The position numbers and the translations under genes were made by a program. The notes beneath the pieces were generated by a model. The model was given only the letters and a program-made list of their open reading frames with translations. It was not told the DNA's origin and searched no databases. A stretch of DNA of 64,000 nucleotides from Ascidiella aspersa (taxonomy: Eukaryota): contig OZ004613.1 of assembly GCA_963924565.1 (NCBI GenBank), forward strand, positions 8,990,001 through 9,054,000, given 5' to 3'. The first letter of the stretch is position 1. Every line of letters starts with the position of its first letter. Shown piece after piece: positions 1-64,000 of the stretch.

Positions 1-2226
1 CTTTAAAGACATAACACTAAATACGCAGTATATGTTTCGCTTTTACAATCGCATAGGAATATCAAGCTGCACTGTTGTGGTCTGGATATCTATAAATTGT
101 GATATGAAGTTAAATCATAACTGCTAAAACGCAGTCTCTAACCGTCTCAATTTGTTTTTATAGTGAAACTATATTTTGGGTGTTTTTCTGTAATTTGAAC
201 GTTCAAAATGAATGTCAAAGTCAAAAGGGTCGAGTATCGACATCATATTACCATAATCACTTGTATTATCATCAGTTGATGTTTAGATGTCTATATACTC
301 AATCCTTTTAGCTTTCAAATTCATTTTTAAGCTACATTACAGATACATGAATAGTGTACCCAAGTTAAGATTGTAGTGCAAACTTAGATGGTTAAAATGC
401 CAGCCTAAATTTCAACTTTAAATGCTGATAATTTTCAATTTAAATCAAATTTAATTCTAATCTTGGTATCACTAGTTTGTAAACTATTAAACTTTGGTTT
501 ATAAAGGACGAAGTTTCTCGTGTCTATTAGCTAGTGATGTTACAGTCTACATCATACAACCAACAGCCGCTCGAAAATGAGGCGTAACTTGTAGTATACA
601 GCCTTACCTTGTCTTCCAATAGTAGAATTTAATATGTTGCTGTTTTTAATGACGACATGTTGTTGACAGCTATCACCGTTCACGCGTTCTGCAAATAGCC
701 ATGCACAGTATTATCGAAGTTTACAATCTCCATTTACAGTTGTCACATTATTTCAGCAATTGCGAGACCGGGTGTTACCAAGGAATACCAAAAACAGGTA
801 CATAGCAACCAAACCGCAATCAAACACAGTTTCATTGTTGAACAAATTTTGAACTGCTGTCTACTCAACTCACTATTTATATTGCCGCATTTTGATTTTC
901 TGCTTGGAATTTTGACCTTCTTTGTAGTCGAGCTGCTGGCTGTAAAATATCGTTTTCGTGAAGGTTAATGATTAACTATGATTTAGCCAGTGTTTGAGTT
1001 TGTCCTATGTTTAAAATAAATCAATGATTTCTATGAATTCGAACAATATCGCCATCTTTAAAGTTGTTTATTAACAATTTGCAAAAACGACTTTAGCTTA
1101 AAAAACAACAAAATTTAACAACATCCTAATAAATCCCAAGATTATGATATAAATACACATAAAGTAACTTTTATGTTGCCAGGTGCGTTTCCATGATTTT
1201 AGTTTAAAGGCGAGGTAATTTTCGAGGGACGGCATCAAATAGATATAACGTGACGTCATGAAACACTTAATTTTTAAAAGAACTGTTGTTCTCAAGTGAA
1301 ACGGGTCATTGTCTGGTGAGGCGGCAAACCAAGATCTTTGATTTTCTAAGCTATTTAAAAAAAAACTATTGGAAGCCACGAATGGAGGCCTTAAGCGTCT
1401 TATATTCTACTGACCCTGTCCGTATTACAATTACGCTATAATTGCTAATTTCTAACTAATAAGTTACCTTTGTTTCTCGAACTTCTTCTTAGTTGTTTTT
1501 TATCCATGTCAATTGTAGTGGCGTCACATGAGTTTTAGTTAAGTGACTCAAAATTAGTACGATTTTTTTTCATAAAGTGTCTGCAGTCACATGTTTTATA
1601 TCAGATTATTTGCATATCGAATAGGTGTACAGTCCAGACAATGTTGGCATTCAATGTTCGCTTGTGTGTTTGGTTAGCATAATACAACCCAAAATAGCTT
1701 TAAATGGTTCGAAAATTTTTTTTTTAGATATATCAAATTGTGTTGCCGGTTTTCGGATCAAAAAAGTTTTTAATTTTTATAAAACTTTAAATTCAAATGT
1801 AAAACCATCAACTACTTGTATATCAAGCTTTGTGCTGGGTTGAAAAAATTTATAATTTTGTACAAGAATGTACAGTGACAAGACTTCAGACGTTAATTTG
1901 TTGCTAAGACATTCCTAACCGAGGTGCTAACCCTTTGGTAAGCATTCCTTTCCGTATGCCCTTAATTACACCAAAATTAGGTTCTACAAAATAAATGTCG
2001 ATGCATAGACTTCAGTTACAAATAAATAGTTAAAAATCCAAAAAAGTACGTTTTCTACTATTGTATTTTATCAATATTTTTTTAAGGCTGTGTCCCACTC
2101 TTGGCTTGATTAAAGTAGCCTAACAAAAACTCAGAAAATCTGGCTAGACAGAAAACCTAGTGAACCCTGAGTGAATCAAATTTGATAAGTGGTCTTACTG
2201 CTTGGGTTATCTTTAATCATACAGAC

Positions 2227-2603
2227 CAGTGCTTTTCAACCTTTAAAATTTCCATCCGCACTTTTTAATTTCGGAAAATTTCCATCCGTACGAAACAAGC
2301 ACAGTAAGTTTGCAACCTTTAGCTTTATTTGTGAAATAACAATGAAAGGGTTTGTGTATCAAAACCGTGTGCCTAAGTCTTGACCGATATCAACTAGATA
2401 GCGTAAGCTGCAATAACCCACTACGAGACTATATCACTGTAGCTGTAACGCATAAGTGGGCGCACCAGCTTATTTGATTACTGTTAAAAAATAATAACAT
2501 GCACCATTCTCATCCGTACATTCATCCGCACGACGTTAGTCATCCGCATTACATTTTTTTTATTCGCACAAGTGCGTACCATCCCACAGGTTGAAAAGCA
2601 CTG
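2227..2603. mobile_element. Non-autonomous hAT-type MITE
   Basis: Perfect 16-bp TIR CAGTGCTTTTCAACCT; perfect 8-bp TSD ATACAGAC (2219-2226 / 2604-2611); internal catccg repeats. Confidence 0.9.
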
Positions 2604-4079
2604 ATACAGACTATTGGCTGAGCACAGACAAAAACAAATTTTTTGGCCAACTATACAGTATCCTGCATTGAAGTTTTTGTAAACCGTAAACAAAACACCA
2701 ATAAGTTTAATTAGCACTAATAAATTTAAATTTAATAATTATGATCCATGTCTTGGTATTGCTTCCGCAAGTGTCTCAGGTTTTGGAGAGCTTATTTCTC
2801 AGAACCAATCTCCATAAAAAAAAAACCATGCGAACTACAGCAGTCGGCCACCCAACCAAGCAAAACGGCCACCCAAGTTTGGGTGGCGACTTATGGGTTA
2901 GGAAACAGTGAGTTAAGCTATCGAGTGAGTCTAACTGCCATATTCCTGACCAGCACAACCTTTACATCTAAACTACAATTCAACAGAACCTGTGTTTCAC
3001 CATATTAAACCCAAACGACACTGCACTACGCGTAACGAAGCTATATGCCAGAACGCTATCGACGTCAAAAAGAGGAACAAGCAATATTGTTGAACGACCG
3101 ATGTAACCCAAGCAGTACGTTGTAAATACAAAGGCAAAAGGGGAATCCCGAAAAGGTACACTGCCAGCCCGCCACGCTGTAAAGAAATGTACGGAAAAAT
3201 GCAGTTGTGATCAATTGGGGCTAAAAAGAGCAGTCAGGCCTCAACATGAGTGGCTTCGACCATGACTTTGACAGCTAAAAGTTGTTTTTTAACCGCTTTT
3301 ATTGGAATCGAAAAACAACGTTGTAATGACTTAATTAAGTCACTGTTTTTAAATGACTTCACTAAACTAGTATTTCGGGCTTTTTTGTTATTTTGTAGTT
3401 GAGTTATTGTTTCTAGTAATTGATCAAGTTAACTTATTTTAATATTTGACAAGAACTTGACTTAAAATTGACTTGACCTGTTTATTCAAAAATATTTGAC
3501 TTTAACTTGAGTTATTTCACCAACAACATGACTTAGACCTAAGCTGTTTTCAAATCACTTGGCTGAAACCTTTTAAAAATGACTCGTTTAGAACACTGTC
3601 GAGCAGTAAAATTTACATTGCAAAAATTGTCACACGTTAAAAAATTACCTATAGGCCCACCCCGAGAAAAAAAATCACCTACCTTTCAAAATATTACAAC
3701 GCTACGCGCTAAAATAGCGTAACTTGCGTAAAACCATTTTTATTTTTTAGTATTTTAAACATTTTATAAAGCGCTTGCTCTGTTGTAAATTTTAGAATTT
3801 TTGGCAAAGGGGTGCACTGTAGAAAATAAAGTGTTTTGTAATGAACGCTGACGGGACATCGTAAAACAAATGTAAGCGAAATAAACACTGCATTTGAAAT
3901 GTCGTAAAATTGGCGGTAAGGCAAGTTACAGTTGATTAATCGGTTAAAGTTTTTATAATTTTTTTGAGGAATTTTATAAAAACAACAAAACTATATTGGG
4001 AGTTAGTTGCCTTCTTGTGTTAATTTGAAGCGCATATATTATATCCGTAGTGTATTTTGGCAAACTATATACTGTAATG

Positions 4080-4487
4080 CAGGCGTGGGCAAATGTATTC
4101 AATGGAAGAGCCATTTGCAGAAAATACAAGCAGTCAAGAGCCTCAAAATTATTTCAACACAAATAAAAAGGCCAGCCGCAATAATAACAGAATTGTAATC
4201 TAACAAAACGGTAATAACCAACATTATAAAAACAGTAATAGCAAAATAACACGCACAATATTTATTACTATCAGTCTTTTGTTAACTAACTCGTCGGACT
4301 CTATGTTTAGTGGTACGTCATAAACGAAATGCTGGCCTAAATAAAGAAAAGTAAAATTGAGAAACGTTTACAAACGGTACTCTTGGTAACCTTTATTTTT
4401 TGAAATATTACGATTCAACTAGAAGAGCCACAAAAAACATGCCGGAGAGCCGCATGCGGCTCGCGAGCCGCAGTTTGCCCACCCCTG
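4080..4487. mobile_element. hAT (Charlie/Buster-like) MITE
   Basis: TIR CAGGCGTGGGCAAA / TTTGCCCACCCCTG; TSD CTGTAATG on both sides; absent from the homologous position upstream of copy 2 (~24180). Confidence 0.9.
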
Positions 4488-5139
4488 CTGTAATGCATTG
4501 CAATGCCTATTGCCCATATAAAGCCAATTGAATTGCGTATAGTAGACGACACTTAATTCAAATACAACGTTTTAAGTGAAATAGCCTTCATTTTAGGAAA
4601 CATTTTCTGTTTATTTGGCTGAATTTATTGTAAGAATACACAATGCCTTCTTTGTGTTGCACTGCTTCAACGTTGCGAGTAAAGCGTTGTAGGTAATGGA
4701 TGTTTTTTGTGGAACTTTAACATTCTGAACCAATGCCATTCTCTAGTTTTAGTTTAATGTGTCATATCCTTCAATTATGCAACTTTCCGTGTATCCGAGC
4801 TCTGTATGCTAATTGCCAAAAATCACTTGGTATTTACCGTTAAAATTTGCTAGTAGAAAGCACACGTTTTTTATGGAGGCGATTTTGACTAATACGTTTA
4901 AAAAACTGTGCAATTTTTAAAAACAGAAGTCTGAAATTCATTGGTTAGTGCAAACAATTGGCCGATATCCCTGTACTTCCGACTGAAACACTAAATACAC
5001 TTGAAAAAGGCTGAACTGTCAGTATAACGTGAAATTAGACACAAATTAATTAAAATATAAATGCGACTTCAAAGTTCAAAGTATTTAGGTAAAAATATTT
5101 GAGATGTCTTTATATATTTGAGTGCTAGGAAAATCCTAA

Positions 5140-5343
5140 TACCAAACTGTACTTCAAAATGCCGCTTGTTACATCACAGAGTCACAATGGCTGGTTTTGG
5201 CTGATTTTTTTAAGTTTAGAATGAGAACTTTGAGAGGAGATAGAAAGACGTGTTTTACAGAGTTGTTGCAAAAGCGATTATTATCAGATTGAAAGCGATT
5301 TTGAGGATTCTGCTGTATTTCAGTGGCATCTGGTTCGATAAAA
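5140..5343 (+). promoter_or_regulatory. Conserved upstream block of the kinase gene (putative promoter/5' leader, with an acceptor-like AG about 21 nt before the ATG)
   Basis: Near-identical at ~25243-25447 and recognisable inverted at ~59840-60055. Contains gttacatcaca..gtcacaat and tgtatttcag| before the start codon in all copies. Confidence 0.45.
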
Positions 5344-8300
5344 ATGAATTTACAGGTAAAGGAGTATCTTCTTCACAAAGAAAGAAGAATTTGTGCGGAT
5401 CATGGGTACAAAGTGGATGATAAATACTTAGGAGGTGGAGCCACAGGTAGAGTATTTTTGGCCCGTCCTACTAAGAAGAAGATCAAATCCTCCGAGAAGT
5501 TGATGTTAGTCAAGAAGAAAAATGAGCAACTTAAGGTTAGCAAATGTTAATTGTGTAGTTTGTAAGTTTGACTGGTTAGGCTACTCAATTTAAATAGGTG
5601 TACTTTCAAAATAAGATAAGTAAAATAGGAAAGCAAATAGTTAATATTTTCATTTTAGAGGAACCTAACGCCAAAGATTTAAAGACCAGATTTTTAAACA
5701 AAGTTTTATAGACCTATTCATTTTTTTTGACAAATCACAATTTTTTCAGTAACTTCCATTTTTTGGCACTTAACTTTTTATTGCCGTGGTAACGATCACG
5801 TGATTTTCTTCAAGCCAAGCGTGAAATGCATTCCAGTCATTATGACGTAACCTTAAAACTGGGCTGATTTTTTTTAACTTGTTTGCCATTACTTACTATA
5901 AGTTAGGGTTAATATCCGTTGAAATAATTTAAATATTACATCAGAAAACCTGAACTGCTACTTTCATTGGCGCGTTTGCGATTTGCAGTTGTATTCAACG
6001 GAAATTAACGTTTATTAGGCCAAAAGTACAATGCAAATGAAGTTATAGTACTTATCGACTTTATTTAGTTAATTACTCGCATCCTTTAGGCAAAAGTTTT
6101 AGAAAAAAACACACGAAACAAGAAGCTTAATTGTGACTTTAAGAAAGCATGAAGATTTGGTGTTCCGCCAAACTTTAGAATGAATAAAATATGTTGGGAT
6201 TTGCTATGTTGTCTAAAAAGCTATATAAAATTAAATGTTTATTTTTCACAGGTTGCAATCAAGATCTGCTATGCGGACAACGGAGCCGACTGTATATCAG
6301 CTTTATGGAGATGCTTACCGGGCGAAATAGGAAACTGCAACAAGTGTTTTGGACTTCCAAACATTGTATGTATAACTGTATAACCTACACGTAAAATTTT
6401 GTGGTAAAAGGGTTGATAAATAAATTAAAAGTTACACTCGCCAGTCGGCGGGTGTGTCGAATCATCCAGACAGATCATGCTTGAGGAAATATCACTTCCT
6501 AAAATGTTAGGTTGCCGTCTGTTCATTTTTTCTGAGCATTTTCAGCGATTAGTTACCCTGCCTTATTTGACATAGATTGTTGACTGCTCTACCGAATGCT
6601 TAGCACTTTTAATCATGTTTATGTTTAATTCGCTTTTGGAATTGCGCAAGGGCGTATCACCAGCGATTTACGCAATATTTGGCCTGTAATCTTTGGGGTT
6701 TCAGATATTGACGCAGAACAATTAATTATTTGCTTAAGGCACTCAGCAGTCTGAATCAGCACTTAGTCCAAAGCAAATTTCTCAACACTTTGGTAGTTTG
6801 TAACTAACCCATTGGTTTTCAGGTGAACCTGTTGGATGTGTTCGTTGCAAGCAAGCGAATATTTATGGTGATGGAGTTCGCGGCCAGAGGCGACCTTCGG
6901 CAAACTTTTAAGGAGCACATTTGCACAAATCCAAAGAGAAGGAGATATTTAGACGAACAACTTGCCGCTCGATATTTCATGGAAATTGCCAAAGGCGTCC
7001 AACAACTGCACACGAATAACATCGCACACAGGTAAAACACTTTCACCATGTTGATAATAATTTAATATTTATTCGAATAATGTAAAATATGCAACCTACA
7101 CTTCTGTTTGGTTTGATATTGATTCTACGCTTTGACGTTGATTCTACGCCAAACTAGAACCTCTAACTATTATTATGCGCCAAATGTTGCACTTTTTTAC
7201 AGTTATAGACTGTTAGTAAAAACCGATATAAAGCATAACGCTATTTCATTACCCTGCAGGTGTTTATAATTTTATAGGCTATTTCATCAGTTTAGCTATA
7301 TATATATAATTTGTGCATTTTCTTCATTTTTGTTTCCGCACATAAACACATGGGAATGCTTTTTTTATACAGCAACACGTAATTATTTTTTTCTTAATTT
7401 AAGAAATTATTTCAGGATTTCACTGCTGTTTTTTTGACATAAAAGTTATTATTTTTTTTTGGTTTTTTGAATTTAAAAACGCTGGTTTGTGTGGTTCGTT
7501 TTGTACCGTTTGGTTGTATTATTTATAGGGATTTGAAACTGGACAACATACTAGTGACAGGCGACGGACAAGTGAAAATATGCGATCTTGGATTTTCCGT
7601 TGCTGCCTCGAGCAAACCTAGTGGTCGACAAAACTTACTTTGTACTACGAATTGCGGTACTCGTGGTTATGTGGCTCCCGAGGTTTCGAATAGACACGAA
7701 ACGCCTTACAATCCATTTCACGCTGATGTGTGGAGCATGTACGTACTAAACGTAGTTTTAAGTTTAGATAATTTAAAAATTCATTAAATTAATACAGATA
7801 CATGAATATATAATGTTTTGAAAACGTTAAGAACAAGATATTATTTATTTTATTCACCTCTATTTGTTTTTTTAGGGGAGTTATTCTTTTTTTAATGACA
7901 AATGGGTATTTGCCATTTGACGGAAATACTACAGACGAAATCTACCAGAAGATTTCAGATTTCGAGGGTCAACCGCTGCCTTTTCGTAAACGTCTCTCAC
8001 TTGGTAAGAAAATATGACAAAATGAACATTTCTTCTTTATTTGCCATTTAACATGATTTTCAAACAGGTTGTAGAGAGTTACTAAATCGCTTGCTGGAAA
8101 GAAATTCAGAAGAAAGGCCGACAGTTGACGAAATTGTACAAGATCCGTGGTTAGCGCAACACACACTTTCCAGGGTAAGTTTGTTTGTGAACTAGATTTG
8201 ATTAACCGTGGTGAATTTCTTACACAATAACTTTGCGTTCCAGGAATCTCCGCCAAATACGGAGCACCTGACTGCTGTTTCTGGCAATTCAGGTTCGTGT

Positions 8301-11300
8301 TAAACCTTCAACGTTATTCAAACATATGCATTTTGTTTGCGAATTAAGAATTCTTCCTCTCTTTTGCAGTTTACAAGTTTCAGTCGACCTACGTCAGCCA
8401 CTACCTGTGGCAACGCATGATGCTGCTGGACGAGCGTCGTAAGTTTCTCCTCGGAGCGGGAAACAGTCCGGAGGACCTTCTGGACGCCGGAATCCTGATC
8501 GCGCTTCCGCTGGAAGACACGGGCGGAATGCGCGTCACCGAAGTCTGGAGGTTGGAAGAAAACGAGCTGCGCAAGTCTGACGTCATCCCCGATCCTTTCA
8601 AGAGGAAGCAGGATCGGAAGACCGAAGTCCTCCAGGATCCCTGGACTTGGTCTCCGGATGTTGAAGAGCCGACCCTCGGCATTCGCTGCGTGGAGCGAGT
8701 TGTTACGGAGTCGCCGTTGCTTGACGAATGGCGGGAATTCATGGAAAAAGGAATAACACCGAAAGGCTACTTGGCGAATTGCATGGTGCATTGCAACACA
8801 GTTGATCTCGCCGAAAAGCCTCGGAGCCCAAAGGAGCCTTTTCGTAAACGCGATAAAGCTGCCGAGAGGAAAGTCAAGTTTGCCGCTGTTCGCCAAAGCT
8901 TGCTCGGTTATCGTCCTAGGAATAGCAGTGACGAAGCTGTTTCTTTAAAAAATGGAAGCGACAAAAGAAGTTCGGGAAAATCAGCGGTTTCTCACGATGA
9001 TTCTGCAGCAATATATCGCACAAAGAATGCAGATAAGGTGCCAATAATTGTTTAATTTAACATCGTTCACTATTTTTATTTTTTGACTTTACAATTGTTT
9101 TTTTGATAATATACATTTTTAGATTGTAAACAAACCTGAACCTAATGGAAACTTGAAAGAACAAATCGACAATCGTAAAAAAGGAAAGAAGACTCAAAAA
9201 TCGAAAATAGCTCAAGCTGATGAAAAGCTATACTCTAAAGGTATATGCATTGTATGTTGGTTAAAAGTACATGATATAAGCATTAATTTTTTTGTGTGTG
9301 TTTACAGTTTTAAAGATCTTGAATTTAACAACGTTATTGCTAAATGCTATATAATTAACACATTTTTTAACGTCTATTATATGTTTTGTCAAGGCTTACC
9401 TTTCTGTTATATGTTGACACGTCTCGTCGTTTTCTGTTGAGTGGCAGGTTTCAGTCAAATTGGCAGACTGCAATTCACTCATTTGTTCTGTCTTGTCTGT
9501 TTGTCTCATGTTGTCTTGTGGTTATCCCCTAACCTCTTCGATCAGCTAAGTATCCCAAGTCTGCAAGAGGCGAACAGACCTAACATGCGTTTCATTGCAG
9601 CTGGAGCCGAGAAACTACAACTTCGAGAAGATAGCGAAAAATCAGTTTGTTCACCGACGTTACATGACTCAAAGGAGCAGGTTAAGACTTTAGATGGACT
9701 AAAATCTGGGGGACTGTCGCATTTGAAAAAGAACCCTAATTCCACCATCAAGATGCAAAGCAGCCAAAGCGTTAGAGACGAGCCACATTCCTGTTCGAAA
9801 GATAAACGTGAGAAAAACCTTTGCAGCAAAATTTCCAAACCAAGAAATGAAGTACGAAAATATAGCGAAGCAGAAAAGCAAAATAGATTTGATGTTCAAA
9901 TTTGTGAGACTCTTCCAGAAGGTAAATATATCAAACATTTTGATGTTTTGTCAACAGTTAGTTCTAACATCAAACAAAACATTAAGTTGAATAAATTTAA
10001 AAATCTTTTAACTAACAATTTCAGAAAATCCTTCTGTCAAATTTTCGAAGCAGAAAATTAAAGAAGACCTTATAATAAAGCCAGTTAATCCGTATGTACA
10101 TCAGGCCGTGCTGGAGCAGTTAGACGAATCTGGCTCTGATGATTTCAAGTCAGCAAAGGTAAAACCGCGATTTGTATTTACTATTTCTTGGATTTGTAAC
10201 GCTAATGTAAATCGGCAAGAATTTTGATTAAAAAAATAGGAGAAGGCTTGGTTTATTTTATCTGTAGAGTTAAATATCCATGTCATGATACAAAAAACCT
10301 TTTACTTTTTCAGTGCAGGCCACATTTAATGCAGCTTGCCAGAATAAATAATCCCCTTTTAATTGACGCACTACAAAAGGTGAATAAACTGAAATTTGCA
10401 AATTGAGTTTGTTTATAGTGTTTTAAAGAAACGAATTTTTGTTATATATTAAAGCAACCCAAATTAAACGAACGATATTTTATTTGCTTTTTTCAATATG
10501 ACAACAAGCTTATATGCATTAACAGCACTTAAAACGGAACGAATTGCAAAAGCTTGAAAAAAGTGTTGCGAAAGACGAACATCCTTTTCAAGTCAAAAAC
10601 ATAAAGGTCGAAAACAACTCGAACCAAATGAAGTACAGCCAAGCAAAACTTCTTAAGGTGCATTTTATTTCTTCCTTTTGTTATCAAGTTTTCAGTTGAA
10701 CTTTTTATTAATTCGTACTTAATTTACAGATGTTGAAACGAGTTGATTTGCAAAAGCTTAATAATGTTGCGAAAATCTCAAATACTTTCAGCGTCGTCGG
10801 TAAGTTACAAAGTACACTTGTTTTTATATAATGCTAAATTGCTAAGTAAGATGTAATAAAAAATTATTTTCTTCATTAAAGAACGACACGACCCTTCAAA
10901 GCCATCCCGAGTTCACGCCAAGTTAAAAGAAGAGCTTTTGAAAGCTAGGGCACGAAGCCGAAGTTTGGTCGGTAAGTTTCTCTTGCATTTTCTATACGTT
11001 GTAACCCCTTAACAGTATTTATGGAGTCGTAATTTTTAAACTGTTAAGTAAAAAACGTATTAAGCATCAATTTTTTCTTAAAATACCAGACATATATATT
11101 TTGCTATAGAAACAGGCATCCTTATTTTCTGTAGAAAAAACAAACTTGTTGTAAAATCATTGTCAAGTAACCACTCAATATAAACTATATATATTGTTAC
11201 GTCACAGATGGGACAATCGGTGCCCCCGTTCACCCTAGTGTCGCTGACTCCTCGTTGAAGAAACAACATTTGCGACCCATCAAAAACAACTCAACAAACG

Positions 11301-12796
11301 TTATCGGTAGGTTCCCTTAAATATCAAAGATTTCATAAAGCCAACTTTAAAACAGTTGAAAATTTTTGTAAGATCACCTTTTAAAAATGTCAGTTAATGG
11401 CTGTTCTGTCGATAAAGCGTAGTTTCTTTACACAATCGAGTAGGCCTGCATGGTATTCTTGCCCTTCAGTTGTATTCTTGCGTTGTATTTTTTTTCCATG
11501 GTATTCTTGCCCTTCAATTTTTATTTTTTATTTTTTGTGATAAATGAAATGTATAACTGTAGTTACCTTGTTTTAATATTTTACTCTCTTTAATTGTTTT
11601 ATCCTCTTTACACCCCACAGAACAACCACCTCCAGCCATCCATAAGAACTGCTCAAAGTCTTCAAGTCTGACGGAGGTTGCAGCAATAAGCACTGAAGTA
11701 GACCGTGTCGTTCCCAGCACCGAATCCAGGCAATCCAACACCAACACTTCGTTCAACGCAAAAGATGGCGCTAATAAACCACAAGAAAGCAGCAGACCGT
11801 TGATCAGAAGACCATTACAAAGGGTCAGACCACATCCGAAAAATGACCAACTTTTGGAATTTGCCCCCAAACGTTGTCCAAAAGTGCCAAAACCACCTAA
11901 AGCTGACCAGAAGTCACCGAAAGTATGTCCATCTGTAATTCGACGTCCAATTGTCGCTGCAATGGCACATATTAACCAAAGGGTTGAAAAGAAAGGACAA
12001 AGCGTTCCTGAACCCGACTTAGCGCAACCAAGAGCGCCAGAGCAGCCAAGACAGAATACAAATATATCAACAGGAATCAAAAAAAGGATTCTTAACGAAA
12101 AGTCGCCAGAAAAACGCAACTCAGAAAACGAGGCCCGGGTTTCAAAGGACGTGTTTTCATCCACAGATATGGCTGAAAAAATCTACGCCCCTCGCCCGCC
12201 AGAGAAAGACAAAAAAAACATCAGCGCGAATTAAAAGACCAAAAGGCAAGCCACTATCTGTGCACACGTGCGACAAGAAAGACAAATGCCGAGCAACTTT
12301 AATTCACATCGGAAAACCTCCCGCCTCGAATGCCGAAGATGGTCGAAACACTGGAAACCACAGCAAGTGCGGTTACGACAAAAGCCAAGGGGATCAGCAA
12401 GTAAAGTGTGTGAACACGCCGTCAAATCACGCCAAGCCTCGTTCAGAGTCAAATCCACCAAAAGAAGTCCCAAGTAAACTAGAGCCACCGCAAGCTGGGA
12501 ATTCCCCCGTAGTGAGAAGGGCCTTCGAAGTCGGTTCGCGACGATTCGGCAGAATTCTGCGTCAAAGAATCCCGAATGAAAGCGAACCGCGCGAAGTCGA
12601 GAGAGCGGACTTAAGGCCCGTGCGTCCGCAGGGAACGAAGCCCGACAAACTCCGCAAAGCTCGTGTTGTCAAATCAAGCGAAACAAGGCGACCCGAGCTA
12701 ATAGAAGAGAAGGTAAAGGTCGAGGTTGTGAAAGGCAAGCCGCCGGCTGACCCAAAGCGAAAGAGGTCGGCCATCTTGCAGCGAAAATCCAAGTGA
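5344..12796 (+). CDS. TSSK-like (CAMK group) Ser/Thr protein kinase with long C-terminal extension, copy 1; 17 coding exons; one +1 frameshift in the last exon (A8 run 12211-12218)
   Basis: GT-AG exons joining in frame: 5344-5535, 6252-6365, 6823-7031, 7529-7738, 7876-8003, 8068-8174, 8244-8292, 8370-9037, 9123-9240, 9601-9921, 10025-10158, 10314-10379, 10526-10657, 10730-10799, 10882-10971, 11208-11306, 11621-12796. Motifs: GGGATG glycine loop, VAIK, LPGEI (compare TSSK FLPRE), HRDLKLDN, DLG, TNCGTRGYVAPE, PYNPFHADVWSMGVIL, LPFD, RPTVDEIVQDPW. As written the frame stops at 12234; copy 2 lacks the extra base and runs to the homologue of stop 12796. Confidence 0.85.
9400..9560 (-). other. Putative antisense exon nested in kinase copy 1 intron 9
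   Basis: Minus strand: tctgttcgcctcttgcag| acceptor, ATG at 9509 with an in-frame upstream stop, 36 open codons (MRQTDKTEQMSELQSANLTETCHSTENDETCQHITE), then AG|GTAAG donor at 9400/9399. Conserved in all three copies. Confidence 0.45.
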
Positions 12797-13048
12797 CGTC
12801 ATACTACTCTTTCTCCCCTCTTCAACTACTCATGGACGACGAGTAACTCGTGTTTGATGGAATGAACAAACCACTTGATTGATTAGCCAGATAACATTCT
12901 AAACCCGCGTTTATGCAATTTTTTGCGCCGTTTTCCTATTTTTCTATTTGATTTTGTGCAATATTGTTTTCTTTTTTTCCGCTTCAGAATGGCGTAATAC
13001 TTTGCAATGACGTATTTCCTAGGTGTATCTTATTTTTCAAAAACAAAC

Positions 13049-13054
13049 AATAAA
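13049..13054 (+). terminator. Polyadenylation signal of kinase copy 1
   Basis: AATAAA followed by a GT/T-rich tract about 250 nt after the stop; conserved at 33253-33258 and, inverted, at 52171-52176. Confidence 0.6.
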
Positions 13055-15333
13055 ACGTTATTTGTTGTTATTTTGTGTGGTTCATTTTCAACAGCTATGT
13101 GCACAAGGCCTCGGCGTATTGGTATAGGTAGACTTGGTTAAACAGAGCAAACTTTAGACCGCTTTAAAAGTAGAAGTGACTGAATTGTCAGAAGAAAAAC
13201 ATTATGTATATAAGGCTTTTGTTAAAATCGAACACTAACATTTACATTGCAAAAATAGACACACGTTAAAAAATCAACCCTCAAAATCATTGTTTGTAAT
13301 ATCAAAATAGCACACAATAAAATTGCACAATTTGCATTAAAACACACATCGAATTTGAGTACACTAGAAAATGGGTTATGGTTGAAAATATTAGGGAGTA
13401 TGTATTAATGATGTACTTACAGGTTAGGGTTAGGTAAATGTTGTATAGGTCTGATTCTAGCTATTTAGGTCTTACTTTGAACTGCATTGTATTCCGACAT
13501 TATGTTGTTCTTATTTCAGTCTTATGGCTGGAGTTCAAAATTACGTGTTAGAGTGACGAGCAAATTATCTAGCGAATTTAACGTGTGTTTTTAGGAGTGT
13601 TCAGTAGGTGTCCGTCATTTTTGCCTAAAAGAGTAGGTGTCCGTCATTTTTGCCTAAAAACAGGACGTGGACGTTTACAGGACGTCAACTTCTCGTTTTA
13701 CTTATGTTGGTCGCTCGTGGCAGTTTTGCGCATACAAGAACTTATGTCGTTTTGGTATTTAAGAGTAAAACAATTAAGTACAACTGTCGATCAATAGGCT
13801 ATAAAACACATTTTTCGCGCTTTATGCGCAGTTTAGGCCGTTTATAACACATTCTTGTCCGTTTGAAGGAATTTATATGACACAAGGGCGCTAGAAATAC
13901 CTACTATGATAGCTTGCGCCATGTGACATGTAAGCTCAAAGAGTGTAATTTTAGTTAATTAAGCCAGCGTGGATAACAACGGGGCCGCGGGCACTTTTTA
14001 TTGGACCTCGATCTAACTTTTAAGAGGTGATTTTTCATGGATTATTCTGCGACTAATGTCAAACATTGCTGTATTTGCTCTACTGTTACTTTGCTGCTGT
14101 GAGCCTTCCAAATCTGTTCAAACCAAAAAAATAAAAATTTCGTATTTTTTAGTTACAATTGAAACAAAGAGAAATTTTCTTCAAGGATTATTCGACGCGT
14201 TTAAAAATGCTACATCTTTGGTCATTAAAAAAAACGATTAAAACATCTTTGGTCTTTAAAAAATGTTTGGTCAGGTACTAATTTTCGGTTACCCTATAGC
14301 ACTGTTCCGTGTAATGTTTCTTAAATTACTAAAAATGTTTAATGTGGTTAAATTTATTCCGGGCTAAGTTAACTATTTGTTATTTTCAGCACACTAAAAA
14401 AATTTCAAATATTCAGCGGCACACGTACTCATACAAAGTCGAATTTGTTCTGTCTTAATTCATTGAAAAGAAAAAATCTAGTTCCCTTTGTAACCCTTGC
14501 TGGCAACGCGTTATATGTGAGTGGCGTTAGCGCTTAAGTCAAAAAAACTAGGCGAAATACATTTTCCGAGAACATGACTTTGTTGTGGTCGCACTATTCG
14601 AACTTGTGCCCACTATTAATAATCTACATTCTCACTTTGTTTTAATGCCCGAAATTGTCGCCGACACGGCAAGCTGTTTTTTGGTAATGTCAGTGGCTTA
14701 CCAACTTTTTAGTAAGTATTTTTTGTAAATACGGTGCATTGAATTAATGTAAGTGGCGCACTATATCCCAGAAATACAACAAAAAGTCGTACAAAGTTTT
14801 AATATTCACTTTCTAGTAAAAAGTGCAACAGGAATTGTTACAACTTTTAGCCAGAAGTAAGTTTAATCAGCATAAACCTCGTTTAATAACATTGATAAAT
14901 TTTATTGATTTTTTTGTTCGGTGTGCATCTATATTGGTCGTCTTCGTCTCGTTTTAAAATAACATAGTTAAAGGGAGTTTTTTTCGTGGGTTAAATTAAT
15001 AAATTTTTGTAGCATAAGAAGACGAAGTGTCATTGTTGAAGCATGTATAACAAAAACTGATGGGCCACCCCTAAAACTAGATTTTAGTTAACTTAAATTT
15101 TAAAAGTCTTATATTTATACTACTGTGCTTCACAGTTTAAACGTTCCGAATAATTTTCTACCAAAACATACATTTAATTTAGTTCTTTTTTATAATATAT
15201 TGGAAGTAATTAATTAGGAAGGGTATAACATGAATAAAAACGACCGTTAGCTTGTTATCTAAAAACCCAGTCATTATTTAAGCATTGGTAACCTCGGCCG
15301 GCTTTCCGAGGCCCCCAGTGGAATCATCTATAC

Positions 15334-16381
15334 CAGGGGCGTGCAACCTTTTATACTGACGGGCCAAATATGTGTATTCGGATTAGACCACGGGCCACTT
15401 GCATGTCTCGTCGTCTACCTGTTAGTGCAGGGTGGTCGGTAAACTTTTTGTTGCGGCCTAAATTCTTACTCTTTGTAGAGCTACTTAAAGGCCATCAATA
15501 TAAAACCACTACGAAAACAGTGGCGCATTCAGGCTGTAATATAAAACATTATATAAAAAAAGAATAGACTCGCGAAGCGCGAAAAATTTGCGTTTACATA
15601 GAGTTAAAGTTGGCAAAAAATATAGTTTTACAGGCTCCCAATACCACATTTCGCGAGTCTTTCCAAGCTGAGCCAATTTAATACATTATATGCCACACCA
15701 ACTGTTATAATAAAGTGCAATGAATGTACGGCTATTATGCGGCAAACAACTACGGTACATGATAACACCAAGCTATTAAAAAAATAACTCGCGGTCCCCA
15801 GTTGGCCTACGACTGTGTTATAACTACCACAAAAAAAGTGCTCACACACGTACGCTGAACCGAACAATTCCACCTAAAAGCGACAAATTTTCTCAGCTGT
15901 GGAAACTTATTTAGTTTGAGATGTTCGCGGTAAAAAACTACTTTTAAGCTGCGAAGAGAGAAATTTGTTTCTTTTTCTTACAACTCACATGAACATTGAA
16001 ATTGAAAATAAAACAATTTCATTTCAAATGAGCGAAAAAGATCAAACGGACATTTTTAATATGCTTTCTTTACATGGCCATAAGTAGCTATTCGAAAGCA
16101 TTTCAAGATCAAAAAAATTGCAGCCCTCAGTGAAATTCATTTTCACACAAAGTTGTACACTTTGCGCAACAGCATCCAAAACACATTTTGTAGTTTTATT
16201 TTGTTAGCAGGTCACATTCTATTCTAATATGTTAGCAGGCCACATTCTATTCTAATTCTAATAAACTAAAAATTGACATGCTATATACAGTTACCTGAAT
16301 GTTTAGTGGTGCGGGCCAAAAACCTAAGCACACCGCGGGCCACATATTTTGGTTCCGCGGGCCGCAGGTTGCACGCCCCTG
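15334..16381. mobile_element. hAT-type MITE inserted in SDR pseudogene
   Basis: Perfect TIR CAGGGGCGTGCAACCT; TSD ATCTATAC on both sides. A related partial inverted copy ends near 35204. Confidence 0.9.
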
Positions 16382-16741
16382 ATCTATACTTAACAGATTC
16401 GAAATTGGCCTTGTAAAACGAGCGGCGTGGCAGTGGAGTATGAATAACACATGGCGAGACAGCATTGCACCTCACACCGAACCTTGCCACCTCAATGCAC
16501 GTCGTCATCATCTCCACCTTTAGAAGCAGAATAGGTGAGAACGCAAACCTCAGTCTACTCGCCATTCTGGTCAGCGATGTTCGTCTGCTGGATTTTGGTC
16601 CTAATCGAGCTTAAGTCGCTTGAGAAATTCTTTCGTAACAAATACATCCTTTCAGGTTGACGTCCAAAACATTGTTGAATGAATCGATAGTTATGTCAAC
16701 GATCAACTACACCGGCATGACAGCAGCATTATTGATCAGAA

Positions 16742-17625
16742 CAGTGGTTGTCAACCTTTTATGCCTCGTGCCCCCCTTTGAGAGGCTTTTAATCCTCGTG
16801 GCCCTCGATTGTAAAAAAATAGCTAGAACTTGTGGCGGCATCATTCTTTCTTGGGGAATGCTTTTCATCGCGGTGATTTTTAAGTTTTGTTGGTCGTAAT
16901 GACGCAATTGACATCACCACCGAGCAGTGAAGACACTGCGCACAATCATGGCCGTCTAGTCTAATTTTGTGAAGCCAAACAGACGTAACTCTCGCATCAT
17001 TTGCGATTTTTTTTCGATATTTGATTTTTTTTGACATTGAACCTTTTAAAGCTTTGTTTAAAAACGTATTTTCAAGAGTAAACATCTGAAAGCATGTGCA
17101 ATTCAACTATTCTTCGTTCTTTTAAGCTTGTTTTGACCACTTAACATACTTAATTTTGCAACAAAATTTATCAATGAACAACAACAACAAATCTATCTCA
17201 ACGAGCCAGACTGGTAATATCGTAATTTGACGTTTTGTGAAAAAAATGTTCAACTTGCTTGTATTAGTTTTGCTATCATTCTAACTTGCCATTTACAAAC
17301 TAATTGAAATGCTGGTCAAACGTTCCAAAGAAAAACGGAGTAAACGAGAAAAACACAAGTGTTGGCTTTAAGTGACGTAACAATGTTTGGCAATTAGGCG
17401 ACAGACCAAGAATTGCAAGCTTGATGTCGACTGTTGCAAAACTTCTCACGAACAGCAGGACAATAGGCCAAAGAGGGTACTACAAGTTTGAGTTTAACAG
17501 ACAAAATTGAAAATAGTGCCACGGTTTTGCAATACCACGACATTGTTACAGACTTATGCTCGTGGCCCCCCAAAGGCAGTTCCACCGCCCACCAGGGGGC
17601 CGAGGGCCACGGTTGAGAAACCCTG
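16742..17625. mobile_element. hAT-type MITE inserted in SDR pseudogene
   Basis: TIR CAGTGGTTGTCAACC / GGTTGAGAAACCCTG; TSD GATCAGAA/GACCAGAA; subterminal cgtggcccc motifs shared with 45668-46761. Confidence 0.85.
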
Positions 17626-17947
17626 GACCAGAACATTGCAATTCTTTCCGAATTGGTTGTAAACAGCGTTAAAAGCCTTAAACGATGAATTTTCGTCAGT
17701 TGTATGTTGGCAGAAGCGTTTTGAAGGCAGCTACTAAAATCATTGGCCAGAGAAAAAAACCTATACCTTAAATGTAGGCGACTACTAAACAAAACAGATG
17801 AAAAGTTCAGAGCCGTGATATTTTTCTGTTCGGCGTTTTTAGTTTTTACATCTAGACGTTAAACCAAGCGTTTTTTTTAGCTGCAATCGGTTAAAAAACA
17901 TCAAGAAAATGGCCAATTTATAGCTATAACAAGTCGGCTATCTATAC

Positions 17948-20040
17948 CAGGGGTCGGCAAACTTTCGTATACAGTGTGCCAGTTTATGAATAATTTTAAA
18001 ATATCAACAACTTATGGCCAAGCATTTTTCTATGTTTGGTTTTGCAATGGCAACCAGGGCTGCGGAGTCGGTTAACAACAACTCGAGTCCGAGTCAGACT
18101 CTGCAAACCTGTATTTCACCGATTTACGTAACTAAAAGATGGATATTCAGCAATCCACTCATAAGGGTCATAGAAAATATGCCATCACATGCTATTCCAC
18201 CTTAAAAATTTACAGTTTGCGTAAAATGCCCTGCTTTAACGCAGTGAACATTACGCCGATTTTAGGGCATTGTGACGTAATACGAACACTTAGTCGTAAA
18301 CAGCAAGTTTAACCATAGAATACTAATGGAAACATTGTAAGAATTATTACCAAGCTTTAAAAGTATATCCACCAGAGAGCAAATATCAAATTGTTTTTTA
18401 TTTAGAGGCAACTTGGATACCGGGCAGGAAATCCGGATATTCACCAGGTGTCATATGGTGTAAATTGAATAATAATTTGGTGTTCTTTTATCACTTGAAG
18501 TAACAAATAAGAAATTAATTTCTGATAATGGGCCGAAATTAAATAATATAACTATTATAATGATCCCTACTTGGCCAATTAACAAATTGCTAATAATGCA
18601 TCAACGATAAAACAACAATCAAGAGTCAAGACATATTTCATAAATAAATAAAATACAGGGGTTTAACTTCAAGTTGAGACAACATTGAAATAAACTGTTA
18701 TAATAAAGATTTAAATATATGGTTGTTTTTTTCATGTATATTATTTTACATGCCTCTTTCTTATTTTGTTTTCATGTTACTTGTAAACCTGCAGATTGCT
18801 TATTAACCTTTTTAAAAACATTTTTAAAAAACTTTTTACTAAAACTGTGTCTCAAAACCCTTGTAAACAGCATAGCCATAAAAAACAGTCATCGTTTCGC
18901 TATGTTCATAATCACATTTAGCCATTTCACTCAGAGTTTTGTTAAACTTGCTAAAACGACTGCTTGAAAGTATGTCAACTATTGCTTTATCAAAATTAAT
19001 TTTATCAGCTTTTTTGTTGCATTCTATGCGAAAAGTAAAATACATTAAACAATATGAGCACCACTCAGCAGGCATCTTAAGATGGCAATTTTCTTTTTCC
19101 AACCTGAAAAGAAGGCTGAATCCAATGTTCTTTCATTTTCAGGTGCACATAACACTTGAATAATTGGATGCAAGTCTTTGTACTTTTTGGAGACCTTGTG
19201 TATACAGTATCCAGCAACATATACTAACATTTCACTTTCAGCTTTATTTATTGAATAGGATTGTAAAACTGTATCTTCCTCTTTGTTTTTGAAAATTTCA
19301 TTGATTAAATGTAAAAGTTGCTTTGCAGCTTTCAATTATGGTAAATTTAAAAATAACTTGTCAGCGTTACAGCAAAATTTCGGGTTTGTGATATTATACA
19401 ACCCAGCTGCAACCCATCCGTTATTACTTCATAGGCTAGAAGGGAAGCTGAATCTCTCCCGGCAGGGACACTAAACTGATAGTTGCTTCTGGTGTTGGCT
19501 TGATTAGTGGTTGTAATTCCACTTCTTGGTGACATGTTAAAGTTATTAAACTGACAAAATAAACATGGATAGAATTAGAAAAGTTCGTGCATTAACCGAA
19601 ACGCTGAATAAAATACGCAAAAACGCGAAAATAATACGCAGGTCAACAAACGACATAAATACTCTACCTGTAATTGCCGCCGAAACCCGTGATTCGTGAT
19701 TTTAACAAATCGTGTCAGTGTCACTCATGCGTGACGAGACCCAGTGAGCCTTCTATGTAATTAGTATTCTATGGTTTAACGCCCACAAAAAATGTTAATT
19801 ACAACAGTTAAGACACTTGACTAAATTGTGACAGGAACACTGCAGATCGAAGTAGAAATGTGTGCAACCATTTAGTTAGCGCTAGTGTTAGTGATGTAAT
19901 AATAATGTTATTGATGTGATAGTGGTGTAATGGTTTCTTTCTTAAGTTGGTCTAACGTGCGCGTTAAATCATTTGGCGTGCCCTGAAAAATCATCTCGCG
20001 TGCCAGTTTTGGAACGCGTGCCAGGGGTTGCCGACCTCTG
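17948..20040. mobile_element. hAT-type MITE carrying a nested P-like element
   Basis: TIR CAGGGGTCGGCAA / TTGCCGACCTCTG; TSD ATCTATAC/ACCTATAC. Confidence 0.8.
18314..19773 (-). mobile_element. Internally deleted P-element/THAP9-type DNA transposon
   Basis: 14-bp TIR CATAGAATACTAAT / ATTAGTATTCTATG (CAT...ATG ends); 7-bp TSD GTTTAAC; minus-strand remnant LVYVAGYCIHKVSKK (19045-19335), resembling the C-terminal YxAGY segment of P/THAP9 transposases. Confidence 0.75.
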
Positions 20041-20574
20041 ACCTATACAAAAGAAGATAATATTGTAGGGCTGTGGCGTTGTGTATAGTGTTGTAAAGTC
20101 GTAATTTCTACATTACGTCACGTAATGCCATAGCCATAAAACACAAGCAAAACAATAAAATGGGAAATATTGGTAAATGTTGGTGACAAACATTTTGCCA
20201 GAGAAAACCTAAGGGCCTATCCACACAGCGCAAACGCAAGCGCAATGCGCCAGGCTAATTTTTTTTTCTGTGTGGACGCTTGAAAAAATATAATTTGTTA
20301 ATTGGGTATTATTGACTTATAGCAAATTTGCAATTAACATAAGTCGGGTTAGCGTAAACTGCGCCAAAGGCCAGCATATTTGCTATATGTGTAAAGTTTG
20401 TGCTTTCAGGCATTGCGCGTTCTCTCTCAAGAAATGCCTCACCCATGACTTACCTCAGTCAGCATTTTTCGCTTGGCCAAGGATCTGGAACGAAAACAGT
20501 TTAGTTAGGGCAAAGAAAAAAAATATTTCGTCTGTATATTTCTTGGCAATAGGAGTTTATGTTTCAGGTTGAAA

Positions 20575-21348
20575 ATGGCGCAAGTTGGCAGGTTAAACGG
20601 TAAAGTGGCCATTGTCACTGGAGCCGCAGGGGGAATCGGGCAAGCAATTTGCGAAGGCTTTCTGGTCGAAGGCTCCAAAGTAATGATGGTGGGTCGAAAT
20701 CAAGAAAACTTAAAAGCTGTCTACGATAAACTCAATGCCAAATATAAAGGCAATGTGGCGATAATTCGATGCGATGTAGCTGAAGAAAATGCCGCGTCAA
20801 AAGTTTTTTCAGCGGTTAAAAAACAGTTCGGACAGAATTGCAATGTTCTAATAAATAATGCCGGTGTCATGCGTTTGCTACCGATCGTCGAAACAACCCT
20901 GACTTCGTTTAATCAGGTATTGGACATCAACCTGAAGGGTGTCTTCGCATTTACGAAGGAGTTTATTTTGCGACTGGATCTTAGTGGAAACAAGGATGCA
21001 TCAGGAGCAAGTATCGTCAACGTGTCCAGCATAGCAGGAATTCACGGTTTGGATAGCGGCTGCGCCTATGCTGCTTCTAAAGCCGGGGTGTTCGCTTTTA
21101 CAAAGGCGACGTGCATTGAGGTGGCAAGGTTTGGTGTCAGGTGCAATGCTCTCTCGCTAGGTCCAATTGAAACTCCAATGTTGGACGCATTTGGCAGTAC
21201 ATATCTCGAAGCTGCAAAGCCAATGATTCCAATGAGGCGCTTTGGAAAACCGTTCGAAGTTGCTAATGCTTGTTTGTTCCTGGCAAGCGATGAAAGCTCT
21301 TACATTAATGGAGCAACACTGCAAGTATCTGGCGGCGTGATGGCATAA
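20575..21348 (+). CDS. Classical short-chain dehydrogenase/reductase, HSD17B8/FabG (3-oxoacyl reductase)-like, intronless, 257 aa (SDR1)
   Basis: Single ORF from ATG 20575 with TGAAGGIG Rossmann motif, NNAG, catalytic S (VSS) and YAASK, GVRCN, PMRRFGKPFEVA, FLASDESSYING. Acceptor-like tttcag 7 nt before the ATG. Confidence 0.93.
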   Translation: MAQVGRLNGKVAIVTGAAGGIGQAICEGFLVEGSKVMMVGRNQENLKAVYDKLNAKYKGNVAIIRCDVAEENAASKVFSAVKKQFGQNCNVLINNAGVMRLLPIVETTLTSFNQVLDINLKGVFAFTKEFILRLDLSGNKDASGASIVNVSSIAGIHGLDSGCAYAASKAGVFAFTKATCIEVARFGVRCNALSLGPIETPMLDAFGSTYLEAAKPMIPMRRFGKPFEVANACLFLASDESSYINGATLQVSGGVMA

Positions 21349-22264
21349 CAGTGAAAGGCTGTTGCGATATTTTTGGTTCTTGTATAGAAACAACATTGTC
21401 ATGGAGTTTGACCATTATAATAATTTCGTACCCTGTTTTTTTTTGTGGCACTCTATAAGCATACTGCACTGCAGTGTGCGCGCCTTGTGGACGCGTTTCT
21501 CGCGTTAGTATTTCGCTAGCGTCCCAATGGCGCAGTAACTATTGGTTTACGTTGGAATGGTGATTGCATTCCGCGCCCTATATAACCGTGCGTGTTTTTC
21601 GTTCTTTCATACTACTTTACTTCTACGGCCATGAGCAAAAAACCTTCTACGAATACAAAAACATTATTAGAATTAACAATTAACTGTATATGGTATAATT
21701 TGCCGCCGTGGCAAACGTTCAAACTTGCAACGGTAATTGCACATAACAAACTCTTAATAAAATGTTTATCTACACTGCTATTCTCTTGTACCTATTTAGT
21801 TTAATAAAAACATTAGGCAACTATTTTCTACCAAAACTGTAAAAAGGATTTATCTTGAAACAAATATATTTTTTAAATGGTCTGTTCTATTGTTTTGAAA
21901 TAAAAATTTAACCCTAGAATTTACATCATTGTAATGAATAAACCAATTTTAAACATAGGATGTTCCGCAGTAATAAAAGCATTTATGTTTTTATATTTTT
22001 TTAAATGTTGTTTAGGGTTTAAAGTTTAAAAAGCATGAAGAGCAAATTAACTCGCAAAAATATTATTATTTTGTTAACTCGTCAAGATTAAAATTTTGCA
22101 CCAAAACCATTAAATGATGAGAATGCCCACTCAAGTACAAATAATCGACATTTTTTACCCACTTCTGTATGGACGTTGCTATTGCTACTATGCTTCTAAC
22201 TAAAACCTCCAACATTTATGCAACAAAGCATATATTCAATTTCACTTGAGTGGTTTATTTAGAT

Positions 22265-22720
22265 CAGCGGTCGGCAAATTTTCTTTGTCGCGGCCCAAAG
22301 TACTCTTTTTAGAGCTATTAAAGGCCCATTACGTAAAACCACTACGAAAACAGGGGCGGATTCAGGATATTTGATTTTAAGGTGAAATATTGCACTGCGC
22401 GTTTATTCCCAAAACACTGCCATATCATAATGTAAAACATAGTATAAAACGAAGAATATTCGAAAATTTTTGCGTTTAGATGAAGTTAGCAAAAAATATA
22501 GTTCGACACAAGCGACAGGCTCCCACATTTGGCACGTGTGCCTTTTCAAGCAAAGCCAATTTAAAAATTCGTTGCAACGCCAAATTTTAAAATAAAATGC
22601 AATGAATGTAAATCTATCACGCGGCCCACAAAGCAAAAACTACATGATGACACTAAACTAATTAAAATACCTCAGGGCTCACTAAAAATGGCTCTGCGGC
22701 CCACAGTTTATCGACCACTC
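22265..22720. mobile_element. hAT-type MITE, degenerate; right end duplicated near 24530-24649
   Basis: CAGCGGTCGGCAAA ... TTTATCGACCACTC. Left flank ATTTAGAT matches the right flank ATTTAGAA of the duplicated end at 24650. Confidence 0.65.
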
Positions 22721-24259
22721 ATATTTAATGTGATATAATACACAGGAACTGGGAGTAGGAGCTGTGGACCCTATGTATTAGCCATATTTGACAGTCTATA
22801 AAATCATACAAGGATAACATTTAAGAAAATTTTTCCCTATGAAAATAAATGTTTCCTATAAAAATAAAAAACATCCTTAACAGCTGGCGGAAAAGCAGAT
22901 GCTATCTTAAACGATAATAAACTTGATTTGACTAAATGACCCAATAGTCCTATTGCCCACTCGTACGATGGTCGATGACTTACAAAAATTAAATCAAAAT
23001 CGGTTTAATATATTTAACTAAAATAACAGACACCAAATTAACTTCAGACGAAGTTATTTTTTTATTTAGTGCAGTATAGTTGGTAATTAGTTCGGTTGGA
23101 CTTTAGTCTAAAATTAAGCTAGAAGTGTTAAACAAACAAAACACAACACTCTTACCTTATCAAAGCAGACTTGTAGCATTAATCATCAGCAAACTTTATC
23201 ACACAGGTCAGCCATTCCACAAGACAACAAGCTCAACTGAGTTTCTGGTGTGATTGCTTGCGGCTTATTCTGCACCAAACTGATTGCGTTTGCCTCGGCG
23301 CCTTCAATCGTTGTGCTCAACATAAATCAGCCGGTTTAAATGGCCGCTTTCAAAACAACCGGTTCCCTTTTCATGAGGTCTTCATATTACGCAGGAAAAC
23401 GCGGCCGAAATAATGGAGCCGGCCAATTTAGAAGCGGTCATTATAAAGTGTCCGAATGCGTTGCAAGCCGTGATTACGAAACAACAGACCAGACTGCAAT
23501 AAGGATATTTGGTCGAGACAAACTTTAAAAAACAAATCATTCCAACATCTGGCGAGCCAAATTGAAAAGTCTATCGTAATTTTTTCTTTTATTGTTTTCA
23601 GTAACCTCATGGTTGGTGGGGTTAGCGATTTGCTACCTGGGACTTGATTTTCTGTTTATTCAAAAATATGTGATTTGGGACTTAATTGTTTTACAAATTA
23701 CTTGACTTGAACCTTTTGAAAATGACTTGTTTAGAGCACTGCCGAAAACTAATATTAGTATTGCAAAAATTGTCGCACGTTAAAGAAATCATCTGTAGGC
23801 TTTTAATATGAAAAATATTAAACGCTTCACGCTAAAATTGCGTAACTTGCGTAAAACCATATTTATTTTTTAGTATTTTAAACATTTTATGAAGCGCTTG
23901 CTCTGTTGTAAATTTAGTTTTAATTTTTGTCGAAGGGGTGCACTTTAGTGAAAGTGTACTGTAATAAACGGTGACGAGACATTGGAAAACAAATGCAAAC
24001 CAAATACTGCATTTGAAATGTCGTAAAAATGCTTACAGATGGTTGATCGCTTAAAGTTTTTAGAGGAATCTTGTAAAAACAAACAAAACTATCGTAAGAG
24101 TTAGTTACCTTCATAAGTGTTAGCTTTGAAGCGCATATATTAGAACCGTAATGTTTAGATGTATATGGGCAAACTATACAGTGCAATGCCCGTTTCAGAA
24201 AACATTTTCTGTTTGTTTGGGTGAGTTTATTGAGAGAATACACTTACTTTTTTATGTCG

Positions 24260-25040
24260 CAGTCGTATACAAGACATATTAGCTAACACTGTATAAAAGT
24301 AATGCGTTGTAAGTAATGAATGTTTTTTGTTGAACTTTAACATTGTGAACCTTTAATGGGATTCTCTAGTTTTAGTTTAATGTGACCTTCAATTATACAC
24401 CTTTCCAAGTGATTACGCTCTGTATGTTAATTGTCACTCATCGTTTCAATTTTGCTAGTAGCCTATAGAAAGTACACATTTTTTTGGAGGCGATTTTGAC
24501 CAATATACGTTTAAAAAATGTCCAACTTTTTTGCGGCCCACAAGCAACAACTACATGATGACACTAAACTAATTAAAATACCTCAGGGCCCACTAAAAAT
24601 GGCTCTGCGGTCCACATTTGGGCAGCGGCCCACAGTTTGTCGACCACTCATTTAGAATGTGATACAATACAGAGGAACTGGGAGTAGGTGAGTGGACCCT
24701 ATGTATTAGCCATATTTGACAGTCTATAAAATCATACAAGGATAACATTTAAGGAATTTTTTTCCTATGAAAATAATAGGATACAAGACATATTAGCTAA
24801 CACTGTATAAAAGTAATGCGTTGTAAGTAATGTGTTTTGTTGAACTTTAACATTGTGAACCAATTAATGCGATTCTCTAGTTTTAGTTTAATGTGACTTT
24901 CAATTATACAACTTTCAAAGTGTTTAAGCTCTGTATGTTAATTGTCATTCACCGTTTAAATTTCCTAGTATAGAAAGCACACGTTTTTTGGAGGCGATTT
25001 TGATCAATATACGTTTAAAAAATGTCCAACTTTTGCAAAA
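24260..25040 (+). repeat. Local interleaved duplication upstream of kinase copy 2
   Basis: ~24265-24530 is repeated at ~24780-25035; the intervening ~24530-24775 repeats ~22620-22850. Confidence 0.8.
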
Positions 25041-25447
25041 AGTCTGAAATTCATTGGTTTCACCGCTTGGACATATAGGTGGACTGAAAGACCAAATACA
25101 CTTGAAAAAGGCTGAACTGTCAGTATAGCATGAAATTGGACAAAAATTAAATTAAGATATAAATGTAATTCCAAAGTTCAAAGTATTGTGGTAAAAATAT
25201 TTGAGATGTCTTTATATATTTGAGTGCTAGGAAAATCCTAATACCAAACTGTACTTCAAAATGCCGCTTGTTACATCACAGAGTCACAATGGCTGGTTTT
25301 GGCTGATTTTTTAAGTTAAGAATGAGAACTTTTGAGAGGAGAGATAGAAAGACGTGTTTCACAGAGTTGTTGCAAAAGCGATTATTATCAGATTGAAAGC
25401 GATTTTGAGGATTCTGCTGTATTTCAGTGCCACCTGGTTCGATAAAA

Positions 25448-28400
25448 ATGAATTTACAGGTAAAGGAGTTTCTTCTTCACAAAGAGAGAATAATTTGTGC
25501 AGATCATGGGTACAAAGTGGATGATAAATACTTGGGAGGTGGAGCCACAGGTAGAGTATTTTTGGCCCGTCCTACTAAGAAGAAGATCAAATCCTCCGAG
25601 AAGTTGATGTTAGTCAAAAAGAGAAATGAGCAACTTAAGGTTAGCAAATGTTTATTTTGTATTTTGACCATAGTTACACATTTAAACAAGTATATTTTTA
25701 AATAGGAATAATACAGGTAAATTAGGTAAGCAAATAGTTAATAGTTTCATTTTAGAGCAACCTTTCTAACGCCAAATAGTTAAAGGCCACGTTTTTAAAT
25801 AAAATTTGATAGACCTATTCAGTTTTTTGGACGAATCACAATTTTCTCAGTAACTTCCATTTTTTGGCACTTCACTTTTTATTGCCATGGTAACGATCAC
25901 GTGATTTTCTTTAAGCCAAGCGTGAAATGCATTTCAGCCATTATGACGTAATCCTGAAACTTTGCTAATTTTTAACTTGTCAGGCATTACTTACTATTGT
26001 TAGGGTTGACATCCATTGAAAAAACTGTACAAAAAAGCTGAAATACACCTTTTATTGGCGAGTTTGTGATTTACAATTGTATTTAACGCAAATTAACGAT
26101 CGTTAGGCCCAAAGTACATTGCAAATGGAGTTTTACTTATAATGTTATCACCACTTTTGAGATAATTAGTCGCACATTAGGAAAAAAATTAATCTAAAAA
26201 AAACACACGAAACAAGAAGTTCAATTGTGACATTAAGAAAGCATGAAGATTTGAAGTTCCACCAAACTTTACAATGAATAAAATATATGTGATTTGCTAT
26301 GATGTGTAAAAAGTTATATAAAATTAAATGTTTATTTTTCACAGGTTGCAATTAAGATCTGCTATGCGGACAACGGAGCCGACTGTATATCAGCTTTATG
26401 GAGATGCTTACCGGGGGAAATAGGAAATTGCAACAAGTGTTTTGGACTTCCAAACGTTGTACGTATAACCTACATGTAAAACAATTAGTGGTAGCAGACT
26501 TAATACTAAACTGAAATTTGCACTCGCCATTAGGGCGGATATATCCAGTAGTTGCCCGGTCGTAATATCACTCCCCTAATATGTTAGGTTGCCGTCTGTA
26601 AATTTCTGTCCTATCTCGTTATTCTAGCCAATAAATTATTCTGCCTTATTTGACATAGATACTTTACCGCTCTATACTTAGCACTTTTTACCCTGATTTT
26701 TTGGAATTGCGCAAGCTCGTATCGTTAGCGATTAACCTAATAATGGGCCTTTAATCTTTGGCGTTTGAGTTTATTGTCGCACAACAACAGATTAAGTCCA
26801 AAAAGCCTGAAAACAATAACCAATTTTTGCTTAAGGCACTCGCCAGTCAATTATCTCTTTTGTCATCATTTCGAAAATTTCAAAACCCTTAGTCATAGTT
26901 AAGTCACTTACTAAACATGTCCCATTGGTTTTCAGGTGAATATGTTGGACGTGTTCGTTGCAAGCAAGCGAATATTTATGGTGATGGAGTTCGCGGCCAG
27001 AGGCGACCTTCGGCAAACTTTCAAGGAGCACATTTGCACAAATCTAAAGAGAAAGAGATATTTAGACGAACAACTTGCCGCTCGCTATTTCATGGAAATT
27101 GCAAAAGGCGTCCAACAACTGCACACGAATAACATCGCACACAGGTAACACTTTCATGTTGATAATAATTTAGTATTTATTCGAATGGTGTAAAATATGC
27201 TACCTACACTTCTGTTTGGTTTGATATTGATTCTACGCTTTGATAATGATTCTACGCCAAACTAGAACCTCTAACTATTATTATGCGCCAAATGTTGCAC
27301 TTTTACACCGAAAGTGCAAATTCGTTTACAGGCGAAATAATGCATATTATTAATAATATAATACCTGTGATGCCAAAACGAAACGTTTTTTAAAATTAGA
27401 ACACTTTTGTACATATGAAATAACTCACATACAGAAAACGTATTGAAAGACTTCTGCTTTCGAACCAGTTATAGACTGTTAGTAAAAACCGATAGAAAGC
27501 ATAACGCCATTTCATTACCCTGCAGGTGTTTATAATTTTATAGGCTATTTTATCAGTTTAGCTATATATATATCATTTGTGCATTTTCTTCATTTTTATT
27601 TCCGCACATAAACACATGGGAATGCTTTTTTTATACAGCAACACGTAATTATTTTTTTCTTAATTTAAGAAATTATTCCAGGATTTCATTGCTGTTTTTT
27701 TGACATAAAAGTTATTATTTTTTTTTGTTTTTTGAATTTAAAAACCCTGGTTTGTGTGGTTTGTTTTCTACCGTTTGGTTGAATTATTTATAGGGATTTG
27801 AAACTGGACAACACACTAGTGACAGGCGACGGACAAGTGAAAATATGCGATCTTGGATTTTCCGTTGCTGCCTCGAGCAAACCTAATGGTCGACAAAACT
27901 TACTTTGTACTACGAATTGCGGCACTCGTGGTTATGTGGCTCCCGAGGTTTCGAAAAGACACGAAACACCTTACAACCCATTTCACGCTGATGTGTGGAG
28001 CATGTACGTACTAAACGTAGTTTTAAGTTTAGTTAATTTAAAAATTCATTAAACTAATACAGATATATGAATATATAATGTTTTAAAATGTTAATAACAA
28101 GATATCAATTATTTTATTCACCTCTATTTGTTTTTTTAGGGGAGTTATTCTTTTTCTAATGACGAATGGGCATTTGCCATTTGACGGAAATACTACAGAC
28201 GAAATCTACCAGAAGATTTCAGATTCCGAGGGTCAACCGCTGCCTTTTCGTAAACGTCTCTCACTTGGTGAGCAAATATGACAAAATGAACATTTCTTCT
28301 TTATTTGGCATTTTACATGAGTTTTAAACAGGTTGTAGAGAGTTACTGAATCGCTTGCTGGAAAGAAATTCAGAAGACAGACCGACAGTTGACGAAATTG

Positions 28401-31400
28401 TACAAGATCCGTGGTTAGCGCAACACACACTTTCCAGAGTAAGTTTGTTTGTGAACTAGATTTGATTAACTCTGGTGAATTTATTACACAATAACTTTGC
28501 GTTCCAGGAATCTCCGCCGAATACGGAGCACCTGACTGCTGTTTCTCGCAATTCAGGTTCGTGTTAAATATTCAACGTTATTTAAACATATGCATTTTGT
28601 TTGCGAATTAAGAATTCTCTCTCGCTTTCTCAGTTTACAAGTTTCAGTCGACCTACGTCAGCCACTACCTGTGGCAACGCATGATGCTGCTGGACGAGCG
28701 TCGTAAGTTTCTCCTCGGAGCGGGAAACAGTCCGGAGGACCTTCGGGACGCCGGAATCCTGATCGCGCTTCCGCTGGAAGACACGGGCGGAATGCGCGTC
28801 ACCGAAGTCTGGAGGTTGGAAGAAAACGAGCTGCGCAAGTCTGACGTCATCCCCGACCCTTTCAAGAGGAAGCAGGATCGGAGGAGCGAAGTCCTACAGG
28901 ATCCCTGGACCTGGTCTCCGGATGTTGAAGAGCCGACCCTCGGCATTCGCTGCGTGGAGCGAGTTGTTACGGAGTCGCCGTTGCTTGACGAATGGCGGGA
29001 ATTCATGGAAAAAGGAATAACTCCTAAAGGCTACTTGGCGAATTGCATGGTGCATTGCAACACAGTTGATCTCGCCGAAAAGCCTCGGAGCCCAAAGGAG
29101 CCTTTTCCTAAACGCGATAAAGCTGCCGAGAGGAAAGCCAAATTTGCCGCTGTTCGCCAAAGCTTGCTCGGTTATCGTCCTAGGAATAGCAGTGACGAAG
29201 CTGTTTCTTTAAAAAATGGAAGCGACAAAAGAAGTTCGGAAAAATCAGTTGTTTCTCACGATGTTTCTACAGCAATATCTCGTACAAAGAATGGATATGA
29301 GGTGCCAATGATTGTTTAATTTAACATTGTTCACTATTTTTATTTTCTGACTTTACAATTGTTTATTTGATAATATACATTTTTAGATTGTAAACAAACC
29401 TGAACCTAATGGCAACTTGAAAGAACAAATCGACAATCGTAAAAAAGGAAAGAAGACTCAAAAATCGAAAATAGCTCAAGCTGATGAAAAGCTATACTCT
29501 AAAGGTATATGCATTGTATGTTGGTTAAAAGTATTCTAAATAAGCATTAATTTTTTTGTGTGCGTTTAAAGTTTTAAAGATCTTGAATTTAACAACGTTA
29601 TTGCTAAATGCTATAGAATTAACACATTTTTAACGTCTATTATATGTTTTGTCAAGGCTTACCTTTCTGTTATATGTTGACACGTCTCGTCGTTTTCTGT
29701 TGAGTGGCAGATTTCAGTCAAATTGGCAGACTGCAATTCACTCATTTGTTCTGTCTTGTCTGTTTGTCTCATGTTGTCTTGTGGTTATCTCCTAACCTCT
29801 TCGATCAGCTAAGTATCCCAAATCTGCAAGAGGTGAACAGACCTAACATGCGTTTCATTGCAGCTGGAGCCGAGAGAATACAAATTCGAGAGGATAGCGA
29901 AAAATCAGGTTGTTCACCGACGTTACATGACTCAAAGGAGCACATTAAGACTTTAGATGGACTAAAATCTGAGGGACGGTCGCATTTGAAAAAGAACCCT
30001 AATTCCACCATCAAGATGCAAAGCGGCCAAAGCGTTAGAGACGAGCCAGATTCCTGTTCGAAAGAGAAACTTGAGAAAAACCTTTGCAGCAAAATTTCCA
30101 AAGCAAGAAATGAAGTACGAAAATATAGCGAAGCAGAAAAGCAAAATAGAGTTGATGTTCAAATTTGTGAGACTCTTCCAGAAGGTAAATATATCAAACA
30201 TTTTGATATTTTGTCAACAGTTAGTTCTAACATCAAACAAAGCATTAAGTTGAATAAATTTAAAAATCTTCTAACTAACAATTTCAGAAAATTCTTCTGT
30301 CAAATTTTCGAAGCAGAAAATTAAAGAAGACCTTATAATAAAGCCAGTTAATCCGTATGTACATCAGGCCGTGCTGGAGCAGTTAGACGAATCTGGCTCT
30401 GATGATTTCAAGTCAGCAAAGGTAAAACCGCGATTTGTATTTACTATTTCTTGGATTTGTAACGCTAATGTAAATCGGCAAGAATTTTGATTAAAAAAAT
30501 AGGAGATTGGTTCATCTTATCTGTTGAGTTAAATATGCATGTCTTGATACAAAATACCTTTCACTTTTTCAGTGCCGGCCACATTTATTGCAGCTTGCCA
30601 GAAGAAATAATCCCCTTTTAACTGATGCACTACAAAAGGTGAATAAACTGAAATTTGAAAAATGAGTTTGTTTTATATCAGTGTTGTAAAATGTAAAGAA
30701 ACGAGTTTTTTTTGGTTTTATAATAAAGCAACCCAAACTAAACGAACGATATTTTATTTACTTTTTTCAATATGACAACAAGCTTATATGCATTAACAGC
30801 ACTTAAAACGGAACGAATTGCAAAAGCTTGAAAAAAGTGTTGCGAAAGACGAACAACCTTTCCAAGTCAAAAACATAAAGGTCGAAAACAACTCGAACCA
30901 AATGAAGTACAGCCAAGCAAAACTGCTTAAGGTGCATTTTATTTCTTTCTTTTGTTACTTCAGTTGAACTTTTTATTAATTCGTACTTAATTTACAGATG
31001 TTGAAACGAGTTGATTTGCAAAAGCTTAATAGTGTTGCGAAAATCTCGAATACTTTCAGCGTCGTCGGTAAGTTACAAAGCACACTTGTTTTTATATAAT
31101 GCTAAATTGCTAAGTAAGATGTAATAAAAAATTATTTTCTTTATTAAAGAACGACACGACCCTTCAAAGCCATCCCGAGTTTACGCCAAGTTAAAAGAAG
31201 AGCTTTTGAAAGCTAGGGCACGAAGCCGAAGTTTGGTCGGTAAGTTTCTCTTGCATTTTCTATACGTTGTAACCCCTTAACAGTATTTATGGAGTCGTAA
31301 TTTTTAAACTGTTAAGTAAAACACGTATTAAGCATCAATTTTTTCTTAAAATACCAGAAATATATATTTTGCTATAGAAACAGGCATCCTTATTTTCTGT

Positions 31401-33027
31401 AGAAAAAACAAACTTGTTGTAAAATCATTGTCAAGTAACCACTCAATATAAACTATAGACATTGTTACGTCACAGATGGGACAATCGGTGCCCCCGTTCA
31501 CCCTAGTGTCGCTGACTCCTCGTTGAAGAAACAAGATTCGCGACCCATCAAAAACAACTCAACAAACGTTATCGGTAGGTTCCCTTAAATATCAAAGATT
31601 TCATAAAGCCAACTTTAAAACAGTTGAAAATTTTTGTAAGATCACCTTTTAAAAATGTCAGTTAATGGCTGTTCTGTCGATAAAGCGTAGTTTCTTTACA
31701 CAATCGAGTAAGCCTACATGGTATTCTTGCCCTTCAGTTGCAATTTTTATTTTTTATTTTTTGTGATAAATGAAATGTATAACTGTAGTTACCTTGTTTT
31801 AATATTTTACTTTCTTTAATTGTTTTATCCTCTTTACACCCCACAGAACAACCACCTCCAGCCATCCATAAGAACTCCTCAAAGTCTTCAAGTCTGACGG
31901 AAGTTGCAGCAATAAGCACTGAAGGAAACCTTGTCGTTCCCAGCACCGAATCCAGGCAATCCAACACCAACACTTCGTTCAACGCAAAAGATGGCGTTAA
32001 TAAACCACAAGAAAGGTGCAGACCGTTAATCAGAAGACCATTACAAAGGGTCAGACCACATCCGAAAAATGACCAACTTTTGGAATTTGCCCCCGAACGT
32101 TGTCCAAAAGTGCCATCACCACCTAAAGCTGACCAGAAGTCACCGAAAGTATGTCCATCTGTAATTCGACGTCCAATTGTCGCTGCAATGGCAAATATTA
32201 ACCAAAGGGTCGAAAAGAAAGGACTAAGCGTTCCTGAACCCGACTTAGCGCAACCAAGAGCGCCAGAGAAGCCAAGACAGAATACAAATATATCAACAGG
32301 AATCAAAAAAAGGATTCCTAACGAAAAGTCGCCACAAAAACGCAACTCAGAAAACGTGGCCCGGGTGGCAAAGGACGTGTTTCCATCCACAGATATGGCT
32401 GAAAAAATTTACGCCCCTCGCCCGCCAGAGAAAGACAATAGTACAACAGCGCGAATTAAAAGACAAAAAGGCAAGTCACTATCAGTGCACACGTGCGACA
32501 AGGAAGTCAAATCTCGAGCAACCTTAATTCACAGTGGAAAACTTCACGCCTCAAATGACGAAGAAGGTCGCAACACTGGAAACATCTCGCACAGCAAGTC
32601 CGGTTACGACAAAAGCCAAGGGGATCAGCAAGTACAGGATGTGAACAGGACGTCAAATCACGCCAAGCCTCGTTCAGTGTCAAATCCACCGGAAGATGTC
32701 CAACCTAAACCAGGGCCACCACAAGCTGGGAATTCCCCCGGAGTGAGAAGGGCCTTCGAGGTCGGTTCGCGACGATTCGGCAGAATTGTGCGTCAAAGAA
32801 TCCCGGAGGAAGGCGAACCGTGCGAAGTCGAGAAAGCAGACTTAAGGCCCGTGCGTCCGCAGGGAATGAAGCCCGACAAACTCCGCAAAGCTCGTGTTGT
32901 CCAATCGAGCGAAACAAGGCGACCCGAGCTAATAGAAGAGAGGGCAAAGGTCGAGGTTGTGAAAGGCAAGCCGCCCGCTGACCCAAAGCACAGGAGGTCG
33001 GCCATCTTGCAGCGAAGATCCAAGTGA
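25448..33027 (+). CDS. TSSK-like Ser/Thr protein kinase with long C-terminal extension, copy 2 (intact, 3888 nt spliced, ~1295 aa)
   Basis: Exons 25448-25639, 26345-26458, 26936-27144, 27794-28003, 28140-28267, 28332-28438, 28508-28556, 28634-29301, 29387-29504, 29864-30184, 30288-30421, 30573-30638, 30800-30931, 30998-31067, 31150-31239, 31476-31574, 31847-33027. All GT-AG; exons 1-16 have the same lengths as in copy 1; total length divisible by 3; catalytic motifs present (HRDLKLDNT, DLG, APE). Confidence 0.88.
29663..29823 (-). other. Putative antisense exon nested in kinase copy 2 intron 9
   Basis: Same 161-nt length, acceptor, ATG (29772) and AG|GTAAG donor as in copy 1. Confidence 0.45.
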
Positions 33028-34089
33028 CGTCATAACTCTATGGATGATGAGCAACTTGTATTCGAAGAAATGAAAAAATCACTTTTTGGCCTGATAACAT
33101 TCTAACACCGCGTTTATGCAATTTTTAGCGCCGTTTTTCTGTTTTTTTATTTGATTTTGTGCAATATTGTTTTCTTTTTTTTCCACTTCAGAATGGCGTA
33201 ATACTTTGCAATGACGTTTTTCCTAGGTGTATCTTATTTTTCAAAAACAAACAATAAAACGTTATTTGTTGTTATTTTGTGTGGTTCATTTCAAACAGCT
33301 ATGTACAAGAAGCCTCGGCGTATGCGCATAGGTAGACTTGGTTAAACAGAGCAAACTTTCGACCGCTTTAAAAGTAGAAGTGACTGAATTCTCAGAAGAA
33401 AAACAATATGTATACAGGGGCGCCCGCAGAAAATTTTCCTGGGGGAAAAATCAAATAGCCATTACGCAGCTAAAAAGTAAGTAGGGGGCTGCAATGCAAT
33501 TCCTATAGTTATGGCCAATAAAGTATATTTAAGAACATAATATTATAATGGAGCCTATACAACGTAATAATCTCAAACCCACTAAGATTCAAGTCTTTCA
33601 ATAGTTAAATAAACTTATAGAAATAAGTAAAGCTAAATTATTCTGCATTTTTTTATTGGACAAACGGTCATTTTGATCGTTCGCGGTAGTTTTAGGTAGG
33701 TCCACAACGCGGTATTTCTAATGTTAGAAGTGTAATAACAAATTATATTTTCGTTCGCTTTATTTAACTGTTCACTTCAACTCACTTGGTATGTTTTGTT
33801 GCCTTTCTACCTTTGTGTTTTTCACTAATGACCACTAATTTTCCCCGCCTTTTGAAGGGCAATTTTTTCGTTTCAGCAGTGGCTAAACCTAAAGAACCCC
33901 GGCAGTCTCGTGTTAAGCGTGGTGTGGTGCACTCTATTCATTTTTTTAGCAAGCGAGCTAGCGTACCCGCCAGCCGCTGTGCTACAGTTTGCGCTTCGCG
34001 CCAGACGGCCATACTGGATAATAAATATAACTCGAGTGCGACATGCGGTCGGTGACAGGCCGTCAAAGCAGTGAATAAGAAATGGCGCC

Positions 34090-34400
34090 ACAGAATCAGT
34101 ATAGAAAGAGCAATCGTTTAATTCCAGCCTACCGGCATGCTGGTCGGTAATGTTAACGATGTTTGCTCCTTCTGCATTTTGGTCCTCAGCAAGTTTAAAA
34201 CGCCGGAGAAACTCTCGTAAAAACAAAGACACCTTTCAGGTTGATGTCAAATACATGTTGAATGAATCCATGGTTGTGTCAACGATCGGCGATACCTATA
34301 TGACAGCAGCATGACTGACCAGAACGTTGTAATCCTGTTCGAATTGGTTGCTTACGGCGGTAAAAGCCATAAAGTCGCGTATTTTCAGTTACATTGCGTG
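34090..34400 (-). pseudogene. SDR pseudogene fragment (module 2)
   Basis: Minus strand reads NQFEQDYNVL..HAAV..SPIVDTT..VFDINLKGV..REFLRRFKLAEDQNAEGANIVNI, homologous to the middle of SDR1/SDR2; frameshifted. The YTASK codons are split by insertions and resume near 33730. Confidence 0.75.
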
Positions 34401-36189
34401 TGGGAAATTTTTTTCAAACTGGGTTCCATAATCCCTTGATCGCTCAGGACTGCCTAATGTACAATTGGAGAATGGACTTGTTACCAGCACTTAAATTCGG
34501 GTTACCAGCACTTAAATTCAAGTGAACCCTGGATAGGGTGGTTGGGAAAGCAAGCCAACTTTAAAGCTCACATTTAAAGGATTTTAAAATATTTTCCGTT
34601 GATTCGCAATAAAACTAAAACGGAAACGTGTTTCCTTTTGTGGTAGTCACCAACACAGTTGATAGGCAAGCAGTGGGCCGCGAGTTATTTTTAAATAGCA
34701 TTGTGTTATTGATGGCCGAATGATAGCCGTATCGTACATTCATTGCACTTTATTTTAACAAATGGTGTGGCATATAATTTTTTAGGTTTAGCTTGGAAAA
34801 GTTTGGCTCAGCTTGGAAAGGCCCACGTGTCAAATGTAGTCTTGTGAGCCTGTAAACTATACTTTTTGCTAACATTAACTTTACGTAAACGCAAATTTTT
34901 CGCGCTTCGCGCGTATATTCTTCTTTTATATAAGGTTTTGTATTATAGCATGTCAGTGTTTTGGCCATTAGGGCGCCGTAGAATAGTCCACTTTAAAACC
35001 AAATATCCCCCTGAATCCGCCACTGTTTTCGTAGAGGTTTTACGTAGTGGGCCATCAATAGCTCCGAAAAGAGTACTTTGGGCCGCAACAGAGAAGTTTG
35101 CCGACCACTGCACTAACAGGTAGACGACGAGATACGCAAGTGGCCCGTGGACTAATCCGAATACACACATTTGGCCCGGCAGTATGGAAGGTTGCACGCC
35201 CCTGGCCTACACTATCCTAAACATATGTTTGATAGCTACCTGATCACCTGATCTTTGGGGCTCAAGGCAAAAAAAAAAACCACTAACGAAAAGTCTAACG
35301 CTTTTTTGTCCGATTTGAAATTATCGACGTTTATGAATTTTTGAAGGAATATTAATAACTTATCCCCGAATAATTGGCGGCCGAGTCATATCTCATTTTG
35401 AAGAGTAGACTCGTAGCTATCACCCTATGTAAGTCACTTAGGGCACATTTTAATTTAAGGGCCGAATATTACTGAATATTAATATTCATAAATATGAATA
35501 TTAATATTTTTATGTTTTTTTAAAAAAAAAGTCTAATTGCTGGCTAGCTTAGGTTGCTTTGAGTAATGTGTAAAAATTTCTAATCGATATCTTGTTTACT
35601 TCCGGAGATATTACGCAAAGAATTTCGAGCTGCAAACTTCCCTTTGGTCCTTCAGTAGGAAACCATGTGCATAGCGTTGGTACGAATAGTACTTTTCCAA
35701 GCGATTTGCGTTCAGGCAACTTAACCTTTACTACTGTAATACATTTTATCAATTAACATCTTTATTTTCAGCATATCTAAATATACTTAAGTTTGCTAAA
35801 TATGTTGCTTAAACAAGAAAACTATAAATATTATAACAGCTAACCTATACCCAAGTAAAAATAGTAACCCCCCAAAACAGTATTAAATATGTGTATGATA
35901 TAGGTTAAAATTTTAATTTAGGAAAGAAACTGTTAAAATAGTCGAGCCTACAAAGTAAAAAAACAACTTTGTGGTTAGGTCCGATTTTTCCAAGAAAATA
36001 TGGTAATCGCCGTCTAAGTTACGATCGATAACATTTATCACCAAAATTCTGGGAAGCGCCGATGATTATGAAGCTTCGACAGAAATAACCCAGAAAAATA
36101 TGTCATATATCACTGATTATTGTCAGGGTTATATACCTTTAGCAAGATATAAATAATTTCCGTGATGGCCCGGGGATAGATGGGGTAAA

Positions 36190-37480
36190 ATTTCCGACTG
36201 GGAAGGAGCTTTTTAAATAACGATGAAACCTTTCTGCGAGGCCGTTGGCTTGTGAGTAAAAGGCGGTGGTTCGGTGCAGGTTAATGCCGAGCAGTTTGTT
36301 TACCGATGACCATAGCTCCGATGTATTCTGCGGTCCGTGATCTGATGCAACATTTGTCGTGATGCCAAATCGTGCCACCAAGTGGCAAACAAATGCCCCT
36401 CGCGCAGTGTTTTTTTTTTTCAAATTTCTCCAGCGGTTTCCCAAATTTTGGACTTGCAACTTTTGGTATTTAAATGAAACACTTGCGGTCTCTTAAAACT
36501 ACTTAGCGGTCACCCAAACCAAACCTTAAAAAAAAACCTGCCCTCGCGCATGTGATAGTTGTTGCATCTTTCATCGGAATCGCTTCAGGTCACCTTGTTA
36601 CCTAAACCATAGTTAAAAGATAAACATTACCTTGAGAAGGTGGAAGCGGGACGACTAAGGCGATATTCACATCGGCAAACTGGACGTTGGACAACGGGTA
36701 ATGCTGTAAGGGTGCGCGCACATGTTGGTGAACCTTTTGGCAAAATATGCATTACTTGTTCCACAAGCCGACATCTTTATTGAGACCGTGCCATACAAAT
36801 TTGGAAGCCACGAGTCCGGGTTGTCCGGATTGAGGGGTGAGACAATCCGTGGATGACGTAGAAAACCTTACGGCGCCAAGATAGTGGCACTATTGGTCGT
36901 GGGTTGCCCATTGAGGTGTCGCAAAAAAAGAAACGTTGTGCCATTTGGCCCGATGGCGACATCTTCTAGTTTTAGGTTGAAAACTGCGGTTCGATAAACC
37001 TGAACCTCTTGCACCTGTTGCGCCTTCGCAAGCTCGCTGTAGTCCAGGTCAACAGAGGCACTGTTTACATTGGTGATTGTAGCGCGCGAAAGTGCATCTG
37101 CAACATGGTTGTACTTTCCTTTGATGTGTTGAACGTCGGTCGCAAACTCTGAATAGTTGTAAGATGGCGTTGTTGACGACTGGACCATGGATCTGAAATC
37201 TTTGCGAATGCAAAAGTTAAAGATATATCATCCGTGTACGCGGTAAAGATACGACCTTCAAGGAAATGCCAAAAATGTCTGATAGCTAAATGCAAAGCTA
37301 ACAGCTCACGGTCGAAAGCGCTGTATTTAAATTTGGGTGGTTTTTAATTGTTCACTGAAAAACGCCACCAATGAACTGCTCGAGTATCCCACCGATTGAA
37401 CTTTCCGGAGCGTCGACCGTTAAAGCCGTTTTAGCATGCTGTTGAGGGAGACTGCGTGCATAGAGTCGCTACACCTTTCT
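36190..37480 (-). mobile_element. Degenerate Ty3/Gypsy LTR-retrotransposon pol fragment (RNase H and integrase)
   Basis: YSAFDRELLA..HLAIRHFWHFLEGRIFTAYTD (RNase H); QHIKGKYNHVADALSR; IHGLSHPSIRTT (integrase HHCC); SDHGPQ..TTAFYSQANGLAERFHRYLK (rve). Multiple frameshifts; no LTRs found. Confidence 0.9.
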
Positions 37481-37591
37481 GTGTGGCTAAAAGCTAGCGT
37501 CATGAAGGCACATTCACCGTTCTAAGTGCATGTTTGTTTGAGGTCGTACACGTTTTTTGCGTTTGTACACCTTTGTATGGTCTGTTGTAAC

Positions 37592-38035
37592 CAGGGCTGG
37601 GGAGCCGGAGCCGGAGCCGGAGCCGGTGCCATTGTTATTATTTTTGTGGAGCTGGAGCTGGAGCCGGAGCCGGAGCCATTTTTATTATTTTTGTGGAGCT
37701 GGAGCCATTTTTCAATTTGTGGTGCGAAAGCTAAGAAATTATATTTTATTCCATCTCCAACGTTAGTTTGCCAAAAGCAATTTTTAAAACTTGCCATTGA
37801 ATAAGTGACTGGTGGCACCGGAGCTGGAGCCGGAATCATTGGGTGTGTGTTTGATGGCTCCGGAGCTGGAGCCGGAGCCAAAGGGTATGAGTTTTACTAC
37901 TCCGGAGCTGGAGCCGGAGCCAAAGGATTGAGTTTTACGACTCCGGAGCTGGAGCCGGAGCTATTTAATAATTGCCTGATGGCTCCGGAGCTGGAGCCGG
38001 AGCTAATACTATTTTACGGTGGCTCCCCAGCCCTG
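37592..38035. mobile_element. hAT MITE with arrays of GGAGCC/GGAGCT subterminal hexamers
   Basis: 15-bp TIR CAGGGCTGGGGAGCC / GGCTCCCCAGCCCTG; perfect TSD GTTGTAAC. Confidence 0.92.
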
Positions 38036-38942
38036 GTTGTAACTATGATATGATTTTTTTCAGATAGATAGTTTTCGTTAGCTATATCAAATGGTAAACA
38101 CACAACAGGCGCATTTGTAACTTTGGAATAGTTAAAGTACGAAACACGGACCGACACCTCAAAAGTATAGAATATAGACATAGGCTACGTAGAAGGCTTG
38201 CCAGATTGGCTTTTTACAACAAATAGGAAAAATCTGGAATTTTTGTTAACGTGGTAAATGTCATTAATTAGGCTTTTTGGCTTGTTTCTGTTATTTTATA
38301 GAGACTTGGTAAAACTAGTTAATAAGCATACGCTTTAACGAAACCTTTTCTGCTTACTATGAATATCAAAATAATAAATCATTTCATTATGTGACAATGT
38401 TATAAACACAAGAATTTCTTCTATTACACTTTAGAGTTAGCACGCCTTAACAAATAAAAATTACATTTTAGCCTATTTGTGGATATATTTTAAGTACTGG
38501 GAGTCAGATTTTGCGATGAAAATAAGCTTTTTGGGATGTTGCGAACGTGTTAAGTAACTCATATGGCCACAGCACACTAGTTGTTTTGAACCTCACGAGA
38601 GCTTAATGCTAATTGCGTTTTTTTATCATACCAATCAACTATACGGAGTATATTTGAAAGAAAGCGAGTGTGTTTGAACGTAAAAAGACATTCAATCTTT
38701 TCTTTTAACGTTCAGTTCGGGTTAAATTAACATTATAATCTAAAAACCGTTCTACGGACCGGTAGCAAAGTTTTCGCGGACCGGCGGTTGCCGACCACTG
38801 CTGTAAAAGAACGCCACAATCTATCTATGGCGCATTTTAGAATGCTGCTGTTGTTTTGCACGCTGTATATCATTACAGTTGCCTAGTATTCGGGGAAAAA
38901 TTACAACATAATTTATTTTTTTTCTATTTTTACTATTTTTCG

Positions 38943-39745
38943 CAGTGTTTCTCAACCTTTTTTACTTGGGGGCGCAACTATAGAGACATATGAAAACGTG
39001 GCGGCGCACCTTGCGAGCAAAGCAAGTGCGAAATTATTGAGGTGTACCGGTATTTGTTTTAAATTTCTTGCAATTTTTCATTATATAGGCGTTTTAGTTG
39101 CAATCTTGGAACAACATCAACTTCGGAATAAAAGACAGTTAGGAATAAGACGTAAATAGGACTAATAGCTAATAGTCGTAATAATGACGAAATCGGAATC
39201 AGACCTAAATGGCCCAAATAAGGCCTATACAACCTTTTGTTTATTCCCAAATCCAACCTATAACTATTACTAACTCTCCTAATATTTTCTACCTTAACCA
39301 AATTGCCAACATCACCCATAAGCCAAAACAGGTGCAAAAAATCCGTGGCCAAAATAGCGGCGCCCAAATGTCGACAGCAAACTGCCAATGCCAGACAGGT
39401 TGTCCCCAATCATCCTATACCCTTTCCCTATAACAGGCGTTATTTTATTTATTTAAGTCTTATTCAGAATAATTTTGGACTTATTTCGGCATGTTCAGAT
39501 CTTATCTAGACTATTTTTGATCTTATTCTGTCGTGGTTATTATTGCAAATTTGGCGTTTATGTCGGTGGTCTTATTACTATGGTATCATAGATTATCTGA
39601 TTTAGATATTGCTGCTTTGTAATTCTTATTATGTCTTCTACTTTAAGTACTGTGAAATCGATGAGCTAAGCCTAATACGATAGTGAAAAATATACATATG
39701 TTTTTATTTATTTATAAGCCGCGGCGCACCGGTTGAGAAGCGCTG
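38943..39745. mobile_element. hAT-type MITE
   Basis: TIR CAGTGTTTCTCAACC / GGTTGAGAAGCGCTG; TSD ATTTTTCG/ATTTATCG. Confidence 0.8.
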
Positions 39746-39977
39746 ATTTATCGTATACACAATAGCCTAATAAAAGCCTACACATAAGGATTTCTGGGCA
39801 CACTACGCCAGTTAATATTATCAAATAGTAATTGAATTGGCATAATAAGTTATCATTTTGGCAATCCAATTGCAATCCATTTTGGTAAAGGCTCTCTGAA
39901 GCGACCCATCGGAATCACTGGTCTGACAGAATCAAGGAATGCACAGCCTTAAGCCTGATAGAGCATCGGCCCCGTAC

Positions 39978-40232
39978 CTTTCACTGTTATGCCATCACGC
40001 CGCCAGATACTTCCAGTGTAACTCCATTAATGTAAAAGCTTTTATCGCTTGCCAGGAACAAACAAGCATTGGCAACTTTGACGGGCTTTCCAAAGCGCGC
40101 GTTCGGTATCATTGGCTTTGCAGCTTTTAGATATTGCCAAATGCATCCAACATTTGAGTTTCAATTGCAACAGGCGAGACGGCATTGCATCTGACACCGA
40201 ACCTTCCTACCTCAATGCATTTGGTCTTTGTA
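39978..40232 (-). pseudogene. SDR 3'-end fragment closest to SDR1
   Basis: Reverse complement gives CIEVGRFGVRCNA..FGKPVKVANACLFLASDKSFYINGVTLEVSGGVMA* plus the same 3' flank (cagtgaaagg) as SDR1. Frameshifted and lacking the 5' two-thirds. Confidence 0.85.
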
Positions 40233-41625
40233 TAGGCGAGCACTCCGCCTTGAAAATTAATAAGCGCAGACATTTTTTATTCCTCGCCCATAGCCATAAA
40301 ACACCAAACTTGCCCCAGAAAAAAATTCTAGCGGAAATGGTTGCCCACTCCACGGTTTATTTTTATCAGCAGCCTGTCATTTGTACTTCTTCATATTTTC
40401 GTTCTAAGGTTTTTAATGACGTTCCAATAATTATGTTGTCTTATAATTACCTATTTTAATAACTTGTTGTGAAAAACGACCTTTTTTAGCATTAAATGTG
40501 TAATAAATTTTCATAACTACATTTATTATTTTCTGAAAGCCGCTCCGTGATAACATTTTTTTAGGTTACGGAAGTTCATAATGTCCTAGACAGGATACAC
40601 ATTTTGTCGTAATGAACGTTATCGGTCAGAAGATTCATGGCAAGTTATCATGTCAAAAGTGCAATGAGATAGGTCAGTGACGTTTTGACTTGATAAATTG
40701 CTGGCAAAACCTTTCACGTTTTGGCGGAATGTCGTTCACGACTTCGTTTGACGATAAGTATTAAAATGCAGAATGACGCCGCACGAACTGGTTAGTTTTA
40801 AGCCAGGTGCACAGGGCAACGCAGCATTCAGCAGTTTAGAAATTTCAGCGTGGTACGCCCTATAACTGGTTTATTTTTTCCGGTTAAAAATGGCGTGTTA
40901 CTTTGCAATAAGGTATTCGAAGTTGTATCTTCATTTTAAAGATAAAAAATAAAAATAAAAAAATTGATAAAGGAATGTATGTTGTTACTTTGTGTGGTTC
41001 ATTTCCAACATGGCAACTATGAACATAACGGCCTCGGCTTATACAAATAGGTATGGCCTCGGTCAAAACGTACCAAAACATTTCATTGCTTTAAAAGTAA
41101 AAATTGACCGAATTTCAAGAAGTAAAATAACATATAAAAGGCTTTTATTAGAACTAAAAGCCAAAGTTCACATTTTTTTCAAAATAGGCACAAAAAAATC
41201 TCCTACCCTCAAAATCATAATTTAAACAGTACAACATTGTACGATATTAAAACTGGCAAAACTTTTTAACAGAAATCAACTATTTTGGAGTATTTTACCA
41301 GTTTATCAACCGCCTATGCTCTTGACTTGTTGGTAAAAAACACTGACAGGAGTTCAGATACAAATGTAAACCAACATTTGAATGTGTAGCGGTTTGCGCT
41401 CCATATTGTTCCCGGGTTGAAACTTCGGTCATTCAGTTGAAACAGTCTGTTGGTTGCGACGTTGTCACACCAGCCTGTGTGAATTCATCAAACTGTCGAC
41501 ATATTGCTATACTCGTGTTTCGTACATTGCTTAGAATTTCCTGTTTATGTTGCGAGGCAGAACCGCATTGTTATGAAATTTAATTAACGCCATCTGGCAT
41601 AAAGTATAAGGGATTTCATTTTATA

Positions 41626-42103
41626 CATAGTTGCCATTCTAGATTATTTTAATCTAGATTTAGATGTTTTGGTTTGAATCTAGATGTAGGAATATACAAT
41701 CTAGATGTTAGATGTTTTTTTAGATTATTATAAAAAAATATTGTATAATCTAAATAAGTGACAGATTCGCTATTGACGATAAATATTTCAGTAATTTCAA
41801 ATTTTTTTTTTTTTGCAAATTGAAAAAAAAAGATGAGATACAAAATCGAAATTTCAGTAACTCGTCATGTTCAGAAAAATCTTTATAAAGCAGAAATCTT
41901 AAATCTAAAGCATCAAGCAAGTCCCTTTATGCAACTTTATAGGGCATTAAGCATTTAATGTTGATTTTTTGTCCAAAAGTATTGAATATTTTCAAAAATC
42001 ATTTTTAGATTATTTTTAGATTTCTCCATAAAAATCTAGATGTTTTTAGATTATTTTTTTGGTAAATCTAGATGATTACTGTGAGAAAAAAATGGCAACT
42101 ATG
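41626..42103. mobile_element. MITE with 8-bp TSD and internal TCTAGAT repeats
   Basis: 13-bp TIR CATAGTTGCCATT / AATGGCAACTATG; perfect TSD ATTTTATA. Confidence 0.88.
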
Positions 42104-42569
42104 ATTTTATACCAAAAACGAGCAGTCTCAGTGTATACTATAGTCAGATCGCCTACGTTACGGAGGTTAAGTATTGTGCCTACGTATATCGCAAGTAGCC
42201 TACCTGTAAGTACTGTTGTTTGTTAGTCGTTTGTTGGCAATAAATGTTATTTCATTGTGGCTGCGCCCCACAAATGTTGTAGAAAGGACCGGGTGTCATG
42301 ACAGGCTAGGTTTTAACGTTTGTTTAATCGGAGTTTCTTAGAGAATGTTGTATAAAAGCGAACAAAAAAATAATAGTTATTCAAGTTTCACTTATTGAAA
42401 AAAAAGAAAAAAAGTGGGTTTTTGTACAAATTAAAATGCATTTCAATGACCATTCAGAACATAATATTTTCTGTATAGTAGAGAATGTATTAAAAAATGC
42501 ATTTTTGTCGTGTTTCGCCAAAACATTTAGATATATACATGATTAACGCATAAACCGATAACTCTAGCC

Positions 42570-43588
42570 CAGTGTTTCCCAACCTTTTTGACACTACTGC
42601 CCCCTTGGGCTTAATATTATTTCATATCGCCCCCTTCACCTTGCTTTACAGTAAAGTATTATATTAATCGTTGTCTAACATCATATTGTCTTCACTTTCG
42701 TTTCGATATGCTGTCAGTCTTATTTTAGGTTGTCTAACATACATTCACTATGGGAATTTATGGATTAATTAATTCACCAGGTTATGTCATTACCAGGAAA
42801 AATTCAACTTTCTGCACCAATACTTTAAATCAGGGGTCGGCAACATTTTCTTGTCACGGGCACCAATCAAACTCAGAAAGGTCTCTGTGGGCCGCACAAA
42901 ATTTTAACCTAAGAATTATGTTATTGGAAAGCTGTTTAAGCCCTGGCGAGCGAAGCGAGCGCGATTTTTTTTGGGTATACCAACATTTCTTTTAAATTTC
43001 GCGCTTCATTACATTGCCTAAAAAAATCAAAAAATGTTAAAAAGTATATGTATAATATTTTTGAATAGGTTTTCCGTTTGTCCGCAACGGTAAAAAAGCG
43101 TTAAAATCTATTCCAAAGACAGCATCAAAACATAAAAAACGTAGTAAAGATTAGTAAGATCATTCGCGCGAAGCGCGAAACATTTTTGCCCGTACTCAGT
43201 TAAAATAGTCAAAAAGTATTTAAAATGGACTCGTGTCTAGTTGTCAATGAGGTGGCGGGCCGTAAGTTGACGACCCCTGCTTTAAATATCCAAATATTTT
43301 TCTGCGTATAAAACTGTGAAACGCAGCAACCAACAACTTTACATAAGAAAGCCAATTATTACGTAGCAATGGTCGGAAAAACTAGTGTAAGTTCGCAGTA
43401 CGAAAGTTGCCATTTAAAGTTAAAAGTTACCTACAGTCCTGTTTGTTACTACTTTTATGAAATTTATTTTATGTAACGCCCCCTTATGTGCATTCAGCGC
43501 CCCCCAAATTAGAAACAGGCCCAAAACGCCCCCTAGTAACTCGCCAACGCCCACAAGGGGGCGGTACCGCCCACGTTGGGAACCTCTG
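42570..43588. mobile_element. hAT-type MITE hosting a nested MITE
   Basis: TIR CAGTGTTTCCCAAC / GTTGGGAACCTCTG; perfect TSD CTCTAGCC; cgcccc subterminal repeats. Confidence 0.88.
42831..43279. mobile_element. hAT-type MITE nested in 42570-43588
   Basis: TIR CAGGGGTCGGCAAC / GTTGACGACCCCTG; perfect TSD CTTTAAAT; same family as 51086-51804. Confidence 0.88.
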
Positions 43589-44579
43589 CTCTAGCCTATA
43601 TTACTTCCACACCTAAATGACTAAACCGAAATCGATTTTGAAAAGAAGCGAAAAATAAATCCATACATTACTCTTATCGTGTTTTGAAAGTATTATAGAT
43701 GTTTCTCACATTAAATTGGACATATTGCAGAGCTGTATAGAAAACTGCACTGCATAAAACCAGTCCGCGAGTTTCTTACCTGTTCGTAGATCCGGCCCGC
43801 CAATGTAAATCATCCAAGTCGCCATCTCTTTTATGAACTGGGCGGGAGATTATTCCTTATTTTTTGGTTATTTTAATTTGCCAATTCTATAACACACCCC
43901 GATTCACCTTACTTTAACCAAGTTGAGTGGTAAATATACTCTTATTATTCCGTGTTTTACCCATTTATATCGTGTTTGCGATATGACCATTGCCCACCTC
44001 TGGTCTAGAACTAAGTACAGTAAGGTGACTTGCCTTAAAATTCTTTAAAAATGGTAACGTTGTCAACATTCGGTTAAATTTCAGGCCAAATCTAGCATTT
44101 CTGGAATACTTAATGCGTGAAGTGATGAATATTTTAAAGCACTTTGGTAAATATCAACCGTTAAAGACATGTTTTAAAACTTAAATCTATCTTCCATGAC
44201 AGTTATAAGGCGTTAACATTCCTTTTTTGCCGCAAACAGGCACGCTGTCATTAGGATGATTAATTAGCAACTAAACGTTTTGCCGTGTTTCCTACTAATA
44301 TCATGCACGATCCCATTCATCGTGACAAAAAGTTAATTACACACATAAAGCTGCATGCAGCTGATCTGGTTACAAGCTCTGATTTTAGAAATGTAAGCTA
44401 CAAACATCGTGTAAATCAGAGCAATTAGACTTTGTGTTGACGGTAAAGCTGAAGTGTTAAATCTTTGCTAGCAACAAATAATAAATCTAAGGTAACAAGC
44501 GCAACGAGTTATATCTAAAAATGACTGCCGCCTTAATTGTGAATATTTTTAGGCAGAAATCTTTTGTTTCAAGTTTAAA

Positions 44580-45353
44580 ATGGCTCAACTTGGTAAATTA
44601 AATGGTAAAGTGGCCATTGTCACTGGAGCCGCAGGGGGAATCGGGGAAGCAATTTGCGAACGCTTTCTGATCGAAGGTTCCAAAGTAATGATGGTGGGTC
44701 GAAATCAAGAAAACTTAAAAGCTGCCTACGATAAACTCAATGCCAAATATAAAGGCAATGTAGCAATGATTCAACGTGATGTAGCTGTCGAAAATTCGGC
44801 GTCAGAAGTGTTTACTGCCGTTAGCAATCAATTCGGAATGAATTGCAATGTTCTGGTGAACAATGCTGCTGTCTTGCCTTTGTCTCCCATCGTCGAAACA
44901 ACAGCATCTGCTTTCAAACATATATTGGACGTCAATCTGTTTGGCGTCTTTACATTTACAAAGGAGTTTCTTTTGCGACTTAAACTTGGCGAGAACGAGG
45001 ATGCAACAGGAGCAAGTATAATAAATGTTTCCGGTATTGCAGCAGTTCGGGGTTTGAAACATGCCTCTGTCTATACTGCTTCTAAAGCCGGAGTGATTGC
45101 TTTCACAAAGACGACGTGCCTTGAGGTGGCAAGTTTCGGTGTCAGGTGCAATGTGCTTTTGCCAGGTCCGATTGACACTCCAATGCTGGGCGCATGTATA
45201 CGTGAATTTCCAGAAACTGCAAAGCCATCGGTTCCAATGGGGCGCTTTGGAAAGCCCTTCGAAGTTGCTAATGCATGTTTGTTCCTGGCAAGCGACGAAA
45301 GCTCTTACGTCAATGGAGCGACATTGAAAGTGGCTGGTGGAATCACGGCCTAA
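44580..45353 (+). CDS. Classical SDR, HSD17B8/FabG-like, intronless, 257 aa (SDR2, paralogue of 20575-21348)
   Basis: TGAAGGIG, NNAA, VSG, YTASK, PMGRFGKPFEVA, FLASDESSYVNG. Same length as SDR1 and colinear with it. Confidence 0.93.
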   Translation: MAQLGKLNGKVAIVTGAAGGIGEAICERFLIEGSKVMMVGRNQENLKAAYDKLNAKYKGNVAMIQRDVAVENSASEVFTAVSNQFGMNCNVLVNNAAVLPLSPIVETTASAFKHILDVNLFGVFTFTKEFLLRLKLGENEDATGASIINVSGIAAVRGLKHASVYTASKAGVIAFTKTTCLEVASFGVRCNVLLPGPIDTPMLGACIREFPETAKPSVPMGRFGKPFEVANACLFLASDESSYVNGATLKVAGGITA

Positions 45354-45667
45354 AAATTGCGACGGTTAAATAAGTTACTGCTTCCTAATATACTACGATT
45401 TATACTCTTGTATTTCCACCATCCTAGCAGCATTTTATTAAGAAGAACTATTTCGTTTATTTTATATAGTAAACGCATTAGTAACTCAACAAATGTTTAA
45501 TACAGTTATTATATAAAACGTTATTTGGAATTGGAACACAATACAGTTTAGTAAACAATACATTTTATTAAAAAATATTGAGCCATTATTTTCGATAAAA
45601 TCGTCATTTTGTTGTTTACAAACGCTTCGGCAATATCTTATGCCAACATCAGTGTAAAAATCTAAGT

Positions 45668-46761
45668 CAGTGATTCTCAACCTTCTGTGCTTCGTGGCCC
45701 CCTTTGAAAGGCTCTCGACTCTCGTGCCCCCCCTGCTTATAAAAATACAAAGCATTGTGTTGAACGTCTTTTCGCGTGTTTTGCTTCTTCACGTTAATAA
45801 CCATTAATCAACGAATAAATGCAATTTAAACAGATTTAACAAATAAGTCATTTTGATTTAAATTAACTCGGTTAATCATTAGAAAGCTTATTCTTGCACT
45901 AATTCAAATTATTTTGTTATATTTGGCTCCGTTTTGTACTGAGCCAAGCGATGCCACTACATTCGTTAAGGCAATTTCTTAATTTTCGTTATATTAATGC
46001 TCTACTATTACTTGACAAATAAGCCGTGCATAAACTCACTGAATATTCGCCTAAAATTGACCTTGAGCAACCCTGTAGCGTACTTCTGCGTTTTATTTCC
46101 ACCATCCTAGCAGCATTTTAACAAGAAGAATTATTTCGTTTATTTATGAGTAACCCTCTATCATACTTATGCGTTTATTTCCACCATCCTAGCAGCATTT
46201 TAACAAGAAGAATTATTTCGTTTATTTTATATAGCTTTATCGAAAACATGTGTAAACGCATTAGTAACTCAACAAATGTTTAATACAGTTATTATATAAA
46301 ACCTGTGTCATACTTTGGAATGTTTCGTTTGCAACTAAACGCCCTTTAGGGAAATGCAAAATCGTTGCACCTGGCATTACACGATAGTTGCTCACCCAAT
46401 AGCATTTGCCATACACTTAATGATTAGGCGAAGTTTTTTGCTTTACCAATCTTGTCACTCGCGTACGTTCAATTAGGTGACGTAACTTTTTGTGATAAAA
46501 CGAATAAAAATGATTCAACATTCTACTTTAAACATCCCTACTGACGAGCCAAGGCAGGTGCCAAAAATGTGTTATATAACGTTGCAAGAAGGTTTTACTG
46601 TCATAATATAAAGCACAAATTTAAGTTAACTGGCATATTTAAAAAAAAACTTGACACTTTGGTTTTGCAATACCTATAGCTAGAGAGTTATGCCCGTGGC
46701 CCCCCAATGACCACTCCGTGCCCGTCCCAGGGGGGCCGAGGGCCACGGTTGAGAAGCCCGG
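45668..46761. mobile_element. hAT-type MITE (family of 16742-17625) containing duplicated flanking DNA
   Basis: CAGTGATTCTCAACC ... GGTTGAGAAGCCCGG; perfect TSD ATCTAAGT. Confidence 0.85.
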
Positions 46762-47949
46762 ATCTAAGTGAATATAAAAACAATAACACAAACATATCAT
46801 TTGGTTGTACTTGACCTTTTAACGTTGCTCATGAACGCAAAGTAGCCTATTCTGGGTGACACATAACTATTCCACAAATTTGTTTGAAGTAAGTGAAATG
46901 CCTCCTAAAACTAGATATTTGAATAAATCGGATTTTTTGTGACGATAAGCCATAAAACATAAATATTTCATGCGCCAAAGTTAACCCATAACATGATTTC
47001 ATTATACGAGCAAGCATTAGCGCAAAGCGACAGTTGAAAGTTTCACTATGCAGCTGAATGGTATCGGAAATCCATACAAAATTCATGTAAACGCGAAATC
47101 TATCTTGTAGTCATGTCTGCAAAAAATAGGCAAAAAAACATTGTTTTGAGCCTTGGTATCGTGATCTTCCACCCCCCCCCCCTTAATATACGGTTCTTAG
47201 ATCTTTCAGGCCTCAGAATATTTCGGGCATCATTATTACGACGAAAAATATGTCGCTGATAAAAGCTTGTTTTTAATTCCGACTCGAATTATTTTTGCCA
47301 CCAAATGGAAAATTACCTTGATCTCCAGTTCAATAAACTGTATTGTGACTAGAGCTGCTGTAAAGGAAATATTGGACAGCATTAAAAATCAGTTTTGTTT
47401 ACAGTCTATATCAGTTCTATTTGCAACGAACCAAATAAAAAAACGTAAAGACTAAACTCTTTACTGTTTAAAACCCCATCATCGAAATTAACCGTGTATG
47501 TTAGCCCATGTATGTAGAAATACTTTTTTTAATTTCTTAGGCTGTTGTTAACAAAAATTGCGGCAATTGAAGCGCGTTACGGCGAGAAAAGTCTACAAGT
47601 GACATTTGGAGATGACTAATAGGCTACCAATTAAATATGTAGCCATATGACTAGTCGTGGTAATTTACTGCGTTAAATGTTGAACTTTCAATTTAAAATG
47701 ACGCAGCACGCACTTGATTAGGCTACAAGGTCTGATTTGAAAAGTATTGTTACGGCAAACAGCTTTGAAATCTTATTCCTAAACATTGAATTGGTAAAAT
47801 AGTCTAAATTTATCGGTTTTGGAATATGTCAGTGATAACAATAGACGACAATAGATGAAATCCAGTGGAAACAGATTTACCGAGATAAGCTCGCAGTTTT
47901 ACTCTGTATATTTCATTTGGTAATACCGCTTTTGTGTTTCAGTTTTATA

Positions 47950-49400
47950 ATGACGCAAGTCAATATAGGTTACACCGTGAAGCGACCAATGTCATTGGAG
48001 CCGCAGGGGGCATCGGGAAACCATTTGCTTTCTGCCGAAGAACGCAAAATTAGAATGCTGGGTCGGGATCAGGAAAATGTGAGACCAACTTACGAAAATC
48101 TAAGTGCATAATAAGAAAACGTGGCGATGAATCAATGCAATTTAGATGAAAGAATGCGACTTTAGAGGCAACCACCTTAGACAGAATTACAATGTTCTGG
48201 TCAATCATGCTGCTGTCATAAGCGGTGCGGTCGATCGTTGACACAACCATGGATTAATTCAAACTTATTTGAACGTCAACCTTAAGGGTGTCTTTATTTC
48301 TAGGAGAGAATTGTTCCAGCGGCTCATGCTTGCTGAGGACCAAAATCCAGCAAACGTAAACATCGTTAACATCACCGACCAGCATGGCTGGGATTAAAAC
48401 ATTGTTCTTTCTATGCTGCTTCTAACACTAGAATTACCGCGTTATACCTAAAATTACCGCGAGTGGTCAAAATGACCGTTTGTCTAATACAAAAATGCCG
48501 AATAGCTTAGCTTTATTTTCTTCTTTAAGTTTATTTTAACTATTAGGAGACTGGAATCTTAGTAGGTTTGAGATTAATACGTTGTAGGCTCCATTATAAT
48601 ATCATGTTCTGGAATATACTTCATTGACTATAACTACGAATTGCATTGTAGGCCCCCAACCAAATTTTTAGCTGCGTAATGGAAATTTGACTTTTTTGTG
48701 TGTATTTAACTAACAACTAACTAACATGAACATTGAAATACATTAAAAACACAAATTAATATTTAAATAAGCAAAAACCAATGGCCGTTTTATTATGCTG
48801 CTTGTTACATGGACCAAAAGTAGCAATTCAAAAGCATACATTGACTTGTTTATAGTTCACTGTCGTTTGCAATTACTTCCGCTTTCTGCTTCCGACAACC
48901 ATCGAATTTTGATGAATGGTTGACTGAAAATTAGGAACTAGAACTGCTACTAGCTACTGATGCCTTTGTTGCCTGGTTGTTTTGAAACACAACAAACGCT
49001 ATTTTATGGTAAATCGCTTCCTACCTCATACTGTGGTTATTTTAATGAAACTAAAGATTTACATGCTAAAAGGTGACCTAGACTTGAGAGAAGTCATAAA
49101 TTTCAATATTTTAACAGTTACCGTACCTAAAGGTAGATATAAAAATAAACGACTAAAATGACCTCACCGGGAATTCTAGTGCTAAAGGTGGAGTGGATTC
49201 CTACACAAAAACGACGTGCATTGAGGTGGGAGAGTTCGGTGAAGTGTGCAATGCTGTCTATAGCCATGAGGTATTGATACTCCAATGCCACACCGGTCGT
49301 TTAACAAGGCCCATTTCGACGCTTTCAAGCAGATGATTTTACTGAGGTGCCTCTCGAACATCAGTGGGGTTATCTTGAAAATATATGGTAGTTTTATGGC
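47950..49400 (+). pseudogene. SDR pseudogene (module 3), interrupted at the catalytic Lys codon by a TIR element
   Basis: ATG 47950 preceded by gtttcag; degenerate GAAGGIG (ggagccgcagggggcatcggg); NVLVNHAAV; NVNLKGV; YAASK split by 48426-49181; then TTCIEV..FG..CNAV. Many stops and frameshifts. Confidence 0.8.
48426..49181. mobile_element. Non-autonomous TIR element with CACTAG ends and 4-bp TSD (Chapaev/CMC- or piggyBac-like)
   Basis: TIR CACTAGAATTACCG / CGGGAATTCTAGTG; TSD CTAA. The homologous left part lies inverted at ~33440-33724. Confidence 0.8.
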
Positions 49401-51085
49401 TTTAAGAGTTCTCCCAGTAACACAAGGCTGGCGATTTCCAAATGTACATATATATACCATTCAATATTTATAACTATAATGCTAATGTGGAAAGTTATTA
49501 GTCATTTCAGTTTTTACCATGCTAATAAACTTATTACTTATTGACATTTCATTAGGTAAAGCAGCCAATAGTGGCTGGGTTTCTAGATAACGTACTTATG
49601 ATTTATGTAATACCCTTCCTAATTAATTACTCCCATTATTATAAAAAAAACTAAATTAAATTTGTTTTTGGTAGGAAATTATGCAGAACGTTTAAACTGT
49701 GAAGTACAAGAGCCCGCAGTGGCCAGACTCAAGAGGTAGTATAAGTGTCAGGTTTCCAAAATATAAATTAGCTGCAATCTATTTTTTTCAGGGGTTGCCA
49801 ACCACTTTTTGCTATATACGCACCCACAATGACACTTCGTCTTCTTATGCTAAACAAATTCATTAATTTAACCCACGGAAATTCCCTACATTAACTATGT
49901 TATATTAAAATGAAATAAAGACGACTAATATAAATGCACACGAACATCAAAATCAATAAAATTTATCCATGTTATTAAAAAGGATTAAGCTCAATAGAGT
50001 TACTTGTGGCTAAAAGTTGCAATAATTCTTGTAGTGGATTTTACTAAAAAAATGGTCATTAAAACTTCGCATGATTTTTTGTGGTATTTCAGGGATATTG
50101 TGCGCCACTTACATTAGTGCAATGCGCCGTTGATACTAAAATTCATAGAGAAAGGGAGCAGGCAACTGACATTACTCAAAAACAGCTTGCCGTGTCGGCG
50201 ACAATTTCGGGAATCAAAAGTGAGTGAGGTCTGTAGATCACTAATGGTGGGCACAAGTTAAAATTATCTTGACTCTGCAGTTCTCATTGACAATTTGCGG
50301 GCGGACCTAGTAGTGCGAACACAAGGCATGTTCTCCGAAAATGTATTTCGCCTATTTTGTACAGTTAAGCGCTTACGCCACCTAGTTCATATATAACGCG
50401 TTTCAGCAAGGGTTGCAAATCGATTTTTTTCTCTTTCAGACAGACGGGGTTGACTAAAAAATTATAATATTAGGCCTAAATATAGTATTGCCACGAGAAA
50501 CGAGCGGCAAGGCAATTTTTGTCAACGTATGCAATGATCAAAGTGAAATTTTAAACTTTTAAACATATTTTACTTTGTTGTTATGTACTTTTAAAATCAT
50601 CTTGGATCAAAAACCCATACAATACCATTGTAAAAATAATGCAAATTCTTGTCCTGAGTTGTAAACAGTTGATATAAAACGTGGTAAACGTTGTCCTTGG
50701 CTGTCGTAGATACATATTCCCATGTTTCTTATCGTCATTTGAGGTGTGTATGTGTGTCGCTGAAGAGCCGCGGGTTTGTCGTTATCTACGCTGGTCTAAT
50801 TTAAATGAAATTACTCACCGTGAGTGTACTTGGCACACGGCGCTGTTATAGTAGATATTTATAGCGCTATATTCTGTTGAATAGATTTCTTCAAAAGAAC
50901 AAAAATATGGTAAAAACGGGTACAAAAAAGGGTTTTTATAGCAAAAGAAGTAAAACCTTAATTCCGATTAAATTCTAAATGATCCTGTCGTGTTTTAGGC
51001 AAAAATGGCAGACGCCTGTTCCCACTTCACTGAATATACATGAAAAGGCAAGAATCCGCAGGTGATTTTTCGCATCACTTTAAAT

Positions 51086-51804
51086 CAGGGGTCGGCAACC
51101 TACGGCCTGCGGGACGGATCCGGCCCGCCGCCTCTTGGACAAACTGGACACGAGTCCATTTCTAATATTTTTTGACTATTTTAACTACATAAATGCGAAA
51201 AATTTTCGGCGAATGTTCTTTCCACGTCCGTTTTTATTCACGTTCTGATGCTGTTTTTTAACTAGACCAGCGCTTCTTTACCGTTGCGCCGTGGAAGGCT
51301 GCCAAGTGCGTCGCGGACAATCAGAAAACGTATTAAAAATATTGGACATAAATTTTTTAACTTTTATTTTTGTGAAAATGTAATAAAAACTCCAAAGAAA
51401 TTTAAAAGAAAAGTTATACCAAAAAAAAAAATCGCACTCGTTTCGCTCACTAGGTGTTCCCGGATTTCAATGCATAACAAACACCAAAATAGATTAACTG
51501 TTAAATTATCGCGTTTTTTCAAAGTAATTTTATTACATTTTTGCATTAATAGTTTGGATGACGACGTATGGAGTCGAATTTTAAACCAAGCAAACGCTTT
51601 TTTGCGCTTTGTGCCAACACTGTACCTCCCTAAATGTAATTAAGCACGTTTTTTAAAATGCAATCAAATCCGCGGCTCGCCTAATTTACAGTTGTTTTAA
51701 AATTGTAACAACACGAAATCTCAGTTAACATATGTTGTGCGGCCCGCAAAGACCTTTCTCAGTTTGGTTTTAGCCCGCGACTAGAAAAAAGTTGCCGACT
51801 CCTG
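51086..51804. mobile_element. hAT-type MITE
   Basis: TIR CAGGGGTCGGCAAC / GTTGCCGACTCCTG; TSD CTTTAAAT/CTCTAAAT. Confidence 0.85.
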
Positions 51805-52768
51805 CTCTAAATTAACACTTACTTTTCAAAAGTTCAGTATTAGTACGTACGTTAAAGGATTTTCTTTTGGGTTGACTTTATGAGCTTAGCGCACGCTGGC
51901 CGCATAAATTGTGGTACTGTTTTGATGTTGCAAATTATGATTTTGAGTGATTTTTTTAACGTGTGTCTGTTTTGGCAATGTAAATGTTAGCTTTCAATAA
52001 AAGCCTTGTATACCTATTGATTTTCTTTTTGCAATTAAGTCACCTTCTATACTTTTAAAGCAACCAAAAGTTTTGGTCTGAAACAAGTCTACCTATTCGT
52101 ATGCGCTGAGGCATTTGTGCACATAGCTGCCATTTTGAAAATGAACCGCACAAAGATATAACTAATAATTTTTATTGGTTGTTTTTGAAAAATAAGAAAA
52201 AATAGGAAATAGGTCATTAAAAAGTAATACGTCATTTTAAACCGGAAGAATGAAAACAATAGTGCAGTAAAATAAAAAGTTACAACAGGATAAAAGGGCG
52301 ATAAATATTGCATAAACGCGGGTTTAGAATGTTATCTGGCCAATCCGTCAAGTGGTTTGTTCATTTAATCAAATACGTCGTCCATGAGTCGTTAAGAGTG
52401 GAAAAAGAGTAGTAGAACGTCACTTGGATCTTCGCTGCAAGATGGCCGACCTCCTGTGCTTTGGGTCAGCGGGCGGCTTGCCTTTCACAACCTCGACCCT
52501 GGCCTTCAAATCGTTTAGCTCGGGTCGCTCCGTTTCGCTCGATTTGACAACACGAGCTTTGCGGAATTGGTCGGGCTTCGTTCTCTGCGGACGCACGGGC
52601 CGAAGGCCCTTCTCACTCCGGGCGAATTCCCAGCTTGCGGTGGCTCTAGTTTACATGGGGTTTCTTCAGGTGGATTTGAAACTGAACAAGGCTTGGTCCT
52701 GTTCGTGGCCGCACTTGTTGTGCGAAATGTTTCCAGTGTTGCAACCTTCGTTGGCATTCGAGGTTAGC

Positions 52769-53260
52769 TAGATAGATAGATATATAGATAGATAGATATG
52801 TTTATTGTTAGGGAAGTAGATTCCCAGGGAGCAGCGAAAGACCGTTAGGTCATCAAAGTCAGCCGCTCCCTGACCGCAATATAATCAGAATACATGTACA
52901 GGTATACGGCAATTTAAATCATTAAAAAACAAATTTAAATACAATGAAACAACATAATTTTGGCCACATTAGTGGCTGCTATAACAGTGAACAACCTTTG
53001 TAGAAAAACAAAACAAAAAGAGGTACAAACAAACAGCAAAAAACAAAAGGGCAACGGTGCAAAACAAGCGACAGAAGGGGCACAATTTGTGAATGGCACC
53101 TTTGCCATACAATACAATAATTACAATGATAACTAAATACAATACAATGATAACAATACAATAAAACACGAACAAGGGTATAACAAACAGAAACAAAAAT
53201 ATAACAATGCAACGGAATGGAGCGGGGACGATACAACAGCCAAAAAACTAAATGAACAAC
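52769..53260 (-). mobile_element. 5'-truncated non-LTR retroelement (LINE/SINE) 3' end inserted in the last exon of kinase copy 3
   Basis: Minus strand: T/G-rich UTR, stem-loop (52825-52835 pairing with 52862-52872), AATAAA (52801-52806), then a (TATC)n tail. Absent from copies 1 and 2. Confidence 0.6.
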
Positions 53261-55800
53261 TAACACAGGCACGATAGAGAAGGCTGTTGTCCGTCGTAAG
53301 TTGACGTTGCTTGAGATTTGTCCCCGTTAGATGTTTGCTTGCTATTTCGTGTTGTAATCTTGCTGTGCGAAATGTTTTCAGTGTTGCGACCCTCTTCGGC
53401 ATTTGAGGCGTGAAGTTTCCACTGTGAGTTAAAGTTGCTCGATATTTGACCTCCTTGTCGCAAGTGTTCACCGCTAGCGACTTGCTTTTTCGTCGATTCA
53501 TTTGCGCTGATGCACTATTGTCTTTCTCTGGCGGGCGAGGGGCGTAAATTTTTTCAGCCATATCTGTGGATGAAAACACGTTCTTTGTGCAATCCGAGCT
53601 TCGTTCTCTGAGTTGCGTTTTTGTGGCGACCTTCGCGAAGAATCCTTGTTTTGCGCGCTGTTGATATATTTGTATTCTGTCTTGGCTGCTCTGGCGCTCT
53701 TGGTCGCGCTAAGTCGGGTTCAGCAACGCTTTGTCCTTTCTTTTTGACCCTTTGCTTATTATTTGCCATTGCAGCGACAAATGGACGTCGGATTACAGAT
53801 GGACATGGTTTCGGCGACTGGAGTTGGTTGTTCTGTGGGAATGTAAAAAAAGGTGAAGTATACCATTATACGTTGTGTTAACTATTACACATTGTGAAAA
53901 AGACAAAAATGAAGGGCAGAATAACAAGATACATGGTTTAGTGAAGATGTACTCGTATTTTCTAAATAATTAAAAAAGGAATTATACTTTATTGACAAAA
54001 GATAATTTAACCCAGAGATACATTTTTAAAGATCACACAGAAATATGTATTTGTTTTAAAGTTGGCTTCGTGAAAACATTGATATTTAAGGGAACCTACC
54101 GATAACGTTTGTTGAGTTGTTTTTGATGGGTCGCAAAATTGTTTCTTTAACGAGGGATCAACGACACCAGGGTGAACGGGGCACCGATTGTCCCATCTGT
54201 GACGTAACAATATCTATAGTTTATATTGAGTTGTTACAAGCACGTCACAATGATTTTACAACAAGTTTGTTTTTTCTACAGAAAATAATAATGCCTGTTT
54301 GTATGACGAAATATATATTTCTTGTATTTCAAGAAAAAAGTTTATACTTTTCCATGTTTTACTAAGCAGTTTAAAAAAATCTATTATGGGCTTATAACGT
54401 GCAGAAAATGAGAGAGAAACTTACCGACCAAACTTCGGATACGTGCTCTAGCTTTCAGAAGCCTTTCTTTTAACTTGGCGTACACTCGGGATGGCTTTGC
54501 AGGGTCTTGTCGTTCTTTAATAAAGAATAATATATTTTACTACATACCAATTAGCATTTCTTTATAACAAGAAGAATGACTTTGTAACTTACCCACGACG
54601 ATGAAAGTATTCGAGATTTTCGTCACACACTCAAGCTTCTGCAAATCAACTCGTTTCAACATCTGTAAAATAAGTACGAATTTTTACGTCAACTGAAAAC
54701 TTGATAACAAAAGGAAGAAATAAAATGCACCTTAAGCAGTTTTGCTTGGCTGTACTTCATTTGGTTCGAGTTGTTTTCGACCTTTATGTTTTTGACTTGG
54801 AAAGGTTGTTCGGCTTTCTCAACACTTTTTTCAAGCTTTTGCAATTCGTTCCGTTCAAAGTGCTGTTAATGCATATAAGCTTGTTGTCATATTGAAAAAA
54901 ACAAATAAAATATCGTTCGTTTAATTTGGGTTGCTTTATTATTCAAACAAAAATTCGTTTCTTTGCAACACTATAACAAACTCAATTTGCAAATTTTACC
55001 TTATTTACCTTTTGTAGTGCGTCAGTTAAAAGGGGATTATTTCTTCTCGCTAGCTGAAATAAATGTGGCCGGCACTGAAAAAGTAAAACGTTTTTTATAA
55101 TCAAGACATGGATAGTTAACTCTACAGATAAGATAAACAAATCCTTCTCCAATTTTTTTAGTCAAAATTCTTGCCGATTTAAATTAGCGTTACAAATCCA
55201 AGAAATAATAAATACAAATCGCTGTTTTACCTTTGTTAATTTGGAATCATCAGAGCCAGATTTGCTTAACTGCTCCAACACGGCCTGATGTACATACGAA
55301 TTAACTGGCTTCATTGTAAGGTCTTCTTTTATTTTCTGCCTCGAAAATTTGACAGAAGGATTTTCTGAAATTGTTTGTTAGAAGATTTTTAAATTCATTC
55401 AACTTAATGTTTGTTTGATGTTAAAACTCAGGGTTAACGATATATCCTAAAGTATAATATATTTACCTTCTGGAAACGTCTCACAAACTTGCACATCAAC
55501 TCTATTTCGCTTTCCTGCTTCGGTGTATTTTGCTACTTCATTTCTTACTTTGGAAGTTTTGCTGCGAACTTTTTTCTCAGGTTTATCTTTAAATTGGGAA
55601 CCTTGATTATCTCTAACGCTTTGGCCGCTATTCATCTTGATGGTGGAAACCTCAGATTTTTGTCCATCTGAAATCTTAATCTGCTCCTTTGAGTCATGTA
55701 ACGTCGGTGACCGAAGTGCTTTTTCTCCCTCATTTTGTTTTTGTAGTTTCTCGGCTCTATCTGCAATAAAACGCATGTTAGGTCTGTTCGCCTCTTGCAG

Positions 55801-55961
55801 ATTTGGGATACTTAGCTGATCGAAGAGGTTAGGTGATAACCACAAGACAATATGAGACAAACAGACAAGACAGAACAAATGAGTGAATTGCAGTCTGCCG
55901 ATTTGACTGAAACCTGCCACTCAACAGAAAACGACGAGACGTGTCAACATATAACAGAAAG
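55801..55961 (+). other. Putative antisense exon nested in kinase pseudogene copy 3
   Basis: ctcttgcag| acceptor, ATG 55852, open 36 codons, GAAAG|GTAAG at 55961/55962. Intact although the host copy is broken. Confidence 0.45.
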
Positions 55962-58900
55962 GTAAGCCTTGACAAAACATATAATAGACGTTAAAAATGT
56001 GTTAATTATATAGCATTTAGCGATAACGTTGTTAAATTCAAGATCTTTAAAAGCTTAAAAACACAAAAAAATTGATGCTTATTTAGAATACTTTTAACCA
56101 ACATACAACGCATATACCTTTAGAGTATAGCTTTTCATCAACTTGAACTATTTCAGAATTTTGATTCTTCTTTCCTTTTTTACGATTGTCGATTTGTTCT
56201 TTCAAGTTGTCTATGGCTTCAGGTTTGTTTACAATCGAAAAATGTATATTATTTAAAAACCAACATAAAGTAAAAAATAAAAATACTGAAAAATGATAAA
56301 ATAAACAATCAATGGCACCTTATATGTATTCTTTATGGGAGTATGTGCTGCAGAAGCATCGTAAGAAACCGCTGACTTTTCCAAATTTATTTTGCCGCTT
56401 CCGTTTGTTAAAGAATCAGCTTCGTCACTGCTATTCCTAGGACGAAAACCGAGCAAGCTTTGGCGAACAGCGGCAAACTTGGCTTTCCTCTCGGCAGCTT
56501 TATCGCGTTTAGGAAAAGGCTCCTTTGGGCTCCGAGGCTTTTCGGCGAGATCAACTGTGTTGCAATGTACCATGCAGTTCGCCAAGTAGCCTTTAGGTGT
56601 TATTCCTTTTTCCATGAATTCCCGCCATACGACGGCGACTCCGTAACAACTCGCTCCACGCAGCGAATGCCGAGGGTCGGCTCTTCAACATCCGGAGACC
56701 AAGTCCAGGGATCCTGGAGGACTTCGCTCTTCCGATCCTGTTTCCTCTTGAAAGGATCGGGGATGACGTCAGACTTGCGCAGCTCGTTTTCTTCCAACCT
56801 CCAGACTTCGGTGACGCGCATTCCACCCGTGTCTTCCAACGGAAGCGCGACCAGGATTCCGGCATCCCGAAGGTCCTCCGGACTGTTTCCCGCTCCGAGG
56901 AGAAACTTACGACGCTCGTCCAGCAGCATCATGCGTTGCCACAGGTAGTGGCTGACGTAGGTCGACTGAAACTTGTAAACTGAGAAAGCGAGAGAGGATT
57001 CTTAATTCGCAAACAAAATGCATATATTTAAATCACGTTGAATATTTAACACGAACCTGAATTGCCAGAAACAGCAGTCAGGTGCTCCGTATTCGGCGGA
57101 GATTCCTGGAACGCAATGTTATTGTGTAAGAAATTCTCCACGGTTAATCAAATCTAGTTCACAAACAAACTTACCCTGGAAAGTGTGTGTTGCGCTAACC
57201 ACGGATCTCGTACAATTTCGTCAACTGTCGGCCTGTCTTCTGAATTTCTTTCCAGCAAGCGATTCAGTAACTCTCTACAGCCTGTTTAAAAATCCTGTTA
57301 AATGCCAAATAAAGTAGAAATGTTGGTTTTATCAAACTTGCTTACCAAGTGAAAGACGTTTACGAAAAGGCAGCGGTTGACCCTCGGAATCTGAAATCTT
57401 CTGATAGATTACGTCTGTAGTATTTCCGTCAAATGGCAGATACCCATTTGTCATTAAAAAAAGAATAACTCCCCTAAAAATATCAACAAAGGTGAATACC
57501 ATAATTGATATCTTGTTCTTAAAACATTCAAAACATTATTGATCAATATATCTGAATTTTGTGATGTTAATTTTGAAATTTTCTAAAACTATTAGGTGTT
57601 TTTAATACGTACATGCTCCACACATCAGCATGGAATGGGTTGTAAGGCTTTTCATGTCTTTTCGAAACCTCGGGAGCCACGTAACCACGGGTGCCGCAAT
57701 TCGTAGTGGAAAGTAGGCTTTGTCGACTATTAGGTTTGTTCGGGGCAGCGACGGAAAACCCAAGATCGCATATTTTTACTTGTCCGTCGCCTGTCACAAG
57801 TATGTTGTCCAGTTTCAAATCCCTATAAATAATACAAGGGAACGGTAGGTAACAAACAACAGTATCAAGCGTTTCTAAATTAAAAAAAACGATAACAAAA
57901 ATAAATCGCATGTTAGTAAAACAGCAATGAAGTCGATTTCCTAAACTTGAGAACAACTCAATAAAGTGTTGCCGTATAAAAAAAGCATTCCCAGATTCTG
58001 TGCTAAAACAAACGCGAATATAAGCTCAAAATTATATAGCTAAAATATAAAATAGATGAAATAATCTGTAAAATTATAAACAACCGTAGAGTTATGTTTT
58101 TTTTTATATCTGTTTGCTAGTAGACTACACTGAATCAAAAACACGAGTCTTTTTATAAGCTTTTTGTTGATGGGATATTTGTTATATAGCTACTAAAATG
58201 TTTCAACAATAAAAAGTGTTTCAGTTTACTATATACTATACAATTTTTAGTTATATTGTATTATTAATCAGACACATTATTTTGTTTGCAAACGAATATG
58301 CGCTTTCGGTGTAAAACGAATTGCTACATTTGGAGCATAGTGAATGGCAGTTCTAGTTTGGCGTGTAGAATCAATATTAAAGCCCAAACAAAAGTGTAGG
58401 TAGCATATTTTAAATTCAAAATAAATATTTATTTACTAACAACACAAATAAATCAGTCGTACAAAGTGTTTTACCTGTGTGCAATGTTATTCGTGTGCAG
58501 TTGTTGGACGCCTTTCGCAATTTCCATGAAATATCGAGCGGCAAGTTGTTCTTCTAAATATCTCCTTCTCTTTGGATTTCTGCAAATGTGCTCCTTGAAA
58601 GTTTGCCGAAGGTCGCCTCTGGCCGCGAACTCCATCACCATAAATATTCGCTTGCTTGCAACGAACACATCCAACAGATTCACCTGAAAGCCAATGCGAC
58701 TTGTTTAGTAAGTGACTTAACTAGCAAAGGTTGAGAAATTTACTTTTGGCCAAGTGCTGATTGACTTTATTTGCCAGACTGGCGGGTGCCTTAGGCAAAA
58801 ATCGGTCGTTGTAATCAGGCTTTTTGAGAAAAACACAAAAAGCCAATTAATGGATAAATCAAGCTTTTTGACCTAATTCTGATGTTCTGCGACAATTATC

Positions 58901-59330
58901 TCAAACGCCAAAAATTAAAGGCCAATTCTTGCGTCAATTGCTAACGATACTCGCATGTGAAAGATTGCAAAAGCAAACCAAACGTGGTAAAAGGTGCTAA
59001 GCATTCAATATGGTGAAAACAGTTAGATAGGACGTAAATTTACACATGACCGCCTAACATTTAACGGGAGTGATATTTCGTCCAGTAAGTCCTGTCTGGA
59101 GATTCTATACACTCGCCGAATGGCGAGTGAAATTTTCAATGCAGTTTCGCGTAAGTTACCACTAATTGTTTTCACACATATGTTATACATACAACGTTTG
59201 GAAGTCCAAAGCACTTGTTGCAATTTCCTATTTCGCCCGGAAAATATATGAAAATATTAGGTATTTGCTTACCTAATTTGCCTGTATTATTCTTAAAAAA
59301 AATACAGCTGTTTAAATCATGTACGGTAAC

Positions 59331-59608
59331 CCAGTCTGGAAAATATGGCAGATTTCGACGAGATCTCGCGGGTGCACGGCCGAAAAAATCCAGGTGACCG
59401 GGTGTAACAAAGGTCAAAAAAGTACACCTCGGGTGCATTTTCGATTTTCCTGGTGCACTTTATGATTTTCCGATTCCTTTATTGCACTGTAAACGTCTGA
59501 CGCACATGCGTTTTACATATTTGGGGTGCAGTTCAGAATTTTTTCAGGGTGCACTTTTAAAAGGTTGAAAAAAAATCACGGTTGCACTTGCCATACTTTC
59601 CACTGTGG
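59331..59608. mobile_element. MITE in intron 1 of kinase copy 3
   Basis: Imperfect 20-bp TIR CCAGTCTGGAAAATATGGCA / TGCCATACTTTCCACTGTGG; perfect 8-bp TSD ACGGTAAC; internal ggtgca repeats. Confidence 0.8.
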
Positions 59609-61525
59609 ACGGTAACTAGTGAAAATACACAATAAACATTTGCTAACCTTAAGTTGCTCATTTCTCTTCTTGACCAACATCAACTTCTCGGAGGATTTGA
59701 TCTTCTTCTTAGTAGGACGGGCCAAAAATACTCTACCTGTGGCTCCACCTCCTAAGTATTTATTATCCACTTTGTACCCATGATCCGCACAAATTCTTCT
59801 CTCTTTGTGAAGAAGAAACTCCTTTACCTGTGAATTCATTTTTGTCGAACCAGATGGCACTGTAATACAGCAGAATCTTCAAAATCGCTTTCAATCTGAC
59901 AATAATCGCTTTTGCAACAACTCTCTAAAACACGTCTTTCTATCTCTCCTCTTAAAAGTTCTCAAACTTGACTAAAAAATTGAGGCCAAACCTGCCATTG
60001 TGACTTTGTGATGTAACAATGTGCATTTTAAGGTACAGTGTGGTATTGGGATTTTTCTAGGCAGTAGGGCAGCTGAAATATTTTTGCAAGAATACTTTGA
60101 ACTTTGGGAATCGCATTAATATCTTAATTTAAGTTTAATCTAATTCCATGTTTACTGACATTCCGGTTTCAGGCGTAACTAGGCTTCAGTAATTTATAGG
60201 GATGTCGGCCAATTGTTTGCATTAAGCAGTGCAAACCAGTTACATTCATTCTTTTTTGCAATATTGCCTGTTTTTTGGTGTTGGTAAAAATCGCCTCCAT
60301 AGATAAACGTGTGCTTTTGTGAAGACAGAGTAAGGACAGTAAACAGTCAAAATTTACCAATCTGGCTTTATTATTACCCCAAACCAATCATGGCCCCTAA
60401 GGATCGTGAATAGTACAGCCAATATAACAGCAAACATCATGGTTATAGTGTTCCAATTTTTCCATGTTTGAAATACAGGTCAACTAATAATTTTTTTATA
60501 AGATTTATTGCGCCAATAGCTGCCTCTGTCCAATTAGTGCTCCACAACCTTTTTTCACAGGCGGCACAGTAACAGAGCTAAAAAAAAATCGGCGCGAACC
60601 CACAAAATATATGTCAATCGACAACAGACACATGATAGAATATTCAATACAGCCTTTAGCCAAACAAGTACTTTACGATTCAATGCGTTGAAGGCGCGAA
60701 AAATTGACTTATTACATTTCTTAATCTTTGAAGTTTTGTAGCTTTACTGTCCTCCTTAAATATTGCACCAAGTTCTGGATACAAAGCAAGACACAGCCTA
60801 TAAGTGCTTTACATTTTATTCTTTCAAACACATTTACAAGGTATTTTTCAACCACGCTGTGGGGCTAAACTTTTAAACCAGTGACAAAAAAATCAGCAAA
60901 ATCGTTGTATTCTCAAACACATACTTAACCATTCGTTAATTTTTGCAAACTCTGATCACCAAATACACACAATAATAAAATAATCGCAAAATTAACGTTG
61001 CAATGCGTTCAGGTAGCCTATAGAGAATCGGGCTATGGATTACATCCTGCTTGTATCCTTGATTCCTTGATATGGGCATTTTGAAGACGGTGGCGACATA
61101 CTTTCGAATAATGCTAAACCGGGTTTCGTTTGATCATTTAAGAAGCTCGACGTTTGCTAGTATTGATTAAATATCTTTCATCACAAATATATAATCATTT
61201 AACGTATATAGAAAAGCAGTTATAGACACATGCTAGCGTTTAAGCGATTGTCATTTGAAGTGGTGATAGTCAGTAAAATATGGTAATAATAAAGCTATAC
61301 ACTAAAGATGCCGTCCGAAAGGCTGACGTAGAGTAGGGGTATTTGTCACAATTAATTACTTCCTATCACAAAAACTATACGGACAGTATATTTACATGCA
61401 AAGGCAATCAACAGCAGTATCTAGTAATTACGGTTAGATGAATATCACAAAATCAGCACAACATTAAAGGCATACAACGCATGCATTTATCTTTAGGTCT
61501 GCGACCCCAGTTTAATTTACGTCGT

Positions 61526-63522
61526 TCAGGACATGTAGGTGCGGATTCCCTTCTCGATTTTTTTGCGGCACATCGGGCATTTGCGCAGCGCTTGGGCGCA
61601 ATCTCCGCAACTGCAGAGGTGGCCGCAGGGAACGAACACGATGTCGGCATCCTTGTCCAAGCAGATCTTGCACTTTCTTTCTTCCTGGAGCTCGCGGATC
61701 CGCGCCTGCATCGACGGCGATTGCTCTGCGCAGGAAGAACATTTTTTGTTAGCAGAACGCACTACTAAAGGGGCTAGAGCAGGGATTCTAAACTTTTTTT
61801 TACCGCGGACCCCTAAATTTTATTTTGCTTCGTATGAACCAGTGTAGGCAAGAAATTTTAGGGAAGTCGTCATAAATTTTCGTCATAATTCAAACAGACT
61901 TTAAAAATGAGATGTTTCCGGTCTAAGAAATTTGAAATGTAATGAAGTCTAAGTATATTTAGTGCAAAAACGGTTTATTTTTAACTATAGCCTATACTAT
62001 TTTGTTGAAAAATAAATTGCTTATATATACACTAATAGTTCAATTAGGCCTTCGCGAACCCTATAAAACTAGTTCACGTACCCCAAGGGGTCGATGGGCA
62101 CCTGTGTAATAATCCCTGGGCTAGATAATATCGAGCTAACGAAAATGAGGACGAACGGCAGACGAAAATAAATTTGTTTAGATGTTAAGACAAATCTCCT
62201 TTATCCGTTGATGTGCATTTAGAATCATTTGTTTTCTACCAATTTTATTTAGGCAGGTTTATTTCATTCTAGATAAATTTTAATTCTGTGTAAAAATAAT
62301 ATATTTCCCTGAAGAAGATTGCCCGAATAGGTGGTCGAAACCATGTTTCTTTAATAAAATAAAACAATTTTGCAAACTGATTTTAACTCTTATTTTTGGG
62401 TGTAACAAGAATAGAAGTTTTACGTAGGCAAAATATTCAAGTAGGCACAAATTCTACTGACCCGCAAGTTATATTGTCGAACAACATTAGTTTAGTTATA
62501 TTTGAACCACTAACCTTCCGTTTCCATTGCAATCGACTGAAGTTCGTTTGAAGACGTCCCTGCAAAAATTATTAGATAAGCATCATATATAGCCTACAAA
62601 ACAAATCACGGCCACCAGGTCAGGTTGTAAAGGATGGCCAACTCTTGTTGTTTATTTTACTACGACCTTTACGTACAAAACATATTACATCCTCTAATCT
62701 AAAGGGTGCCACCAAGTCAGGTCTTAAATTTTAGTATATAAAGTACTTCAAGTGACCGCAAACCTGGCATTTTAGTGACGTTTGTTTGTGACGTCATAAT
62801 TTCATCTTCATCTTCTTCGTCGTCATCAACAACTTCGTCATTGATGACGGCATCAACCAAATCGGTGACTGACGTGTACATTTCAGCATGGCTTATTCTT
62901 CTACAATAAAAGAGTACATACTGTTGTAATGAGTCAAGTCAATAACTTGAATTAAGTGCACTTAACTCATTATTTAGTATTCCTTATTTAAGTCTTTTGG
63001 GCAAAATTATTTAATTTCGACTAGAGTGTTTTTAATAAATAACTTCTCCACAAAATCTAAATAATTACCCTATAATGCACTTTTAACACGTAAAACAATT
63101 CGTATATGCTATATGTTGTTATTCTTATTAAAATATCACTCATTAAATTATCGTACGAGTTTGCTAGTTTTTTATTTTCTTATTTTGTTTTTCTATTTGA
63201 ATACTTGGCTTGATATTTCAAAGATTTGGATTGAGACCTAACTTTCTATTTTTCCAAACGACCTGAAAGAGAATTTTACTAATTCAAATTAACTTGGGTA
63301 CAAGCGTGTGCATTACATTATATGCCTCAGCTTAAATATGTTCACAAATAATAATATTTTGTTTCATGTAGTGTTTTATCCTCATTCCAGTTGTTTACAT
63401 TTAAGTTACCTTTTAACCACTCGCGTAACAACTTTTCTGTCAAAACCCATGTCCAAAGCATTTTTGACGATCTCAGAATTCAAAGCTTTTCTTAACTTTT
63501 CTCGTTCCCTTCGCAAATCCGC
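61526..63522 (-). CDS. Inhibitor-of-apoptosis (IAP/BIRC, XIAP-like) E3 ligase, last four exons (UBA + RING); 5' part lies outside the window
   Basis: Exons 63522-63410 (..IVKNALDMGFDRKVV, UBA MGF motif), 62900-62764 (MYTSVTDLVDAV plus acidic run), 62559-62515, and 61725-61526 (LQEERKCKICLDKDADIVFVPCGHLCSCGDCAQALRKCPMCRKKIEKGIRTYMS*, the IAP C-terminal C3HC4 RING). Phases are compatible across GT-AG introns. Confidence 0.9.
61780..62118. mobile_element. hAT-type MITE in the last IAP intron
   Basis: CAGGGATT ... AATCCCTG termini; TSD GGCTAGAG/GGCTAGAT. Confidence 0.75.
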
Positions 63523-63790
63523 CTGAAATAAAATCGTTTACTTTAGATAAGCAAGTTATCGCTTTTTTCGCGTTTTGCCAGCTGCCGGCAAGTAACGGAA
63601 CAATTATTTCATCAGTGTGAAACGGCATATTTATTATTTTACCTTATAACACAGTTGCAACTAATAAGACATCAGCCTTAATTCTCTCAATATATCATTA
63701 CGCCAATGAAAAAGGAAGTCGGAGGGTTCCATTAAGTAAATGATGCCTGGTGTAATATAAGTGCAACCTGTCATTATTTAAACTCTAACT

Positions 63791-64000
63791 CAGTGGTTCT
63801 CAACCGGGGTGCCGCGGAACTCTAGGCCTAGGGTGCCATTTTTAACGCTCAATGGTGCCAAGAAATTTCAAGGTCTTTAGGATTCCAATTTTTGCTCTAT
63901 GAGTTTCTTAAAACAATTTTTGTGCATTGTTGCACAGTTAATGTGCTGTTTTATTCTCGTTTTTGCAACGTTACAGTTAAACACTCAGCAAAAATTCGAG
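63791..64000. mobile_element. Left end of a hAT-type MITE, running off the window
   Basis: CAGTGGTTCTCAACC terminus followed by ggtgcc subterminal repeats; right end not in the window. Confidence 0.55.

Follow-up and report, generated by a model that had tools for sequence, protein, structure and literature searches.

Three kinase copies in the window (the whole stretch of DNA analysed, 64,000 nt without any N) carry in intron 9 a near-invariant block, transcribed in the sense direction and present in spliced mRNA. We propose, with a probability of about 0.6, that this block is a conserved module for alternative 3′ splice-site use, with a truncating or unproductive outcome, that contains a non-cleavable U1 site and acts by a mechanism that we infer below. 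The block most likely controls the choice of kinase isoform. The three copies are:

9394 to 9600, forward strand: block in copy 1, 207 nt, an alternative 5′ extension of exon 10.
29657 to 29863, forward strand: block in copy 2, 98.1% identical to copy 1 and gap-free.
55761 to 55967, reverse strand: block in copy 3, an inverted copy, 97.6% identical to copy 1 and gap-free.

A first-pass annotation of this DNA had pointed to a near-invariant stretch of intron 9 shared by the three copies, and computed sliding-window identity bears this out. The regions matching 9380–9600 (29643–29863 on the forward strand and 55761–55981 on the reverse) are 97.6–98% identical among the three, compared with 63–92% in the flanks, and identity in sliding windows is 97–99% across 9332–9581 and 63–90% to each side. 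Over 9394–9600, copies 1 and 3 differ by 5 substitutions and 0 indels (97.6% identity); the same two copies are 91.6% identical in the intron upstream of the block and 82% identical over the sole alignable part of exon 10. Exon D (8082–8931) matches the block in its similarity between copies 1 and 3, with 93–99% identity of its own, so the block is not the only peak of identity. Copy 3 had also been described as a dead kinase, which fits its exon D, frameshifted by indels of +1, -1, -6 and -1, but does not fit its kinase-domain exons, which are intact.

The host genes belong to a CAMK/TSSK-like kinase family, and the block is found in at least 19 family loci. Model R1 recovered 16 loci genome-wide, and 19 when family loci were searched without filters; all block loci adjoin homologues of exon D. 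Sixteen further copies are kept on five other contigs (C1, C2, C3, C6 and C9), and around them the flanking intron is unalignable and the neighbouring exons are weakly conserved. Block identity to the paralogues pA, pB and pC is 84–86%, as against 78–83% across the kinase exons; of exons 9 and 10 hardly anything can be aligned. Block divergence (K) is 0.13–0.15, compared with a dS of 0.27–0.80 and a dN of 0.06–0.14, which is about one quarter of the synonymous rate and roughly that at which amino-acid-changing sites of the kinase domain evolve. On this sequence comparison, strong purifying selection acts on the extension although it is non-coding. For exon D, neither Pfam nor PDB offers a relative, and a search of 1.84 billion representative proteins gave only three matches to it, at 28–38% identity. 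Near P0001 and P0003, on the metagenome-assembled eukaryotic contigs L013 and L014, the block was not detectable.

To follow transcription we used a single stranded RNA-seq run, X6, whose source tissue is not given. All 779 reads over 6500–12490 are in the kinase orientation. Depth rises from 3 in the preceding intron (at 9363) to about 55–60 within the block and is about 39 over exon 10 (per bin, 30.9 for 9300–9499 and 53.6 for 9500–9699), where block depth pools reads of several copies and is not an inclusion ratio. Reads join exon 9 to the first base after an upstream AG, designated AG1, in pA (8 reads) and in pB/pC-like transcripts (11 reads), and the loose read ends at 9392 and 9400 are ends of paralogue exon 9 joined to the block start. 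AG1 use is directly observed for at least two paralogues only and not for copies 1 and 2 themselves, whose 9240 to 9394 junction is absent among the 15 joints listed (each with at least 15 reads), nine more joints lying outside that listing. The skipping junction, 9240 to 9601, occurs in two listed reads. The listed joints are all GT..AG on the forward strand, and no pile-up of read starts was reported for X6. Runs X4 and X5, from organisms B and C, are 95–99% identical in sequence, introns included, and are thus too close to inform. An extension of exon 10 on the sense strand had been suggested earlier with starts at 9442 or 9448; the extension is real, but it begins at 9394, after the AG at 9392–9393 used in the reads.

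The block is laid out as a series of sense-strand signals:

9375 to 9393, forward strand: AG1, the upstream alternative 3′ splice site, with pyrimidine tract ATATGTTTTGTCAAG and its AG at 9392–9393.
9411 to 9454, forward strand: a second branch-point-like TGTTGAC, then a cluster of AGs (9440–41, 9446–47 and 9453–54), by sequence reading.
9438 to 9440, forward strand: in-frame TGA, 15 codons past AG1, invariant in six close copies.
9488 to 9520, forward strand: U/G-rich run of TGTCT / GTCT repeats, in which GTCTC....TGTCT is kept in 8 of 9 clade representatives.
9543 to 9554, forward strand: pseudo-5′ splice site CAG^CTAAGTATC, complementary to U1 snRNA at 10 of 11 positions and without G at +1.
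9579 to 9600, forward strand: AG3, a CTAAC branch point with TTGCAG, the canonical exon 10 acceptor, conserved in 19 of 19 copies.

Exon 10 proper begins at 9601. A branch-point-like TTAAC (9368–9372) lies ahead of AG1, which is invariant in the six closest paralogues, and every one of the 19 copies has an AG at the aligned position. The two branch-point/AG sets are about 205 nt apart. The AG cluster includes candidate in-frame acceptors whose exons would begin at 9442 and 9448, and TGTTG and a CAG/CAA are kept across clades. All 19 loci follow one fixed order, namely branch point and AG1, U1-like motif, second branch point, AG3. The distance from AG1 to the U1-like site is 126–156 nt in the 19 copies (mostly about 145–155), and AG3 is set 54–63 nt downstream of the pseudo-5′ splice site in every one of them.

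The best-conserved motif of all 19 copies is the pseudo-5′ splice site, with the consensus C[A/G]G^N-T[A/G]AGTATC. When CAG^CTAAGTAT is compared with the genome's own U1 (5′-ATACTTACCTG), 10 of 11 positions are paired, and the A>G variants at -2 and +3 retain G.U pairs. The pattern occurs three times in the window, against 0.10 expected. The base at +1 is C in 10 copies, A in 8 and T in 1 (G in 0/19), and none of the 19 has a GT in register. Since the G at +1 is missing, we predict that the U1-like site is non-cleavable. Among the joints listed, none leaves from about 9546–9550, and bulk splicing-out at this site is improbable because the depth of bin 9500–9699 fits continuous cover. We also considered a spliced 51-nt mini-intron of U2 or U12 type at 9550–9600, and rejected it on depth arithmetic, the lack of a joint among those listed and a poor U12 consensus. 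The U12 signals sought there (5′ RTATCCTT, branch TCCTTAAC) are not present; most copies have GTATC[A/C]C, and the branch site is of the TAAC type without TCCTT. U12 snRNA itself is present in the genome.

Frames were traced exon by exon from exon 9. Inclusion of the block (9240 to 9394) adds 207 nt and runs into the TGA at 9438–9440, with at least six spliced junctions downstream of this stop, while skipping it (9240 to 9601) leaves exons 10–15 open. The predicted protein tail of a block-containing mRNA is GLPFCYMLTRLVVFC. If the phase of exon 9 is alike throughout, all 19 copies have an in-frame stop 7–21 codons past AG1. Some replacements between clades in the 15-residue tail are conservative (LPFCYMLTRLVVFC vs LSFNYLLTQLLVICC), so that a functional truncated protein and an unproductive transcript look the same at this level. 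Substitutions have no codon periodicity on either strand (variable sites 13:13:12). The remainder of block length on division by three is 0 in nine copies, 1 in five and 2 in five, with extra stops in most clades. Judged by its substitution pattern, the block is non-coding. Selenocysteine insertion or read-through at the TGA was rejected as well, as the frame does not survive downstream: pA carries a +1 indel, and other clades have stops or indels that are not multiples of three.

We infer U1 binding, its effect on splice choice and the fate of both isoforms along the following lines. Use of AG1 (AG 9392–9393) would extend exon 10 by 207 nt, and the resulting transcript may encode a kinase cut after exon 9 that ends in a short hydrophobic, Cys-containing tail. 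Alternatively, this transcript may be unproductive, with a premature stop upstream of many exon junctions. Direct splicing to 9601 would give the long isoform. The conserved sequence would then be the regulatory apparatus of isoform choice, made up of the two branch-point/AG sets, the GTCT repeat and the U1-like site. We hypothesize that U1 at the pseudo-site would define the segment as an “exon”, favouring AG1 and/or masking AG3 about 55 nt downstream. The pseudo-site would persist in the mature transcript, and nuclear retention could be a further effect of an intact 5′ splice-site motif kept there. On balance we doubt, while taking it as possible, the stronger statement that every family member has a selected non-cleavable U1 site placed at exon length past an alternative 3′ splice site, and uses U1 as an exon-definition or masking factor to switch between full-length kinase and a form with the stop, which ends up truncated, degraded or retained in the nucleus.

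It is unlikely that the block is instead a structured RNA (an intron-hosted small RNA or a cis fold) or a DNA-level regulatory element such as an enhancer or internal promoter. The fold computed for the sense strand of copy 1 scores z = -2.17 and contains a 13-bp stem, by which the U1-like motif comes to lie in a loop, but RNAalifold on the 19 copies gave 0 pairs, consensus folding of 6 and of 19 copies gave no supported structure, and covariation for the copy-1 fold was no better than in shuffles (its score was reached in 45 of 500, and its double-change pairs in 358 of 500). The whole window had no match at Rfam gathering scores, and a relaxed search of 9250–9650 gave only E = 6.2. As for a DNA element, GTCT/CAGAC motifs are over-represented, read depth is greater downstream of the block than upstream, and the same conservation would be expected of, for example, a CAGAC/GTCT enhancer. 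Against either possibility, splice signals form the conserved edges of the block, which lies within spliced mRNA.

Quite unlikely is a coding role confined to the copy-1 clade, in which the 9442 or 9448 acceptors would produce an in-frame extension with a hydrophobic, membrane-anchor-like insert. Frame tracing confirmed the earlier observation of a sense frame that is free of stops from 9441 onward and shares the phase of exons 9 and 10. It runs open into exon 10, phased with exon 9, in copies 1, 2 and 3 and in pB and pC, whose 6-nt deletion preserves it, and TGTTGAC and the AG cluster lie upstream. However, a +1 indel occurs in pA, the distant copies contain stops as well as non-3n block lengths, there is no third-position excess, and hydrophobicity is a consequence of T-rich sequence in any frame. 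Further, the junctions in the reads begin at 9394, upstream of the TGA, and no joint or loose end among those listed falls at 9442 or 9448. A hydrophobic insert conserved in frame family-wide is contradicted by block lengths that fall into all three remainder classes (9, 5 and 5 copies) and by the further stops.

The first-pass annotation had placed on the opposite strand a nested exon for a micro-protein, built from these elements:

9562/9561, reverse strand: pyrimidine tract and CAG acceptor, by sequence reading.
9509 to 9396, reverse strand: ATG and 37-codon ORF, by sequence reading.
9400/9399, reverse strand: donor AAAG^GTAAGC, by sequence reading.

Reading strand by strand, we found all of the sense and antisense features that it listed at the positions claimed, and copies 1–3 do combine a good acceptor, an ATG-led 37-codon ORF and a consensus donor. 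Yet we regard it as very improbable that the antisense strand carries a micro-protein exon or gives rise to a regulatory transcript. Antisense reads number 0 of 779 over 6500–12490 (about 6 kb) in stranded run X6, in which the locus is expressed. In pA, pB and pC, which keep the block, the ATG has been removed by substitution or deletion, variation at 9398/9399 abolishes the GT donor, and the acceptor CAG has become CTG (9562 T>A). Codon periodicity is absent here too (13:13:12), and the conserved block ends coincide with sense-strand splice signals, which counts against an antisense exon.

Scarcely credible is a functionless block whose near-identity reflects a recent gene-conversion tract among the three local copies, the alternative that the annotation itself had named as able to refute it: identity between copies 1 and 3 is a mosaic (per-exon dS 0.07–0.34) and the 93–99% identity of 8082–8931 implies that conversion occurs in the cluster, but the block is kept in 16 more copies on five other contigs at about one quarter of the synonymous rate, and its presence in 19 dispersed paralogues refutes conversion as a sufficient cause.

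Taking the block as a conserved alternative 3′ splice-site module replaces the antisense micro-protein with a testable reading on the sense strand. About 200 nt of non-coding exon sequence are held across at least 19 paralogues, with neighbouring exons diverged past alignment. If the U1-decoy mechanism is true, a non-cleavable 5′ splice-site mimic would set splice-site choice across a cellular gene family, a design known so far mainly from retroviruses and transposons. It would also amount to a family-wide post-transcriptional switch, hard-wired into an expanded family of invertebrate kinases, and to a natural system for exon definition, unproductive splicing or 5′ splice-site-motif retention outside vertebrates. 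Even if the mechanism is false, there is clear use of a conserved alternative 3′ splice site, and annotation pipelines would mis-model the block as intron.

Highly conserved “poison” exons, which lead to unproductive splicing (AS-NMD), are found in SR-protein genes, and the surroundings of CLK1/CLK4 exon 4 are a conserved, self-regulated alternative region in kinases. Like poison exons, the block is probably an alternatively included segment; it has an in-frame stop upstream of many junctions, is more conserved in nucleotides than the neighbouring coding exons, has no coding signature and is common to paralogues. Unlike these cassette exons, it is a 5′ exon extension made through an upstream 3′ splice site, and its hosts are CAMK/TSSK-like kinases as opposed to the RNA-binding proteins of the SR type. 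Unlike in AS-NMD systems, a functional truncated isoform is equally possible for the block.

Pseudo-5′ splice sites in exon 3 of the Drosophila P element bind U1 snRNP and are unspliced. The negative regulator of splicing of Rous sarcoma virus is reported to be a decoy 5′ splice site at which U1 snRNP is bound without splicing (PMC3082916). The block's putative U1 site resembles such decoys in being conserved, strongly complementary to the U1 5′ end and near real splice sites, and differs in belonging to a cellular gene family and in lacking the +1 G in 19 of 19 copies. Its position also sets it apart, at exon length past an alternative 3′ splice site and about 55 nt before the canonical one. 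Mature mRNAs with an intact 5′ splice-site motif are reported to undergo nuclear retention and decay via U1-70K and ZFC3H1 (PMC9074902). The block motif is without GU, unlike those targets, and its recognition by this pathway is hypothetical, but like them a block-containing mRNA keeps a U1-complementary motif when mature.

In exon definition, a U1-bound downstream 5′ splice site stimulates the upstream 3′ splice site. The AG1-to-U1-site spacing of 126–156 nt across the 19 copies equals a typical internal-exon length, in keeping with this process. Unlike in ordinary exon definition, the “5′ splice site” here would be uncleavable, which would give an extended exon and not a cassette exon.

The block at 9394-9600 of the first kinase gene copy, which lies within intron 9 just 5′ of exon 10, is exonic on the sense strand and is added to that exon by an alternative 3′ splice site lying upstream, as read depth and the splice joints of paralogous genes show. 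In X6, a single stranded paired RNA-seq run (tissue of origin unknown) whose listed joints outline the kinase exons and are without exception + strand GT..AG, depth in the block equals or exceeds that of exons. Mean depth is 30.9 in bin 9300-9499 (~58 if cover begins at 9394) and 53.6 in bin 9500-9699, and it is 3 at 9363, in the intron immediately 5′ of the block. Because the block is so highly conserved, its depth pools reads of several paralogues and is not an inclusion ratio. Reads enter the block from unmatched sequence (11 at 9392, 8 at 9400), and their unmatched ends are the exon 9 3′ ends of paralogues on other contigs, pB/pC-like and pA, with GT directly after each end in the genome. 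Thus, in these genes exon 9 is spliced to the AG equivalent to 9392-9393, here AG1. The 9240>9394 joint of copies 1 and 2 is not among the 15 X6 joints listed (nine weaker ones fall outside the listing), AG1 use being seen directly only in the paralogues, and the direct joint from exon 9 to 9601, the canonical exon 10 start after AG3, has two reads. A 51-nt mini-intron at 9550-9600 was rejected, since depth in bin 9500-9699 fits uninterrupted cover and not removal.

The window (G000:C7:8990001-9054000 of the 308-Mb assembly searched) is eukaryotic, ~36% G+C, with short GT-AG introns, and self-comparison resolves three copies of one ~9-10 kb gene.

Features of the locus
~4.7-13.3 kb, + strand: gene copy 1
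~24.8-33.4 kb, + strand: gene copy 2
~60.3-51.9 kb, inverted: gene copy 3
8244-9037: exon D, large, encoding a conserved domain of ~200 residues

Several exons match a protein kinase domain (Pfam PF00069) whose nearest solved relatives are the CAMK-type kinases CIPK23, TSSK6 and PAK4, while searches of Pfam and PDB returned no relative of exon D. With no joints but those listed, in-frame stops interrupt exon C (7876-8174) and the beginning of exon D (8244-8416). Additional introns or alternative forms must exist within 7876-8416; RNA depth falls to 5-7 over 8300-8699. Copy 3 had been called a dead kinase. Its exon D (56319-56932, - strand) is indeed frameshifted by indels of +1, -1, -6 and -1, but its kinase-domain exons are intact and exons 10-15 are open, and it is likely a young pseudogene, or an assembly error. 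Elsewhere in the locus, a 1-nt deletion at 12211, within a coding-looking exon, occurs in 14/37 RNA reads and one DNA contig of X1 and is an allele or paralogue difference. RNA reads appear cut at a repeat (11511-11541), and the exon 16 boundary near 11354 and the structure beyond it are putative. The G+C-richest part of the window, 36001-38000 (0.46), contains an internal direct repeat (37810-37963 vs 37852-38005).

Further instances of the block lie at 29643-29863 (+) and 55761-55981 (-), and the near-invariance reported by the first-pass annotation is borne out: copies 1 and 3 differ by 5 substitutions and no indels over 9394-9600 (97.6% identity), compared with 91.6% in the remaining intron and 82% over the alignable part of exon 10. 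Sliding-window identity among the copies peaks at 97-99% across 9332-9581. Exon D is a second peak, making the local copies a conversion mosaic. Conversion among three neighbours cannot explain the conservation, however, because dispersed paralogues keep the block. A genome DNA search found three further copies at 85-86% identity, one each in kinase paralogues pA, pB and pC, which lie on other contigs. Full-length identity of the block to these three is 84-86%; for kinase-domain exons the figure is 78-83%, and exons 9 and 10 can barely be aligned. Divergence of the block is 0.13-0.15, vs dS of 0.27-0.80 and dN of 0.06-0.14 in the kinase and exon-D exons. R1, a model of the block built from sequence only, matches 16 loci genome-wide, or 19 with an unfiltered search of family loci, and each of these has an exon-D homologue a few hundred bases upstream. 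The genome has 27 or more loci with such homologues, several of them arranged in tandem.

Examples of exon-D tandem arrays
C3:12099432-12134421: 5 copies
C1:12341697-12413073: 3 copies

By these comparisons the block is old and a property of the gene family. It was not detectable on two examined contigs (L013, L014) of protein relatives; relatives in the protein libraries are only 28-38% identical. Runs X4 and X5 resemble the window too closely (95-99% identity, introns included) to be informative on conservation.

Selection on the block acts on linear nucleotide motifs, given that signs of coding and of structure are both missing. Among the six close copies, 38 columns carry substitutions, split 13:13:12 over the three codon positions, and no coding pattern was found on either strand. 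Indels include +1 and +3 in pA and -6 in pB and pC, and length modulo 3 across 19 copies is 0 in 9, 1 in 5 and 2 in 5. Rfam gave no match, RNAalifold on 19 copies gave zero consensus pairs, and the copy-1 minimum-energy fold (z = -2.17) gained no covariation support.

In all 19 copies the elements follow one order.

Layout of the block, 5′ to 3′
1: branch-point-like TTAAC
2: pyrimidine tract, then AG1
3: TGTTG(AC)
4: GTCT/TGTCT repeat
5: C[A/G]G|N-T[A/G]AGTATC, the best-conserved motif, 126-156 nt (mostly 143-156) past AG1
6: another 54-63 nt with (C/T)TAAC, then AG3 and the start of exon 10

The pattern of the best-conserved motif occurs three times in the window (0.10 expected). The genome's own U1 snRNA, taken from a tandem array in which 42 or more identical genes repeat with a 1193-bp period (G000:C5:29506522-29578111), starts ATACTTACCTG and pairs with 10/11 motif positions, the sole mismatch being +1. 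At that position 10 copies have C, 8 have A, 1 has T and 0/19 have G; apart from this, changes recur only as A>G at -2 and +3, and both preserve a G.U pair. U12 snRNA has one gene, at C9:21012403.

What AG1 use does to the protein was traced exon by exon, without a joined model. Exon 9 ends in phase 1. Joined to 9601, it gives a frame open across exons 10-15, the long isoform; joined to 9394, it gives 15 codons (GLPFCYMLTRLVVFC) and then TGA at 9438-9440, invariant among the six close copies. Assuming the same phase, a stop falls 7-21 codons past AG1 in 19/19 copies. The block-form product may be a truncated kinase with a short hydrophobic Cys-containing tail, a possibility kept alive by some conservative changes to the tail from clade to clade, or an unproductive or retained RNA. 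The sense extension of exon 10 proposed earlier therefore exists, but with a different acceptor (9392-9393) and a stop codon included. From 9441 onward the sense frame has no stop and matches the phase of exons 9 and 10; beyond the TGA it stays open into exon 10 in copies 1-3, pB and pC. It is broken in pA and most other clades, so an in-frame hydrophobic membrane anchor is not a family feature; the hydrophobicity follows from the T-rich sequence whatever the frame. The proposed antisense exon or micro-protein is rejected: its acceptor (9562/9561), ATG at 9509 (opening a 37-codon ORF) and donor AAAG|GTAAGC (9400/9399) can all be read in copy 1, but paralogues that keep the block have the ATG substituted (pA) or deleted (pB and pC), the donor GT lost (9398/9399 vary) and the acceptor CAG changed to CTG (9562 T>A), and 0/779 reads of the single run X6 over 6500-12490 are antisense, all having the kinase-transcript orientation. 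A 192-codon ORF antisense to exon D (8318-8896, -), also with no antisense reads, probably reflects a shadow frame of this coding exon, which is richer in G+C.

Taken together, we interpret the block as a module of alternative splicing that has been conserved. We propose that AG1 and AG3 would compete as 3′ splice sites, with use of the upstream AG1 yielding a stop-containing mRNA. The exon-like spacing from AG1 to the predicted U1 site, strong but non-cleavable, suggests that U1 may define the segment as an exon or mask AG3 nearby. In both cases AG1 would be favoured and the U1 site would afterwards stay within the mature RNA. Regulatory alternative splicing of this general kind, here with a putative decoy 5′ splice site, is already known. 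Highly conserved poison exons are among the nearest parallels to the block. For its U1-like motif, the Rous sarcoma virus NRS with its decoy 5′ splice site (PMC3082916) is another, and for the block-containing mRNA so is the retention that mRNAs with intact 5′ splice-site motifs undergo (PMC9074902).
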